From: a bacterium
GTDB lineage: Bacteria; Patescibacteriota; Minisyncoccia; Phycocordibacterales; UBA5272
Assembly (NCBI GenBank): GCA_023267555.1
Contig: JAHFMZ010000002.1
Location: 12,304-62,252, forward strand
Direction of reading: 5' to 3'
Length of the DNA stretch: 49,949 bases
Each line of letters opens with the position of its first letter. Position 1 is the first letter of the stretch. This document shows positions 1 through 49,949 of this stretch, one piece after another. Both the position numbers and the translations under genes were made by a program. Under the pieces are notes generated by a model, which worked only from the letters and a program-made list of their open reading frames with translations, was not told the DNA's origin and made no database searches.

Positions 1-10
1 AACTCATCCT

Positions 11-3000
11 ATGTTCGTCCATCTTCGTAATCATAGTCACTATTCCCTTTTGAGTGCTTTACCAAAAATTAACGCCCTTGTTAAAAAAACAAAGGCTGTA
101 AATATGCCAGCACTAGCCCTAACGGATTATAACAATATGTACGGGACGATTGAATTCTATACAGCCTGTAAAAAGGCAGGTATAAAACCAATTATTGGAG
201 TTGAATTTTCTATTCGTCTACACGAACGTACATTTCAAATTGTGCTTATAGCCAAAACATTAGAAGGCTATAAAAACTTAATGCGTATAACTTCCATCGT
301 AAACGTTGAAAATCCACTTCATCCAGTTCTTAATGATGAAACACTTATCAAATATAAAGATGGGCTCATAGTACTTTCAGGTGGTGTTTGGGGAGACATA
401 AGCAATCTTCTTATAGTAAATCAACAAGAAGCAGAAGCAAGAATTAATTTTTACAAAGAATATTTCAAAGAACATTTTTATTTGGAAATCAACCCGCAAA
501 CATCTATGGAACACGGCGAGTTGATGCGTAAAAAAACAATTGAATGTGCACACAATACAAACACTCCCCTTGTGGCTACATTCAATACACATTACTTAAA
601 CGACCAAGATAAAAGTGCACACAAAACACTTTTTTTGGTACACGGTGACGAACATTCAGCAGAAGAATACAATCATCGTTTTCAAAAAGATTCATTCGCT
701 TTTATTGATGATGAAAAAATAATAAAAAAAATGTTTGCTAACACACCAGAAGCTTTGGAAAATACACTCAAAATAGTTGAATCCTGCACTCTTGAAATAC
801 CCCTCGGTCAATGGGTGTTTCCTAACATAGAGTACAAGAAGAGTTATGACGAAGACATACGAGATCTGGCTTATGCTGGGTTGGAAATTCGTAAAATGGA
901 ATTGACTGACATTATCAAAACAAGATTAGAGTATGAATTAAAAGTTATTGCTGACAAAGGGTATTCACCCTACTTTTTAGTAGTGTATGATCTCTTACGT
1001 TTTGCTCGCGAGAATGGTATTTTAACTAACATTCGTGGATCAGTTGCTGGATCACTTGTAACTTATCTTCTACAAATTACAAAGTGTGACCCCATAGCCT
1101 ATAAGTTACCATTCGAAAGATTTCTAAATCCAGAGCGACCATCTGCTCCTGATATTGATATGGACTTTGCTGACACTCGCCGTGATGATGTTATCGATTA
1201 CGCTCGTAGAAAATATGGTTTAGATAATGTTGCTCAGATTGGAACATTTGGTACGATGATGGCCCGTGGTGCGGTACGTGATGTAGCCCGTGCTATGAAA
1301 TTTCCATACACGGTTGGTGATCGTATTAGCAAAATGATACCTCCGCCAAAGCAAGGCTTCCCAGTTACAATTGCTTCGGCTCTCAAAGACGTTCCTGAAT
1401 TGAAAGAAATGTATAACAGTGATCGAGAAACACAAATAATTTTGGATATGGCACAAAAAGTTGAAGGATGCGCTAGACATATTTCGGTACACGCCGCAGG
1501 TACAGTCATATCCCCTATGCCATTATGGGAATTTACTCCTATACAACGTGATCCTAAAGGTGGGAAAATTATTACTCAGTATGATATGTACACAATTGAA
1601 GATGCCGGTCTTCTTAAATTTGATTTTCTTGGTATTCGTAACTTAACAATTTTGGGAGATGCAATAAAATTGGCAAAAAAACTTTATAACATTGATGTTG
1701 ATATTGAAGCCATCCCGCTTGATGATCAAAAAACATTCGATATGCTTTCGCGAGGTGAAACTATGGGGCTTTTCCAACTTAATGGTTCTGGTATGACTAG
1801 ATTTTTAAAAGAACTAAAACCTACCACAATATTTGATATAAACGCTATGGTGGCTCTTTATCGTCCTGGACCCCTAGAAATGATCCCCGAATATATTCAG
1901 CGTAAACATAATCCTGCCCTCATAAAATTTCTTGATCCAAGACTTGAACCAATTCTTGATCAATCGTTTGGAGTTATTGTTTATCAAGACGACGTGATGT
2001 TAATCGCCATACATTTGGCTGGCTATTCTTGGTTAGAGGCCGACAAATTACGTAAAGCAATGGGTAAAAAGATTCCGGCAGAAATGCAAGCTCAAAAAGA
2101 AAAACTCTTGAATGGTTTTGTGGAAAATGGTCTATCAGAAAAAAAGGCAGAGCAACTTTGGTTGTTAATTGAACCGTTTGCTGCTTATGGTTTCAACAAA
2201 GCTCACGCCGCAAGTTATGGACGAGTAGCCTTTCAAACTTCTTATATGAAAGCAAATTTCCCTGTTGCATATATGACGGCGATTATGACTAATGAAAGTG
2301 GCGACATAGAAAAAATTGCAGAAATAGTGAGTGAATGTAAACGTATGAAAATAAATGTATTGCCCCCTGACATTAATATGAGTGAGGGAGGATTCAGTGT
2401 TGTGAAAGATAAAAATAAAAATGAAGAAATAAGATTTGGACTTTACACAATAAAAAATCTTGGAGTTGATATTGCTGACGCAATAATAAATGAAAGAAAA
2501 AATAATGGACCATATATATCATTTGAAAACTTTATTCGCCGTGTTACACACAAAAACCTAAATAAAAAATCACTAGAAGCATTAACTATGTGTGGAGCAT
2601 TAGATAAATTTGCTGAGCGTGGACAGATACTAGCAAATATGGAAAGTATTTTAAATTTTCATAAACACATAGTGAAAGATAATATAATGCAAGACAGTTT
2701 ATTTGGTGGTATGGAAATTTCACCCTTCGTGATGAAAAAAACAGAACCAATATCACAGGAACAAAAACTTATTTGGGAAAAAGACTTACTTGGACTTTTC
2801 GTGTCAGGGTTTCCACTAGATAAATGGAAAGAAAAAATCGAAGCTCGTGGTATTAATATTGATAAAGTACATCATAACACTCAAGATGGAAAAGAAGTTT
2901 CTTTAGCTGTTATTATTGAGCATATAAAAATAACTGTAACAAAAAAAGGAGACAAAATGGCTTTGGTTAGATTGCGTGATTACAGTGGAACAATTGAAGT

Positions 3001-3139
3001 CGCTATATTCCCAGAAACATATCAAAAATACAAAGGAATAATAGTAGAAGATATACCTCTAATGATACGTGGAAAGGTCTCGACAAGAAACGGAGAAAAA
3101 ACAATTGCGGTAGATGAAGCAAAAAAATTAAATAATTAA
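11..3139 (+). CDS. dnaE: DNA polymerase III alpha subunit (DnaE type)
   Basis: 1042-aa ORF. N-terminal PHP motif (HLRNHSHYSLL), polymerase core motifs (PDIDMDF, GLLKFDFLG, VYQDD) and a C-terminal OB-like region. Confidence 0.95.
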   Translation: MFVHLRNHSHYSLLSALPKINALVKKTKAVNMPALALTDYNNMYGTIEFYTACKKAGIKPIIGVEFSIRLHERTFQIVLIAKTLEGYKNLMRITSIVNVENPLHPVLNDETLIKYKDGLIVLSGGVWGDISNLLIVNQQEAEARINFYKEYFKEHFYLEINPQTSMEHGELMRKKTIECAHNTNTPLVATFNTHYLNDQDKSAHKTLFLVHGDEHSAEEYNHRFQKDSFAFIDDEKIIKKMFANTPEALENTLKIVESCTLEIPLGQWVFPNIEYKKSYDEDIRDLAYAGLEIRKMELTDIIKTRLEYELKVIADKGYSPYFLVVYDLLRFARENGILTNIRGSVAGSLVTYLLQITKCDPIAYKLPFERFLNPERPSAPDIDMDFADTRRDDVIDYARRKYGLDNVAQIGTFGTMMARGAVRDVARAMKFPYTVGDRISKMIPPPKQGFPVTIASALKDVPELKEMYNSDRETQIILDMAQKVEGCARHISVHAAGTVISPMPLWEFTPIQRDPKGGKIITQYDMYTIEDAGLLKFDFLGIRNLTILGDAIKLAKKLYNIDVDIEAIPLDDQKTFDMLSRGETMGLFQLNGSGMTRFLKELKPTTIFDINAMVALYRPGPLEMIPEYIQRKHNPALIKFLDPRLEPILDQSFGVIVYQDDVMLIAIHLAGYSWLEADKLRKAMGKKIPAEMQAQKEKLLNGFVENGLSEKKAEQLWLLIEPFAAYGFNKAHAASYGRVAFQTSYMKANFPVAYMTAIMTNESGDIEKIAEIVSECKRMKINVLPPDINMSEGGFSVVKDKNKNEEIRFGLYTIKNLGVDIADAIINERKNNGPYISFENFIRRVTHKNLNKKSLEALTMCGALDKFAERGQILANMESILNFHKHIVKDNIMQDSLFGGMEISPFVMKKTEPISQEQKLIWEKDLLGLFVSGFPLDKWKEKIEARGINIDKVHHNTQDGKEVSLAVIIEHIKITVTKKGDKMALVRLRDYSGTIEVAIFPETYQKYKGIIVEDIPLMIRGKVSTRNGEKTIAVDEAKKLNN

Positions 3140-3201
3140 TGCTTTTTTGATTGTATTTCCATCTGTTGCAGACATTTATCGTATTATGATATAATAGCCT
3201 T

Positions 3202-3426
3202 ATGGTTCAATTGCTATCTATTGTGCAATTAATATTGGCTACACTCCTTATCGTTCTCGTCTTAATACAACGAGCAAACACTGACGCTTCAGGGGCTTTC
3301 GGTGGAGATGGGAGTAGCGGAGCAACGCTTGAAAAGCGTGGTGCAGAAAAATCACTTCATCGTCTAACTATTATGGTTGTGATGTTATTTGTGGTTTCTA
3401 TGGCATATCCGTTTATCATTCGCTAG
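3202..3426 (+). CDS. secG: Preprotein translocase subunit SecG
   Basis: 74 aa with two hydrophobic helices. Has the typical VLIQ...GAFGG core. TATAAT at 3190..3195 lies 6 nt before the ATG. Confidence 0.75.
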   Translation: MVQLLSIVQLILATLLIVLVLIQRANTDASGAFGGDGSSGATLEKRGAEKSLHRLTIMVVMLFVVSMAYPFIIR

Positions 3427-3532
3427 TATTTTATACAGATAGTAAAATCTATAAAAAAATTTTAAAAATATTTACAACACAATATACTTTTAAAAGTTTT
3501 GTAGGCACATAAATCACTGTAGAATAATTACT

Positions 3533-5251
3533 ATGGACTCATCAAAAAAAATATCATACTTTGTTAAATTAAAATCTCGAGTACAAACTCTCTACAAATC
3601 TCTCTCGCCTGAACGAGTACTTTTGTTTTGGTCACTTGTAGCACTCTCGGTGACACTTATATTTTCTGCACTTATCGTTTTTAATAATCGTTTCCTTATT
3701 ACAACACCAACTTATGGGGGAACAGTTCGTGAAGGAATAATCGGCACTCCAAGATTTATTAATCCCGTATTAGCAACTAGTGATCAAGATAAAGATTTGA
3801 CCACTCTTGTTTACGCTGGATTAACTAAAAAAGATACTCTCGGACATACCGAACTTGATATGGCAAAATCAATAACTGAAAGTGATGATCAATTACATTA
3901 TTCTGTTGTTTTAAAAGACAATGCAAAATTTCACGATGGAGAAAAAGTAACCGCAGACGATATTATATATACAATAGCACTCATACAATCACCAGCAATA
4001 AAAAGTCCATATCGTATTGAATGGGAAGGGGTAAGTATCGAAAAGGAAAGTGATACTGAATTTACTTTTTCTCTAAAAAAACCATACCCACAGTTTATGG
4101 TTGCACTTACATTAGGTATTTTACCTAAACATATTTGGAAAAATCTTACAGAAGAACAAATAAGTTTGAGTGACTATAATATACACGCTATAGGAAGTGG
4201 CCCATATAAAATATCAAGCATTGCAACTAATTCTGGAATCCCAAACACATTTGTTCTTAAAGCATATGAAAATTACACCCGCGGACGTCCATATATAGAT
4301 ACATTTGTCATATCTACATATCAAAACGAAAAATATTTAATACAAGCATTTCAAAATGGAGATATTGATAGACTATATGGTATATCACCAGAAAAAGTCG
4401 CCTCACTACAAATACCAGCAAATAATATACACACCTCTCTTCTCCCTCGCACATTTGCTGTCTTCTTTAATCCAAACAAGGATAGTATCCTTTCAGATAA
4501 AAATGTACGTCTCGCTCTTCATATGGCAATTAATAAACAAGCAATAGTTAATACTGTATTAAAAAATTACGGCAAAGTTATTAATGACCCCTATCCATTC
4601 GATGAAGATATAACTGCCTCTGTTTACAATGTTGATCAAGCCCGAACATTACTTGAAAGTAATAAAGCACTTAAAAAAGCATCCAGCACTCTCGAAATAA
4701 CACTGACTACTGCAAACACTGATGAGATGAAGAAGGTTGCCGAAATGATAAAAAATGATTGGGAAGCAATTGGTGTACACACAACACTTGCAGTATACGA
4801 AGTATCAGACCTCAATCAAACAGTTATCAAGGACCGTGATTTCCAAGTTCTACTTTTTGGATCAATCACCCAAGACCCATCCGACTTGTATGCTTTCTGG
4901 CATTCTTCTCAACGAACATACCCAGGTTTAAATATTTCAAATTATGTTAGTAAAAAATTAGATACAAATCTAGAAACGTTACGTACAAGTGAAAATGAAT
5001 TATCTCGCATTAGTGCTTATGAAGATGTTAAAAAAGAATTTTCTGAAGAAGTCCCAGGTATATTTCTTTTTGCTCCTTCACTCATCTATATTACGCGTGA
5101 CAAAATAACTTCTCCATTACCTTTGTATAGTTTTAATAATTCTTCAAGATTCACACTCATCGAAAGTTGGTATAGATACACTGACTCCGTGTGGCCAAAA
5201 ACATATTCTAAATCTGTGATAGCTTTTTTGGAGAAAATTATTCATTATTAA
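3533..5251 (+). CDS. ABC transporter substrate-binding protein, family 5 (peptide/nickel type), membrane anchored
   Basis: 572 aa with an N-terminal TM anchor. Overall SBP_bac_5-like layout (GGTVREGIIGTPRFINP start, long two-lobe body). No permease or ATPase is adjacent. Confidence 0.75.
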   Translation: MDSSKKISYFVKLKSRVQTLYKSLSPERVLLFWSLVALSVTLIFSALIVFNNRFLITTPTYGGTVREGIIGTPRFINPVLATSDQDKDLTTLVYAGLTKKDTLGHTELDMAKSITESDDQLHYSVVLKDNAKFHDGEKVTADDIIYTIALIQSPAIKSPYRIEWEGVSIEKESDTEFTFSLKKPYPQFMVALTLGILPKHIWKNLTEEQISLSDYNIHAIGSGPYKISSIATNSGIPNTFVLKAYENYTRGRPYIDTFVISTYQNEKYLIQAFQNGDIDRLYGISPEKVASLQIPANNIHTSLLPRTFAVFFNPNKDSILSDKNVRLALHMAINKQAIVNTVLKNYGKVINDPYPFDEDITASVYNVDQARTLLESNKALKKASSTLEITLTTANTDEMKKVAEMIKNDWEAIGVHTTLAVYEVSDLNQTVIKDRDFQVLLFGSITQDPSDLYAFWHSSQRTYPGLNISNYVSKKLDTNLETLRTSENELSRISAYEDVKKEFSEEVPGIFLFAPSLIYITRDKITSPLPLYSFNNSSRFTLIESWYRYTDSVWPKTYSKSVIAFLEKIIHY

Positions 5252-5280
5252 ATTTATACGTTACAAATAACATTACTACT

Positions 5281-7173
5281 ATGAACAAAGACATAACAAC
5301 CACCGAAACAATAAAAGAAAATACGCTAGAGGTGGAACAAACGACCGCTCCTTCAGTCACACCATATCGTCGACCGCAAGAGAGACCAAAAACAGGTGGC
5401 AATCGTATGCGTAGTAATCGTCCACCACGTTCTATGGTTGGGCCAAAATTTGACACAACAGTTTCTTCTAAAGTAGAAACTGCACATATTCCCCCATTAA
5501 AAGATGGCGACATACGCATTATCCACTTTGGTGGTGTAGAAGAGATTGGACGCAATATGAGTATGGTCGAATACAAAGACACAATCTTGATAGTTGATTG
5601 TGGAGTTCAATTCACAGAAAAACATACCCCGGGTATTGATTTTATTCTTCCAAATACAAAATATTTAGAAGAACATAAACGTAAAATTAAAGGTGTACTT
5701 GTAACCCACGGACATCTCGATCACATTGGTGCTATTCCTTATATAATGCCTCGCATTGGTAACCCGCAAATATATGCACGCCTATTTACTTCACTAATGA
5801 TACGAAAGCGTCAGGAAGAATTTCCACATCTTGATGCACTGACTATAAATATTATTGAAAAGGGTGACGCTATTACATTGGGTGATTTGAAAGTTCGTTT
5901 CTTTGGTGTAACTCACGCGATACCAGATTCTATGGGCATCATAGTAGAAACCCCTTATGGTGACATTGTTCACTCTGGAGATCTTCGTCTAGAACATAAC
6001 AACGACATCCCAACTGATGATGAAGTAGAGCGCTATAAAGTTTTTGAGAATCGTAAGACATTATTATTGATGGCAGATTCTACAAACTGTGAGAATCCAG
6101 GATTTTCTATTTCTGATACCGTAGTTTATAAAAACATTGAAGGTATAATCACAGACACTCCCGGCCGTCTGATTATCAGTACTTTTGCTTCTCAGGTTGA
6201 ACGTATGCTCTTTATGTTGAATACCGCAGAAAAACACGGCAAAAAAGTTGTGATTGAAGGTCGCAGTATGAAAACAAATGTCGAGATTGCAAAACTTGCA
6301 AATATGCTCAAAATTCGTCCAGAGACACTTATATCATTAGAAGAGATGGTAAAGTACCCTGATAATAAAATTATTATTTTAGCTACCGGACAACAAGGTG
6401 AAGAATTTGCTGCTTTGGGACGTATCGCTTCTAAAGTACATAAATTTATTCGTCTCACACCCCGAGATACAATATTGATGTCCTCATCTGTGGTACCAGG
6501 AAATGAGCGAGCTGTACAAAATTTGAAAGATAAACTATCTCGTCAAGGAGCACATATTATTCACTACAAAACATCAGACGTGCATTCTTCGGGACACGCA
6601 AATGCTGATGAACTTTTGTGGATACATCGCAAAATACATCCAAAGTTTTTTATTCCCGTTCACGGATATCACTATATGCTTCGTGTGCACGCCGATCTTG
6701 AACGCAAATTAGGTATGCCAGAAGAAAATATAATTATTCCAGACAACGGAATGATTATAGAAATACAAGATGGTGGTAATAGAATTACAAAATTAAAAGA
6801 ATTAGCTCCAGGCGAAATGATTGTGGTTGATGGAACATCTGTCGGTAAAATCCAAGATGTTGTTATGCGCGATCGACAAACACTTGCAGAAGATGGAATA
6901 TTTATAGTAATTGGTGTTATAGATAGCCGCACTCATACTCTCAAAAAATCTCCAGATTTAATTTCTCGTGGATTTGTTTATTTAAAAGAATCTCAAGATC
7001 TTCTTTATCAGACTCGTCTCCTTACGAAAAAAGTTATAGAAAATTCTCTAACTCGTGGAGGTTATATGAATCTTGATCAAATGAAACAAGAAGTGGCTGA
7101 AACAACAACAAAATTCCTGCTTCAAAAGACGGCAAAAAATCCAGTTATAATACCAGTAATAATTTCAGTTTAA
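5281..7173 (+). CDS. rnj: Ribonuclease J
   Basis: 630 aa. Metallo-beta-lactamase motif HGHLDHIG, beta-CASP region and C-terminal domain. A basic, disordered N-terminal extension of about 70 aa. Confidence 0.9.
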   Translation: MNKDITTTETIKENTLEVEQTTAPSVTPYRRPQERPKTGGNRMRSNRPPRSMVGPKFDTTVSSKVETAHIPPLKDGDIRIIHFGGVEEIGRNMSMVEYKDTILIVDCGVQFTEKHTPGIDFILPNTKYLEEHKRKIKGVLVTHGHLDHIGAIPYIMPRIGNPQIYARLFTSLMIRKRQEEFPHLDALTINIIEKGDAITLGDLKVRFFGVTHAIPDSMGIIVETPYGDIVHSGDLRLEHNNDIPTDDEVERYKVFENRKTLLLMADSTNCENPGFSISDTVVYKNIEGIITDTPGRLIISTFASQVERMLFMLNTAEKHGKKVVIEGRSMKTNVEIAKLANMLKIRPETLISLEEMVKYPDNKIIILATGQQGEEFAALGRIASKVHKFIRLTPRDTILMSSSVVPGNERAVQNLKDKLSRQGAHIIHYKTSDVHSSGHANADELLWIHRKIHPKFFIPVHGYHYMLRVHADLERKLGMPEENIIIPDNGMIIEIQDGGNRITKLKELAPGEMIVVDGTSVGKIQDVVMRDRQTLAEDGIFIVIGVIDSRTHTLKKSPDLISRGFVYLKESQDLLYQTRLLTKKVIENSLTRGGYMNLDQMKQEVAETTTKFLLQKTAKNPVIIPVIISV

Positions 7174-7193
7174 ATAACTTGTAATTTTTGCGT

Positions 7194-7234
7194 GGAAATA
7201 AATAGTGGCGCCTACGGCGCCACTATTTATTTCC
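7194..7234. terminator. Perfect 19-bp hairpin after rnj
   Basis: GGAAATAAATAGTGGCGCC-TAC-GGCGCCACTATTTATTTCC. There is no clean U-tract. The 3' arm touches the downstream shared promoter motif. Confidence 0.6.
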
Positions 7235-7265
7235 ACTAGCAACTACCCACTCACCACTGTATACT
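7233..7265 (+). promoter_or_regulatory. Shared 33-nt promoter layout (copy upstream of the MFS transporter)
   Basis: CCACTAGCAACTACCCACTCACCACTGTATACT. TAGCAA sits 17 nt upstream of TATACT, and the ATG follows 9 nt later. Confidence 0.6.
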
Positions 7266-7274
7266 GTGTCATAT

Positions 7275-8444
7275 ATGCACGCTATTGTTCGTAATAAACT
7301 CCTCGTCGTCACATACATATTGACGATTTTATACGCCCTCCATTACGGTATACCTCTATATGCCACATCATCTTTCCTTCATCAATATTTCAATTCCTCC
7401 CTTGTTAGTGGTTTATATATGTTGGGAAGTTTGGGAGCATTAATTGCCTCAATATCTTTCGCTAAACGTATTAAACAATTCCATACTTACACTGTAACTT
7501 TTACTATGGTTGTGGGTGAAATCATAACTATACTTTTATTTGCTTTCACAAAAAATCTTTTCCTCCTTGCGCTATTTTTTATTATTCATTTTATTCTCAC
7601 AGCGCTCCTCTATGTTTGTTTAAACGTATTTATAGAAAGTTTTAGCAAACACGCAGAAACAGGAAGTATACGTGGGCTATTTTTAGCTCTTCTTAATATC
7701 GGTATTCTCATTTCCCCTCTTATCGGAGGAACTGTCCTGTCACACTCTTCATTTGAAGGATTATATGTTACTGCAGCGATTATGCTTGTGCCATTTTTGT
7801 TCTTCTTACATAAATATTTAGAACACGTAACAGAGCCAGCCTATCATAGTATCAATATGCTTCACGCTTTAAAAACAGCTTGGAGAAACAAAAATCTTCG
7901 CGCAGCTTTAATAGGAGAATTAACTGTGCAATGTTTTTATGCAGTGATGATTATTTATTCCCCAATTTATCTAACCACACTTGGTATACCCCTTTCTGTT
8001 TATCTTACTATAATTATTCCTTTTGCTTTGGTCCCATTGGTGATACTTCCGTATGAACTTGGTTTTTTAGCAGACTCTCGTTTCGGTGAAAAAGAATTAT
8101 TAATAATTGGATTTGCTATTTTGGCAATCACTACATTTTTATGCGTAGTTGTTACATCAACTTCTCCGCTTGTTTGGATTGCAATACTACTCACGTCTCG
8201 TATTGGAGCTTCTTGTGTCGAAACTATGGCCTTCACATATTACTTTAAAAAAGTTGGACCTGAAGATGCTTCCTTAACTGCTTTATTTACAAATACTGGG
8301 AATGTTGCCACGTTTGTAGTCGGAGCTGTTGGTTTTTCTATTGCTCCACTTCTAGTAGAACGACCTCAATTAATGTTTATTGTTCTTGGATGTGCAATAT
8401 TATTAAACCTATCTTATGTTCTTCCGATGAGAGATACTAGATAA
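7275..8444 (+). CDS. MFS transporter
   Basis: About 12 predicted hydrophobic helices. I start at ATG 7275 rather than the GTG at 7266 in the track, because TATACT (7260..7265) lies just upstream. Confidence 0.75.
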   Translation: MHAIVRNKLLVVTYILTILYALHYGIPLYATSSFLHQYFNSSLVSGLYMLGSLGALIASISFAKRIKQFHTYTVTFTMVVGEIITILLFAFTKNLFLLALFFIIHFILTALLYVCLNVFIESFSKHAETGSIRGLFLALLNIGILISPLIGGTVLSHSSFEGLYVTAAIMLVPFLFFLHKYLEHVTEPAYHSINMLHALKTAWRNKNLRAALIGELTVQCFYAVMIIYSPIYLTTLGIPLSVYLTIIIPFALVPLVILPYELGFLADSRFGEKELLIIGFAILAITTFLCVVVTSTSPLVWIAILLTSRIGASCVETMAFTYYFKKVGPEDASLTALFTNTGNVATFVVGAVGFSIAPLLVERPQLMFIVLGCAILLNLSYVLPMRDTR

Positions 8445-8447
8445 TAT

Positions 8448-9146
8448 ATGACAGAAATTAAAGTTGATTCAAAAGAAGCTGTTCGTATTAATATTTTCCT
8501 TCGTGATAAAGGGCTTGGTTCACGTCGTAATATTGATGATTACATAACCAAAAAATATATAACTATTAACGGCAAACCTGTAACCCTGGGAAGCAAAGTA
8601 TCTAGAGGAGATGTTATAAATATCAATAACCCAGAGAAAGATCTCATTTATGCGCTCTACAACAAGCCAAGAGGTGAAATAACCGGTAAAAACTCAGAAT
8701 TGGCCGGATGTGAGCCTTTGGGGCGTCTTGATAAAGAAAGTGAGGGTTTACTCCTTTATACCAACGACTATCGCGTGGTGGATGCTTTACTCAACCCTAA
8801 ACACGGAAGAGAAAAAGAATACGAGGTTATCGTGCGTGAAAAAGCAACACCACGAGTAGTAACTCTCCTTAAAAAAGGAATCTATACCCAAGAGATGACT
8901 TATGCCCCAGTAAAATCTGTATCTATATACGGAGAAGGGCATTCTCTTCGTATTATATTAACCGAAGGGAAGAAGCACGAAATTCGCAGAATGTTGAATG
9001 CTTTGAATCTAACAGTGATGTCACTTAAACGAGTACGTATAATGTCCTTTGTTATTCACGGATTAAAATCTGGAAAAGTTCACATTATGACACCAAAACA
9101 AATAGATACATTGTTAAAAGAGTGTGGAATTAAAAATAATTTATAA
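8448..9146 (+). CDS. Pseudouridine synthase, RsuA/RluB family, with N-terminal S4 domain
   Basis: 232 aa. Catalytic motif GRLDKESEGLLLYTND. S4-like N-terminus (RINIFLRDKGLGSRR). Confidence 0.85.
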   Translation: MTEIKVDSKEAVRINIFLRDKGLGSRRNIDDYITKKYITINGKPVTLGSKVSRGDVININNPEKDLIYALYNKPRGEITGKNSELAGCEPLGRLDKESEGLLLYTNDYRVVDALLNPKHGREKEYEVIVREKATPRVVTLLKKGIYTQEMTYAPVKSVSIYGEGHSLRIILTEGKKHEIRRMLNALNLTVMSLKRVRIMSFVIHGLKSGKVHIMTPKQIDTLLKECGIKNNL

Positions 9147-9161
9147 CAGAATAATTATTGA

Positions 9162-9557
9162 TTATTTATTTGTTTCTCCGAAAGTTTCATCTTCAACATC
9201 TTTATCTGCGTCTGCTTTTGTTATATGCACGCGTCCATCAATATGATTTGGTGGTGAGTAAGTTGTAATAATTTTCACTACTTCATTTCCAGTATTAATA
9301 AAATTATGTTTAGTATTTGGAGTGACAACCACAACATCTCCTCCACTCACTTGTGTAATTTCTCCGTCTAGTATTGCATTACAAACACCAGAAATTATAT
9401 AAAGAGTCTGTTCAACTCCAGTATGAATTTCTTCCCCCACTTCACCGCCTACGGGTATAGACATAATTACAAGTTGAGATTTTTTTCCTGTAAAAACTAC
9501 TTCTCGGAAATTATCGTTCCTAATAACCAATTCTTGAATATTTCCTATGAATGACAT
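9162..9557 (-). CDS. Cupin domain protein
   Basis: 131 aa. Two cupin motifs (GGEVGEEIHTGVEQTLYIISG and GDVVVVTPNTKHNFINTG). Confidence 0.75.
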   Translation of the reverse strand: MSFIGNIQELVIRNDNFREVVFTGKKSQLVIMSIPVGGEVGEEIHTGVEQTLYIISGVCNAILDGEITQVSGGDVVVVTPNTKHNFINTGNEVVKIITTYSPPNHIDGRVHITKADADKDVEDETFGETNK

Positions 9558-9613
9558 ATATGTGAATAACTAGGCTTGTATGACTTGAGTATATCACGCA
9601 AGGTTGTTACACT

Positions 9614-9840
9614 ATGGATAGACAGTTGTTTCATTATCAGCTTTTAGTACTAGAAAGAGAAGAGAAACTTCTTGAAGTCTATACAGATAAGAAAGGTATT
9701 ATAAAACCAATCTTGTCGATGCCGATAAAAAAGCAGATGCGGCTTCAAAACAACTGGAAGCAATCGTAAAAAATTTGCCAACAAAAACGGAAGCCAGAAG
9801 CAACCGTAACGCATCAAACAAGGACGTCACTTTTGAATAA
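9614..9840 (+). pseudogene. Possible frameshifted small ORF (49 codons, then about 40 codons in another frame), ending at a terminator
   Basis: The ATG at 9614 opens MDRQLFHYQLLVLEREEKLLEVYTDKKGIIKP.... The reading continues as ...VDADKKADAASKQLEAIVKNLPTKTEARSNRNASNKDVTFE* only after a 1-nt shift near 9700..9720. Confidence 0.25.
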
Positions 9841-9853
9841 AAAGTAACAAAAC

Positions 9854-9887
9854 AAAAATCGCCATACTTACCAGAGGGGCGATTTTT
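9854..9887. terminator. Bidirectional hairpin terminator
   Basis: AAAAATCGCC-N14-GGCGATTTTT, flanked by an A-run and a T-run. Confidence 0.6.
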
Positions 9888-9890
9888 GTT

Positions 9891-9995
9891 CGTCTAAGAC
9901 GTATCTGCTTTGTTGCAGGAAAATTTTTCTCGGTCAACGTACTATACGTACGTCTCTCTCAAAAAATTTTCCTGCGCCGCGCATCTGTCGTATTA
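9891..9995 (+). repeat. Palindromic intergenic element, copy A
   Basis: Core 9915..9975: GCAGGAAAATTTTT-ctcggtcaa-CGTAC-tatac-GTACG-tctctctc-AAAAAATTTTCCTGC. Shares boxes with copies at 26832..26960 and 48908..49019. Confidence 0.6.
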
Positions 9996-10082
9996 TAAAG
10001 GCAAAGAAACACTATTCGTAAAACTTTTCTTGACTCGCATCTGACACAATATCTGAACTAAAAAATTCACACCACCCAACTC

Positions 10083-11021
10083 TTATAAACTATTTTTAAT
10101 ATACGAATGAATATATTGTCCAACATCAACTCCTGTAGTTTGAAGTGACTGCATAAAGCGTCCATCAGAACGTAAAGATGGTGCTGTATCTATATTTACC
10201 ACAGCATAATTATCATTATAAGGAATTACATCAATACATACTGGACCAGATAAATCTAAAGCTTCATAAACTTTTTTAATAAAATCTTTCATTTGCTCCT
10301 TTTTATATTCTCCCGCGTGAGTATAAGCACGAATTAAAGATGAGTCATTTGGTATCTCTTTATTACCTGCAAATGTCTCTACCCAAAGTGGTGTATATAA
10401 ATGTTCACCACGAAAATTTGGAATCACAGCGACAGAAGAAGTAGGAACTTTACGGTAAGTAAGTATATGAGTATCTACTCCTTTACTATGATAATCCCCC
10501 ACAGCATTTTCTAAATCATTAAAAGATCGAATTAATTTTGATGGTGAATTATCTTTACGAATAAGTGGGCGCAACATAAGCGGTGTATGATATTTACTCC
10601 AAATAGATTGCAGTTGTTTTATTTGTAATGGGGCTTTTGCTCGAATGACAGCTGTCTCTGGAACTTTGAATCCTTGTTGACGTAAAATACGATACATATC
10701 TTCTCTATCCATACACACTCTGTCTGCGTGTGAAAAAAGTAATGGTATACCCATACGACGAGCCAAAGCTTGATACTCTTCCCCCATCATATGTGTAGTG
10801 TCTACCACTGTGTGAGCGATAGTGAAAATATAATGTGCATCAGTTGGTTGCCCGTGTAATGTCCAATTACCATCTGTATCAATAAGTACATCTAATGGCT
10901 TGTAATCAATTTTTGTGAGCGACTGTAATATTTCTGCTCCTTCTTTTAAAGATACTTTAAAATCCTTCTTTCCACCACGAAGCACAGCAATATCTGGAAG
11001 ACTATTAGATACTTTTAACAT
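10083..11021 (-). CDS. D-alanine--D-alanine ligase-like ATP-grasp protein (divergent)
   Basis: 312 aa. Ddl-like N-terminus (IAVLRGGKKDFKVSLKEG) and C-terminus (VCIDVIPYNDNYAVVNIDTAPSL). The central KP..GSS.G-type segment is replaced by RPLIRKDNSPSK. Confidence 0.55.
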   Translation of the reverse strand: MLKVSNSLPDIAVLRGGKKDFKVSLKEGAEILQSLTKIDYKPLDVLIDTDGNWTLHGQPTDAHYIFTIAHTVVDTTHMMGEEYQALARRMGIPLLFSHADRVCMDREDMYRILRQQGFKVPETAVIRAKAPLQIKQLQSIWSKYHTPLMLRPLIRKDNSPSKLIRSFNDLENAVGDYHSKGVDTHILTYRKVPTSSVAVIPNFRGEHLYTPLWVETFAGNKEIPNDSSLIRAYTHAGEYKKEQMKDFIKKVYEALDLSGPVCIDVIPYNDNYAVVNIDTAPSLRSDGRFMQSLQTTGVDVGQYIHSYIKNSL

Positions 11022-11072
11022 AAATACAGTATATCAAAAATAGATTATAAAAATACACGTATAATAATATAC

Positions 11073-12287
11073 CTAAACGAATTTTCCTCGTAGAGTCTTG
11101 TGATAAGTAATAGCAAATCTATGAGCCTCATTATTTGCCAAAAGTATCTCCTTTTTATAGTTTTCTGTATAAGCTTTATCCCCAAGTATTTCTTTTGGTT
11201 TATGACGTTCATCTTTCACTACCGAGACACAAGGAATAAGTAGCCCCAAATGTGCCAAAACTTGCTCGCCCACCCTTTTATGGGCTATACCACCGTCTAA
11301 TACAATTAAATCTGGATATCGCCATTCTTTGTGGGAAAAACGACGCAAGAGGACTTGTCGTAACCCTTCATAATCATCATTAATCTTTTCTTCCAATTTA
11401 AATTTACGATATTCATTTTTTGCTTTCTCTTTTCCTTCTACAACCACCATCACTCCCACTCTTGAGGTACCAGAAATATGAGCCACATCAAAAGCCTCAA
11501 CACGAAAGTCAACATTTTTAAATGATGTTATTTCATCTTCTTTAATCAAACTAATATCTTTTATATGATCCAAAGCAAAAAGTATATTACGCACATTAGC
11601 TGCTTTTTCAAATAAATGTTTTTTAGCATATTCTTTCATATCTTTTTCTAAAGACTTTTTTATGTCATTTTTTTTACCATCAAATAATTTACGAATATTT
11701 CTAATATGTTTTTTATATTCTGTTTCAGTGATATTCCCAACACAAACTCCAGGGCAAAGATGTATCTGGGCATTAAAACATAACTTCCCCTGATTAACTT
11801 CACAGGTATCACGATACGGAAATAATTTACGAATGATTTTCATCGCGATACGAAGTTGTGACAACGAAGCAAATGGACCATAAACTACTTGATAATCTTT
11901 TTTAGAAAACTTCTTCTCAAAATCTCGGATACGCATCGTAAGCACTCTCGCAAATTTTTCTTTAGTAATCACTACACAAGTAAAACTTTTATTATCTTTC
12001 TCCTTTGCGTTATACATCGGAGAATATTTTTTTATAAGTTTGCTTTCTAATAGCAAAGCTTCAAGCACGCTATCTGTTTCTTGATAAGTAACAGTGTTCG
12101 CAACTGTAACCATAGTCACTAAACGAAGTCCCCTAGTTTGCATCAAGTCTGGATTAAAATAACTACGCACTCTATCTTTAAGTGATGTTGCTTTTCCAAT
12201 ATATAAAATAGCCCCTTCTTTGTCTCGAAAAAAATATACCCCTGGATTATCAGGGATCTTGAGTGTGGATAGCTCTTGCCTTTTCAT
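11073..12287 (-). CDS. uvrC: Excinuclease ABC subunit C, lacking the C-terminal (HhH)2 domain
   Basis: GIY-YIG motif (PGVYFFRDKEGAILYIGKA), Cys motif (CFNAQIHLCPGVCVG), UVR domain and RNase H-like endonuclease domain (EAFDVAHISG..DDY..PDLIVLDGG). Start moved to ATG 12287, with TATAAT 7 nt upstream, instead of GTG 12323. Confidence 0.9.
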   Translation of the reverse strand: MKRQELSTLKIPDNPGVYFFRDKEGAILYIGKATSLKDRVRSYFNPDLMQTRGLRLVTMVTVANTVTYQETDSVLEALLLESKLIKKYSPMYNAKEKDNKSFTCVVITKEKFARVLTMRIRDFEKKFSKKDYQVVYGPFASLSQLRIAMKIIRKLFPYRDTCEVNQGKLCFNAQIHLCPGVCVGNITETEYKKHIRNIRKLFDGKKNDIKKSLEKDMKEYAKKHLFEKAANVRNILFALDHIKDISLIKEDEITSFKNVDFRVEAFDVAHISGTSRVGVMVVVEGKEKAKNEYRKFKLEEKINDDYEGLRQVLLRRFSHKEWRYPDLIVLDGGIAHKRVGEQVLAHLGLLIPCVSVVKDERHKPKEILGDKAYTENYKKEILLANNEAHRFAITYHKTLRGKFV

Positions 12288-12379
12288 AGATTGTATTATA
12301 TAATAAAGTTTCCTCTTTGCCACGCATTGCTAAAAAAACGAGGGTAAAGATGGATATTGCACTTTAAGATTAAGGGAAA

Positions 12380-12675
12380 GCAAATGCAAAAGAAGAGCAT
12401 CGAGAAGTTCCTGACAACATCACGGTCACACCTCCTAGGAGGACAAAAAAATGCCGTGTGAGAAGCAATGTTGTATGTGTGAGTTTGACACTCCAATGGA
12501 ACCTGTCACGAGGACCTTGCCTAACGGCAAAGAAATCGTTTCTACGGTCCCTGGGTGTCACCCTCGCGTCGACTTCAAGCCATTCACAGAAGTGGCTACC
12601 TACCAAACATCCCAACAGCAGTCAATACAACTATAAGACCTAAGAAGGCGCCGATCCACAAGATCGGCTTTTCAT
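12380..12675 (+). other. GC-rich island: candidate structured RNA or 61-aa Cys-containing small protein (12451..12636)
   Basis: About 50% G+C by hand count over 12421..12660. ORFs of at least 60 aa on both strands. Nested helices are present. AGGAGG lies 8 nt before ATG 12451. A plus-strand terminator sits at 12650..12672. Confidence 0.35.
12650..12672 (+). terminator. Intrinsic terminator
   Basis: GCCGATC-CACAA-GATCGGC followed by TTTT on the plus strand. Confidence 0.6.
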
Positions 12676-12686
12676 TTGCAAAAATA

Positions 12687-15299
12687 TTATTTTTTGCGTT
12701 TAAGAACTTTTTTAAGATACTGGCCTGTATAAGATTTTACATTTGAAGCTACCTGTTCCGGTGTTCCTGTTGCTACAATTTTCCCACCACCGACACCACC
12801 TTCTGGACCAATATCAATAATATGATCAGCAGATTTTACAATATCCAAATTGTGTTCAATTAAAACAACGGTGTTTCCTTTCTCAACTAACTTGTCTAAT
12901 ATCTCAATTAATTTTGCAATATCTTCATAATGAAGTCCTATAGATGGTTCATCCAAAAGATATATTGTTTTCTCAACGTGAGGACGATACAACTCCGATG
13001 AAATTTTTACTCTTTGAGCCTCTCCGCCAGATAAAGTTGTGGCCGATTGTCCAAGTGTTAAATATGACAAACCTACATCAGATAGAGTTTTGACTCTATC
13101 GTATACAGCTGGAATATCTGCAAAAAATATCAAAGCTTCTTCCACTGTCATATGAAGCACATCATAAATATTTTTTCCTTTCCATTTTACTTCTAAAGTT
13201 TCCTTCATAAAACGTTTACCCAAACAAACATCACACTCTACATATACCGTAGGCAAAAAATGCATCTCCACCGCTATTTCACCGTTTCCCTGGCAAACTT
13301 CACAACGACCACCTTTCACATTAAAAGAAAAACGAGATGCTTTCCAACCACGTATACGCGCTTCTTCTGTTTCTGCAAACAAATCTCTGATATATGTCCA
13401 ACATCCGGTATAAGTCGCGGGATTACTTCGTGGTGTGCGACCAATAGCTCCTTGGTCAATAAGGACCACTCGAGAGACATATTCTGTACCTGCGAATGAT
13501 TCGCAATTATAAATTTTGGCTGTACGATGTCTACGCTCAAGTCTAGCAAGTAAATTGCGATAAAGAATCTCATACATAAGAGAACTTTTACCCGAACCAG
13601 AAACACCTGTGATAGCTGTCAATTTACCAAGTGGAACATTCACATTCATATTTTTAATATTGAAAATATTCCCACCAGTAATTCGCAAAGTTCCTTTATC
13701 TTGTTGTCTGCGAGCTGGAACCGGTATTTCTTTTTCACCCCGAAGATATGCAAGAGTGACACTTCCTGATTTATTTCTTGGTGCCATTAACAATTCATCA
13801 AGATAACCGGATACTACCACCTCCCCACCGTGTACTCCGGCAAGTGGCCCAATGTCTACAATATAATCTGATGCAAAAATAGTATCTTCATCGTGTTCAA
13901 CAATAATAATTGTGTTTCCTATATCACGCAGATGAAGAAGTGTTTGTATAAGTCTCTCATTATCTTTTTGATGAAGACCAATAGTTGGCTCATCAAGCAC
14001 ATAAAGAGCCCCGACAAGTTTAGAACCAAGTTGAGAAGCAAGTCTGATGCGTTGAGCTTCACCACCAGAGAGAGTGTCGGCTTTTCTACTTAAAGATAAA
14101 TAATCAAGTCCAACATTTAACATAAACTGTAAACGTGATTGTATTTCTTTTATCACCACCTGAGCAATCTCTTGTTCTTTTTTATTTAAAGGAAGTTTTG
14201 CAAAATAATCTTCTGCATCTTTAATTGATAATGCTGTTATATCAACAATATTTATTTTTTCTTTATCATCAAGATACACATTTAATGCTTCTTTACGAAG
14301 ACGTTTACCATCACAAACGTCACAAACATCTAATCCACCAAAATATTTGGTACCCAAACCATTACAGGCCGAACAAGCTCCATACGGTGAATTAAAAGAA
14401 AAAAGACGAGGCTCAATTTCTGGGAATGAAAAACCACAAGTTGCGCAAGAAAACTTATTGCTCATAATAGTTTTTTCACCAAGTATTTCCACTTCAAGCA
14501 ATCCATTCGATTCGTGTAGCGCTCGTTCGATTGATTCAGACAAACGAATCATCGCATCTTTTTCTGTTGTCTTATTACGAAAATCGTCCAGTGCTATAGA
14601 ATCAACTACAATAGAAATTTCGTGTTTTTTTGTTTTAGAAAGTAATATTTGTTCACGCAAACTTTTACGCTCACCATTGATAACAGCTTCGGTATAACCT
14701 TTACCCAACATATCATAGAGCATTTGATAATGCTCTCCTTTTCGTCCACGAACAATTGGTGAAAGAATATGAATTTCGGCGTGAGAAAATTTTACCCCCA
14801 TAAGTTCTGTCTTAACTTTTTTGTAATCAACAGCTTTTACTCTATCCAAAATAAAATGCATAATTTCTTCATTTGAAAGTTTTTGAATTTTAGCTCCACA
14901 TTCTATACAGTATGGTTTTCCAACACGTGCATAAAGCACACGCAGATAATCATAGATTTCAGTTATAGTTGCGACTGTTGAGCGTGGGTTACGCCCTGCT
15001 GATTTTTGATCAATTGATATTGCAGGAGAGAGACCGACAATTTCATCAACATCTGGTTTTTGTAATTGTGTTAAAAATTGACGAGCATAGGCAGACAAAG
15101 ATTCAACATATCTACGCTGTCCTTCAGCAAAAATGGTATCAAAAGCAAGAGAAGATTTACCACTACCAGATAAACCCGTAAAGACAATCATTTTATGTCT
15201 AGGCATCTCAACGGTGATATTTTTGAGATTATGCGTACGAGCACCACGAACAATGATACTTTCTAAGTGTTTATTATTTTCTTGTTTTTTGGAAGTCAT
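12687..15299 (-). CDS. uvrA: Excinuclease ABC subunit A
   Basis: 870 aa. Two ABC ATPase modules (GLSGSGKSSLAFDT, GVSGSGKSSL, LSGGEAQR twice) and zinc-finger Cys clusters. Confidence 0.95.
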   Translation of the reverse strand: MTSKKQENNKHLESIIVRGARTHNLKNITVEMPRHKMIVFTGLSGSGKSSLAFDTIFAEGQRRYVESLSAYARQFLTQLQKPDVDEIVGLSPAISIDQKSAGRNPRSTVATITEIYDYLRVLYARVGKPYCIECGAKIQKLSNEEIMHFILDRVKAVDYKKVKTELMGVKFSHAEIHILSPIVRGRKGEHYQMLYDMLGKGYTEAVINGERKSLREQILLSKTKKHEISIVVDSIALDDFRNKTTEKDAMIRLSESIERALHESNGLLEVEILGEKTIMSNKFSCATCGFSFPEIEPRLFSFNSPYGACSACNGLGTKYFGGLDVCDVCDGKRLRKEALNVYLDDKEKINIVDITALSIKDAEDYFAKLPLNKKEQEIAQVVIKEIQSRLQFMLNVGLDYLSLSRKADTLSGGEAQRIRLASQLGSKLVGALYVLDEPTIGLHQKDNERLIQTLLHLRDIGNTIIIVEHDEDTIFASDYIVDIGPLAGVHGGEVVVSGYLDELLMAPRNKSGSVTLAYLRGEKEIPVPARRQQDKGTLRITGGNIFNIKNMNVNVPLGKLTAITGVSGSGKSSLMYEILYRNLLARLERRHRTAKIYNCESFAGTEYVSRVVLIDQGAIGRTPRSNPATYTGCWTYIRDLFAETEEARIRGWKASRFSFNVKGGRCEVCQGNGEIAVEMHFLPTVYVECDVCLGKRFMKETLEVKWKGKNIYDVLHMTVEEALIFFADIPAVYDRVKTLSDVGLSYLTLGQSATTLSGGEAQRVKISSELYRPHVEKTIYLLDEPSIGLHYEDIAKLIEILDKLVEKGNTVVLIEHNLDIVKSADHIIDIGPEGGVGGGKIVATGTPEQVASNVKSYTGQYLKKVLKRKK

Positions 15300-15346
15300 A
15301 ATAGAAAAAAGTAGCTTAACTGGGGAATTATAGCATTTTCCTTACC

Positions 15347-15372
15347 AAAAAGCGACCCACTGGGTCGCTTTT
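15347..15372. terminator. Bidirectional hairpin terminator
   Basis: AAAAA-GCGACCC-ACT-GGGTCGC-TTTT. Confidence 0.6.
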
Positions 15373-15396
15373 ATATTAATACTTCTCAATCATTAA

Positions 15397-15948
15397 CTAT
15401 TGGCCAATAGCTTCTTTTTGACTTGTTTTTACACTCTCTAATGTCTTCTCCACAAGATCGTGTTTAGTCTTTTTATTTTCAACAACGACAAGCCACGAAC
15501 CTATTGAAGCAACGTGCCATTCACTACCTTCCGATTCTGCAACTTGCCAATCATAAGCACCGATTGTTGAAATAACTGTTGGATTTATAACGGAAACGTG
15601 AGGAGCTATAACTTCATTAATATAATCAAGTGGAGTAAATCCTCTTCCTCCTTCGTAACTCATATATACAGTCGCATATGGAATTTCATTATCTACAATT
15701 TTTACAAGTGCATTATCCATATCAAGTGTCGTTGTAGCAGTTTCTGGAATATCAAAACTGTATGAAAGTGTATTGTCTCCTTCATAAACACGCGTGACAC
15801 TTCCAGAAAAAGATTTCATAGATGTCCCGCTCTGGGCTTCCACTTGCTTTTCAGGCTGAACAGAATATCTTTTAATAACTTTATAACCACCGAATAAAAT
15901 AACTACAACAATAATGACTCCAAGGATGATGGCTATATTTTTTTTCAT
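15397..15948 (-). CDS. Membrane-anchored hypothetical protein
   Basis: 183 aa. N-terminal TM anchor (IAIILGVIIVVVILFGG) followed by a soluble domain. I recognise no motif. Confidence 0.55.
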   Translation of the reverse strand: MKKNIAIILGVIIVVVILFGGYKVIKRYSVQPEKQVEAQSGTSMKSFSGSVTRVYEGDNTLSYSFDIPETATTTLDMDNALVKIVDNEIPYATVYMSYEGGRGFTPLDYINEVIAPHVSVINPTVISTIGAYDWQVAESEGSEWHVASIGSWLVVVENKKTKHDLVEKTLESVKTSQKEAIGQ

Positions 15949-16012
15949 ATGCCCTTAGTATACGCCTCTAAATAAAAGCTTGCAAAATACCATTTCAACC
16001 ATATTTAAAAGG

Positions 16013-18055
16013 CTATTTTTCGTCTTTTGTAACAATTTTTCCCTTCAAAACTACTATTTCATCACGTAAAATAGCCGCCGTTTCAAAATCCAATGCCTTA
16101 ACAGCTTCTTTCATTTGCTTTTCTTTCAAAGCAATTAATTTGTTTGGATTCTTGGCAAATAATTTTTTATCTAAAGATAATTCTTCATTCACAGCTTTCG
16201 CGTGATCACTTTGTATTTCTTCAGTTATGTCTTTTATATTCTTTTCAATTGTCGTCGGAGTGATATTATGTTTTTTGTTATACGCTTCTTGAATAGTACG
16301 ACGACGATTTGTTTCTGCGATAGCTCTCTCCATTCCACCAGTCATCACGTCTGCATACAAGATAACTCGTCCATTTGAATTACGTGCCGCACGACCAATA
16401 GTTTGAATAAGTGATGTCTCACTACGAAGAAAACCCTCTTTATCAGCATCCATAATACCAATGAGTGTAACTTCTGGAAGATCCAATCCTTCGCGCAGCA
16501 AATTCACTCCAACCAAACAATCAAATTCCCCACGACGAAACTTCGTAAGTATTTGTATACGTTCCATTGTCTTTATATCGCTGTGTACATATTCGGCTCT
16601 CACTCCTTGTTCTTTCAAATATTCTGAAAGACTTTCTGCCATCTTTTTTGTAAGCGTAGTGACTAATACCCTACCTCCTTTTTTAACATCCTTAATAACT
16701 TCTAAAATAAAATCGTGTACCTGACCTTTATATTTTCCCGAAGCTCCAATTTTTCTAACTTCCAAAACTGGATCTAACAATCCTGTTGGGCGAATAATTT
16801 GTTCAACAATTTGTTCTGATTCTATGCGTTCAAAATTTCCAGGTGTAGCACTTACATAAATAACTTCATTTATACGAGCTTCAAATTCTTCATAGCGTAA
16901 AGGACGATTATCTTTTGCAGAAGGTAAACGAAAACCATATTCAACAAGAGTGTTTTTGCGTGATTGATCTCCAGCATACATACCGTGTAATTGTGGAAGT
17001 GTTACGTGTGATTCATCAATAATAGTCAAGAACTCTGGCTCTCCATTTTTATTATGTGGAAAATATTCAAGCAAAGTGTCCGGTGCCACTCCAGCTTTTT
17101 TACCAGATAAATGACGAGAGTAATTTTCTATACCCTGACAAAAACCAACTTCCTTTATCATCGCTACATCATAACGGGTACGACGCTTCAATCTCTCCGC
17201 TTCTAACAATTTCCCCTCTTTATCAAATTCTGCAAGTCTTTCTTTTAATTCAGCTTCAATAGTTTTTACTGCGCGCGTTCGTGTTGGCACATCAGAAATA
17301 AAATGTTTTGCTGGAAAAATAAAATATTCATCAACAACTTTTAAAAGTTTCATAGAAACTGGATCAACAATTTGCATATGAGAAATCTTACCACCAGTAA
17401 TTTCAATTTGGAGCATTACTGTTTCCGATATTGGCATAATATCAATACGATTACCTAGAGCACGAAACATTCCTGGTGAAAGATCGGCATTAGTACGCTC
17501 ATATTGTATACCGACAAATCTTTGCATAAGTCCAACTTTTGAAAAAGTATCCCCTACTGTAAGTTTTATATTTTCTCTCTCATAATCTTTTGGCGAACCA
17601 AGACCATAAATACACGACACTGACGCAACAATAATTGTATCCTTACGACTAAGTAGTGCCTGAGTAGAGGCGTGACGAAGTCTATCAATTTCCTCGTTTA
17701 TTTGTGCATCTTTTTCTATATAAGTATCAGTGACCGGCATATAAGCTTCTGGCTGATAATAATCATAATATGATACGAAATAATGTACTGCGGCATCGGG
17801 AAAAAATGTACGAAATTCTTGTGCGAGTTGGGCTGCAAGAGTTTTGTTATGGGCAATTACAAGTGTTGGTAATTGTACTTGTTGTATAACATTTGCAATA
17901 GTAAAAGTTTTACCAGTCCCTGTTGCGCCAAGCAAAGTCTGTTTCTTCATATTTTTTTTAAGACCAGAAACCAACTCCGAAATTGCCTTAGGCTGATCAC
18001 CTGCTGGAGTAAAACCTTTCAATATAAATTTCCCTTCGTTTCTTTTGCTTGACAT
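16013..18055 (-). CDS. uvrB: Excinuclease ABC subunit B
   Basis: 680 aa. Helicase motifs (GATGTGKTF, DESH), C-terminal UVR domain (FETAAILRDEI). Confidence 0.95.
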   Translation of the reverse strand: MSSKRNEGKFILKGFTPAGDQPKAISELVSGLKKNMKKQTLLGATGTGKTFTIANVIQQVQLPTLVIAHNKTLAAQLAQEFRTFFPDAAVHYFVSYYDYYQPEAYMPVTDTYIEKDAQINEEIDRLRHASTQALLSRKDTIIVASVSCIYGLGSPKDYERENIKLTVGDTFSKVGLMQRFVGIQYERTNADLSPGMFRALGNRIDIMPISETVMLQIEITGGKISHMQIVDPVSMKLLKVVDEYFIFPAKHFISDVPTRTRAVKTIEAELKERLAEFDKEGKLLEAERLKRRTRYDVAMIKEVGFCQGIENYSRHLSGKKAGVAPDTLLEYFPHNKNGEPEFLTIIDESHVTLPQLHGMYAGDQSRKNTLVEYGFRLPSAKDNRPLRYEEFEARINEVIYVSATPGNFERIESEQIVEQIIRPTGLLDPVLEVRKIGASGKYKGQVHDFILEVIKDVKKGGRVLVTTLTKKMAESLSEYLKEQGVRAEYVHSDIKTMERIQILTKFRRGEFDCLVGVNLLREGLDLPEVTLIGIMDADKEGFLRSETSLIQTIGRAARNSNGRVILYADVMTGGMERAIAETNRRRTIQEAYNKKHNITPTTIEKNIKDITEEIQSDHAKAVNEELSLDKKLFAKNPNKLIALKEKQMKEAVKALDFETAAILRDEIVVLKGKIVTKDEK

Positions 18056-18082
18056 AAATGACCTTTAATTATAGCATAAAAA

Positions 18083-18424
18083 ATGAAATCGTTCTGTAAC
18101 AAACCCAAAAACCAAAACCGGGAGAAAACTATGTTCGAGGGAAGAATGTTTTGGAAAAATCCGGAAGAGCCCTATTCAACAGAAGATGGCGAGAGTGGTT
18201 GGGGAGAATCAACGTCAAATCACACTCCACCAATGGATGCAAGAAAAAAAATCATAATATTCCTTGTCACCATTTTCGTTGCTGTAGTAGTACTATGTTT
18301 TTTCTCCTCCTGGGTGAGAGAGCATCTGGTGCCCATCTTGCTGTATTCAATCTCGATAATGCTGATAGGTACCGGCATAACCCATCAAGAATACACTACC
18401 CAAAATACAAAGAAAGACTACTAA
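18083..18424 (+). CDS. Small membrane protein, hypothetical
   Basis: 113 aa with two hydrophobic helices. TATAGC lies 7 nt before the ATG, and a strong hairpin follows at 18435..18476. Confidence 0.4.
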   Translation: MKSFCNKPKNQNREKTMFEGRMFWKNPEEPYSTEDGESGWGESTSNHTPPMDARKKIIIFLVTIFVAVVVLCFFSSWVREHLVPILLYSISIMLIGTGITHQEYTTQNTKKDY

Positions 18425-18434
18425 GAAGACAACG

Positions 18435-18485
18435 GCGAGTACAGAGTGCGTAAAATATCACGCATTCTGTACTCGCTTGTTTTTT
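18435..18485. terminator. Long hairpin terminator between convergent genes
   Basis: GCGAGTACAGA...TCTGTACTCGC with an inner TGCGT/ACGCA stem, followed by TTGTTTTTT. Confidence 0.7.
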
Positions 18486-19725
18486 ATTTATAATATCTTT
18501 TTATAAAATTATTTTTAAACTCTATAAATGTTCCGCTGAGAATATGTTTTCTGGCATCTTCACATAATATTGTTAAAAATTTCAAATTATGAATCGAAGC
18601 AAGAGTTGCAGCCAACATTTCGTCTGATTTAAAAAGATGAGCCAAATACGCTTTTGTATATTTATGTGTATACCAACTTTCATCTTCACTCACTGGTGAC
18701 ATATCATTTTTATATTTAGCATTATGTAAATTTATTCTTCCATCTTGTGTATATAAAGCACCGTTACGTGCAATACGTGTTGGTGATACACAATCAAATG
18801 TATCTATTCCATTTTCTATTGCGAGTAAAATATCTACCGGTTCTCCGATACCAAGCAAATGACGTGGTTTATTTTCAGGTAATTCTTCACAAACCCATTT
18901 CACTGCTGTGCCAATATCTTCTTTTGTAAAACTGCCACCAATTCCATAACCATCAAAACCTAATTGCCCAAGTGTGCGAGCTGATTCTCTTCGTAAATCT
19001 TCATAAGCACCACCCTGCACCACGCCAAATAAAGCCTGAGGCATTCCAGTCGCAGAAGATATTCCTAATCTTTTATGTTCATTCAAACTTCTTTTTGCCC
19101 ATTCATAGGTACGGGCAATAGCTTCTAATTGATATTCCCTTGGAGCAAGTGGTGAAGTACATTCATCAAAAGCAAAAAAAATATCTGCACCAAGATTATG
19201 TTGTATTTGCATACTACGCTCTGGAGTAAATCTATGTTCAGTACCGTCGTGTATAGATTTAAATGTCACTCCTTCATCATCAATAATTGCCAGTCTTTCG
19301 TGATTATTATTTTCTTCACGATTAATTTCTTTTGCTTCTCGCTTTGATATTTCTTCACTGGTTGCAATTTTGCTAACTCCGTGGCCGATAGCTTGACCTA
19401 AAGAAAAAACTTGGAAACCCCCTGAATCAGTAAATGTTGGTAACTGTTGTCCATCTTTTTGCCAATTCATCATCTTGGCAAATCCACCGTGATTTTTAAT
19501 AAACTCGTCCCCTGGCTGTAAATACAAATGATAAGTATTCGCAAGTACTGCTTGAGCTCCAACATAATCTCTTATTTGTTCCGGTGAAAGAGATTTGACT
19601 GTGGCTTTTGTACCAACAGTAATAAAAGCTGGGGTTTGTATATCACCGTGTGGTGTATGAATCACCCCCGCTCTCGCAAGATTAACTTCTTCACTTTTCT
19701 TTACAATGGAAAATGAAAATGACAT
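18484..19725 (-). CDS. tgt: tRNA-guanine transglycosylase
   Basis: 413 aa. Motifs TPAFITVGTKATVK, DSGGFQVFSL and FDEC, plus a C-terminal zinc-site region. Confidence 0.9.
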   Translation of the reverse strand: MSFSFSIVKKSEEVNLARAGVIHTPHGDIQTPAFITVGTKATVKSLSPEQIRDYVGAQAVLANTYHLYLQPGDEFIKNHGGFAKMMNWQKDGQQLPTFTDSGGFQVFSLGQAIGHGVSKIATSEEISKREAKEINREENNNHERLAIIDDEGVTFKSIHDGTEHRFTPERSMQIQHNLGADIFFAFDECTSPLAPREYQLEAIARTYEWAKRSLNEHKRLGISSATGMPQALFGVVQGGAYEDLRRESARTLGQLGFDGYGIGGSFTKEDIGTAVKWVCEELPENKPRHLLGIGEPVDILLAIENGIDTFDCVSPTRIARNGALYTQDGRINLHNAKYKNDMSPVSEDESWYTHKYTKAYLAHLFKSDEMLAATLASIHNLKFLTILCEDARKHILSGTFIEFKNNFIKRYYK

Positions 19726-19831
19726 AACAATTTTTACACTATAACACAGAAAAACAAAAATTGACTACAAAGTGTTTAGATTGTAGAGTGATTACAGTCG
19801 TTCCAGGAAATTCAACCAATAGGAGCTCATT

Positions 19832-20560
19832 ATGAGGGAAAATGAAATCAATTCCCTTGTGAATGAGCTCAATTCATTTACACCAGGGAAAAGTCTAGAT
19901 TACTTACAACGTTTAACGCTTGGTGTCAGTAAAATAATCAACGCCTCTTCAAGATTCACAAAAGTACAACAAACTTTGGTCGTCTTCGCACTTACACTTG
20001 CTGCAGAAATGCACAGAGGTGTTTATCGCAAAGATAAGATAACCCCCTACTTTATACACCCGGTTGAGGTTGCTTGCATAATCATCGAATATTTTGGAGT
20101 CATCGACTTCAAAATAATTATTGCAGCAATCTTACACGACGTTATTGAAGACAAGGAGGGCTGGAAAAATAAACAGGTGTTGAGAAAAAAAATACATAGC
20201 AAGTTTGGTTACACCATATATTCAATAATTAACTTTGTAACCAAACACGAAAGCACAGAAAGGCGTATCAGATATTATGAAATTATGCGTGGAATAAGGA
20301 TAATCAGCATAAAGTGGCGCGCAATTCTGATTAAAATCGCCGACAGAATAAACAATGCTGAAACCTTTAAACACGTAAGTGAAGATGAAAGACAAAGAAA
20401 GATAAAAGAAACACTGGTAGAATTTCCATTACTTGAAACAGAATTAGAAAAGATCTTGGCAAGAGCTTATAAAACAGGAAAAATAAAAAATAAAAAACTC
20501 TTGACCGTGCCGAGAAAAGCTATGGACAGACTTTTTATGGCCATAGATCCGTATACCTAA
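19832..20560 (+). CDS. HD-domain protein, RelA/SpoT-type (p)ppGpp hydrolase-like
   Basis: 242 aa. HPVEVA...LHDVIEDK HD signature. AGGAG lies 6 nt before the ATG. AGA/AGG Arg codons, unlike neighbouring genes. Confidence 0.7.
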   Translation: MRENEINSLVNELNSFTPGKSLDYLQRLTLGVSKIINASSRFTKVQQTLVVFALTLAAEMHRGVYRKDKITPYFIHPVEVACIIIEYFGVIDFKIIIAAILHDVIEDKEGWKNKQVLRKKIHSKFGYTIYSIINFVTKHESTERRIRYYEIMRGIRIISIKWRAILIKIADRINNAETFKHVSEDERQRKIKETLVEFPLLETELEKILARAYKTGKIKNKKLLTVPRKAMDRLFMAIDPYT

Positions 20561-20582
20561 ACCCCACTTGAAAAAGTGGGGT
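20561..20582. terminator. Bidirectional hairpin terminator
   Basis: ACCCCACTT-GAAA-AAGTGGGGT between convergent genes. Confidence 0.65.
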
Positions 20583-20586
20583 TATT

Positions 20587-21477
20587 TTATTGCGCGTAAA
20601 GTTCCATCTTGGCGCGTACTACTTTTCTCATCTCCTCTTGACCTCCTGCGCCAAATTTATAAGGCGCAACTTCATTTGGATTTTCATTCATAAATTCTTT
20701 TTCACCATCACGAAAAGCTTTTCTGATTTCGGTATTAATGTGAATAATCACAATACCAGCATCAATCGCATTTTTTAAATCTTCGTCTGTATTGCCACTA
20801 GCTCCGTGAAGTACCAAAGGGATATCTACGGCACTGATGATTTCTTTTAATCTATCAATATGCAATTTTGGTTCTGGTGCATCCACCAACATTCCGTGCA
20901 CATTTCCAATTGCAGGTGCAAACATATCAATACCTGTACGAATAACAAAATCCTTTGCTTGTTCTTTTGTTGTAAGGTTGGCATCACTCACACCTTCAGG
21001 TAAAGTTTTGTTAAGTGAAGATGATTGACCAATATATCCAAGCTCTGCTTCTATTAAAACTTTCTTTTCTGTTTTTGCTTCATAAGCACGCACATAATCC
21101 ACACACTTTTTTACAAGAGAAACATTTTCTTCATATGAAAGTTTTGCACCATCAATGATCACACTATCATAACCAGCTTCTACCACTTCAACAACTTTTT
21201 CAAATGAATAAGTATGGTCGGCATTCAAAAAAATTGCCACATTATATTCTTGATTCAATTCATCTACAATTTTTCTCGCCATTTCTACACCAATATACTT
21301 TCTCTCACCTTCACTCACACCAATTATGACTGGTTGTTTTAATTCTTCGGCAATCTCACAAATTACGCGAGCTTGATCAAGATTGGAAATATTAAAATGA
21401 GCAATAGCTTTACCCGCTTGTTTATATTCATTAATAATTTCAAAATAAACTTCGCTTTGGGGGGTGAGTGACTTCAT
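20587..21477 (-). CDS. fba: Class II fructose/tagatose-bisphosphate aldolase
   Basis: 296 aa. FbaA-family layout (AHFNISNLDQ, VLHGASG, HINTE). Confidence 0.85.
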   Translation of the reverse strand: MKSLTPQSEVYFEIINEYKQAGKAIAHFNISNLDQARVICEIAEELKQPVIIGVSEGERKYIGVEMARKIVDELNQEYNVAIFLNADHTYSFEKVVEVVEAGYDSVIIDGAKLSYEENVSLVKKCVDYVRAYEAKTEKKVLIEAELGYIGQSSSLNKTLPEGVSDANLTTKEQAKDFVIRTGIDMFAPAIGNVHGMLVDAPEPKLHIDRLKEIISAVDIPLVLHGASGNTDEDLKNAIDAGIVIIHINTEIRKAFRDGEKEFMNENPNEVAPYKFGAGGQEEMRKVVRAKMELYAQ

Positions 21478-21518
21478 ATCAACAGAGTATATCGCACTTC
21501 GCGTGATACCATAAGTAT

Positions 21519-22505
21519 ATGGAAAATTCTTTTGATATTATTGGTATTGGTGACACTGTTATAGATGCCTTTATCAAATTAAATACAGGACATACCCAAG
21601 AAACGGCTGTTGGCACCGAGCTTTGTATGCCTTATGGCGCAAAAGTACCTTATGATTCAGTCACCGTTGTCCCAGCCGTAGGAAATAGTGCAAATGCTAT
21701 GGTATCTGCCTCAAGACTTGGAATAAAGACCGCGTTGGTTACATTTTTGGGTAAAGATAAACACGCCAAAGAATGTTTAGAAAGATTAGAGCAAGAAAAA
21801 GTTGGAACAGATTTTATTACGCAAGAAGAAGGTAAACCCACAAATTATCACTATGTTCTTTGGTATGGAGATGACCGAACTATTCTTATTAAACACGCAG
21901 ACTTTATATCTAAATTACCAAATATTGGAAATCCTAAATGGATATATCTTTCATCTCTTGGTGCACATACCAAAGACTTACATTTTGAGATTGCAGAATA
22001 TATGAAGTCTCACCCTGATGTCAAACTCGCCTTTCAGCCTGGAACATTTCAACTTGAATTAAAAAATGAAATTGCAGATTTGTATAAAGAAGTAAATGTT
22101 TTATGTATGAACAAAGAAGAAGCCGAGGAATTACTTGGCACAGAAGATGGTGATATTAAAAAACTTCTTGATGGCTTGCAAGCTCTTGGACCAGAAACAG
22201 TTATTATCACCGATGGAGCAAACGGTGCGTATTTGAGATACGATCATCAATATTTAAATATGCCAGTCTATCCAGATATAGCAAAACCATTTGAGCGTAC
22301 TGGTGCGGGTGATGCCTTCTTTTCAACTTTTATCGCCTATCTCGCAAAAGGTTATGATGAGCCTGAAGCAATTAAACGCGCACCAATCAATAGTATGAAT
22401 GTAGTGCAACACATCGGAGCCCAAGAAGGATTACTTTCTGAAGAAAAAATTGAAGAATATTTAAAGAGTGCACCAGAAAATTATAGACTAAAAATATTCG
22501 AATAA
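21519..22505 (+). CDS. PfkB-family carbohydrate kinase
   Basis: 328 aa. PfkB signature TGAGDAFFSTFIA and an N-terminal GIGDTVIDAF motif. Confidence 0.8.
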   Translation: MENSFDIIGIGDTVIDAFIKLNTGHTQETAVGTELCMPYGAKVPYDSVTVVPAVGNSANAMVSASRLGIKTALVTFLGKDKHAKECLERLEQEKVGTDFITQEEGKPTNYHYVLWYGDDRTILIKHADFISKLPNIGNPKWIYLSSLGAHTKDLHFEIAEYMKSHPDVKLAFQPGTFQLELKNEIADLYKEVNVLCMNKEEAEELLGTEDGDIKKLLDGLQALGPETVIITDGANGAYLRYDHQYLNMPVYPDIAKPFERTGAGDAFFSTFIAYLAKGYDEPEAIKRAPINSMNVVQHIGAQEGLLSEEKIEEYLKSAPENYRLKIFE

Positions 22506-22506
22506 A

Positions 22507-23502
22507 CTAGCGAATCGCACTACGAATTTTCTCTACAATATGTTCTGCCGTTAATCCATACTCTTCATACAAATCTTTTGGACGACCACTTTGACCGAAT
22601 CTATCTTCGATACCCACACGAATGACGCGTATAGGATGATGCTCACTCAAAAATTCTGCAATAGCGCTTCCCAATCCACCCGCGACTTGATGTTCTTCAA
22701 CCGTAACTATTGCTTTCATTTCTTTTGCAAAACGAAGTAAAAATGCAGTATCAAGTGGTTTTATTTGTGGCATATTTATAACAGTTGCTCCTATTCCTTC
22801 TTTCTCAAGTTCTTTACTTGCCTTCAAAGCTTCATAAATAATTGGACCACAAGAAATAATGCCAATTTTGTGAGCAAATTCTCCATTATGTTTATGTTTT
22901 GGTATTTTCATAACATAAGCTTTACCTCCTCCCCATTTATAATTATCCGGCAAAATCATTGGCGTCTTTTCACGAGTCAATCTTAAATAAGATGGATGTG
23001 GAGTGGTTGCAATATATTCAGTGATAGCTTTTGCTTCGACCGAATCACAAGGCACATACACCCACATACCTGGAAGTAAACGCATAAGAGCAATATCTTC
23101 TGTAGCTTGATGAGTTGCACCATCTGGGCCAACAGATACTCCGGCGTGAGCACCAACTATTTTTACGGGTACATTATTATAAGCAATAGTTGTACGAATT
23201 TGTTCCCAATTTCTTCCCGGAGAAAACATTGCATAGCTCGCCATAAATGGAATATATCCCATTCTTGCCATACCCGAAGCCAATCCAGACATAGCTTGTT
23301 CAGTTATTCCAACTTCAAAAAATCTTCGTGGAAATTTTGCTCGAAAACCATCCATCTTTACACTTTCTGTTAAATCAGCACAAAGCGCCACAACTTTTTC
23401 ATTTTCTATTCCAGCATTAATAAGTCCCTCACCAAATCCTTCGCGTGTTGTTTTTTCTTCTTCCTTCAAAGTAAATAAAGTATTTCTAATCATATTAATC
23501 AA
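22507..23502 (-). CDS. Transketolase, C-terminal (pyrimidine-binding) subunit
   Basis: 331 aa. Motifs EVGITEQAM and GPDGATHQATEDIA. Overlaps the upstream subunit gene by 8 nt. Confidence 0.9.
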   Translation of the reverse strand: MINMIRNTLFTLKEEEKTTREGFGEGLINAGIENEKVVALCADLTESVKMDGFRAKFPRRFFEVGITEQAMSGLASGMARMGYIPFMASYAMFSPGRNWEQIRTTIAYNNVPVKIVGAHAGVSVGPDGATHQATEDIALMRLLPGMWVYVPCDSVEAKAITEYIATTPHPSYLRLTREKTPMILPDNYKWGGGKAYVMKIPKHKHNGEFAHKIGIISCGPIIYEALKASKELEKEGIGATVINMPQIKPLDTAFLLRFAKEMKAIVTVEEHQVAGGLGSAIAEFLSEHHPIRVIRVGIEDRFGQSGRPKDLYEEYGLTAEHIVEKIRSAIR

Positions 23503-24355
23503 TGTCTAATTTACCGTGAAGTGAACGCAATTCTTTTAAAGCTTTTCTTCCCTCTTCTTTACTTGGAGCCTTGCCGTGCCATTTATAATCACCTTCAAAC
23601 TCTGGCACTCCTTTTCCAGGAATAGTGTGAGCAATAATAACTGTGGGTTTATCAATGCTACTTTTTGCTTTTCCAACGGCAGAAACTATATCACGAAAAT
23701 TATGCCCATCAATTTCAATTACGTGAAAATTAAAACTTTCTAATTTATCTTTGAGAGATTCAAGAGGTAAAACATCTTCTGTATATCCATCTATTTGAAT
23801 AGTATTACGATCAATAATTGGAATCACTCTATTTAATTTAAATTTATTTAAAAGTAAAAATGATTCCCACACTTGTCCCTCGTCTATTTCACCATCACCC
23901 ATACAAACATAAAAAAATCTATCTGGTTTGTAATTATCTAGCCTGTCCATTAATGCCATACCTATAGCTTGAGATAATCCACAACCAAGTGGGCCAGACG
24001 TGGTTTCTAATCCAGGGAGAGACTCGCGATGCGGATGACCTTGCAATCTGGTACCAAATTTACGAAGTGTTTTTAATTCTGAAAGAGGAAAATACCCAGC
24101 GTGCGCCATTGTTGCATATAAAACTGGTGCAATATGTCCATTTGAAAGAATTAATCTGTCACGTCCTTTCCATTCTGGATGCTGTGAATCGTGTCTAAGA
24201 ATACGAAAATAAAGAGCTGTAAAAATATCAGCCATACCAAGAGGACCAGCAGTGTGTCCGCTACCAGCCTCAACCAGCATTTTTATTATACTCTCACGAA
24301 TATTTCCCGCCCGAAGAGTGAGAGTTTTAACTTCCACATCAGTTAAGGAGTGCAT
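23495..24355 (-). CDS. Transketolase, N-terminal (TPP-binding) subunit
   Basis: Motifs SGHTAGPLGMADI and GDGEIDEGQVWES. Start placed at ATG 24355 (TACACT 6 nt upstream) rather than TTG 24385. Confidence 0.9.
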   Translation of the reverse strand: MHSLTDVEVKTLTLRAGNIRESIIKMLVEAGSGHTAGPLGMADIFTALYFRILRHDSQHPEWKGRDRLILSNGHIAPVLYATMAHAGYFPLSELKTLRKFGTRLQGHPHRESLPGLETTSGPLGCGLSQAIGMALMDRLDNYKPDRFFYVCMGDGEIDEGQVWESFLLLNKFKLNRVIPIIDRNTIQIDGYTEDVLPLESLKDKLESFNFHVIEIDGHNFRDIVSAVGKAKSSIDKPTVIIAHTIPGKGVPEFEGDYKWHGKAPSKEEGRKALKELRSLHGKLDID

Positions 24356-24419
24356 AAGTTTAGTGTAGCAGAAAAAAGAAGCCAAAAATTAAACAATACA
24401 CAGCTTGTGCGATATTTTT

Positions 24420-25079
24420 CTAATTATTAATTGCTAAATTCAGTGCTTCGAGGGCTTCACCAGCGTCGTGGGAACCAAAAATATATGACCCAACAACAAT
24501 TGTATCGGCCCCAGCTTCGACGACACGTTTTGCTGTGTCTGGTTTCATTCCACCATCGATTTGAACTGACATCTCACCAAATTGTTGTTTCAAAGCTCTA
24601 ATTCTATGTATTGTTTCTTCTTCAAAAATCTGTCCTTGTTCTCCTATTTTTTTAATTCCCATTATTTGAATAAATACTTTCGGATATAATTCTTTTGCCT
24701 GACGTATCATATCTGCGTGAAAATCTATACTTTTGTCATTTGAAACTGATATACCAAGATCAATTGATTGATTTTTAATCATATCAACTAAATATTCCAT
24801 ATCGCCATCTTTAAATAAATCAGCGTGTGCGACGATACGTTTGGCTCCAATAGCAACACAGCGAGGTGTATATTTTTTCCAATCATCAATCATCACATCA
24901 AATTCATATGAAAAATTACTTGGAAGTTTTTCATTTCCTTCTGGCAACCAAGTTTTTTCGCGACCAAAAATACCATCACATAAATCTATTTGTACTAGTG
25001 TCACAAGTCCTTCTAGACGAGATAAATCTTCAACAATTTGATCAAAACTATGAGTAAGAATTGTGGGAGTGATATTCAT
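24420..25079 (-). CDS. rpe: Ribulose-phosphate 3-epimerase-like
   Basis: 219 aa TIM-barrel pattern (IDLCDGIF, IDGGMK, VVGSYIF). Divergent. Confidence 0.7.
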   Translation of the reverse strand: MNITPTILTHSFDQIVEDLSRLEGLVTLVQIDLCDGIFGREKTWLPEGNEKLPSNFSYEFDVMIDDWKKYTPRCVAIGAKRIVAHADLFKDGDMEYLVDMIKNQSIDLGISVSNDKSIDFHADMIRQAKELYPKVFIQIMGIKKIGEQGQIFEEETIHRIRALKQQFGEMSVQIDGGMKPDTAKRVVEAGADTIVVGSYIFGSHDAGEALEALNLAINN

Positions 25080-25084
25080 AAAAG

Positions 25085-25543
25085 TTATTTAGTTAACTCC
25101 TCAATTTGAATTATACGATCCGAATGACGTTCGGCGTGTGAAAATGGAGTCATTAAAAATAAATCAATCGCTTGCTTGGCTTCATTTTCTGTGACAAAAC
25201 GTGCACCAATAGAAAGTACGTTTGTGTCATTATGTTCCCGTGATACTTTTATAACATCAAGTGGCCCGCCAGCGTACACAACAGCACGCACGTGAGCAAA
25301 TCTATTAGCCACTACTGCCTCCCCAACACCTGAACCACCAAAGATGACAGCTACGCTCGGATCACTCATTGAATCCTCTTGTACTTTTTCTGCGGCTCGC
25401 GCCATATATTCTGGATAATCATCACCATTTTCCAAAGTAAGAGCCCCACAATCATAAACTTCGTGGTTTTTATCTTCTAAATAAGATTTAATCTTTTCTT
25501 TTAATTCAAAGCCGGCGTGGTCGGTCGCTAAATAAATTTTCAT
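25085..25543 (-). CDS. rpiB: Ribose-5-phosphate isomerase B
   Basis: 152 aa. RpiB/LacAB pattern (IYLATDHAGFELKE, GGSGVGEAVVANR). Confidence 0.9.
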   Translation of the reverse strand: MKIYLATDHAGFELKEKIKSYLEDKNHEVYDCGALTLENGDDYPEYMARAAEKVQEDSMSDPSVAVIFGGSGVGEAVVANRFAHVRAVVYAGGPLDVIKVSREHNDTNVLSIGARFVTENEAKQAIDLFLMTPFSHAERHSDRIIQIEELTK

Positions 25544-25574
25544 ATAATAAATAGTATATCATTTAAAATGCTGA

Positions 25575-26633
25575 CTATTTTATGGACTTTCCTGCCATTA
25601 TAACGTGAGAGATTAAGGTGTGTGTATACCCCATCTCATTATCATACCAAGCCAAAACTTTCACCAAATTACCACCAACAACGCGAGTCATTTTTAAGTC
25701 TGCAATAGAAGCATACGGAAGTCCGAGTATGTCACTTGAAACAAGTTCTTCTTCGGTTACTGCAAAAATATCTTTCCACTTATCTGCGCGAGAAGCCTCT
25801 GTCAAAATCTTGTTTACTTCTTCGACTGTTGTATCACGTTTTGAAATAAATGTAACATCCACAATTGATCCAGCCGCCACCGGCACACGCATAGAAATTC
25901 CATCAAAAAGATTTTTCAATTTTGTGAAAGCTTTGGTCACAGCAACTGCCGCCCCTGTTGAAGACGGCACAATATTTTGTGCGGCTGCACGACCTTCACG
26001 AAAATCTTTTTTATTTGGACCATCAACAATAGATTGCGAAGCAGTATAAGCGTGCACAGTATTCAATACCGCTTTTTCTATTCCAATCGCCTCATCCAAA
26101 ATTGCAATAAGCGGTGAAGATGCATTTGTTGTACACGAAGCGTTCGAAGTTATTGCACAAGTTCCAAATTTTTCTTCATTCACTCCCATTAAAATGGTTT
26201 CGCCGAGAACTGCGCCTGTCGCATCGTCCTTTGCGGGAGCAGATATAACTACGTGTTTGGCGCCTGCCACGATATGCCCTTGTGCTTTATCATACGAAGT
26301 AAATAATCCAGTTGATTCTACAACCACATCAATATTCATATCTTTCCAAGGGAGAACTGCTGGGTCTTTTTCTTGAACGACTTTTACTTTTGTATCTATA
26401 TCTCCCTCAATAATAAGATATTGTTCTTTATTTCCCTCATCAACTTCCGCGTGTACATCAAAATGAGATACTTTATAAACAGTGTCATATTGAAGTAAAT
26501 AAGCGAGATTGTGTACATCTCCCAAATCATTTATTGCAACAATTTCTATCTCTGGATGAGTGAGAGCGACCTTAAAAAAGGCACGCCCAATACGCCCAAA
26601 TCCATTTATTGCCACCCGGAGTTTCTTTTCCAT
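25575..26633 (-). CDS. gap: Glyceraldehyde-3-phosphate dehydrogenase
   Basis: Motifs INGFGRIGR and SNASCTTN. Start set at ATG 26633 (MEKKLRVAING) because the longer track ORF runs into the tRNA gene. Confidence 0.9.
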   Translation of the reverse strand: MEKKLRVAINGFGRIGRAFFKVALTHPEIEIVAINDLGDVHNLAYLLQYDTVYKVSHFDVHAEVDEGNKEQYLIIEGDIDTKVKVVQEKDPAVLPWKDMNIDVVVESTGLFTSYDKAQGHIVAGAKHVVISAPAKDDATGAVLGETILMGVNEEKFGTCAITSNASCTTNASSPLIAILDEAIGIEKAVLNTVHAYTASQSIVDGPNKKDFREGRAAAQNIVPSSTGAAVAVTKAFTKLKNLFDGISMRVPVAAGSIVDVTFISKRDTTVEEVNKILTEASRADKWKDIFAVTEEELVSSDILGLPYASIADLKMTRVVGGNLVKVLAWYDNEMGYTHTLISHVIMAGKSIK

Positions 26634-26642
26634 ATACAAAAC

Positions 26643-26675
26643 AGTATATAGTTGATAGTTACTAGTTACTAGTTG
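26643..26675 (-). promoter_or_regulatory. Shared 33-nt promoter layout (copy upstream of gap)
   Basis: Minus strand: CAACTAGTAACTAGTAACTATCAACTATATACT. The ATG follows 9 nt downstream. Confidence 0.6.
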
Positions 26676-26693
26676 ATAACAATAACAATTTTG

Positions 26694-26764
26694 CGGGCCC
26701 ACTTGGAATCGAACCAAGGTCTGCGGTTTTGGAAACCGATATACTGCCTCTGTACTATAGGCCC
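26694..26764 (-). tRNA. trnW: tRNA-Trp (anticodon CCA)
   Basis: Cloverleaf folded by hand on the minus strand. Acceptor GGGCCTA/TGGGCCC, D stem GTAC/GTAT, anticodon loop TTCCAAA, T arm CTTGG-TTCGATT-CCAAG, discriminator G. The 3' CCA is not encoded. Confidence 0.85.
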
Positions 26765-26785
26765 GTGCGAACTATTCTAACATAT

Positions 26786-26816
26786 AAAATGCGTGAGTCG
26801 AAGGCTCACGCATTTT
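26786..26816. terminator. Bidirectional hairpin terminator
   Basis: AAAATGCGTGAG-TCGAAGG-CTCACGCATTTT, between repeat copy B and tRNA-Trp. Confidence 0.65.
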
Positions 26817-26831
26817 GTATTAAGTCGTATT

Positions 26832-26960
26832 CTGAAAATCTAGAAAACTGTTTTAGCTACGCGAAGCCTAGAAATTTTTCAAAGAAGACGTACATATTAG
26901 TACGACGACTGGGAAAAATTTCGTAGCGACAAAGTAGATGAAATAGTTTTGTAGATTTTG
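26832..26960 (-). repeat. Palindromic intergenic element, copy B
   Basis: Minus-strand core: GAAATTTTTC-ccagtcgt-CGTAC-taatat-GTACG-tcttcttt-GAAAAATTTC. The outer arms AAAATCTA(C/G)AAAACT are also inverted. Starts directly after the rpmG stop. Confidence 0.65.
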
Positions 26961-27122
26961 CTATTTTTTGGTCTCCTTAAACATAACGTGTTTACGTAGT
27001 TTTTTAGAATACTTCTTGAGTTCAATTTTACGAGTAACAAGCTTCTTATTCTTGTAAGTAAAATAAGATTCGCCTGTTTCCTTGTTCTTTAATTGGATGA
27101 GATTATCTTGTGCGTGTGGCAT
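26961..27122 (-). CDS. rpmG: 50S ribosomal protein L33
   Basis: 53-aa ORF, absent from the track because it is under 60 aa: MPHAQDNLIQLKNKETGESYFTYKNKKLVTRKIELKKYSKKLRKHVMFKETKK. Typical L33 pattern (Y.T.KNK....K.EL.KY...LRKHV.FKE.K). Confidence 0.85.
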   Translation of the reverse strand: MPHAQDNLIQLKNKETGESYFTYKNKKLVTRKIELKKYSKKLRKHVMFKETKK

Positions 27123-27165
27123 AGTTTTCAAATATTACCCTATTTTTGGCTAAATTGCAAGGGTT

Positions 27166-28509
27166 TTATATATTAAACTTATCCGTAAAATACTGTTCTA
27201 ATTCTGCAACTGGAATGCGCACTTGCTCCATTGTATCGCGATCACGCACTGTTACAGCATTATCATTTAACGTATCGAAATCTACTGTCACACAATATGG
27301 TGTACCAATTTCATCTTGACGACGATAACGTTTGCCGATTGATTGAGTTTCATCATATTGAACACGTGCAATCTTTTTTAATTTCTTTACAATTCCTTGC
27401 GCAGGAGTTGAAAGTTCTTCTTTCTTTGAAAGTGGTAATACTGCGATTTGAATAGGTGCAATAGATGGAACAAAAGCAAGAACTATACGTGTTTCATCTC
27501 CAACTTTTTCTTCTTTATACGCACTTGCAAGTGTTGCCAACACGGTACGCTCTACACCAATTGATGGCTCTATACAATGTGGAATAAATCTTTCTTTTGT
27601 TTCTTCATCAAAATAGGACAAATCGGTTTTACTAAATTCCGTATGTTGTTTCAAATCATAATCAGAACGATATACAAGTCCAGCAAGTTCCTTTTGTCCA
27701 ATTGGAAAATCAAATTCAAAATCAATTGTTCTTTTACTATAAAAGGCTCTTTCTTCTTCCCCTATTTCTACTTCGTGAATCATTTTTTCTGGAAGGCCGA
27801 TAGAAATCATCCAAGATTTAAATTCTTTTCTTAAATGTTCAAAAGTTTCTTCCCATTTTGATGGGTGACAAAAATATTCTATTTCCATTTGTTCCATTTC
27901 CCTCAAACGAAAAATAAAATCCCGCGGTGCAATTTCATTTCGAAAAGCTTTACCCATTTGAGCTAAACCGAAAGGAAGTTTTGGGTGGAAACTGTCTACC
28001 ACATTTTTGAAATTCACAAACATTCCTCCAGCAGTCTCTGGACGAAGATAGGAAATAGAAGTTGGATCTTCTGTAGCACCAATTTCTGTCTTGAACATCA
28101 TATTAAATTGACGAGGTGTACCGAGTTTCTCTTTATCATTAGGACAAAATTGAACCCCATCGATTATTTCAATGTGGTCTGCACGAAAACGTCTTTTACA
28201 TTTTGGACATTCTATAAGTGGATCAGAAAACCCAGAGACGTGTCCACTGGCTTCCCAAGCTTTTGGATTCATCAAAATAGCAGCATCTACTCCATAAATA
28301 TCATCACGATTAGTTACAAAATGATCCCACCAACTATTTTGTATATTTCTCTTTAAGGCGACACCCAGTGGTCCATAATCAAAAGTTCCAGCAAGACCTC
28401 CGTAGATTTCTGAACCTTGAAAAATAAAACCCCTTCGTTTACACAAAGAAACTATTGCTTCCATACGAGATTGTGAATCGTTTGTGTTCATATCAAATGA
28501 TTCTAGCAT
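27166..28509 (-). CDS. glyQS: Glycine--tRNA ligase (single-chain GlyQS type)
   Basis: 447 aa. Motifs RRGFIFQGSEIYGG and class II motifs (FRNEIAPR, GIGVERTV-like SIGVERTV). The start abuts the stop of the upstream pilin-like gene. Confidence 0.9.
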   Translation of the reverse strand: MLESFDMNTNDSQSRMEAIVSLCKRRGFIFQGSEIYGGLAGTFDYGPLGVALKRNIQNSWWDHFVTNRDDIYGVDAAILMNPKAWEASGHVSGFSDPLIECPKCKRRFRADHIEIIDGVQFCPNDKEKLGTPRQFNMMFKTEIGATEDPTSISYLRPETAGGMFVNFKNVVDSFHPKLPFGLAQMGKAFRNEIAPRDFIFRLREMEQMEIEYFCHPSKWEETFEHLRKEFKSWMISIGLPEKMIHEVEIGEEERAFYSKRTIDFEFDFPIGQKELAGLVYRSDYDLKQHTEFSKTDLSYFDEETKERFIPHCIEPSIGVERTVLATLASAYKEEKVGDETRIVLAFVPSIAPIQIAVLPLSKKEELSTPAQGIVKKLKKIARVQYDETQSIGKRYRRQDEIGTPYCVTVDFDTLNDNAVTVRDRDTMEQVRIPVAELEQYFTDKFNI

Positions 28510-28833
28510 CTAGTACTGAAACATTCCACCTAACACACTATTAAATAATGGCAGTATTCCCCCAACTGAAAAAATAATAAAAAGTCCGATAAGCCCCCAT
28601 AATAAATGACTCTTGCCAAAATTTTTCTTTTCTGGGTCATTTAAATCATAAACAAATTTGGCGACACCATAAAGAAAATATAATAAAGCAATACCAGCAA
28701 CTAATTGATATAGAGGACTAAAAACCCACTTAACTACATTTTGAAGAACAATTTGCCCATTCGCAGCAACATCAGCAAAAGTAATTACTACACCACTAAA
28801 TATCAAAGAGAGAGAAATTAATACTTTTTTCAT
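28510..28833 (-). CDS. Pilin-like small secreted membrane protein (signal peptide plus two helices)
   Basis: 107 aa from ATG 28833 (MKKVLISLSLIFSG...), with TATACT 12 nt upstream. Two hydrophobic helices are separated by DLNDPEKKNFGK. Confidence 0.6.
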   Translation of the reverse strand: MKKVLISLSLIFSGVVITFADVAANGQIVLQNVVKWVFSPLYQLVAGIALLYFLYGVAKFVYDLNDPEKKNFGKSHLLWGLIGLFIIFSVGGILPLFNSVLGGMFQY

Positions 28834-28902
28834 ATATGTGAATCTAGTATAGCAGAAAATAGAAAGAAGACGGTAGAGGACACAGACACAGCATAGATAC
28901 AT

Positions 28903-28931
28903 CGAGAGCGACCCCTAGGGGGTCGCTCTCG
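28903..28931. terminator. Perfect 13-bp GC-rich hairpin
   Basis: CGAGAGCGACCCC-TAG-GGGGTCGCTCTCG. Confidence 0.55.
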
Positions 28932-28976
28932 TATTTCTCTTCTCTCTACATTCTGCTTTCTACCACACTGGATTAA

Positions 28977-29375
28977 CTAGCCTGGGATCGGAACACCTGG
29001 GATTGGAACTGAACCACCTTGGTTGATACCAACAAGTGATCCCATAAATCCAACAAGACCCCAAATAGAAACCATCACAAAAAGTGCGAGTATCGCATAC
29101 CCCATACCCTTTAATGAGGCTGATTTTTCGTCAGGATTTTCACTACCCTTCCAAATAAACTTAATGAGGAACCAGAAAAAGGCCAACACCGCCAATCCAA
29201 CAGCAAATGGTACAAGACGAGTTACGATTGTCTGTGCAAGTGCTAAAAGTTGTAGAAGAGCACCACCATTTACCTGCCCTTGATTTGCTCCGACACCAAT
29301 GTTGATACTAATTTGTGCGGACGCAAGCATAATATTGCCAGCTACGACTGAAACGAGGGTTAAAGCTTTTTTCAT
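28977..29375 (-). CDS. Pilin-like small secreted membrane protein
   Basis: 132 aa. Signal peptide ends LASAQ. Helix-loop-helix with loop KGSENPDEKSASLKG. C-terminal tail VPIPGVPIPG. Confidence 0.6.
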   Translation of the reverse strand: MKKALTLVSVVAGNIMLASAQISINIGVGANQGQVNGGALLQLLALAQTIVTRLVPFAVGLAVLAFFWFLIKFIWKGSENPDEKSASLKGMGYAILALFVMVSIWGLVGFMGSLVGINQGGSVPIPGVPIPG

Positions 29376-29479
29376 ATGTTTATTATTTTGTATAATTTAA
29401 GTATATCCCCAATCCAAGGCTTTGCAAGTAACCCTATCAACAGATTAAAATAATTGAAATATATAAAAATCTAACAAAG

Positions 29480-29537
29480 AAAAAGAGGCCACCCACCGCG
29501 TTATCGCGATGAGACGATACGCGAGAGGAGACCTCTC
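29480..29537 (-). terminator. Compound hairpin region ending in a T-run (minus strand)
   Basis: On the minus strand: GAGAGG-TCT-CCTCTC, CGCG-rich hairpins, then GGCCTCTTTTTC. Follows the GC-rich operon. Confidence 0.4.
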
Positions 29538-29585
29538 TGTCATTTAACGTATGACTACGGATTTGAGTGGTTTTCTCCACAAAAG

Positions 29586-29915
29586 TTAAGGCTTGCCAAT
29601 CTTCTTTTTTGCTTCATCGATTATCAATTTAGCGATAACTGCCACCCAAATAATGATGACAGCATAAAGCGCTAAAGTAATAACGATGCGACCAATTCCA
29701 CCCATTACTGCACGAATACCAGAGGTGAAATTTGCCAAAGCATTTCCTGCCTGTTGCATTGAATTCGAAATCCCGCCCAACTGAGACCCGAACGAATCAA
29801 GGACAAGCTGGATCAAAGCTCCACCGACGATGACTATTGCAACAATGGCAACACCGACGCCAATGACAATTCCAAGCCCTGTCCAAGCTTTTGCTATAGG
29901 ACTTTTTTCAGCCAT
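29586..29915 (-). CDS. Small multi-helix membrane protein, hypothetical
   Basis: 109 aa from ATG 29915 (MAEKSPIAKAW...). GGAGG lies 6 nt upstream, inside the end of the preceding gene. Confidence 0.55.
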   Translation of the reverse strand: MAEKSPIAKAWTGLGIVIGVGVAIVAIVIVGGALIQLVLDSFGSQLGGISNSMQQAGNALANFTSGIRAVMGGIGRIVITLALYAVIIIWVAVIAKLIIDEAKKKIGKP

Positions 29916-29917
29916 AA

Positions 29918-30802
29918 TCAACCTCCAATCTTGAGATAACCACCAGCACCGATAATCACCCTAAACTTTGTTCTAAGATGACTGTTGACTAAGTCCATAC
30001 AAACACCTGACGGGTTGTTGTTGGGCTCTATTCGTCCACACTTCTCAAAAAGGTGGTCGTCGTAAGGAACATCGAAAGCAATCAGATAATTTTCCCCCCG
30101 CAGAGAAGTGACTGGATAATCAAACTTTGACCAAGCACAGCCTGGAATAAAATTAAGAACTTTTCCTGGAGACGTTTCTTGAGGCTTGTCCGAAAATAGT
30201 GCAAAATTTTGCATCATAACAGAAATGTCGGCACAATCAAACATATATGCACGCACAATTTCTGGTTCTTGTACTGCTGTATGTTGTATCGTGGTCGGTG
30301 AAGGCTTCACGCTGCGAAGAATTTCTGCCTCCTTGGCTTTCGCTTTGGCATCAGCAACAATCTTTTCATTTTGAGCAGTGTCCAACCATTCACCTGTATA
30401 CACCATAACTCCATTGGCCACTATAATTACAATAGCCAAAAGTGTCACGTGAACGGCGATCTTGGTCATAGTTCCTTGTCTTTTCCACCAACCATCAAAC
30501 CCACCACCAGTAGTATTTCCTCCACCACCAGAACCACCGCCCCTACGTTCTTCACTTTCAGGTTCTTGGTCCGAAGTAGTATCAGGACTAGTAGCAACAG
30601 GTTCACTTGGCTTATCGGAAACAGCCGGCGTTGTATCGGCAGGTTTTGCAGGTGGTGTTCCTTTCCCCGGCCTCTTCGTGTTACTCGGGTCCCCTCCTCC
30701 AGTTCGATCAAAGAAATGTCTGGCATACCTAACATTCCCGTTATCTATAAATTCGTGTTCAGGATTATCGGATTTTGCAACTTTATTTTCATCAGTAGAC
30801 AT
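29918..30802 (-). CDS. Single-pass membrane protein with a disordered P/T/S/G-rich N-terminus and a Cys-containing C-terminal domain
   Basis: 294 aa. GGAGG lies 9 nt upstream of the ATG. One TM helix (IAVHVTLLAIVIIVANGVMVY). The region is visibly GC-richer than its flanks. Confidence 0.6.
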   Translation of the reverse strand: MSTDENKVAKSDNPEHEFIDNGNVRYARHFFDRTGGGDPSNTKRPGKGTPPAKPADTTPAVSDKPSEPVATSPDTTSDQEPESEERRGGGSGGGGNTTGGGFDGWWKRQGTMTKIAVHVTLLAIVIIVANGVMVYTGEWLDTAQNEKIVADAKAKAKEAEILRSVKPSPTTIQHTAVQEPEIVRAYMFDCADISVMMQNFALFSDKPQETSPGKVLNFIPGCAWSKFDYPVTSLRGENYLIAFDVPYDDHLFEKCGRIEPNNNPSGVCMDLVNSHLRTKFRVIIGAGGYLKIGG

Positions 30803-30933
30803 AATGTCTTACCTCCAAAAAAGTTAGTCAAAAAAGACTCGTTTATATAAAACAACTACTAATAAAACACTACCCTAGTTTTATCTATTTGTCAAAAGTC
30901 TGTATATCTATAAAATAAATTTCCATCAAATAA

Positions 30934-31932
30934 CTACGGAGTATTTGCGTAACAAACTCCACCACTACAAGTCCCTCCATCAACGACACCACCAATATCA
31001 CAACCAATTCCCTCTGTTGCTATTCCAGAACATTGAAAGTTAGTATTTGCAGAATTTCCAGCAGCCGTACAAGTATTGTCAGCAGGATCACAGAAACTAG
31101 ATTCACACTGTGAATTGGAAGTACAAGAATAGCCGTTTGGTTTTAGTGCACCATTTCCTGCAGTGGTACAAGTATTGTCTACAGGATCGCAGAAACTAGA
31201 TGAACATTGTGAATTTGAAGTACACGAGTAACCATTAGGTTTTAAAGCACCGTTTCCCGCAGCAGTACAAGTATTATCTACAGAATCACAAAAACTAGAT
31301 TCACACTGTGAATTGGAAGTACAAGAATAGCCGTTTGGTTTTAACGCACCACTTCCGACGGCTGTACAAGTATTATCTACAGGGTCGCAGAAACTAGTCG
31401 CACATTGCGAGTTTGTTGTACAAGAATAGCCATTGGGTCTTCCACTTGTTGAAGTGTTTGTATTGTTATTTTGTAAGCCAGAATAATTTGTATTTAATCC
31501 CCCTGGTAAACCGTTACCAATCAAGACATTCCCCGCTCCTGGCTGAATATTAATTGAAGGAATAACGATTGTATTTTGACCTTGTATACCAAATATATTT
31601 TGAGCATATTGAACGATACCCCAAACTGAGAACATCACAAAAAGTGCTATGAGACCCCAGACCATAAATTTTTGTCCCTTTTCAATATTTGCTGCAACCC
31701 CTTCTCGTATACCCCAGATGTATTGAACAATTCCGTAAAAAAATGCTGCCATCGCGGCTGTTGCAAAAAGTGTAGCGAGAGATTTTACTATTGAATTTGT
31801 GAATGTATTCACAATACCACCAACCGTATTAATACCTTGCGTTACGTTACTGGCTGATTGAGCTGAAACTAATAATGGAACAGCAATAAGGCTAGTAATA
31901 ATAAGTGTCCGTAACGTAAAAAGTTTTTTCAT
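30934..31932 (-). CDS. Pilin-like module fused to four Cys-rich 33-aa repeats
   Basis: 332 aa. Signal peptide ends LVSAQ. Helix-loop-helix with loop GIREGVAANIEKGQK. An N/G/T-rich linker is followed by 4 x (KPNGYSCTSNSQCESSFCDPVDNTCTAAGNGAL). Confidence 0.7.
   Translation of the reverse strand: MKKLFTLRTLIITSLIAVPLLVSAQSASNVTQGINTVGGIVNTFTNSIVKSLATLFATAAMAAFFYGIVQYIWGIREGVAANIEKGQKFMVWGLIALFVMFSVWGIVQYAQNIFGIQGQNTIVIPSINIQPGAGNVLIGNGLPGGLNTNYSGLQNNNTNTSTSGRPNGYSCTTNSQCATSFCDPVDNTCTAVGSGALKPNGYSCTSNSQCESSFCDSVDNTCTAAGNGALKPNGYSCTSNSQCSSSFCDPVDNTCTTAGNGALKPNGYSCTSNSQCESSFCDPADNTCTAAGNSANTNFQCSGIATEGIGCDIGGVVDGGTCSGGVCYANTP
31054..31440 (-). repeat. Four in-frame 99-bp tandem repeats
   Basis: Period is 99 bp. 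31094..31145 and 31292..31343 are identical over 52 nt. Confidence 0.9.
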
Positions 31933-32011
31933 ATATTAAAGTATGATAATAGTGTATCTCAAATCATTATCAAATACTATGTAACAATCCCCTTGCTGTA
32001 TAACAAAATTC

Positions 32012-33190
32012 TTATCTTGTTATAGTTCTATCAAGAATACATATAGAATTAACGTCACAAGTGCCCAAGCTTTGACCTAATTGACACCTAGTCCCAGAAG
32101 ATAATCCGGAACAAGAGGCTGGTAACACTCTTTGATTTTTATCCAAAAAACACACCGAGGAGACATCACAAGTGCCCATATCGGATCCAAGTTTACATCT
32201 AGTTCCGACAGGCAATTGATAACACGATGATGGATACACTCTTTGATTAGCATCTAAAAAGCAAATAGAAGAGGCGTCACAATGTCCGGGTCTGGTACCT
32301 AATTGACAGACAGTGCCAACAGGTTTTCCCGCACAAGGAGAAGAAAGATCACAGACACTAGGAATACCAGAACTACATACACCGGAATTACCGTCAACCT
32401 GACACACGTCCCCTGCTGCTCTACCACTGCAAGGATTTGTCATAGAAGGATTAGGGTTAAGTGCTTGTGTATTTGTATTTGCAGTTGTATTTATATTAGG
32501 TAGTACTTGATTTACTGTCCCTTTAAGAGCAAGTAATAAACCTTGTAACGTAAATATAACTATTGTAGATATTACTGCCCACAAAAGCCATTGATGAGCC
32601 TTCTTAAGAGCTTCTGGATTTCCTTGAGCTATAACATATGCAAAACCCGACCATACCCACATCGCAATAATCGCTGGATATACAACAAAACTCATAACAA
32701 GTCTCACTACTACGAGAAGAAAATCATACAAGCTAGTAACTCCAAGTGGATTTGGTAAATACTGACCTTGAGCATACGCGTGAGTGACAAACGCATCTGA
32801 AATCAATTTTAAAAATGTAGAATTGACACCCAAGAATTGAAGCATCACTAACAAAAATCCACCAAGCACTGCAAGAATAACCAAAAAACCGATAAGCCCC
32901 TGGCCTATTTGTTTGGTAGCAGTTTTATATGCTCCAGCATTTCCTTCTATCAAAGCTTTTTGGGCAAGAAGTAAACGAATAATAATAACTACCGGCAAAA
33001 TAACTATTCCTATTTCTGTAATTAAAGTAAGAAATCTAGTGATAACTGTTTTTGCATCATTAAAAGTACATTTGGTCGCTATGGAATTCCCACATATCTC
33101 TGCAATAGATGTCTGTGCATAAACTATATGCAACGACGCTAGAATAGAAAAAGAAGCTAGAATTAATGTGAGTATATGTTGTTTTTTCAT
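32012..33190 (-). CDS. Tandem double pilin-like module fused to a second type of Cys-rich repeat
   Basis: 392 aa from ATG 33190 (MKKQHILTL...). Two helix-loop-helix modules follow IVYAQ and HAYAQ respectively. The C-terminus has about 3 x 37-aa repeats (C..PVGT.C.LG...G.CD.SS.CFLD.NQRV.P.S). Confidence 0.7.
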   Translation of the reverse strand: MKKQHILTLILASFSILASLHIVYAQTSIAEICGNSIATKCTFNDAKTVITRFLTLITEIGIVILPVVIIIRLLLAQKALIEGNAGAYKTATKQIGQGLIGFLVILAVLGGFLLVMLQFLGVNSTFLKLISDAFVTHAYAQGQYLPNPLGVTSLYDFLLVVVRLVMSFVVYPAIIAMWVWSGFAYVIAQGNPEALKKAHQWLLWAVISTIVIFTLQGLLLALKGTVNQVLPNINTTANTNTQALNPNPSMTNPCSGRAAGDVCQVDGNSGVCSSGIPSVCDLSSPCAGKPVGTVCQLGTRPGHCDASSICFLDANQRVYPSSCYQLPVGTRCKLGSDMGTCDVSSVCFLDKNQRVLPASCSGLSSGTRCQLGQSLGTCDVNSICILDRTITR

Positions 33191-33251
33191 AGTCAGTATT
33201 ATGTTGAATCTGTATTTACTATAAGCTCTCACCTATAAACTCTAAACTGTC

Positions 33252-34556
33252 TTAAGGATGAGTATACAGGTCTTGAAGACGAGATACAAAGATACTGGAA
33301 GCATCAGACACACTGGCGCGATTATTGAGTACATCTGAAATCATAGCGCTCGTATAAGCATCAGAATCCTCAGGATAACTATCATACCAGCCTTTAGCCA
33401 CCAACATACTGCGTGAAATAATATCATTTAATCCAGAAGTTGTGCTGTAAGTACGGAGCGCAGGCACAGCTCCGATAATCGCAGATATTGATGGAGAAAC
33501 TCCCGCCCCCGAAAACTGTGCTTCGACATTTAATGCAGCTGTAGGATTTTTGGAAGATTTTAAAGTTGCAATTCCATACATACGCGCACCCGTTGAAAAT
33601 GTATTATATCCTTTGGCCTGTGGTAAATATGTCATTTCAAAATCTCCTCTTGGATTACGTGCCTTAAGTGTATTTAATTCACCAGAGTATCCAATATACA
33701 TCGCAAGTTTTTCTGCAACAAATATATCGTCAGCGTTTCCAGAAAATTGATTCCAAGAATAAGTTATCTTTGTAGGATCTGCAAATTGTGTAAAAAAACG
33801 TAACGCCGAAGAAAGCGGCAAAACATCGTTGGTATTTGTTGGAGAAATATTAGCCAAAACACCGATTGCTGATGACCCATCTTGATTATATTGTTTAAGA
33901 ACTGGAGTTTGACCGAGCTCAGAAACAATAGCCATAAGAATGTCTTTTGCATATGGTGTATTTGGTGCACCAAGAGCAATACCCGATTCAACAAATTGAC
34001 CTTTAGTATTTAAAATAGTAAGTCTTGGTACAATACTCATCACATCATCCCAAGTTGTAGGAGGACCAACAATACCTTGTTTTGAAAAAAGTGTACGATT
34101 ATAAAAAAGTACCATAGGTTCTATTGATACAGGAAGCGCTATGGCACCCAAAGGAGTAGAGAATAACGAAGCACCATCAACATATGCATCTTTGAAAGAT
34201 TTTTCAGAAAGTGAAGCTATCGGGAATGGATAAAGTCTAGCTTCTTGTGACAAAATAATCTGTTGTGGTGCCATAATCATATCTGGCCCTGTTCCACTTG
34301 CCAAAGCTTCTACCAATGTCTTTGCAAACACGTCTTCACGAACTTGTTTGTAAGTTACGCGATAAGTTTTGGCCTGAGGATTAAAAGCCTGCACTATTTT
34401 ATTCATATCAACATCAGGAAGAGTCCCCCAAAGAATTACTTCACCTTGAGGAGAATTCGCAGTGTTGTTACTTCCAATAGGAAGTTTCCCCGAAAAAATA
34501 AGAATAGAAAACAACGCTGCAAAAGCACCAGCGCCAAGTAATATATTACGCAACAT
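33252..34556 (-). CDS. Extracellular solute-binding protein, family 1 (sugar-type ABC SBP), membrane anchored
   Basis: 434 aa with an N-terminal anchor. SBP_bac_1-like composition. No permease or ATPase is adjacent. Confidence 0.7.
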   Translation of the reverse strand: MLRNILLGAGAFAALFSILIFSGKLPIGSNNTANSPQGEVILWGTLPDVDMNKIVQAFNPQAKTYRVTYKQVREDVFAKTLVEALASGTGPDMIMAPQQIILSQEARLYPFPIASLSEKSFKDAYVDGASLFSTPLGAIALPVSIEPMVLFYNRTLFSKQGIVGPPTTWDDVMSIVPRLTILNTKGQFVESGIALGAPNTPYAKDILMAIVSELGQTPVLKQYNQDGSSAIGVLANISPTNTNDVLPLSSALRFFTQFADPTKITYSWNQFSGNADDIFVAEKLAMYIGYSGELNTLKARNPRGDFEMTYLPQAKGYNTFSTGARMYGIATLKSSKNPTAALNVEAQFSGAGVSPSISAIIGAVPALRTYSTTSGLNDIISRSMLVAKGWYDSYPEDSDAYTSAMISDVLNNRASVSDASSIFVSRLQDLYTHP

Positions 34557-34562
34557 AATAAT

Positions 34563-34595
34563 AGTATATAGTCACTAGTTAGTAGTTACTAGTGG
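34563..34595 (-). promoter_or_regulatory. Shared 33-nt promoter layout (copy upstream of the solute-binding protein)
   Basis: Minus strand: CCACTAGTAACTACTAACTAGTGACTATATACT. The ATG is 6 nt downstream. Contains the inverted repeat CACTAGT-N9-ACTAGTG. Confidence 0.6.
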
Positions 34596-34619
34596 ACAAA
34601 GCAATAAAATCATTAAAAA

Positions 34620-35141
34620 CTACGAACTGATCGCCAAAAATGCATAATGATAGTCTCCTGCTGGAAGTCTTTTTAAAATTCTAAAACCATTCCTCTTGAC
34701 CAACTCTTCCGCTTTAGATTCATTAACGACATCATTTGGTTTTGGACCAACACCTCCGTGAGAATTACTCCAATCAACAACGAGAAGCTGCCCTTCGGGT
34801 TTAATGATTTTGGAAATATGAGAAAGTGCCTCATCAATATTTTCTAATTGAAATAAAACATTTGAAATAACGACCGCATCCAAGCTATAGGAATCTATAG
34901 GAATACTCTTTTCAATATCTGCCCAAATTATTTCTACGTTAAGTAAACTTTGTTTTTCAAGTGAAGAAGCAAGTGAATGCAAAACTTCACGATGCACATC
35001 AACAGCATAAACTTGACCCGAATCACCCACTTCACGAGCAAGAGCGACAGTATACGCACCAGTGCCACAACCAATATCCGCCACGCGGTCGCCCGCTTTT
35101 AAATTTAATTCTTTTACAAGATGATCTGGAGTTAGGAACAT
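34620..35141 (-). CDS. Class I SAM-dependent methyltransferase
   Basis: 173 aa. Motif I VADIGCGTGAYT. Confidence 0.85.
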   Translation of the reverse strand: MFLTPDHLVKELNLKAGDRVADIGCGTGAYTVALAREVGDSGQVYAVDVHREVLHSLASSLEKQSLLNVEIIWADIEKSIPIDSYSLDAVVISNVLFQLENIDEALSHISKIIKPEGQLLVVDWSNSHGGVGPKPNDVVNESKAEELVKRNGFRILKRLPAGDYHYAFLAISS

Positions 35142-35148
35142 AGTTTAT

Positions 35149-35181
35149 AGTTTATAGGTTTTAGGTTTTAGTTGCTAGTGG
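35149..35181 (-). promoter_or_regulatory. Shared 33-nt promoter layout (copy upstream of the methyltransferase)
   Basis: Minus strand: CCACTAGCAACTAAAACCTAAAACCTATAAACT. The ATG is 7 nt downstream. Confidence 0.55.
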
Positions 35182-35188
35182 ACAGAAA

Positions 35189-35866
35189 TTACTTCTTTTC
35201 ACCTTCAATAATAACAAAAAGAGTTCTCCCTTCTCGGAACATGCCTATTTTAAAAACTTTAGATACTTCCAATCCAAACTTTTCTAACGACTTTATCACT
35301 TCGTCATTAGTATGCATATAAAAAGTATTAACCGACATATTATTAATAGGAACTTCAACCTCACCTAAAATCTTTTTCCCATCTATCGACGGATTGATAT
35401 AAAACTTTTTCCACAAGTCTAGAACATCACTATCGGCAGTATGAATGAAAAACTTACCTCCTTGTTTTAATACTCTAGATAACTCTCTACTTGCTTTATC
35501 TAAATCTTCCAAATGAAACCAAACATTAATCGAGAACACATTATCACAGCTATTGTTTAAAACTGGCAAATTATATGCATCTCCCATTAAAAATTCTCGT
35601 GTTGATGAAGCATATAATTCTTTTGCTCTATCTGTCAGAAAAGTTGACGGTTCAACACCAATATATTTTGAATATCCTTCAATTTTTGAACAACAAACAC
35701 CCTGTCCAGAGCCAATATCTAAAACGGTACCTTTAGGAGTGGAGTTAAACCAACTAGCGAGATTTGGATATGATTCATTATCTCTAATCATTCCTTTTTC
35801 TCCCTCAACACATTTTATCCATAGCTCTGCAATTTCTTTTGTTTCGAAAGGGTTGTCTTCTTTCAT
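35189..35866 (-). CDS. Class I SAM-dependent methyltransferase
   Basis: Motif I VLDIGSGQGVCC. Start set at ATG 35866 (MKEDNPFE), which avoids overlap with gyrA. Confidence 0.8.
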   Translation of the reverse strand: MKEDNPFETKEIAELWIKCVEGEKGMIRDNESYPNLASWFNSTPKGTVLDIGSGQGVCCSKIEGYSKYIGVEPSTFLTDRAKELYASSTREFLMGDAYNLPVLNNSCDNVFSINVWFHLEDLDKASRELSRVLKQGGKFFIHTADSDVLDLWKKFYINPSIDGKKILGEVEVPINNMSVNTFYMHTNDEVIKSLEKFGLEVSKVFKIGMFREGRTLFVIIEGEKK

Positions 35867-35876
35867 TAAAATAAAA

Positions 35877-38378
35877 CTAGAGTAAATTGAAACTGGCCAC
35901 AGAATCACCCTCACGCAATTTCATAACACGGACGCCTTGTGTATCGCGACCCAACGTAGGAATCGAAGTCAGCTCAGTACGTATCACCTGCGATTGCTTT
36001 GACACCGCGAGCAATTCTGCGATTTCACTTGTCACCACACGCGCAATCATCAACTTGCCGGTTTTTTCAGTCACCTTCACTGTCTTAATGCCACTTCCGC
36101 CACGCTTTTGTATTTTATATTCTGAAAGTTTTGTTTTCTTTCCATATCCATTAGCTGTCAAAATCAAAAGCTCTTGGCCTTTAATTCCTTCTGGCACAAC
36201 ATCGCCAGCAACAATCACGTCACCCTTGTCTAACTTCATACCAATCACTCCCGCAGCGGTGCGTCCCATTTCGCGCACATCATCGTGAGCAAAACGAATT
36301 GATTGTCCACGTTGTGTAGTCAAAATCACGCTATCTTTTCCTTTAACAAATAATGTCGCGAGTAATTCATCTCCATCTTCCAAACGAATCGCAATCAATC
36401 CGTTTCGACGAACATCTTTGAAACTATCTGCTGAAGATTTCTTCACTGTTCCATTTTTCGTAATCATCATCAATGAAATACCCTCTAACTTTCCGCCAGA
36501 GGCGGATCCGCCTCTGGCGGACATTCCCTTTGGCATCGGCAAAATACTTGTCACTTTTTCGCCATCAGAAAGTTGCAAGAAGTTCATAATACTCTTGCCA
36601 CGTGTCGCACGTTTGCCTTCTGGCAAATCATACATCTTAATTTGATAAGCCTTGCCTTTATCAGTAAAGAAAAGCATATCGTTGTGTGTCGAAGTGGTGA
36701 GTGACATAATCACAAAATCTTCTTCTTTGGTATTCATATCCACCACACCCACACCACCACGTTTCTGTGTACGGAATTCATCTGGATCAGTACGCTTCAC
36801 ATATCCGCCCGAAGTATAAACAAGTACTTCTTCACGATCTGCAATCAAATCTTCAGGATTAAATTCTTTCGCGCGATGCTTTACTATTTTTGTACGACGT
36901 TCATCACCATACTTTTCTTTAATCTCGGCAAGCTCGTCTTTAATGATACTCATCATTTTCTTTACCGACGCGAGAATACTTTTTAATTCTTCAATCAAGA
37001 TTTGTACAGCCTTCAAATCATCTTCAATTTTCTTTCTTTCAAGTCCAGCCAATCTTTGCAATTTCATTTCAAGAATTGCTGTTGCTTGTATATCTGAAAA
37101 CTTAAATTGCTTCACCAATTGCGCGTGCGCATCCGGCGTATCTTTTGATTTCTTAATTGTCTTGATGATTTCATCAATGTGATCCAATGCTTTTTTCAAA
37201 CCAAGCAAAATATGTTCTTTCTCAAGAGCACGTTTCAAATCAAATTCGGTGCGAAGACGAACAACTTCTTTGCGATGTCCAATAAATGATTCAAGTGCAC
37301 TTTTGAGTGCAAGAGTTTGAGGCACACCATCAACAAGAGCCACCACGTTGTAATGGAAAGTACTTTCAAGTTCTGTATGTTTGTATAAATAGTTGAGGAC
37401 TTTTTGGGGTTGTGTGCCGGATTTCAAATCTATCACCACACGAATGTCTTTGGTAGATTCATCACGAAGACCTTTAATACCTTCAACTTTTTTCTCACGC
37501 ACCAAATCTGCAATATTTTCTATTAAATTACTTTTTAAAACACGAAACGGAATAGAAGTGATAATAATTTGAAACATTCCGTTTTTTGTTTCAAAAATTT
37601 CTGCTTCACCACGCACCACCACACCACCGCGTCCTGTTGCATACGCAGCACGAATATCGGATTGACCAAAAGCAATTCCACCAAGTGGAAAATCTGGACC
37701 TTTCACGTATTCACACAAATCTTCAGTGGTGGCTTGAGGATTATCAATCAAATGTGTCGTCGCATCAATCACTTCGGTCAAATTGTGTGGTGGAATATTT
37801 GTCGCCATACCCACAGCGATGCCGAGTGTGCCATTCAAAAGAAGATTCGGCACAGCTGTTGGAAGTACGTGTGGTTCTTTTTTACTACCATCATAATTTG
37901 GCACCATTAATACTGTTTCTTTTTCAATGTCACGCATCATCTCCATCGATACTTTGGACATCTTGGCTTCGGTATAACGATACGCCGCTGCGCCATCACC
38001 ATCAATAGAACCAAAGTTACCTTGTCCCATCACAAGTGGATAACGATAAGAAAAATCTTGTGCAGATTTTACCATCGCATCATAAACCGAAGCATCTCCG
38101 TGTGGGTGATAATTACCGAGTACTTCTCCAACAATTGTTGCAGACTTGCGAAACTTTGCCCCTGGTGTGAGCCCCATATTATTCATCGCAAATAAAATAC
38201 GACGATGTACTGGTTTCAAGCCATCACGAGCGTCAGGCAAAGCACGAGAAGTGATAACGCTCATCGCATAATCGAGATATGCCGTACGCATTTCCTCTGC
38301 GATATTTACTGGACGGAGATTTATATGTGGAGCTTTTGGTTCATTCGGTTCTTCGGTAGAAATTGTCTTTTTTGCCAT
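35877..38378 (-). CDS. gyrA: DNA gyrase subunit A
   Basis: 833 aa. Motifs [11 protein letters not shown] and AAAYRYTE (catalytic Tyr region), plus a C-terminal beta-pinwheel repeat region. Confidence 0.95.
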
Positions 38379-38452
38379 AAAATTAGCGATTGATTATCCT
38401 TTGATTATATCATAAATAGACCTAAAATGCTAGGTTTTAAGTTAAAGTAAAA

Positions 38453-38773
38453 CTATCTTGTGTATGTCTCTTTTCCTTCCAAAAGAGAAGATCCTTTAGT
38501 GCCAATACTTCCAAATTGTGTGTGGGCTTCATCCCAAAAACGCGATAACATTTCACCGAGCGACTCCGACTCAACTTTAGGATTAGTAACTGTTTCCGAA
38601 ATCACTAAATCATCTGATCTTTGATATTTTTCGTGCCAAAATCCATAATCGGTATACAAAATAATTACAGCAATAAGCGCAGTAATAGATCCTGCAAAAA
38701 CAATAGCGTGCATATGTTGCATATGTTTCGGCTGTTTACGCATATAACGAATGTATCCTTTCAGAGTTCTCAT
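38453..38773 (-). CDS. Membrane-anchored hypothetical protein
   Basis: 106 aa with one TM helix (AIVFAGSITALIAVIILY). TATACT lies 6 nt upstream of the ATG. Confidence 0.5.
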   Translation of the reverse strand: MRTLKGYIRYMRKQPKHMQHMHAIVFAGSITALIAVIILYTDYGFWHEKYQRSDDLVISETVTNPKVESESLGEMLSRFWDEAHTQFGSIGTKGSSLLEGKETYTR

Positions 38774-38817
38774 AAACCTAGTATACCTTAGACAACTAAT
38801 AGTTAAGAGCTAGGAGT

Positions 38818-39453
38818 TTAGAGCTCTACAAACAAGACGACTTCGCCTAACTTCGCATCTAGATCTTTTTTCTTAATCGTAAGTTTTTCCACTGGTTCAA
38901 CTTTTTCGGCACCAGCTTCTTTCAAAAATATTGGCAAAGTTCTTTCGTCATAATCCATTGGAACAACAATATGTGGCTCAAGAGAAACAGTTACCTTTTC
39001 TGCATCGTATGGATTAAGAGTTGTATCATCCCCACCAACTGGAACAAATAAAATATCTGTCTCGTCAATAATTTCTTTATGTTGTGGTTCTAATTTTTGA
39101 TGAAGCGCTCCCAAAAAAGTAATTTTTATTCCATCAAAAGTAAAACAATAAGTTGTGTTTTGATATTTCTTTTTACTCTTTCCATCCATCAATTCCACCT
39201 CTGTATTAAAACCTTTAATAAAAATACCCGCCACTTCATATTCACCAGCACCTTTAATCACAAAAGGAACTTTATCTCCGTGAGTTACTTGATCCACACC
39301 GTTATAATCTGGATGATTTGTTGTAATCAAACAAACATCAGCGCCATATTTAACAACCTTCCCTTTCCCATCCTTTGAAACTGGATTGATAGCAAAAGTC
39401 AAATCTCCCACTTGCAATTTAAAATGTTGCCTTCCGAAATTAGTAATAATCAT
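38818..39453 (-). CDS. MBL-fold hydrolase-like protein with a degenerate metal motif
   Basis: 211 aa. UPF0173-like beginning (IITNFGRQHFKLQ..FAINP). NHPDYNG occupies the position where HxHxDH is expected. Confidence 0.5.
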   Translation of the reverse strand: MIITNFGRQHFKLQVGDLTFAINPVSKDGKGKVVKYGADVCLITTNHPDYNGVDQVTHGDKVPFVIKGAGEYEVAGIFIKGFNTEVELMDGKSKKKYQNTTYCFTFDGIKITFLGALHQKLEPQHKEIIDETDILFVPVGGDDTTLNPYDAEKVTVSLEPHIVVPMDYDERTLPIFLKEAGAEKVEPVEKLTIKKKDLDAKLGEVVLFVEL

Positions 39454-39494
39454 CCCGTGATTCTACCATATTTTAATAAAAACAAAAAAATAAC

Positions 39495-39522
39495 TTGACA
39501 AAATCTATATTTCGTGTATAAT
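39495..39522 (+). promoter_or_regulatory. Near-consensus sigma-70 type promoter
   Basis: TTGACA (39495..39500), 16 nt spacer, TATAAT (39517..39522). Confidence 0.7.
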
Positions 39523-39529
39523 AAAGTAT

Positions 39530-39930
39530 AAGACTTTGTAGTTCCTTTCAACGTTGACTAAAGGGGGTTTGCGATGCCGAAAATAATTCGTTATATAATA
39601 CAACGAGAAGAGAGTGGTCGTTTTTGCACTCTGGCAGAAGAAGTCCCATTCTACGACTTTCTGTCGTCCGGTGGTAAAAAGCCTGTGAAGAAGTCCAAAG
39701 CTCACAGCAAGCCAGACCAAGTCTGCATCGGCAGGCAATGCTCCTGCAAGAAAATGCACTTCGGTCCGCACAACGGAAAAGAAGACGAATTGCGCACTTC
39801 GTATAAGCGCGGACGCAACGACCACTACAAGAATCATCGGCAACAGCGGCCTATTATCGAAATAACAGCCTAACAAGACAACGGCCGAAATCAAAACCAC
39901 CTAACGACGCGAGTCGCTGGTGGTTTTTTT
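39530..39930 (+). other. Self-contained transcription unit: candidate roughly 400-nt structured RNA or 99-aa basic protein (39574..39873)
   Basis: Flanked by a strong promoter and a strong terminator. GC-richer than its surroundings. A 131-aa antisense ORF covers the same stretch. AAGGGGG lies 6 nt before ATG 39574. Confidence 0.4.
39893..39930 (+). terminator. Strong intrinsic terminator
   Basis: AAAACCACC-TAA-CGAC-GCGA-GTCG-C-TGGTGG followed by TTTTTTT. Confidence 0.8.
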
Positions 39931-39935
39931 ATTTC

Positions 39936-40084
39936 TTGCTTCTTCTTTATAATTATTGTAGTATTAAATCTATTCTATTTAATAGAAAACGATTTGGCGT
40001 AATCCCCGACTATGTGAAGACATCAATAGACGGACCACCAAACCGACGTGGAATATCCCACTTCGTGTGGGAATTTATTTTTTT
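39936..40084 (+). promoter_or_regulatory. Promoter plus roughly 115-nt leader with a terminator-like hairpin directly before the S1 start codon
   Basis: TTGCTT-N17-TAGTAT (39936..39964). TCCCAC-TTCGT-GTGGGA (40056..40072) is followed by ATTTATTTTTTT and then ATG 40085. Confidence 0.45.
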
Positions 40085-41158
40085 ATGACAACAACAGAAC
40101 AAGTTATCGCACCGTTTGCAGAAGGTGCTGTGCTATTTAAAGAAGAAGACATCGTAGAAGGTGTCGTCGTTGCTATTGAAAAGGCAGCGCTTTATGTCGA
40201 CCTCGGGGCATCAGGAACTGGTATCATTTTTGGTATCGAGTTTATGAATGCTCGTGATGTTATCAAGCGTATCAATATTGGTGATGCTATTTCTGCCAAG
40301 ATTGTTCTTCGCGAAAATGCTGATGGCTATGTCGAACTTTCTCTCAAGGAAGCCCGACAAGCTCTTATGTGGAATGATGCAGAACAAGCTATTAAAGAAA
40401 AGCGTGTTATGGATCTCATCGTAAAAGACGCCAACAAAGGTGGTCTTATTATCGAATGGCAAGGTATGGCTGGTTTCCTCCCTGCTTCACAATTGAAAGA
40501 AGAAAACTATCCTCGTATTGAAGATGGTGATAAAGATAAAATACTTCGTGAACTTAAGAAACTTATCGGCAAGCGTATTCCAGTAAGTATCATTAGTGCT
40601 ATTCCAAAAGAAGGAAAACTTATTTTCTCTGAAAAAGATGGTGGCACAAAAGAAACAAAGGAGGTCGCTATGGGTAATTACATTATTGGTGAGGAAGTCG
40701 AAGGAACAGTCACCGGTGTAGTTGATTTCGGTATCTTCATCAAATTGGAAGACGGTGTCGAAGGACTCGTGCACAAGAGTGAAATCGCTTGGGGTCTCAT
40801 CGAAGACACTCGTTCTCACGCTCGTGTCGGAGAAAAAGTTCGTGCCAAAATTATTGAAGTAAAAGATGGCAAGATTTCACTATCACTCAAAGCTCTCAAA
40901 GAAAATCCTTGGAAAGAAGCAGCTAAGAAATATAAAAAGGGTGATGAAATAAATGGTGTTGTTATCAAATTCAACAAACACGGCGCACTTGTATCTATTG
41001 AAGAAGGTGTAGCTGGACTTGTACACGTTTCTGATTTTGGAGATGAAACAAAGCTTCGCGAAGCTCTCTCACTCGGAAAGAGTTACAAGTTTACTATCAC
41101 TCTCTTTGATGCAAATGAAGAAAGAATGACTCTTGCATACGGAGAAGTAAAGAAATAA
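40085..41158 (+). CDS. rpsA: Ribosomal protein S1-like protein (four S1 domains)
   Basis: 357 aa from ATG 40085. Repeated S1/OB motifs (G.V..I...G..V.L..G..G..H.SE). Confidence 0.8.
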   Translation: MTTTEQVIAPFAEGAVLFKEEDIVEGVVVAIEKAALYVDLGASGTGIIFGIEFMNARDVIKRINIGDAISAKIVLRENADGYVELSLKEARQALMWNDAEQAIKEKRVMDLIVKDANKGGLIIEWQGMAGFLPASQLKEENYPRIEDGDKDKILRELKKLIGKRIPVSIISAIPKEGKLIFSEKDGGTKETKEVAMGNYIIGEEVEGTVTGVVDFGIFIKLEDGVEGLVHKSEIAWGLIEDTRSHARVGEKVRAKIIEVKDGKISLSLKALKENPWKEAAKKYKKGDEINGVVIKFNKHGALVSIEEGVAGLVHVSDFGDETKLREALSLGKSYKFTITLFDANEERMTLAYGEVKK

Positions 41159-41169
41159 AACAATTTAAA

Positions 41170-41208
41170 AAATAAATAGCGCAACCCTTCGGGTTGCGCT
41201 ATTTATTT
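41170..41208. terminator. Bidirectional hairpin terminator
   Basis: AAATAAATAGCGCAACCC-TTCG-GGTTGCGCTATTTATTT. Confidence 0.75.
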
Positions 41209-41253
41209 TTAATATTAAAACAAAACACCCTCCACGCAATTTGCGCAGAGGGT

Positions 41254-41439
41254 TTATTTCTTTGTACCTATTTTATATTCAACTTCTTTCCACTTAATTA
41301 CACCGAAAGCCATTATCGAATCATCATCTGCTTTCGCGAGAAAAAATTCAGTACCGGACAATTCTTGCGGAAGCGACTCATCCCCTTCGTATTTAAGGAG
41401 CTTTTCAGCTGCATTTATCAAGTATTGTGCGATTTCCAT
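41254..41439 (-). CDS. Small acidic hypothetical protein
   Basis: 61 aa (MEIAQYLINAAEKLLKYEGDESLPQELSGTEFFLAKADDDSIMAFGVIKWKEVEYKIGTKK). Has its own consensus promoter and shares a terminator. Confidence 0.55.
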   Translation of the reverse strand: MEIAQYLINAAEKLLKYEGDESLPQELSGTEFFLAKADDDSIMAFGVIKWKEVEYKIGTKK

Positions 41440-41469
41440 AATATTGCTTTCAAAGTTGAATCAAACTTA

Positions 41470-41498
41470 ATTATATAATATTTATCAATATATGTCAA
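41470..41498 (-). promoter_or_regulatory. Consensus sigma-70 type promoter for the 61-aa gene
   Basis: Minus strand: TTGACA (41498..41493), 17 nt spacer, TATAAT (41475..41470). The -35 box overlaps the kinase stop codon. Confidence 0.7.
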
Positions 41499-42319
41499 GC
41501 TATTTTAGCAAACAATGCTCTAATTGCGCCTTCCGCTGTAGGCACGTCAGAATTTTCTGATAAATCTGTAGAACTATCTCCTATCTCAATACGTTTTGCT
41601 CTTCCAAAATCAATGACATACCAATTACCATCTCTATCCACCATAATATTTCTCGCCGTTAGATCACGATGAACCAATTTCTTTTCTTTATGCATCTGCA
41701 AAATAAAATTCCTGATTCTAGAAAGAACATCTTTCATATCTTGTTTCCTTATAACATCCAAATAATCTATTGATTCTGGTTTCTCAGTAATAAGATTAAT
41801 AGATTTTCCATCTATTTTTTCCATACCAAAACAAGTGCCGAAATCCGATGTATGATAAAAAAGTAAATTAGGAACTCGTATACCATCAACAACATAACCC
41901 TGCATATCATTTAAATACTGGGCTTCTTCTCTAAAATTATTCCCGTGCTCTTTAGCCATAGAAGGATTCACAAGATATTTTACACAAACGTGAGGAGCTT
42001 CTGGAAGCTGATACACTTCTGCAACTGATCCATTACCAACAAAAAGACTGGGATTACCAAAAGACCCTTCTATTGTTTTTAATGCCAATCTCACTTCTTC
42101 TTTAAGTTTTAAATCTTCTATTTTATTAAGTTCGGTAAATATAGTTTCTTTAGCAATAGCTCTGTCACTCAAAACTCTTCTTATTAATAAAATAGCATCA
42201 TCAATATCGATGCCTTCTGTTTTCTTTTCCCATCTTTCTTGTAACTCTTTTGGAAGTTGAGAAAGCAAACGCATTAATTCATCGTCCTTATCTTGCGCTA
42301 GTGGAGAGTATTCATTCAT
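41495..42319 (-). CDS. Minimal (atypical) protein kinase-like protein
   Basis: 274 aa. Gly loop VGNGSVAEVY, Lys in VCVKY, catalytic loop VHRDLTARNIMV, then IDFGRAK. Only about 35 aa follow the DFG. Confidence 0.75.
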   Translation of the reverse strand: MNEYSPLAQDKDDELMRLLSQLPKELQERWEKKTEGIDIDDAILLIRRVLSDRAIAKETIFTELNKIEDLKLKEEVRLALKTIEGSFGNPSLFVGNGSVAEVYQLPEAPHVCVKYLVNPSMAKEHGNNFREEAQYLNDMQGYVVDGIRVPNLLFYHTSDFGTCFGMEKIDGKSINLITEKPESIDYLDVIRKQDMKDVLSRIRNFILQMHKEKKLVHRDLTARNIMVDRDGNWYVIDFGRAKRIEIGDSSTDLSENSDVPTAEGAIRALFAKIA

Positions 42320-42849
42320 TTTCCATTATATTTATCCATCGCCTTCTGATATCCGTCTTCTGTAATCACTTTAATCGCCCCGAGAACATTTGCCGAGATG
42401 GCTCGTAAATCTTCTTCTTCATCTTCACGAATTTTCCCCATCACATAATCTTGTATGGCCTCTCCTGCTGGAGGTGTAACATTACCCACTTCATCTTTTG
42501 GTGCAATACCGATACGAATACGAATAAAATCTTTCGCCCCAAGCGATGCAATAATACTTTCCACTCCATTATGTCCAGCGCTGCCTCTATCAAAAGAAAT
42601 TCTAAAAGTTCTACTTGGTAAATCTTTATCATCGTGTATAACCACAAGTTCACGTCCTTCGTGATAACGCATATAATCACTCACCGCTTTTCCACTTTCA
42701 TTCATATAAGTTTCTGGAACAAAAATTTCGCAACCAGAAAGCAATTTTATATCGTCCGAAATCATATCAATAACAATACGCGCCACATTGTGACGAGTAC
42801 GAGAATATTTCTCACCAGGATTACCAAGTGGTACAAGAGTATAAATCAT
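42316..42849 (-). CDS. pth: Peptidyl-tRNA hydrolase
   Basis: 177 aa. Motifs LGNPGEKYSRTRHNVA and AGHNGVESI. Confidence 0.9.
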   Translation of the reverse strand: MIYTLVPLGNPGEKYSRTRHNVARIVIDMISDDIKLLSGCEIFVPETYMNESGKAVSDYMRYHEGRELVVIHDDKDLPSRTFRISFDRGSAGHNGVESIIASLGAKDFIRIRIGIAPKDEVGNVTPPAGEAIQDYVMGKIREDEEEDLRAISANVLGAIKVITEDGYQKAMDKYNGK

Positions 42850-42951
42850 ATTAGTATGAGTGTATCATCCATAAAGCAAACAGCAATAAGTAAAAAATAA
42901 TTAAAAAATCTTTTGTTGCACGACAACAAATGAAACTATATACTAAAAATA

Positions 42952-43680
42952 ATGTTATCTTCTGTATACACTTCTTTTGCCTCGTCACTTAGTGATATGT
43001 CACAAAATCCTGTCTCGGTATTTATCTTTGGAACACTAGTGCTCTTGATAGCTGCCCTTTTTATCGCAACGATGTCCCCATCTTGGCGTAATGCTTTGGT
43101 AAAAATAAGATTACTTGAAAGAGATGAGTCACCGACCTCACTTTTAACTTGGATTATTGGAATAATTATTTTAGTGAAACTAATACAAGGCTTTCTTATA
43201 CAGCCGTTCATTGTAGACGGTGGATCAATGCTTCCAACTTATCACAATCAAGAGTTTCTTTTAGTAGACAAATTTTCATATTTAATCGGCAAACCTCATC
43301 GTGGTGACGTTATGATATTCAAATTATACGAAGGAGAAACAAATCCTTATAACGGAAAATATTTAATCAAAAGAGTTATCGGACTTCCGGGTGAACACAT
43401 TGTAGTGAGAAATGGTGTAACAATAATATACAACAAAGATTATCCAAATGGTTTTACTGTTGAAGAATCATTTGTGGCATACAAAGACATACAAAAAAAT
43501 GCCGATGTCACATTGGATGATCACCATTATTTTATGATGGGAGACAATCGCACACAAAGCTATGATAGTCGTGATTGGGGACCATTAGATAGTGCAAACA
43601 TTAGGGGGCAAGTTTTATTCCGAATATTCCCACTATCAAAATTATCATACGAACCAGGCCAGTATAAATATGATAAATAA
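42952..43680 (+). CDS. lepB: Signal peptidase I
   Basis: 242 aa. Motifs GGSMLPT, KRVIGLPGE and GDNRTQSYDSR. TTGCAC-N17-TATACT promoter 7 nt upstream. Confidence 0.85.
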   Translation: MLSSVYTSFASSLSDMSQNPVSVFIFGTLVLLIAALFIATMSPSWRNALVKIRLLERDESPTSLLTWIIGIIILVKLIQGFLIQPFIVDGGSMLPTYHNQEFLLVDKFSYLIGKPHRGDVMIFKLYEGETNPYNGKYLIKRVIGLPGEHIVVRNGVTIIYNKDYPNGFTVEESFVAYKDIQKNADVTLDDHHYFMMGDNRTQSYDSRDWGPLDSANIRGQVLFRIFPLSKLSYEPGQYKYDK

Positions 43681-43699
43681 TCTCAAATAACCGAAATTT

Positions 43700-45013
43700 A
43701 TGAACGATGAAACAAAAAAAGAAATAGAAAAGAAAGAAGTCCTGATGTCACTCAAAGGAATGGATGATTTAATTGATGAAACATATTATGCACATCAAGG
43801 CCTATTTGAAAAAGCACAAGAAGTCGCTATGTATTATGGATTCAAACCAATAGAAACACCAATCTTGGAACACGAGGAAGTTTTCGTCTCGGCTATTGGT
43901 GAAGGAACAGACATTATAGATAAAGAAATGTATACATTACGCACAAAAGGTGGCGACAAACTCGCGATGCGTCCAGAATATACAGCTGGAGTGATGCGTG
44001 CATATTTGGAACACGGAATGCAAACACTTCCTCAACCAGTGATGTTGTATTCTTATGGTCAAACATTCAGACACGACAAACCTCAACGTGGTCGTTGGCG
44101 ACAATTCAGACAATTTAATCTTGAAATTTTGGGTACAAGCAAATCTATCGCTGACGCTCTCATCATCAGAACATTAATGACTATTCTTGAAGAATATGGT
44201 TTTAAAGATTTGATTATTGATATTAATTCAATGGGAGATAAAGAAACTCGCCCGGCTTTTGTTAAAGAATTAACTAATTATTATAAAAAACACTTAGAAA
44301 CACTTTGCAAAGACTGTCACGAACGTATAAAAAATAATCCACTTCGCCTTTTGGATTGCAAACAACCACAATGCCAGCCACTCAAAGAAAATGCTCCTTC
44401 ATCGCTTTCTTTCTTATCGAATGATGCTCGTCATCACTTTACCGAAGTACTTCAATATCTGGAAGAGATGGGAATACCTTATCGCGTTAATAATTCTCTT
44501 GTTCGTGGACAGAGTTATTACACACGCACAGTATTTGAAGTAATCAAAACAGACGTTGGTGAAGATGGAAAAGAAAAAGAAATCACAATTACCGGAGGAG
44601 GTCGCTATGACAATCTCGCAAAAATGATGGGTAGCAAAAAAGATGTACCTGCTGTCGGATCAGGACTCAGTATGGAAAGAATAATGATGTTCCCAGAATG
44701 TAAAAGTATTGCACCAAGAATAATGAAAGCACCAAAAGTATATTTCATTCAACTTGGATTCGAAGCTAAACTAAAAAGTTTATGTGTCATAGAAGTGCTT
44801 CGTAAAGCAAAAATTCCTGTACATCAATCATTGTCAAAAGATTCTCTTGGTCTTCAACTTTCAATGGCGGAGAAAATGAAAATCCCATTCTGTGTAATTT
44901 TCGGACAAAAGGAAGCCATAGATAACACAGTGATTGTTCGTAATATGGAAACCCGTTCCCAAGATACTGTGAAAATTGATGCCTTGTCGGATTATATAAA
45001 ACATTTGAAGTAA
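43700..45013 (+). CDS. hisS: Histidine--tRNA ligase
   Basis: 437 aa. Class II motifs (MRPEYTAGVMR, FRHDKPQRGRWRQFRQ, GGGRYDNL). Confidence 0.9.
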   Translation: MNDETKKEIEKKEVLMSLKGMDDLIDETYYAHQGLFEKAQEVAMYYGFKPIETPILEHEEVFVSAIGEGTDIIDKEMYTLRTKGGDKLAMRPEYTAGVMRAYLEHGMQTLPQPVMLYSYGQTFRHDKPQRGRWRQFRQFNLEILGTSKSIADALIIRTLMTILEEYGFKDLIIDINSMGDKETRPAFVKELTNYYKKHLETLCKDCHERIKNNPLRLLDCKQPQCQPLKENAPSSLSFLSNDARHHFTEVLQYLEEMGIPYRVNNSLVRGQSYYTRTVFEVIKTDVGEDGKEKEITITGGGRYDNLAKMMGSKKDVPAVGSGLSMERIMMFPECKSIAPRIMKAPKVYFIQLGFEAKLKSLCVIEVLRKAKIPVHQSLSKDSLGLQLSMAEKMKIPFCVIFGQKEAIDNTVIVRNMETRSQDTVKIDALSDYIKHLK

Positions 45014-45016
45014 TTA

Positions 45017-45046
45017 AATAAGCGCGACCGTAGGTCGCGCTTATTT
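45017..45046. terminator. Bidirectional hairpin terminator
   Basis: AAATAAGCGCGACC-GTA-GGTCGCGCTTATTT. Confidence 0.7.
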
Positions 45047-45116
45047 AATTTTACATTTACAAATCTAAAGAGTAGTATGTGCTAGAACCTTAACGTTGAA
45101 CTGAAAGGAAAGCCCC

Positions 45117-45563
45117 GTGAAGATAAAACCTTCTGCTCTTTCGGAAAGACATATTGGGAAGCTGTGTGTCATTCGTTTTTCCACTATTGGAGCTGGATTT
45201 GTCGGCCACAGCCAAAGATACGGACTAGAATCTAGAGACGTGTCGACATCATATATTCTGGTGGGAAGATTACTTCTTGTCACAGAGAAAGAATTAACTT
45301 TTGTCGACTGCCAATATTCACGTCACACATTTGATTTGAGTTGGTCTCTTGGCCCCCGCTTAAAATCTACACCAATATTTACAGTAAAACGAAAAGACCT
45401 ACATACAAAAAGAAAGGTTATCTTAAATAATCTAGAATATTCCAATGCTGTAATGCAACATTTACTGAGAGCAAACAAAACAGGACGTTGGAATTGTGAA
45501 CGTAGGCTTGCTGTAAGACTAAAAGCTGTGAGAGAAATAGAAGAGACGCAAAGGGCTGCATAG
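45117..45563 (+). CDS. Hypothetical protein with atypical codon usage
   Basis: 148 aa with a GTG start. AAAGGAAAG lies 4 nt upstream. Own promoter TTTACA-N17-TAGTAT (45050..45078). The stop codon lies inside the terminator hairpin. Arg is mostly AGA. Confidence 0.5.
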   Translation: MKIKPSALSERHIGKLCVIRFSTIGAGFVGHSQRYGLESRDVSTSYILVGRLLLVTEKELTFVDCQYSRHTFDLSWSLGPRLKSTPIFTVKRKDLHTKRKVILNNLEYSNAVMQHLLRANKTGRWNCERRLAVRLKAVREIEETQRAA

Positions 45564-45578
45564 CCCTTTGTTTTTTTT
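45549..45578 (+). terminator. Intrinsic terminator
   Basis: CAAAGGGC-TGCATA-GCCCTTTG followed by TTTTTTTT. Confidence 0.8.
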
Positions 45579-45606
45579 ATTATTTGTGTTAGAATTATCC
45601 CCACAT

Positions 45607-45855
45607 ATGTCAAACGTAAACGTAGAAGTAAAAAAGAATCCGAACGAGAATACTATATCTTTTGTTCGTCGTTTTCAGAAACGCGTCCAAGAGTCAGGTA
45701 TTTTACCTCGTGTCCGCAGCATTCGTTATAGTGACCGCCCATTGTCTTCACTTAAAACAAAGCGCGCCAAGCTAAAGAAACTAGGAAATTTAGCAAAATA
45801 CGAACTTGCAAAGAAGATGGGCAAGGTTATCGAACGTAAGAAAGGCCGAAGATAA
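45607..45855 (+). CDS. rpsU: 30S ribosomal protein S21
   Basis: 82 aa from ATG 45607 (MSNVNVEVKKNPNENTISFVRRFQKRVQESG...). S21-like basic pattern. The upstream part of the track ORF lies in the terminator T-run. Confidence 0.8.
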   Translation: MSNVNVEVKKNPNENTISFVRRFQKRVQESGILPRVRSIRYSDRPLSSLKTKRAKLKKLGNLAKYELAKKMGKVIERKKGRR

Positions 45856-45857
45856 AT

Positions 45858-46256
45858 ATGGCATTTCGTGAGTTACACAATCTCACTATTGTAAGAAAAA
45901 ATGGCCCGATACCTGTCGTGCCATTTTTGCCTATTAAAGAAAAGATTTTGGGGAAAAATTACAATCTTTCAATTATTTTTTGTACCAAAGAAGAATCACG
46001 CGAAAGAAATAAAAAATATCGCAATAAAAATTATCCAACCAACATTCTTTCTTTCCCACTTGAAAAAAATGAAGGTGAAATTTACATATCATTAGGCACA
46101 GCAAGATATGATGCGAAAAATTTTGATATGTCTTATCAAAAATTTCTTCATCTTCTTGTTATTCACGGAGCTCTTCATTTGAAAGGACACGACCATAGTA
46201 GTACAATGGAGAAGTTAGAGGATTTACATTTAAAAAAATTTTATAGATTTGAGTGA
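45858..46256 (+). CDS. ybeY: rRNA maturation endoribonuclease YbeY
   Basis: 132 aa. Zinc motif HGALHLKGHDH. Confidence 0.85.
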   Translation: MAFRELHNLTIVRKNGPIPVVPFLPIKEKILGKNYNLSIIFCTKEESRERNKKYRNKNYPTNILSFPLEKNEGEIYISLGTARYDAKNFDMSYQKFLHLLVIHGALHLKGHDHSSTMEKLEDLHLKKFYRFE

Positions 46257-46392
46257 AGTTCGAGGCGTCGAGTGTGCGAGTAGAGAAACGTACAAATAGT
46301 ACGGTGATGTGCGAGTGCACGATAACAACAAAGAAATTCACCAAATATATAATAATTTAAAAAAACTTTTCGTGGCACGTAATACAAGAGAT

Positions 46393-47541
46393 ATGATTGT
46401 GGGGATTGATATCGGAAGCGGAAGCTTGCGTGCTTTGGGTTGTATACAAAAAGAAGGAGCTAGGTTCCCAATCGTCATAGCTAAATATAAAAAACAAATT
46501 GATGTCGTCAATCGTGGGAATATAACCGACAATGATGAAGCCGCTCGATTAATTACCGAGGCTCTCATTACTTTAGAAGAAGAGTCCGGCCACGACACTT
46601 TACACACTCTTGTAGCAATTGGTGCTGTTGGTTTGTCATCTCATCACGCAAATGGATACGCCCAAGTGTCTCGTGGAGATGCCCAAGTCACAGATTTGGA
46701 TATTGATAATGCAATTAAAGACGGCAATCGTGGAGTTCCAGACATACGAAACAAGTCTGTCGTACACGCGATACCAATGAAATATAAAATAGATGGAAAC
46801 GATGTACAAGGCAATATCATCGGTGTACGTGGCAACAAACTTGAAGTCAAAACACTTTTTGTAACTTACCCACTTCAATGTATGAATGTTTTGAAAAAAG
46901 TTCTTGAAAAGGCAGAAATCAGAGTTACGGACATCGTCGCTGGGCCAGTCGCCGAAAGTATTCCATTATTAACCAAAAAACAAAAAATTGCGGGTGTAGC
47001 TTTAATAAATATTGGTGCTGGGGTCACTTCCATTCTTGTTTACGAAAACAATATCCCTCTTCTTGTTTCGACTATTCCAGTCGGAGGTGAAGACATCACA
47101 AAAGACATAGCTCTCGGATTAAAAATTACATTAGAAGAAGCAGAAGAAATAAAATGTGGTCGTTCACAACAATCATATTCAAAACGTCGTGTCGAAGAAA
47201 TAATAGAAGCTCGTTTAGAAGACCTTTGCGTGAAAATTAATAAAGAATTATCTCGTATCGGTCGTCAAGAACTTCTTCCTGCTGGTGTAGTAGTTTGTGG
47301 TTCATCTTCTTTGGTTCCACAACTTGAATTTGTATTTCGTAATGAACTAAAACTCCCAGTTAAGATCACAACCAATGAACTTATAAGAATTACAAATGAC
47401 ATTTTAAGAGACAGTAGCTGGGCTAGAGTTTATGGTCTGACTTTTCTCGCCCCACACGACAACGAAAATGACGTAATAAAGGAACTTTGGACATCATTTA
47501 CTACACGTGTCAAGAAACTTGTTTTACAGTTTTTACCTTAA
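46393..47541 (+). CDS. ftsA: Cell division protein FtsA
   Basis: Actin-like ATPase motifs (VGIDIGSGSLRA, INIGAGVTS). Start set at ATG 46393 rather than GTG 46309. Confidence 0.8.
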   Translation: MIVGIDIGSGSLRALGCIQKEGARFPIVIAKYKKQIDVVNRGNITDNDEAARLITEALITLEEESGHDTLHTLVAIGAVGLSSHHANGYAQVSRGDAQVTDLDIDNAIKDGNRGVPDIRNKSVVHAIPMKYKIDGNDVQGNIIGVRGNKLEVKTLFVTYPLQCMNVLKKVLEKAEIRVTDIVAGPVAESIPLLTKKQKIAGVALINIGAGVTSILVYENNIPLLVSTIPVGGEDITKDIALGLKITLEEAEEIKCGRSQQSYSKRRVEEIIEARLEDLCVKINKELSRIGRQELLPAGVVVCGSSSLVPQLEFVFRNELKLPVKITTNELIRITNDILRDSSWARVYGLTFLAPHDNENDVIKELWTSFTTRVKKLVLQFLP

Positions 47542-47583
47542 TACATAAGCTTTTTTTGGGAAAATAGTGCAAAAAAACTCTCT

Positions 47584-47612
47584 TTGCAAAATACCTGCCA
47601 AGTTGGTATAGT
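47584..47612 (+). promoter_or_regulatory. Promoter upstream of ftsZ
   Basis: TTGCAA-N17-TATAGT. Leaves a leader of about 40 nt. Confidence 0.6.
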
Positions 47613-47658
47613 TACTGTATAGAAATTATACAAATAAAGACCAATTAATAATCACAAT

Positions 47659-48903
47659 ATGGCAAAAGTAAATCCAGAAATTGAAAGCTTCGCTCGTATA
47701 AAAGTCATAGGTATTGGAGGCTCTGGGAAAGGCGCTCTAAATCATATGATTAACTCCAAATTACAAGGAGTTGAATTTATTGCGATGAATACAGATACAC
47801 AAGATCTTCATCATTCATTAGCTGAAAAGAAAATTCACATTGGTAAAAATCTTACCAAAGGTTTGGGTGCAGGTATGGATCCAGAAGTTGGAAAACGTAG
47901 TGCCGAAGAAACTCGCGAAGAAGTTCAGGATGTTGTCAAAGGTGGTGATATGGTCTTTATCGCTTGCGGAATGGGAGGCGGTACCGGCACTGGAGCTGCT
48001 CCTGTTGTCGCACAAATTACAAAAAACGAAGGCATACTAACAGTCGCTGTTGTGACAAAACCTTTCTTCTTTGAGGGTGCTTCACGTATGAAATTAGCAG
48101 AACGAGGTCTTGAAGAACTTGAAAAAGAAGTTGATGCCTTGATTGTCATTCCAAACGACCGACTATTGTCAGTTATTGATAAAAATACATCTGTAAAACA
48201 AGCTTTTGAAATGTGTGATGAGGTGCTCAAATCAGCTGTTGAAGGTATTGCAGATATTATCCGTACAGCTGGAACAATCAACCTCGACTTTGCTGACATA
48301 AAAAGAATATTGAAGGATTCAGGAACAGCACTTATGGGAGTCGGTCGTGGTATGGGTGAAAATCGCGCACGTGAAGCTGCGAGTGCGGCAGTCAACTCCC
48401 CTTTGCTCGATGTGTCTATACACGGAGCCAAAGGAGTTTTGTTTGCAATTTATGGAGCAGATGATCTAGGGATGCTTGAAGTGCAAGAAGCTGCGAAAAT
48501 TATTACCGAATCTGTTGATAAAGATGCAAAGATTATTTTTGGTATAGCTCAAGACAGTACACTTAAAAAAGATGAAGTAAAAGTGACTGTGATTGCTACT
48601 GGCTTTCCAAGCGGATTTTCATCACGTACTCACACATCTCAAGCGTCAGCATCAGAACTAAAACGTGATACCGAAGTAATTCCAGAACCTCGTCTTCCAA
48701 AAGCAGAAACTGTGGCAGAGGCAGTAAAGGAAGGAGATCGCCGACAAGATAATCGTATTGATAATGAAATGGGTACAGATAAAAAAGAAGAAGATACAAA
48801 GAAATCAAAAACTACTGATAAGAAAACAATTTTTAAATTTGATGATGATGAAGAGGATGATGAATGGGAAGCTTTGCCTCCATTTTTGCGCCGAAAAAAG
48901 TAA
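47659..48903 (+). CDS. ftsZ: Cell division protein FtsZ
   Basis: 414 aa. Tubulin signature GGGTGTGAAPV. Acidic and basic C-terminal tail ending in PPFLRRKK. Confidence 0.95.
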   Translation: MAKVNPEIESFARIKVIGIGGSGKGALNHMINSKLQGVEFIAMNTDTQDLHHSLAEKKIHIGKNLTKGLGAGMDPEVGKRSAEETREEVQDVVKGGDMVFIACGMGGGTGTGAAPVVAQITKNEGILTVAVVTKPFFFEGASRMKLAERGLEELEKEVDALIVIPNDRLLSVIDKNTSVKQAFEMCDEVLKSAVEGIADIIRTAGTINLDFADIKRILKDSGTALMGVGRGMGENRAREAASAAVNSPLLDVSIHGAKGVLFAIYGADDLGMLEVQEAAKIITESVDKDAKIIFGIAQDSTLKKDEVKVTVIATGFPSGFSSRTHTSQASASELKRDTEVIPEPRLPKAETVAEAVKEGDRRQDNRIDNEMGTDKKEEDTKKSKTTDKKTIFKFDDDEEDDEWEALPPFLRRKK

Positions 48904-48907
48904 TTTA

Positions 48908-49019
48908 GCTTATATCACATCATCTACGTTGTCGTTACGAGTTTTTTGTCGGTCGATGTACTAGCTGTACATCTTTCTCCAAAAAACTCTAGACTCCTAG
49001 TATCTGATGTAATCTAAGC
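48908..49019 (+). repeat. Palindromic intergenic element, copy C
   Basis: Core 48939..48989: GAGTTTTTTG-tcggtc-GATGTAC-tagct-GTACATC-tttctc-CAAAAAACTC. The outer arms GCTTATATCACATCATCTAC / GTATCTGATGTAATCTAAGC are inverted. Confidence 0.65.
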
Positions 49020-49065
49020 AAAATTCTGCCTCGCATCTAAAATAATTTTCTTAGTTTTAAAAAAT

Positions 49066-49091
49066 AAAACCGCTCATATGTGAGCGGTTTT
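49066..49091 (+). terminator. Intrinsic terminator after ftsZ and repeat copy C
   Basis: AAAACCGCTCA-TATG-TGAGCGGTTTT. Confidence 0.8.
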
Positions 49092-49144
49092 ATTATTTTA
49101 CTTTTTCCTTCTTAAAAACCCGCCCGTGATATACTGACCAAATT

Positions 49145-49949
49145 ATGAATGACACTTACGATCTTATTATCATCGGTGGGGGTCCCGCAGGATGCGCTGG
49201 AGCAGTTTATTCTGCCCGTAAACAATTGAAAACACTTCTAGTGGTAAAAGATTGGGGTGGCCAATCTATCGTCTCTGACGATATACAAAATTGGATAGGT
49301 ACGCCACATATAACTGGTGCAAAACTCGCTGAATCTCTCAAAGCTCATATTACAGAATATAAAGGTGATATATTGACTGTTTCTGAAGGAAAAAATATAA
49401 CGAATATCTCAGGCTCTCTAGGAAATTTTATTGTAACACTTGAAAATGGAGAAACTTATAGTGGGAAAACAATACTGATTGCTACTGGCTCATCTCGTCG
49501 TAAATTAGACATAACTGGTGCAAAAGAATTTGAAAACAAAGGTATCACCTATTGTGCATCTTGTGATGGGCCTCTTTTTTCTGGAATGGATGTCGTTGTA
49601 ATTGGTGGAGGAAACGCTGGCTTTGAGTCCGCCGCTCAATTACTCGCCTATTGTAAATCAGTTACACTTTTATCAAGAAGCGAACCAAAAGCTGATGTAA
49701 TAACGATTGAAAAATTAAAACAAAAAGAACATTTCAAACTTATCATCGGCGTCACACCAAAATCTATACAAGGAAATAAATTTGTAGAATCGATTACTTA
49801 CATCGATACTTCTGGAAAAGAAACAACACTTCCTACTTCTGCGGTATTCGTCGAAATCGGCCAAGTTCCTGCCACATCATTTGCAGAACAAATCGTAAAA
49901 TTAAATGAAACCAAAAATATAATCACTGATCCTCGCACTCAAGAAACAT
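49145..49949 (+). CDS. trxB: Thioredoxin-disulfide reductase-like flavoprotein (3' partial, runs off the window)
   Basis: MNDTYDLIIIGGGPAGCAGAVY (FAD motif), redox-active CASCDG, second dinucleotide motif VIGGGNAGFESA. TATACT lies 9 nt before the ATG. Not in the track because no stop codon falls inside the window. Confidence 0.8.
   Translation, partial: MNDTYDLIIIGGGPAGCAGAVYSARKQLKTLLVVKDWGGQSIVSDDIQNWIGTPHITGAKLAESLKAHITEYKGDILTVSEGKNITNISGSLGNFIVTLENGETYSGKTILIATGSSRRKLDITGAKEFENKGITYCASCDGPLFSGMDVVVIGGGNAGFESAAQLLAYCKSVTLLSRSEPKADVITIEKLKQKEHFKLIIGVTPKSIQGNKFVESITYIDTSGKETTLPTSAVFVEIGQVPATSFAEQIVKLNETKNIITDPRTQET

What the first reader, a model, noticed from the sequence alone, without database searches (positions are those of the whole stretch)
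28510..33190. Cluster of four VirB2/TrbC-like pilin-like genes (five modules) with no secretion or pilus ATPase in sight
Four minus-strand genes within 4.7 kb carry five copies of one module.

Each module has these parts:
- A Sec-type signal peptide ending in A-Q (LASAQ/IS, LVSAQ/SA, IVYAQ/TS, and an internal HAYAQ/GQ).
- A hydrophobic helix.
- A short charged loop (DLNDPEKKNFGK, KGSENPDEKSASLKG, GIREGVAANIEKGQK, AQGNPEALKKAHQ, IEGNAGAYKTATKQ).
- A second hydrophobic helix, often ending in LF(I/V)(I/M)FS(V/I)(W/G)G.

This is the architecture of VirB2/TrbC-type conjugative pilins. It is also typical of the small pilin-like families that are common in CPR genomes. That link is inferred from architecture, not from a search.

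Each gene has its own TATACT-type -10 box. Two copies carry large extracellular Cys-rich repeat domains, so they would make plausible adhesive tips or surface fibres. No VirB4, VirD4, VirB6, PilB, PilC or PilT-like gene occurs anywhere in the 50 kb.

The smallest copy ends at 28510 and the essential glyQS starts at 28509, so it is probably co-transcribed with a housekeeping gene. A paralogous pilin-like array with appended adhesin-like repeats and no visible machinery is the best candidate here for an undescribed cell-surface or host-contact system.
Basis: partly seen in the sequence, partly recalled or inferred. Interest (0 to 1): 0.8.

Follow-up and report, generated by a model that had tools for sequence, protein, structure and literature searches.

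The report
Patescibacterial T4SS-type pilin gene array
This is a real cluster of five "type IV secretion pilin" modules in four genes of an ultrasmall Paceibacteria-type (CPR) bacterium; such arrays are already described in this phylum, but this conserved version is always preceded by a solute-binding-protein gene, is never next to the secretion ATPase, and includes a two-in-one pilin.

Summary
Four minus-strand genes (28510-33190) carry exactly five copies of one helix-loop-helix module, and no other copy occurs in the 50 kb. Pfam places the module in PF18895 (T4SS_pilin). This family also forms the essential six-gene pilin array of the Southlakia epibionticum T4SS. It was also used to catalogue 441 "VirB2 arrays" in Patescibacteria. 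So the kind is known, not undescribed.

No VirB4, VirD4 or PilB gene lies in the window or within 7-10 kb of about 75 related loci. Published counts show about 40% of pilin-bearing assemblies keep their pilin genes away from virB4.

What I add:
- The locus is an old, vertically inherited block: gyrA, methyltransferase, membrane-anchored SBP, then the array. 56 of 57 SBP homologues are followed by the array.
- The paralogues keep a fixed order. Orthologues are 39-72% identical and paralogues 21-32%.
- Gene D is a tandem double pilin. Its outward-facing linker has a conserved small-x-Ala motif that looks like a signal-peptidase site.
- Gene B has its own conserved promoter and flanking terminators, so it is the candidate major subunit.
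- The Cys-rich tails vary between strains.

A link to solved VirB2 pilins by sequence or fold could not be shown.

The parts
33252..34556 (-). Membrane-anchored SBP_bac_1-type solute-binding protein homologue (434 aa). It is the conserved first gene of the locus.
   Evidence: Pfam SBP_bac_1 E 5.8e-15. N-terminal TM anchor. Weak similarity to sugar ABC-transporter binding proteins in the PDB. It sits directly upstream of the array in 17/17 genome loci. From the SBP side, 56/57 metagenome loci have the array downstream.
32012..33190 (-). Gene D: tandem double pilin (392 aa). Order: signal peptide; Cys33/Cys41 loop; module 1 (aa 42-125, nt 32816-33067); linker with HAYA|Q (aa 137-141, nt 32768-32782); module 2 (aa 141-235, nt 32486-32770); Cys-rich tail of four ~37-aa units (aa 254-384).
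   Evidence: PF18895 30.6 bits, two stretches. Two module-HMM domains. AF2 gives two helical hairpins and a low-confidence linker. A138-Y139-A140 are invariant in 14 homologues. 16 tail Cys.
30934..31932 (-). Gene C: pilin module (aa 33-120) plus a Cys-rich tail of four 33-aa C-x5-C-x4-C-x6-C units and a 4-Cys terminal unit (332 aa).
   Evidence: PF18895 19 bits. Module HMM 1.4e-31. BLAST to A 1e-10. 99-bp x 3.9 tandem repeat at 31054-31438. 20 Cys. Tail length differs in orthologues, which are 175-281 aa overall.
29918..30802 (-). Gene X2: non-pilin bitopic membrane protein (294 aa). It has a disordered P/T/S/G-rich N-terminus, one TM helix and a C-terminal domain of about 110 aa with 4 Cys. 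A GGAGG Shine-Dalgarno site precedes it.
   Evidence: No Pfam or NCBIfam hit. Small family of 33 representatives with invariant C190 and G221-C222. Found between C and B in 6 of 18 genome loci. SD seen.
29586..29915 (-). Gene X1: small two-TM membrane protein without a signal peptide (109 aa). Its SD-led ATG (29913-29915) lies 2 nt downstream of the X2 stop codon (29918-29920).
   Evidence: Two TM helices. 25% identity, E 8e-10, to the positional homologue in L004. No family hit.
29476..29538 (-). Conserved long hairpin plus U-run after X1. Read as an intrinsic terminator closing the D/C/X2/X1 transcription units.
   Evidence: RNAalifold on four loci gives 22 pairs, 6 of them with compensatory changes, followed by a T-run. 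No Rfam family matches.
29400..29427 (-). Conserved sigma-70-type promoter of gene B (TTGCAA, 16-17 nt spacer, TATACT).
   Evidence: Found by the scan. The TTGCAAA and GATATACT blocks are invariant in the window, L003, L004 and L011.
28977..29375 (-). Gene B: single pilin module with a conserved Pro-rich C-terminal tail (132 aa). Candidate major subunit.
   Evidence: PF18895 26.2 bits. Orthologues are 68-69% identical. It has its own conserved promoter and terminators on both sides.
28903..28931 (-). 13-bp GC-rich hairpin between B and A. Terminator-like; canonical terminators sit at the same place in L003 and L012.
28510..28833 (-). Gene A: smallest and most conserved pilin module (107 aa). 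TATACT lies 12 nt upstream (28846-28851). Its stop codon abuts the glyS start.
   Evidence: PF18895 33.9 bits and NCBIfam NF045849 E 1.8e-7. 129 homologues, most of them 83-90 aa without a signal peptide. AF2 hairpin with pLDDT 82.5. Sequence.
27166..28509 (-). glyS (class II glycyl-tRNA synthetase). Probably co-transcribed with A. Not part of the pilin system.
   Evidence: Pfam. No spacer and no -10 box near its start. It follows the array only in the close clade.
42952..43680 (+). Signal peptidase I (LepB, Peptidase_S26). The enzyme expected to cut the A-x-A sites of the pilin precursors.
   Evidence: Pfam E 3.4e-38. Its role at these sites is inferred.

Best explanation
The cluster encodes the pilin-like subunit set of the Patescibacteria-type (monoderm, MPF-FATA-related) type IV secretion system. 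Its VirB4 ATPase and channel genes would lie elsewhere on the chromosome.

Shown:
- The five modules belong to PF18895.
- Each is a signal-peptide-led helix-loop-helix membrane hairpin.
- All Cys-rich segments lie in stretches predicted to be outside the cell.

Inferred mechanism:
- The precursors enter the membrane through Sec/YidC. Signal peptidase I cuts after small-x-Ala, mostly leaving an N-terminal Gln.
- The mature hairpins sit with both ends outside and a weakly basic loop inside.
- A T4SS extracts them and stacks them into a pilus-like or stalk-like surface structure.
- B would be the bulk subunit, because it is strongly and separately expressed and conserved. A would be a conserved core or base subunit.
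- C and D would be low-copy subunits displaying strain-variable disulfide-rich repeats for contact with the host cell.
- D is probably a polyprotein cut at its internal H-A-Y-A|Q site into two pilins.
- The upstream membrane-anchored SBP homologue and the X2/X1 membrane proteins are probably accessory parts.
For: Family assignment:
- PF18895 hits for A and D above Pfam's cut-off, B at the cut-off, and C homologous by BLAST and a local HMM.
- NCBIfam's nearest model is a Mycoplasma ICE 'pilin-like conjugal transfer protein' (E 1.8e-7, below its cut-off).

Link to T4SS:
- PF18895 proteins SEML1_0014-0019 sit in the Southlakia T4SS cluster with VirB4 and PrgI, and all are essential (PMC10633639).
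- VirB4 is present in 2417 of 3035 Patescibacteria assemblies. Pilin genes are away from virB4 in about 40% of pilin- and VirB4-positive assemblies (PMC12102498).

Anatomy:
- Hairpin shape from hydropathy and AF2 (pLDDT 82.5 for A; 71-90 for the D modules).
- Cys counts are even and all lie in predicted outside segments.
- In L024 and L026, Cys-rich domains are inserted in the D linker right after the AYA motif. This puts the linker outside the cell.
- The -1 Ala is invariant and the -3 residue is small or aliphatic in 27 D-type proteins.
- LepB is encoded in the window.

Roles of the paralogues:
- Fixed paralogue order, with orthologues 39-72% and paralogues 21-32% identical.
- B has a conserved promoter and flanking terminators.
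- The tails vary in copy number between strains.
- Relatives fuse the module to adhesin-type domains such as InlB B-repeats and TSP3.
Against: - No T4SS gene lies in the 50 kb or within 7-10 kb of about 75 related loci. I could not show that this genome has a VirB4 at all.
- No sequence or fold link to solved VirB2, TraA or TrbC pilins. TrbC scores E 0.5. A profile search of PDB sequences found none. hhalign against two true VirB2 sequences gave 12% and 0.3% probability. Foldseek returned only generic helical hairpins.
- No pilus of this type has been seen in any patescibacterium (PMC12857230).
- Most A orthologues lack a signal peptide.
- The locus is always tied to an SBP gene, which is not a known T4SS part.
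- Internal cleavage of D rests on motif conservation alone. The AYA motif lies about 19 residues after the end of helix 2, which is far for signal peptidase I.
Confidence: 0.55

Rival explanations
1. The locus is a T4SS-independent envelope module. The hairpins serve only as membrane anchors or small oligomeric membrane assemblies. Together with the anchored SBP homologue they would form a host-contact or nutrient-capture complex, and the 'pilin' name would be misleading for this subfamily.
For: - SBP-then-array order in 17/17 genome loci and 56/57 metagenome loci, down to 30% SBP identity.
- Never next to virB4.
- No detectable similarity to solved pilins.
- The module is fused to many different outside domains.
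- A orthologues without a signal peptide look like ordinary two-TM proteins.
Against: - The same Pfam family sits inside T4SS clusters and is essential there.
- 1135 assemblies have such genes near virB4.
- gyrA and a methyltransferase are conserved upstream as well. The SBP adjacency may therefore be inherited gene order and not functional coupling.
- No ABC permease or ATPase accompanies the SBP.
Confidence: 0.27
2. The hairpin proteins work with the type IV pilus (PilB/PilT) machinery and not with a T4SS.
For: In one distant locus (L030) the SBP-array is followed directly by PilO, PilB, a patatin-like gene and PilT.
Against: - This is a single case. The other loci have glyS or unrelated genes downstream.
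- The proteins have Sec-type signal peptides and two TM helices. They lack the short class III leader and single N-terminal helix of type IV pilins (sequences).
- The only PilM_2 hit in the window belongs to FtsA.
Confidence: 0.04
3. The array is a set of recently duplicated, interchangeable antigenic-variation cassettes. This has been suggested for VirB2 paralogues in Bartonella and Anaplasma and floated for Patescibacteria.
For: - Paralogues are divergent, which matches the 25% mean identity reported for arrays.
- The C tail is a recent tandem repeat with 80% DNA identity between units.
Against: - Each position has its own orthologue in other species, with much higher identity (39-72%) than between paralogues (21-32%). 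The order D-C-B-A is fixed in independent loci.
- Only the tails vary, not the modules.
Confidence: 0.04

Closest known systems
Essential pilin array of the Southlakia epibionticum ML1 T4SS (SEML1_0014-0019; Wang et al. 2023, PMC10633639)
   Same: - Same Pfam family (PF18895).
- About the same number of small paralogous genes, six there and five modules here.
- Same phylum.
- Fold classifiers also return only generic helical hairpins there, for example ATP synthase subunit c.
   Different: - There the array lies inside the T4SS cluster next to VirB4 and PrgI. Here it sits between gyrA and glyS with no T4SS gene within reach.
- This locus adds a leading SBP gene, a double-module gene, Cys-rich tails and two non-pilin membrane genes.
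- Essentiality is unknown here.
'VirB2 arrays' of Patescibacteria (Quinonero-Coronel et al. 2025, PMC12102498)
   Same: It meets their description: several PF18895 genes in tandem or separated by non-pilin genes, with low identity between copies.
   Different: - They report arrays as most abundant in Microgenomatia and Saccharimonadia, and they analysed virB4 neighbourhoods.
- Their main text does not mention solute-binding proteins, ABC transporters, glycyl-tRNA synthetase, signal peptides or fused pilins.
- So the SBP-led, gyrA-linked, virB4-unlinked Paceibacteria block, the fixed paralogue order and the double pilin are not described there.
VirB2/TrbC conjugative pilins (Agrobacterium T-pilin, RP4 TrbC; Pfam PF04956)
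   Same: - Long signal peptide, two hydrophobic helices and a short polar loop.
- By my recollection, not checked here, VirB2 is also cut before a Gln.
- Weak reciprocal cross-hits: A to TrbC at E 0.5, and Brucella VirB2 to PF18895 at E 0.037.
   Different: - No significant sequence or fold match.
- The host is a monoderm.
- No linked virB operon.
- Appended Cys-rich domains and tandem fusion are not features of classical VirB2.
Mycoplasma ICE 'Mbov_0395 family pilin-like conjugal transfer protein' (NCBIfam NF045849)
   Same: It is the best NCBIfam match for A (E 1.8e-7, covering 69 of 80 model positions) and a weaker match for B and D. It comes from wall-less monoderms whose ICEs use the MPF-FATA class, to which patescibacterial VirB4 is related.
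   Different: The score is below the curated cut-off (30.7 vs 40 bits). No literature on its function was found. tblastn of A against 72,556 plasmids found nothing.

Membership tests
Pfam PF18895 T4SS_pilin | Match to the family HMM at or above the gathering score (26.6 bits) | tested here: met
   A 33.9 bits and D 30.6 bits with two stretches. B scores 26.2 bits, just under the cut-off, and C 19 bits, below it. C is tied to A and B by BLAST (1e-10, 2e-10) and by a local module HMM (1e-31).
Pfam PF18895 T4SS_pilin | Small secreted or membrane protein with two hydrophobic helices joined by a short polar loop | tested here: met
   Hydropathy. AF2 hairpins H2-65/H70-100 in A, and H43-81/H87-119 plus H154-187/H192-229 in D.
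Patescibacterial VirB2-like pilin array (PMC12102498) | [quoted passage not shown] | tested here: met
   D-C and B-A are adjacent. C and B are separated by two non-pilin genes, X2 and X1.
Patescibacterial T4SS component | Encoded in or near a cluster with VirB4, PrgI/VirB3 and VirB6 | tested here: not met
   None in the 50-kb window. None within 10 kb of 18 genome loci or within 7 kb of about 57 metagenome loci. Published data show this holds for about 40% of pilin-bearing assemblies.
Patescibacterial T4SS component | A VirB4 ATPase is present somewhere in the same genome | not testable with these tools
   The contig ends at the window start, and only short contigs are available beyond its other end. 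The related MAGs are absent from the paper's tables. The prior from the literature is 80% of assemblies.
TrbC/VirB2 pilin (Pfam PF04956) | Match to the family HMM | tested here: not met
   A scores 11.1 bits, E 0.5, against a cut-off of 27.9. The other three give no hit. Two true VirB2 sequences score 63 and 78 bits in the same search.
TrbC/VirB2 pilin (Pfam PF04956) | Remote homology by profile-profile comparison or fold | tested here: inconclusive
   hhalign of the A family against VirB2 gives 12% probability with an in-register alignment of helix 1; the mixed module profile gives 0.3%. Foldseek against the PDB returns only generic hairpins with E > 0.3. A PDB sequence profile search finds no pilin.
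TrbC/VirB2 pilin (Pfam PF04956) | Polymerises into an extracellular pilus | not testable with these tools
   This needs microscopy or biochemistry. It has not yet been shown for any patescibacterium.
Type IV pilin (T4P/T2SS pseudopilin) | Short class III leader ending in Gly, followed by one hydrophobic N-terminal helix with Glu5 | tested here: not met
   The sequences have MKK-led Sec-type signal peptides of 20-26 residues and two TM helices. No G|F-x-x-x-E motif is present.
SBP_bac_1 (gene upstream of the array) | Match to the family HMM; normally partnered with ABC permease and ATPase genes | tested here: inconclusive
   The HMM match is met (56.5 bits). No permease or ATPase partner lies in the window.

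The most novel reading that the evidence does not exclude
The SBP-led array is a distinct, widely conserved Paceibacteria apparatus and not just a detached piece of the T4SS. In this reading:
- A membrane-anchored binding protein works with a filament or channel built from five specialised hairpin subunits to capture material from the host and pass it inward.
- One subunit pair is made as a polyprotein and cut by signal peptidase at an internal A-Y-A site.
- Strain-variable disulfide-rich tails set host specificity.

This would be the first concrete parts list for the 'pilus as uptake conduit' idea raised for Patescibacteria.
Probability: 0.15. Interest if true: 0.8.

Novelty: new member of a known kind. 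Interest (0 to 1): 0.4.

Why it matters
Patescibacteria make up a large share of bacterial diversity and live attached to other cells. How they take what they need from the host is unknown. Their T4SS and its pilin array are essential in the one species that can be manipulated genetically, yet no pilus has been seen and no role is assigned to the many paralogues.

This locus shows that in Paceibacteria the pilin set is a stable, vertically inherited block with specialised members: a strongly expressed small subunit, a two-in-one subunit, and subunits with variable Cys-rich tails. It always follows a binding-protein gene. That gives testable candidates for the major subunit, the adhesive subunits and a possible substrate-capture partner.

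As a discovery of a new kind of system it does not stand, because the family and its arrays are already published.

Tried and rejected
- PDB sequence search with a module profile: the best hit was a de novo designed channel at E 0.098, and no pilin appeared.
- Foldseek of AF2 models of D and A against the PDB: nothing significant. The D tail weakly resembled choline-binding, CROP and glucan-binding beta-hairpin repeats (E 0.36), which is only a lead.
- hhalign against two VirB2 sequences recalled from memory and validated by Pfam: weak.
- X2: the word-indexed search found only itself. The exhaustive search found a small unannotated family. Its profile hit only Gly-rich low-complexity PDB chains.
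- Extending the contig to look for VirB4 failed, because the window begins at the contig end and the other side is a separate short contig.
- The related MAG accessions are not in the supplementary tables of PMC12102498.
- Rfam: no family in the cluster.
- Promoter consensus scan: at chance level (27 found vs 27.6 expected).
- tblastn of A against plasmids: no match.
- Literature search on the Mycoplasma NCBIfam families: nothing useful.
- Rejected readings: chance hydrophobic ORFs (homology E-values and conserved orthologues argue against); a mobile element (GC content like its surroundings, and core-gene synteny); recent duplication (orthologue vs paralogue identities).

Full report
WHAT IS THERE

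The region holds six minus-strand genes, not four:
- D: 32012-33190, 392 aa.
- C: 30934-31932, 332 aa.
- X2: 29918-30802, 294 aa.
- X1: 29586-29915, 109 aa.
- B: 28977-29375, 132 aa.
- A: 28510-28833, 107 aa.

A membrane-anchored SBP_bac_1 homologue (33252-34556) lies upstream and glyS (27166-28509) downstream. Hydropathy gives a signal-like N-terminus plus two TM helices for A, B and C, and four for D. X1 has two TM helices and no signal peptide. X2 has one TM helix.

Pfam puts the repeated module in PF18895 (T4SS_pilin). Scores are A 33.9, D 30.6 (two stretches), B 26.2 and C 19.0 bits, against a cut-off of 26.6. BLAST between paralogues and a local module HMM tie C to the others. They show exactly five modules in the window and none elsewhere. 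X1 and X2 match no Pfam or NCBIfam model.

C carries 20 Cys. Sixteen lie in four 33-aa C-x5-C-x4-C-x6-C units encoded by a 99-bp x 3.9 tandem repeat. D carries a Cys33/Cys41 pair and 16 tail Cys in four units of about 37 aa.

SURROUNDINGS

Pfam scans of 46 ORFs across the window found only core genes:
- Replication and repair: DnaE, UvrABC, GyrA.
- RNA and translation: RNase J, TGT, L33, GlyRS, HisRS, S1, Pth, YbeY.
- Glycolysis and pentose-phosphate enzymes.
- Envelope and division: LepB, FtsA, FtsZ.

There is no VirB4, VirD4, VirB6 or PilB/C/T. GC content in the cluster (0.39-0.40) is close to that of its neighbours. The source is a metagenome contig, and relatives are labelled Candidatus Paceibacterota. 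The contig could not be extended.

WHAT IS KNOWN

- A survey of 3035 Patescibacteria genomes with PF18895 and PF04956 found VirB4 in 2417 assemblies.
- It found VirB2-like pilins in 1948 VirB4-positive assemblies, but near virB4 in only 1135.
- It found 441 arrays of 2-11 pilin genes with a mean identity of about 25% (PMC12102498).
- In Southlakia epibionticum, six PF18895 genes (SEML1_0014-0019) lie in the T4SS cluster and are essential (PMC10633639).
- A 2025 review notes that no pilus has yet been seen. It speculates about a conduit for uptake from the host (PMC12857230).

A pilin array with no ATPase nearby is therefore a documented situation in this phylum.

COMPARATIVE ANATOMY (NEW HERE)

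Synteny. Close relatives show the same order: SBP, D, C, (X2, X1), B (one or two copies), A, glyS, L33, GAPDH and onward. A genome-collection scan with the D alignment gave 18 species-level loci.
- The SBP homologue is directly upstream in 17 of 17 loci with enough DNA, including three distant arrays.
- Searching from the SBP side gave 80 metagenome loci. Of the 57 with at least 1.2 kb downstream, 56 carry 1-6 modules on the same strand.
- All 36 long loci read (gyrA)-methyltransferase-SBP-pilins; gyrA was found in 34 of them, and in one the methyltransferase is on the opposite strand. glyS follows only in the closer clade.
- None of the large flanking ORFs is a T4SS ATPase.
- One distant locus is followed by PilO, PilB and PilT.

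Because gyrA and a methyltransferase are conserved too, the SBP adjacency may be partly inherited gene order. Its tightness suggests a shared role: same strand, sometimes overlapping the next gene, and both products outside the cell.

Paralogues. Orthologues are 71-72% identical for A, 68-69% for B, 39-52% for C and 39-55% for D. Paralogues within the window are 21-32% identical. These are old, specialised paralogues, not variation cassettes.

Gene D.
- Its two modules are joined by a linker whose A138-Y139-A140 is invariant in 14 homologues.
- In 13 further species the -1 Ala is invariant and the -3 residue is A, T or L.
- In two species a Cys-rich domain of about 100 aa is inserted immediately after this motif. 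The linker must therefore lie outside the cell, where signal peptidase I acts. LepB is encoded at 42952-43680.
- AF2 models the two hairpins with pLDDT 71-90 and the linker at 42-49.

I infer that D is a polyprotein cut into two pilins. This is not shown.

Gene A. It has 129 homologues. Most are 83-90 aa and start right at the mature region, so they lack a signal peptide.

Fusions. Relatives fuse the module to InlB-type B-repeats, TSP3 repeats or other large domains. This fits a role as a carrier of surface domains.

EXPRESSION SIGNALS

The generic promoter scan is at chance, and TATACT is not enriched. Even so, about 20 of 46 genes have a TATACT- or TATAAT-like box 5-12 nt before the ATG and no Shine-Dalgarno site. 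This points to widespread leaderless mRNAs.

- A has TATACT 12 nt upstream, and its stop codon abuts the glyS ATG. Co-transcription with glyS is likely.
- B has a TTGCAA-N16/17-TATACT promoter that is conserved in four loci.
- Upstream of that promoter lies a conserved long hairpin plus U-run (22 pairs, 6 with compensatory changes).
- Downstream of B lies a strong hairpin, with canonical terminators at the same place in L003 and L012.
- X2 and X1 use GGAGG sites.

B is thus a separately and probably strongly expressed unit, which makes it the best candidate for a major subunit.

LINK TO CLASSICAL PILINS

This could not be established.
- TrbC scores E 0.5.
- The module profile finds no pilin among PDB sequences.
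- hhalign against two Pfam-validated VirB2 sequences gives 12% and 0.3% probability.
- Foldseek finds only generic helical hairpins. The Southlakia study's own fold classification did the same.
- NCBIfam's nearest model is a Mycoplasma ICE pilin-like protein, below its cut-off.

VERDICT

The most likely reading (about 0.55) is the subunit set of the patescibacterial T4SS encoded away from its ATPase. The main rival (about 0.27) is a T4SS-independent envelope module built around the SBP.

I file it as a new member of a known kind. Three features appear undescribed in the papers I could search: the SBP-led conserved block, the double pilin with a probable internal cleavage site, and the fixed division of labour among paralogues.

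Noticed in passing
whole window; e.g. 10083-11021(-), 15397-15948(-), 20587-21477(-), 25085-25543(-), 33252-34556(-), 38453-38773(-), 42952-43680(+): About 20 of 46 genes have a TATACT/TATAAT/TAGAAT box only 5-12 nt upstream of the ATG and no Shine-Dalgarno site. Leaderless mRNAs therefore seem to be common in this genome. A minority of genes (X2, X1) use GGAGG instead.
   Followed up: partly
window 33252-34556 (-); L013-L030; L031-L110: A TM-anchored SBP_bac_1 homologue without any ABC permease or ATPase partner always precedes the pilin array: 17/17 genome loci and 56/57 metagenome loci. The wider block (gyrA)-methyltransferase-SBP-array is present in all 36 long loci, with gyrA found in 34.
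   Followed up: yes
window 29476-29538 (-); L003 ~3836-3905; L004 ~13560-13635; L011 ~8876-8945: The long hairpin plus U-run after X1 is far better conserved in sequence than the neighbouring X1 protein (25% identity). It shows 6 compensatory pairs and matches no Rfam family. It is probably a terminator, but it could be more.
   Followed up: partly
window 28977-29030 (-), C-terminus of B: B orthologues share a conserved C-terminal tail, G-I-N-Q-G-G-x-V-P-I-P-G-V-P-x-P. It might be a processing or sorting signal. TRF also flags a 15-bp x 1.9 repeat here.
   Followed up: no
window 29918-30802 (-): X2 belongs to a small unannotated family of 33 representatives. Members have a disordered N-terminus with a poly-Gly run, one TM helix, an A/K/E-rich stretch and a 4-Cys C-terminal domain. 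The family occurs inside pilin arrays in 6 of 18 species.
   Followed up: partly
L030 11820-17270: In one distant Paceibacterota MAG the SBP-pilin array is followed directly by type IV pilus genes: PilO, PilB, a patatin-like gene and PilT.
   Followed up: partly
L024 and L026 (D-type genes, ~9920-11190): Cys-rich domains of about 100 aa are inserted between the two pilin modules, right after the conserved AYA motif.
   Followed up: partly
L100 8303-9940; L029 5737-7311; L030 8545-9930; L021 2-1879; L083 9119-11041: The PF18895 module is fused to large outside domains. L100 has three InlB-type B-repeats, L021 has a TSP3 repeat, and the others carry unknown N- or C-terminal domains.
   Followed up: partly
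L017 6422-7984 (-); L022 1320-2864 (-); L097 13377-15122 (-): Thiol-disulfide oxidoreductase genes (DCC1-like; DsbD/thioredoxin-like) lie near the array in some relatives. They could serve the Cys-rich tails.
   Followed up: no
window 3533-5251 (+): A second binding-protein gene (SBP_bac_5, 572 aa) also has no adjacent permease or ATPase. SecG lies just upstream.
   Followed up: no
window ~42850-42950 and ~9150: Gene orientation flips from minus to plus at about 42.9 kb, between pth and lepB, and cumulative GC skew reaches its minimum near 44 kb. A convergent flip lies at about 9.15 kb. This could mark a replication origin or only operon polarity. No dnaA gene is present.
   Followed up: no
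L016-L019, L024-L027, L029 record titles: Several MAGs carrying this Paceibacterota-type block are deposited as 'uncultured Candidatus Saccharibacteria'. This is probably a labelling artefact of the submitting pipeline.
   Followed up: no

Follow-up and report, generated by a model that had tools for sequence, protein, structure and literature searches.

Patescibacteria carry a large, uncatalogued family of structured palindromic repeats, one copy of which follows ftsZ

The imperfect palindrome that follows ftsZ (copy C) in the window, that is, the whole 49,949-nucleotide stretch of DNA analysed here, belongs to a large family of palindromic repeats with a conserved structure, found in Patescibacteria and not catalogued before. 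Pair counting against shuffled sequences showed that, as the initial annotation had proposed, this is a structured family with genuine covariation and not a set of recent identical MITE copies. Our tentative interpretation, to which we assign a probability of about 0.45, is that the element is a REP/ERIC/REPIN-like structured palindromic repeat that is selected as a single strand, probably of DNA, and is spread or homogenised by copy-to-copy exchange. Patescibacteria are ultra-small, mostly uncultured organisms with genomes of about 1 Mb, and they account for a large share of bacterial diversity; to our knowledge, almost no non-coding elements have been described from their genomes. For genomes of this size, repeats wedged at the stop codons of core genes represent a substantial and unexplained investment.

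Copies in the window and extent of the family

The window is of metagenomic origin, as shown by an identical contig of 6.7 kb in ENA assembly ERZ27279942. Three copies (A, B and C) had been claimed for the window. All three were recovered, but the number was too low, as a covariance model search identified a fourth and divergent copy (D), giving four in total. The main features are listed below with the folding strand of each hairpin, which is the reverse complement of the strand read in the initial annotation as C(+), B(−) and A(+), referred to here as the annotated strand.

48901–48903 (+): TAA stop codon of ftsZ, at the foot of the outer stem of copy C
48902–49025, folding strand (−): copy C, whole hairpin (fold, and model hit at 48910–49017 (−), 91 bits)
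48921–48934 (−): box of copy C, CATCTACGTTGTCG, initially read as a 5' box; on the folding strand the 3' box, CGACAACGUAGAUG
48935–48948 (−): first arm of variable stems P3/P4 of copy C, pairing with 48980–48993 (inverted repeat I8, model alignment)
48955–48973 (−): apical hairpin P5 of copy C, GATGTAC-TAGCT-GTACATC (sequence and folds)
48980–48993 (−): second arm of variable stems P4/P3 of copy C (inverted repeat I8, model alignment)
48994–49005 (−): box of copy C, CTCCTAGTATCT, initially read as a 3' box; on the folding strand the 5' box, AGAUACUAGGAG
49028–49038 (+): solitary extra family box, GCCTCGCATCT, just outside copy C (read from the sequence, no model hit)
49063–49094 (+): canonical terminator of the ftsZ transcript, with A-tract, hairpin and T-tract (inverted repeat I10)
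26835–26959, folding strand (+), antisense to rpmG: copy B, whole hairpin (model hit, 94 bits)
26961–27131 (−): rpmG (L33), with its stop codon at 26961–26963
26782–26820: terminator beyond copy B in the direction of the gene, followed by a tRNA
9892–9998, folding strand (−), the same as that of the Ddl-like gene at 10083–11021: copy A (model hit, 85 bits)
46243–46350, folding strand (+), the same as that of ybeY and ftsA: copy D, divergent (model hit, 47 bits, E = 9e-9)

The sequence features originally described for copies A, B and C are present. The 20-nt box of copy C (CATCTACGTTGTCGTTACGA) is located at 48921–48940 (+), the box of copy B matches it in 18 of 20 positions at 26921–26940 (−), with no matches in 100 shuffles, and the box of copy A is at 9901–9920 (+). 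The A/T-rich stems of C (GAGTTTTTTG.../...CAAAAAACTC), B (GAAATTTTTC.../...GAAAAATTTC) and A (GCAGGAAAATTTTT/AAAAATTTTCCTGC) were recovered as inverted repeats I8, I6 and I20, respectively, and the GTAC-N5-6-GTAC tips can be seen directly in all three copies. Each of C, B and A forms a long imperfect hairpin when folded as RNA (z = −6.4, −5.7 and −3.6 relative to shuffles). Copies B and C also lie between a stop codon and an intrinsic terminator, at the coordinates listed above.

The hairpin of copy C spans 48902–49025, and the ftsZ stop codon is therefore part of it, with the last two bases of this codon included in the outer stem. The predicted RNA fold has an energy of −45.8 kcal/mol on the minus strand (z = −8.1) and −37.0 kcal/mol on the plus strand (z = −6.4), and the corresponding DNA folds have energies of −25.3 on the minus strand and −20.0 on the plus strand. 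Within the 3' box CGACAACGUAGAUG are an AGAU segment forming one half of a tandem G·A pair, the P2 stem and, from the GA/AAA loop, its A-rich side. The terminator at 49063–49094 is symmetric enough to act in both directions. Solitary box stumps adjoin copies C and A, and the one next to copy C, GCCTCGCATCT, is probably the remnant of a decayed tandem copy.

Relative to their flanking genes, copies A and D are oriented opposite to copies B and C: the latter are antisense to rpmG and ftsZ, and A and D share the strand of their neighbours. Copy A lies 84 nt past the stop codon of the Ddl-like gene, immediately ahead of a terminator at 9858–9890. Copy D is located between ybeY and ftsA, with a 5' arm that overlaps the ybeY stop codon (46254–46256) and an end that is 22 nt ahead of the ftsA start.

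A search pattern common to copies A, B and C (ATCTNCNTTGTNG-N19-27-GTACT-N3-6-GTACNTCT, 22 specified bases) matched 90 stretches among 185,579 species-representative genomes. Nearly all were in Patescibacteria MAGs, labelled as Paceibacterota, Nomurabacteria, Parcubacteria, Kaiser-, Yonath- or Azambacteria, 'Saccharibacteria' or Patescibacteria group, with several matches often contributed by one genome; four matches are due to chance. A covariance model built from 87 copies then identified 114 copies with E < 1e-3 in the fetched loci, including 27 missed by the pattern. In total, 114 copies were recovered from 90 public loci. Each hairpin is about 110–150 nt in length, and the density is approximately one copy per 10–25 kb of sequence examined. 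The G+C content of the copies tracks that of the genome, over a range of about 30% to 60%. Genuine copies outside Patescibacteria were found in two Sporomusa genomes, a Geobacteraceae MAG and a mouse-gut Firmicutes MAG; the Geobacteraceae contig with the copy also bears a cobalamin riboswitch.

The initial annotation had not recognised the element as a known motif, and database searches agree. The only Rfam 15 match in the whole window is the tRNA, and no match was obtained on the elements in 16 loci with about 25 copies. An Rfam E-value search of 48880–49110 returned terminator-driven noise, the best hit on the element being RAGATH-33 with 13.7 bits against a threshold of 120. The pattern was not matched in 2.9 million viral contigs, nor were matches found by blastn in phage and plasmid records, and an origin from phages or plasmids was rejected on this basis. 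Literature searches by topic and by sequence string returned no report of the element in the library searched.

Conserved fold and strand asymmetry

On the folding strand, the element is a near-continuous rod consisting of an outer stem of 20–28 bp, a 3-bp stem, two variable stems and a GUAC/GUAC tip. The rod is broken by four conserved tandem G·A mismatches and one asymmetric GA/AAA loop. The tandem purine mismatches are G14A15/G94A95, G22(C/A)23/(A/G)85A86, G39A40/G68A69 and (G/A)43A44/G64A65, and the pyrimidine 'loops' described initially are the complements of these tandem G·A pairs. The consensus boxes, AGAUNCGAGGCG and CAACAAAGN'AGAUG, are not reverse complements of each other. Next to the boxes is the 3-bp stem; its middle position covaries through all four Watson-Crick types, with G-C in 36 copies, A-U in 35, U-A in seven and C-G in four. 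The pairs of the GUAC/GUAC tip are near-invariant in the 114 copies, which is partly imposed by the search pattern, since the positions fixed in it are invariant by construction and are relaxed only in part by the 27 model-only copies.

The inner part of the outer stem is semi-conserved (AAAUUGYUUY/GRRRURAUUU). Its outermost 8–12 bp are specific to each locus and may extend into the last codons of the gene, except in a group of seven copies with shared arms. An A-tract on the 5' side and a U-tract on the 3' side of the outer stem are seen in AT-rich genomes, and both are missing in G+C-rich ones.

On a plain MAFFT alignment, in which indels throw the variable stems out of register, RNAalifold recovered the apical stem alone; it was replaced by a consensus derived from per-sequence folds and scored by pair counting. 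In the consensus structure of the folding strand, 81% of cells are paired compared to 66% in shuffled sequences, with a covariation score of 0.395 (shuffled 0.163, reached by 0 of 500 shuffles; slid controls 0.11–0.15). The annotated strand gave 76% versus 57% and a score of 0.425 (shuffled 0.141, reached by 0 of 500; slid controls 0.10–0.20). As the copies are not independent, the variable stems were clustered at 80% identity into 58 variants, the largest of which accounts for 32 of the 114 copies at 28 loci. When each variant was represented by a single copy, pairing reached 91.5% in the outer stem (59.5% in shuffles) and 70% in the inner stems (44% in shuffles). Therefore, the conserved fold is real.

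Several lines of evidence distinguish the two strands. The folding strand gives the better fold in 85 of 87 copies, with mean energies of −52.1 and −39.7 kcal/mol for the two strands, and 86.5% of its outer stem is paired. On the annotated strand, isolated mismatches with Watson-Crick pairs on either side are predominantly A·C (126, versus 34 G·T) and C·T/T·C (89, versus eight G·A/A·G); its stems thus carry A·C where the folding strand has G·U. Wobble polymorphism, the neutral variation to be expected in real helices, is seen only on the folding strand, where individual positions display U·G in 33 copies and C-G in 32, G·U in 50 and G-C in 35, or G·U in 41. Among orthologous copies, one-sided changes retain pairing in 39 of 108 cases on the folding strand and in 10 of 108 on the annotated strand, and double changes retain it in 83 of 113. 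The asymmetry persists with DNA energy parameters and in the copies of minority orientation. Mutational strand biases (C-to-T on the non-transcribed and leading strand) would give the opposite pattern.

These comparisons of sequence indicate that, in about 85% of the copies, selection maintains the fold on the complement of the upstream gene's mRNA. The initial annotation had suggested a structured RNA, a cruciform or a protein-binding site; the conserved fold is upheld, but it lies on the reverse complement of the strand that had been read. Consequently, a structured RNA inside the 3' UTR of ftsZ or rpmG is the least favoured of these three forms.

Genomic position and mosaic history

The 3' end of the folding strand faces a convergent gene in 97 of the 114 copies, and in about 85 of them the stop codon of this gene is within approximately −9 to +10 nt of the end of the model. 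On the 5' side, the distance to the neighbouring gene ranges from 13 to more than 400 nt. Viewed from the gene, the stop codon ends 3–22 nt ahead of the ATCT box, inside the outer stem. The stop codons at the copies are TAA (49), TAG (23) and TGA (2). Small ORFs and read-through extensions were considered and rejected, as the stop-to-box distances fall in all three frames and a start codon is not conserved.

The adjoining genes belong to the core set and are mostly abundantly expressed, including ssb (seven copies), secY, fusA, rpoC, ychF, rpsR, ftsZ and rpmG, as well as gyrA, gyrB, atpG, ftsE/X, rny and the genes for L11 and L31. Some copies are located between cistrons (for example, ssb-rpsR and ftsE-ftsX), some are only 13–40 nt from the next gene of the operon, and in some convergent gene pairs the element is the sole intergenic structure. 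In 28 of 113 copies, including B and C, a canonical and mostly symmetric terminator is found 12–83 nt beyond the element in the direction of the gene. The element itself does not qualify as an intrinsic terminator, which would be a short G+C-rich stem running straight into a U-tract at the transcript end: canonical terminators of their own come after copies B and C, and A/U tracts are absent from the outer stem in G+C-rich genomes. No position-conserved promoter signal was detected inside or beside the element across the copies, and no promoter-like site was found adjoining copy C. In the Sporomusa, gut Firmicutes and Geobacteraceae copies, which are between co-directional genes, the folding strand is the mRNA strand; RNA from this strand therefore certainly exists there, as well as at copies A and D. 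Orientation relative to replication agrees with orientation relative to the gene in 103 of the 114 copies, such that the two are confounded.

The stems proposed initially to covary do keep their pairing, but they have not evolved freely locus by locus, as shared variants reassort between loci and species, making a mobile or recombining history likely. For example, the fusA copies at loci L028 and L090, from two species, have near-identical coding flanks, outer stems and boxes and unrelated inner stems, and inner stems that are 93–100% identical are found at non-orthologous loci of different species. The identities of inner and outer stems are only weakly correlated (r = 0.26). Extended outer arms (AAAAGTCAGAAAT/ATTTATGACTTTT), which supply the codons K-K-S/A-stop, are common to seven copies at unrelated genes. 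Most copies within one genome differ in their stems, which indicates that there was no recent burst. Intact tandem pairs of elements are present at some loci.

Presence also varies among orthologues. The gyrA gene of the window lacks the element, whereas its orthologue at locus L008 (87% amino-acid identity) has one; similarly, ssb, rpsR and fusA orthologues vary in presence, and those without the element bear plain terminators. The flanks of the gyrA pair do not align, and insertion boundaries could not be derived from it because the downstream regions are non-homologous. No alignable empty site was found in the orthologue comparisons, and no target-site duplication is evident among the copies, the ATCT...ATCT direct repeat being internal to the fold. 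A core-only insertion into the loops of existing hairpins with duplication of ATCT was also considered and rejected, as ATCT-loop hairpins, the predicted empty sites, are not enriched.

Possible modes of action and comparison with known systems

In the interpretation that we favour, the element would be selected as a folded single strand recognised by a putative structure- and strand-specific protein. This strand would most likely be DNA, in the form of an extruded hairpin, a cruciform arm or a single-stranded intermediate, comparable to REP/REPIN-RAYT, attC-IntI and the ends of IS200/IS605. RNA from the folding strand has no conserved promoter and the strand signals argue against a sense RNA, which together favour single-stranded or extruded DNA. 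Copies may be renewed via gene conversion or re-insertion, with outer arms, boxes, variable stems and tip reassorting between loci, and such copy-to-copy exchange would explain the mosaicism. The position directly past a stop codon may be the one place that tolerates about 130 nt in compact genomes. With the dominant orientation, the more stable hairpin would not form in the mRNA, nor on the lagging-strand template where gene and replication run in the same direction; the bias could thus reflect survival of copies. Copy C would then be a passenger in the ftsZ transcript, where only the weaker complementary hairpin would form, ahead of the true terminator. Copies in the majority orientation would seldom expose the folding strand in single-stranded form in place, so selection must be assumed to act during exchange and not in situ. 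The analysis covered loci of 8 kb and the window, and no transposase, recombinase or other partner protein was identified in them.

Many copies recur at the same housekeeping genes across several species, which is as compatible with a host function as with a selfish repeat. It is possible, though in our view doubtful, that the element is a host-maintained gene-end signal across the phylum and not selfish, with template-strand single-stranded DNA or a short antisense RNA being read by a putative dedicated protein that would recognise the rod of tandem G·A pairs. It would then represent a new, Patescibacteria-specific class of gene-end cis-element, which might, for example, control antisense transcription, recombination or the traffic between replication and transcription. 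Tandem G·A pairs and A-rich bulges are no less typical of RNA than of DNA, and an unlikely alternative is a structured ncRNA transcribed from the folding strand, cis-antisense to the 3' ends of housekeeping genes. Such an RNA might arise by divergent transcription from the promoter of the next gene, with the hairpin as its body and possibly also as its terminator; by ending at the stop codon, it might bar antisense transcription from the coding region, or its G·A-rich loops might bind a protein. The purine-rich loops, the four tandem G·A pairs, the GA/AAA bulge and the neutral G·U/G-C polymorphism are the usual signature of functional RNA, and the orientation of the fold in 97 of 114 copies, the A- and U-tracts of the outer stem in AT-rich genomes and the copies whose folding strand is the mRNA strand (those of Sporomusa, Firmicutes and Geobacteraceae, and copies A and D) are in line with it. 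However, no position-conserved promoter lies 5' of the fold. The 28 of 113 copies with a symmetric terminator, B and C among them, are cut off from the downstream promoter region with 12–83 nt left, such that transcription at copies like B and C would have to start within the 25–45 nt between terminator and hairpin, and other copies have only the 13–40 nt that separate them from the next operon gene. Furthermore, the G+C content tracks the genome and is not raised as in tRNA or rRNA, and mosaic exchange between loci is unusual for RNA genes. Action on the sense strand, as a 3'-UTR or intercistronic hairpin of ERIC/REP type that determines how stable the upstream cistron is or how it is processed, or that links its translation to that of the next, seems to us unlikely as well. 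The sense transcript certainly contains the element, before the terminator or between cistrons, the stop-to-box distance is narrow (3–22 nt), and the upstream genes are abundant housekeeping genes. With the stop codon inside the foot of the hairpin, a terminating ribosome would melt it, and ERIC elements do exert orientation-dependent, ribosome-triggered effects on upstream mRNA (PMC2229807). The sense fold of copy C is also still stable (−37 kcal/mol, z = −6.4). Nevertheless, every signal that discriminates between the strands favours the other one, the conserved motifs of a sense hairpin would be tandem U·C and fixed A·C mismatches, and selection for a strong mRNA hairpin predicts that the stronger orientation should dominate, whereas it is the minority.

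Two further explanations appear considerably less probable. Roles as roadblocks, topological barriers or gyrase sites have been proposed for BIME/REP clusters, and the element could similarly be DNA-level punctuation with a host function, namely a cruciform or protein-bound palindrome at the ends of strongly transcribed units, acting as polar roadblock, terminator, topological barrier or gyrase site. Its recurrence at the 3' ends of highly expressed genes and operons in many species, its presence as the sole intergenic structure in some convergent pairs and its form, a long palindrome with a short central loop, are compatible with this. A double-stranded binding site would not require covarying stems, though, extrusion of a mismatched palindrome is costly, and close relatives have plain terminators in place of the element at the same genes; we regard this explanation as improbable. 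Least probable of all is that the copies are inert relics, no longer under selection, of an old MITE burst, in which a few founder variants create the appearance of covariation. The one stem variant found in 32 of 114 copies and the existence of stumps and divergent copies would be expected from such remains. Against them, all 58 stem variants keep pairing, orthologous copies differ mostly in pair-preserving ways (83 of 113 double changes), and the loops are conserved in elements with a G+C content from about 30% to about 60%.

Among known repeats, the ERIC/IRU, Correia/NEMIS, RUP and YPAL elements are similar in being intergenic, 100–200 bp in length and folded along their whole length into a stem-loop with mismatches, and the family shares with MITEs of the ERIC and Correia type the basic feature of a 100–200 bp non-coding repeat that folds end to end. 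ERIC-type elements are likewise co-transcribed with their neighbours, often touch or are fused to ORF ends, and show effects that depend on orientation; they also occur in many species of a large clade with no obvious linked transposase (PMC2229807). The present family differs from them in that there is no sequence similarity, 58 stem variants surround conserved non-canonical motifs, the fold appears to be selected opposite the mRNA in about 85% of copies, no TA duplication is seen, and the outer arms are largely locus-specific, with terminal repeats that are only partly conserved among copies.

REPINs, repeats that fold into hairpins and show compensatory changes, move as single-stranded DNA (PMC3116915). 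The family resembles REPs and REPINs in consisting of extragenic hairpin repeats with compensatory changes, long vertical inheritance and tandem or clustered arrangements, and for REPs and REPINs it has been proposed that a strand-specific enzyme encoded in single copy, the Y1 HUH transposase RAYT, acts on them as single-stranded DNA (PMC3116915, PMC3479197). However, the unit is neither a REP of 20–40 nt nor two inverted REPs with a spacer. A REPIN is a doublet of inverted REPs, whereas the present element is a single unit of 110–150 nt; its boxes are not inverted copies of each other, and the element is therefore not a REPIN. REPIN populations are dominated by a master sequence, in contrast to the mostly different copies within each genome here, and the tight link to stop codons is a trait of the present element and not of REPINs.

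Integron attC sites offer a parallel in position and strand, as they are imperfect palindromes of 60–140 nt immediately 3' of an ORF, with little sequence conservation and a conserved fold. In attC sites, too, folding and recognition involve the bottom strand, the one complementary to the mRNA, and the tip is variable and tolerates insertions. The ORF-proximal imperfect palindrome and the folding bottom strand are thus common to both. The attC core sites RYYYAAC/GTTRRRY are absent from the hairpin base, where an AAC triplet has no GTT partner, and the conserved boxes of the present element face each other but are not complementary. Its flanks are syntenic housekeeping genes (ftsZ, rpmG, ssb, fusA, secY, rpoC and others), with no cassette arrays and no integrase nearby. 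Lacking complementary AAC/GTT core sites, cassettes and integrase, the element is not an attC site. Resemblances to the K-turn, the hairpin ribozyme and the pMV158 nick site were dropped on reading the consensus.

The covariance model provides an immediate annotation marker for Patescibacteria genomes, and the mosaic exchange offers a model for the persistence of structured repeats in reduced genomes. A partner protein, if one exists, would probably be a new structure-specific nucleic-acid-binding or recombination enzyme. RNA motifs and single-stranded DNA motifs are not separable by sequence alone (PMC5737381), and the strand asymmetry makes this family a clean test case for distinguishing the two. 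Like candidate ncRNA motifs of the Rfam type, the family was found from intergenic sequence alone and has a conserved structure, covariation and purine-rich internal loops; unlike them, it is present in tens of copies per genome, mostly antisense to the flanking gene and with no visible promoter. Its distinctive traits are the Patescibacteria-wide occurrence, the rod with four tandem G·A pairs, the apparent selection opposite the mRNA and the tight contact with the stop codons of core genes.

Solitary boxes, tandem pairs and apical insertions

Near-perfect, solitary examples of the family box, the conserved short motif of these hairpin repeats, are located just outside two of the copies in the window, copy C (49028–49038, GCCTCGCATCT) and copy A (approximately 10040–10055, GACTCGCATCTG). 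These lone boxes are probably what is left of tandem copies that have decayed. Complete elements arranged as tandem pairs are found in three public loci:

L016:884–1114, same strand, tandem pair
L024:2728–2966, same strand, tandem pair
L013:4835–5067, same strand, tandem pair

The members of these pairs are separated by 14–25 nt, and each has its own outer stem. In two family members, roughly 50 nt are inserted apically in the hairpin, indicating that the tip tolerates extra sequence:

L088:7426–7583, member with apical insertion
L061:5209–5372, member with apical insertion

Genes adjoining family members

Three settings, two of them in the window, involve the following features:

46243–46350, copy D, a fourth and divergent family member between ybeY and ftsA
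35877–38378, minus strand, gyrA
L005:6024–6129 and 7295–7400, two family copies inverted relative to each other, Sporomusa silvacetica chromosome

In copy D the conserved hairpin is carried by the coding strand, which is thus the folding strand, and the 5′ arm shares sequence with the stop codon of ybeY. No family element is present past the stop codon of gyrA in the window; the orthologue in MAG CAYWEW01 (87% identical) carries one (L008:184–313), and synteny downstream of gyrA differs between the two. In Sporomusa silvacetica, a cultured Negativicute, the two copies lie on either side of the gene encoding the N-terminal transketolase subunit; one of them, on the mRNA strand, is 33 nt ahead of the point where the C-terminal subunit gene starts.

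Terminators and gene orientation in the window

Five near-perfect A-tract/hairpin/T-tract palindromes are canonical terminators, bidirectional in appearance:

7192–7236, palindrome
26782–26820, palindrome
41162–41216, palindrome
45012–45050, palindrome
49059–49098, palindrome

The stretch next to copy A (9560–9890) is devoid of an intact ORF and is parted from the copy by another feature:

9858–9890, symmetric terminator

One frame of this stretch reads, past several stops, as a plausible C-terminal peptide (...KKADAASKQLEAIVKNLPTKTEARSNRNASNKDVTFE*), and the region is possibly a pseudogene or else a small gene. Genes are convergent at about 9.6 kb, where their orientation turns from plus to minus, and divergent at about 40 kb, where it returns to plus. 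The plus-strand GC skew is negative throughout 5–45 kb.
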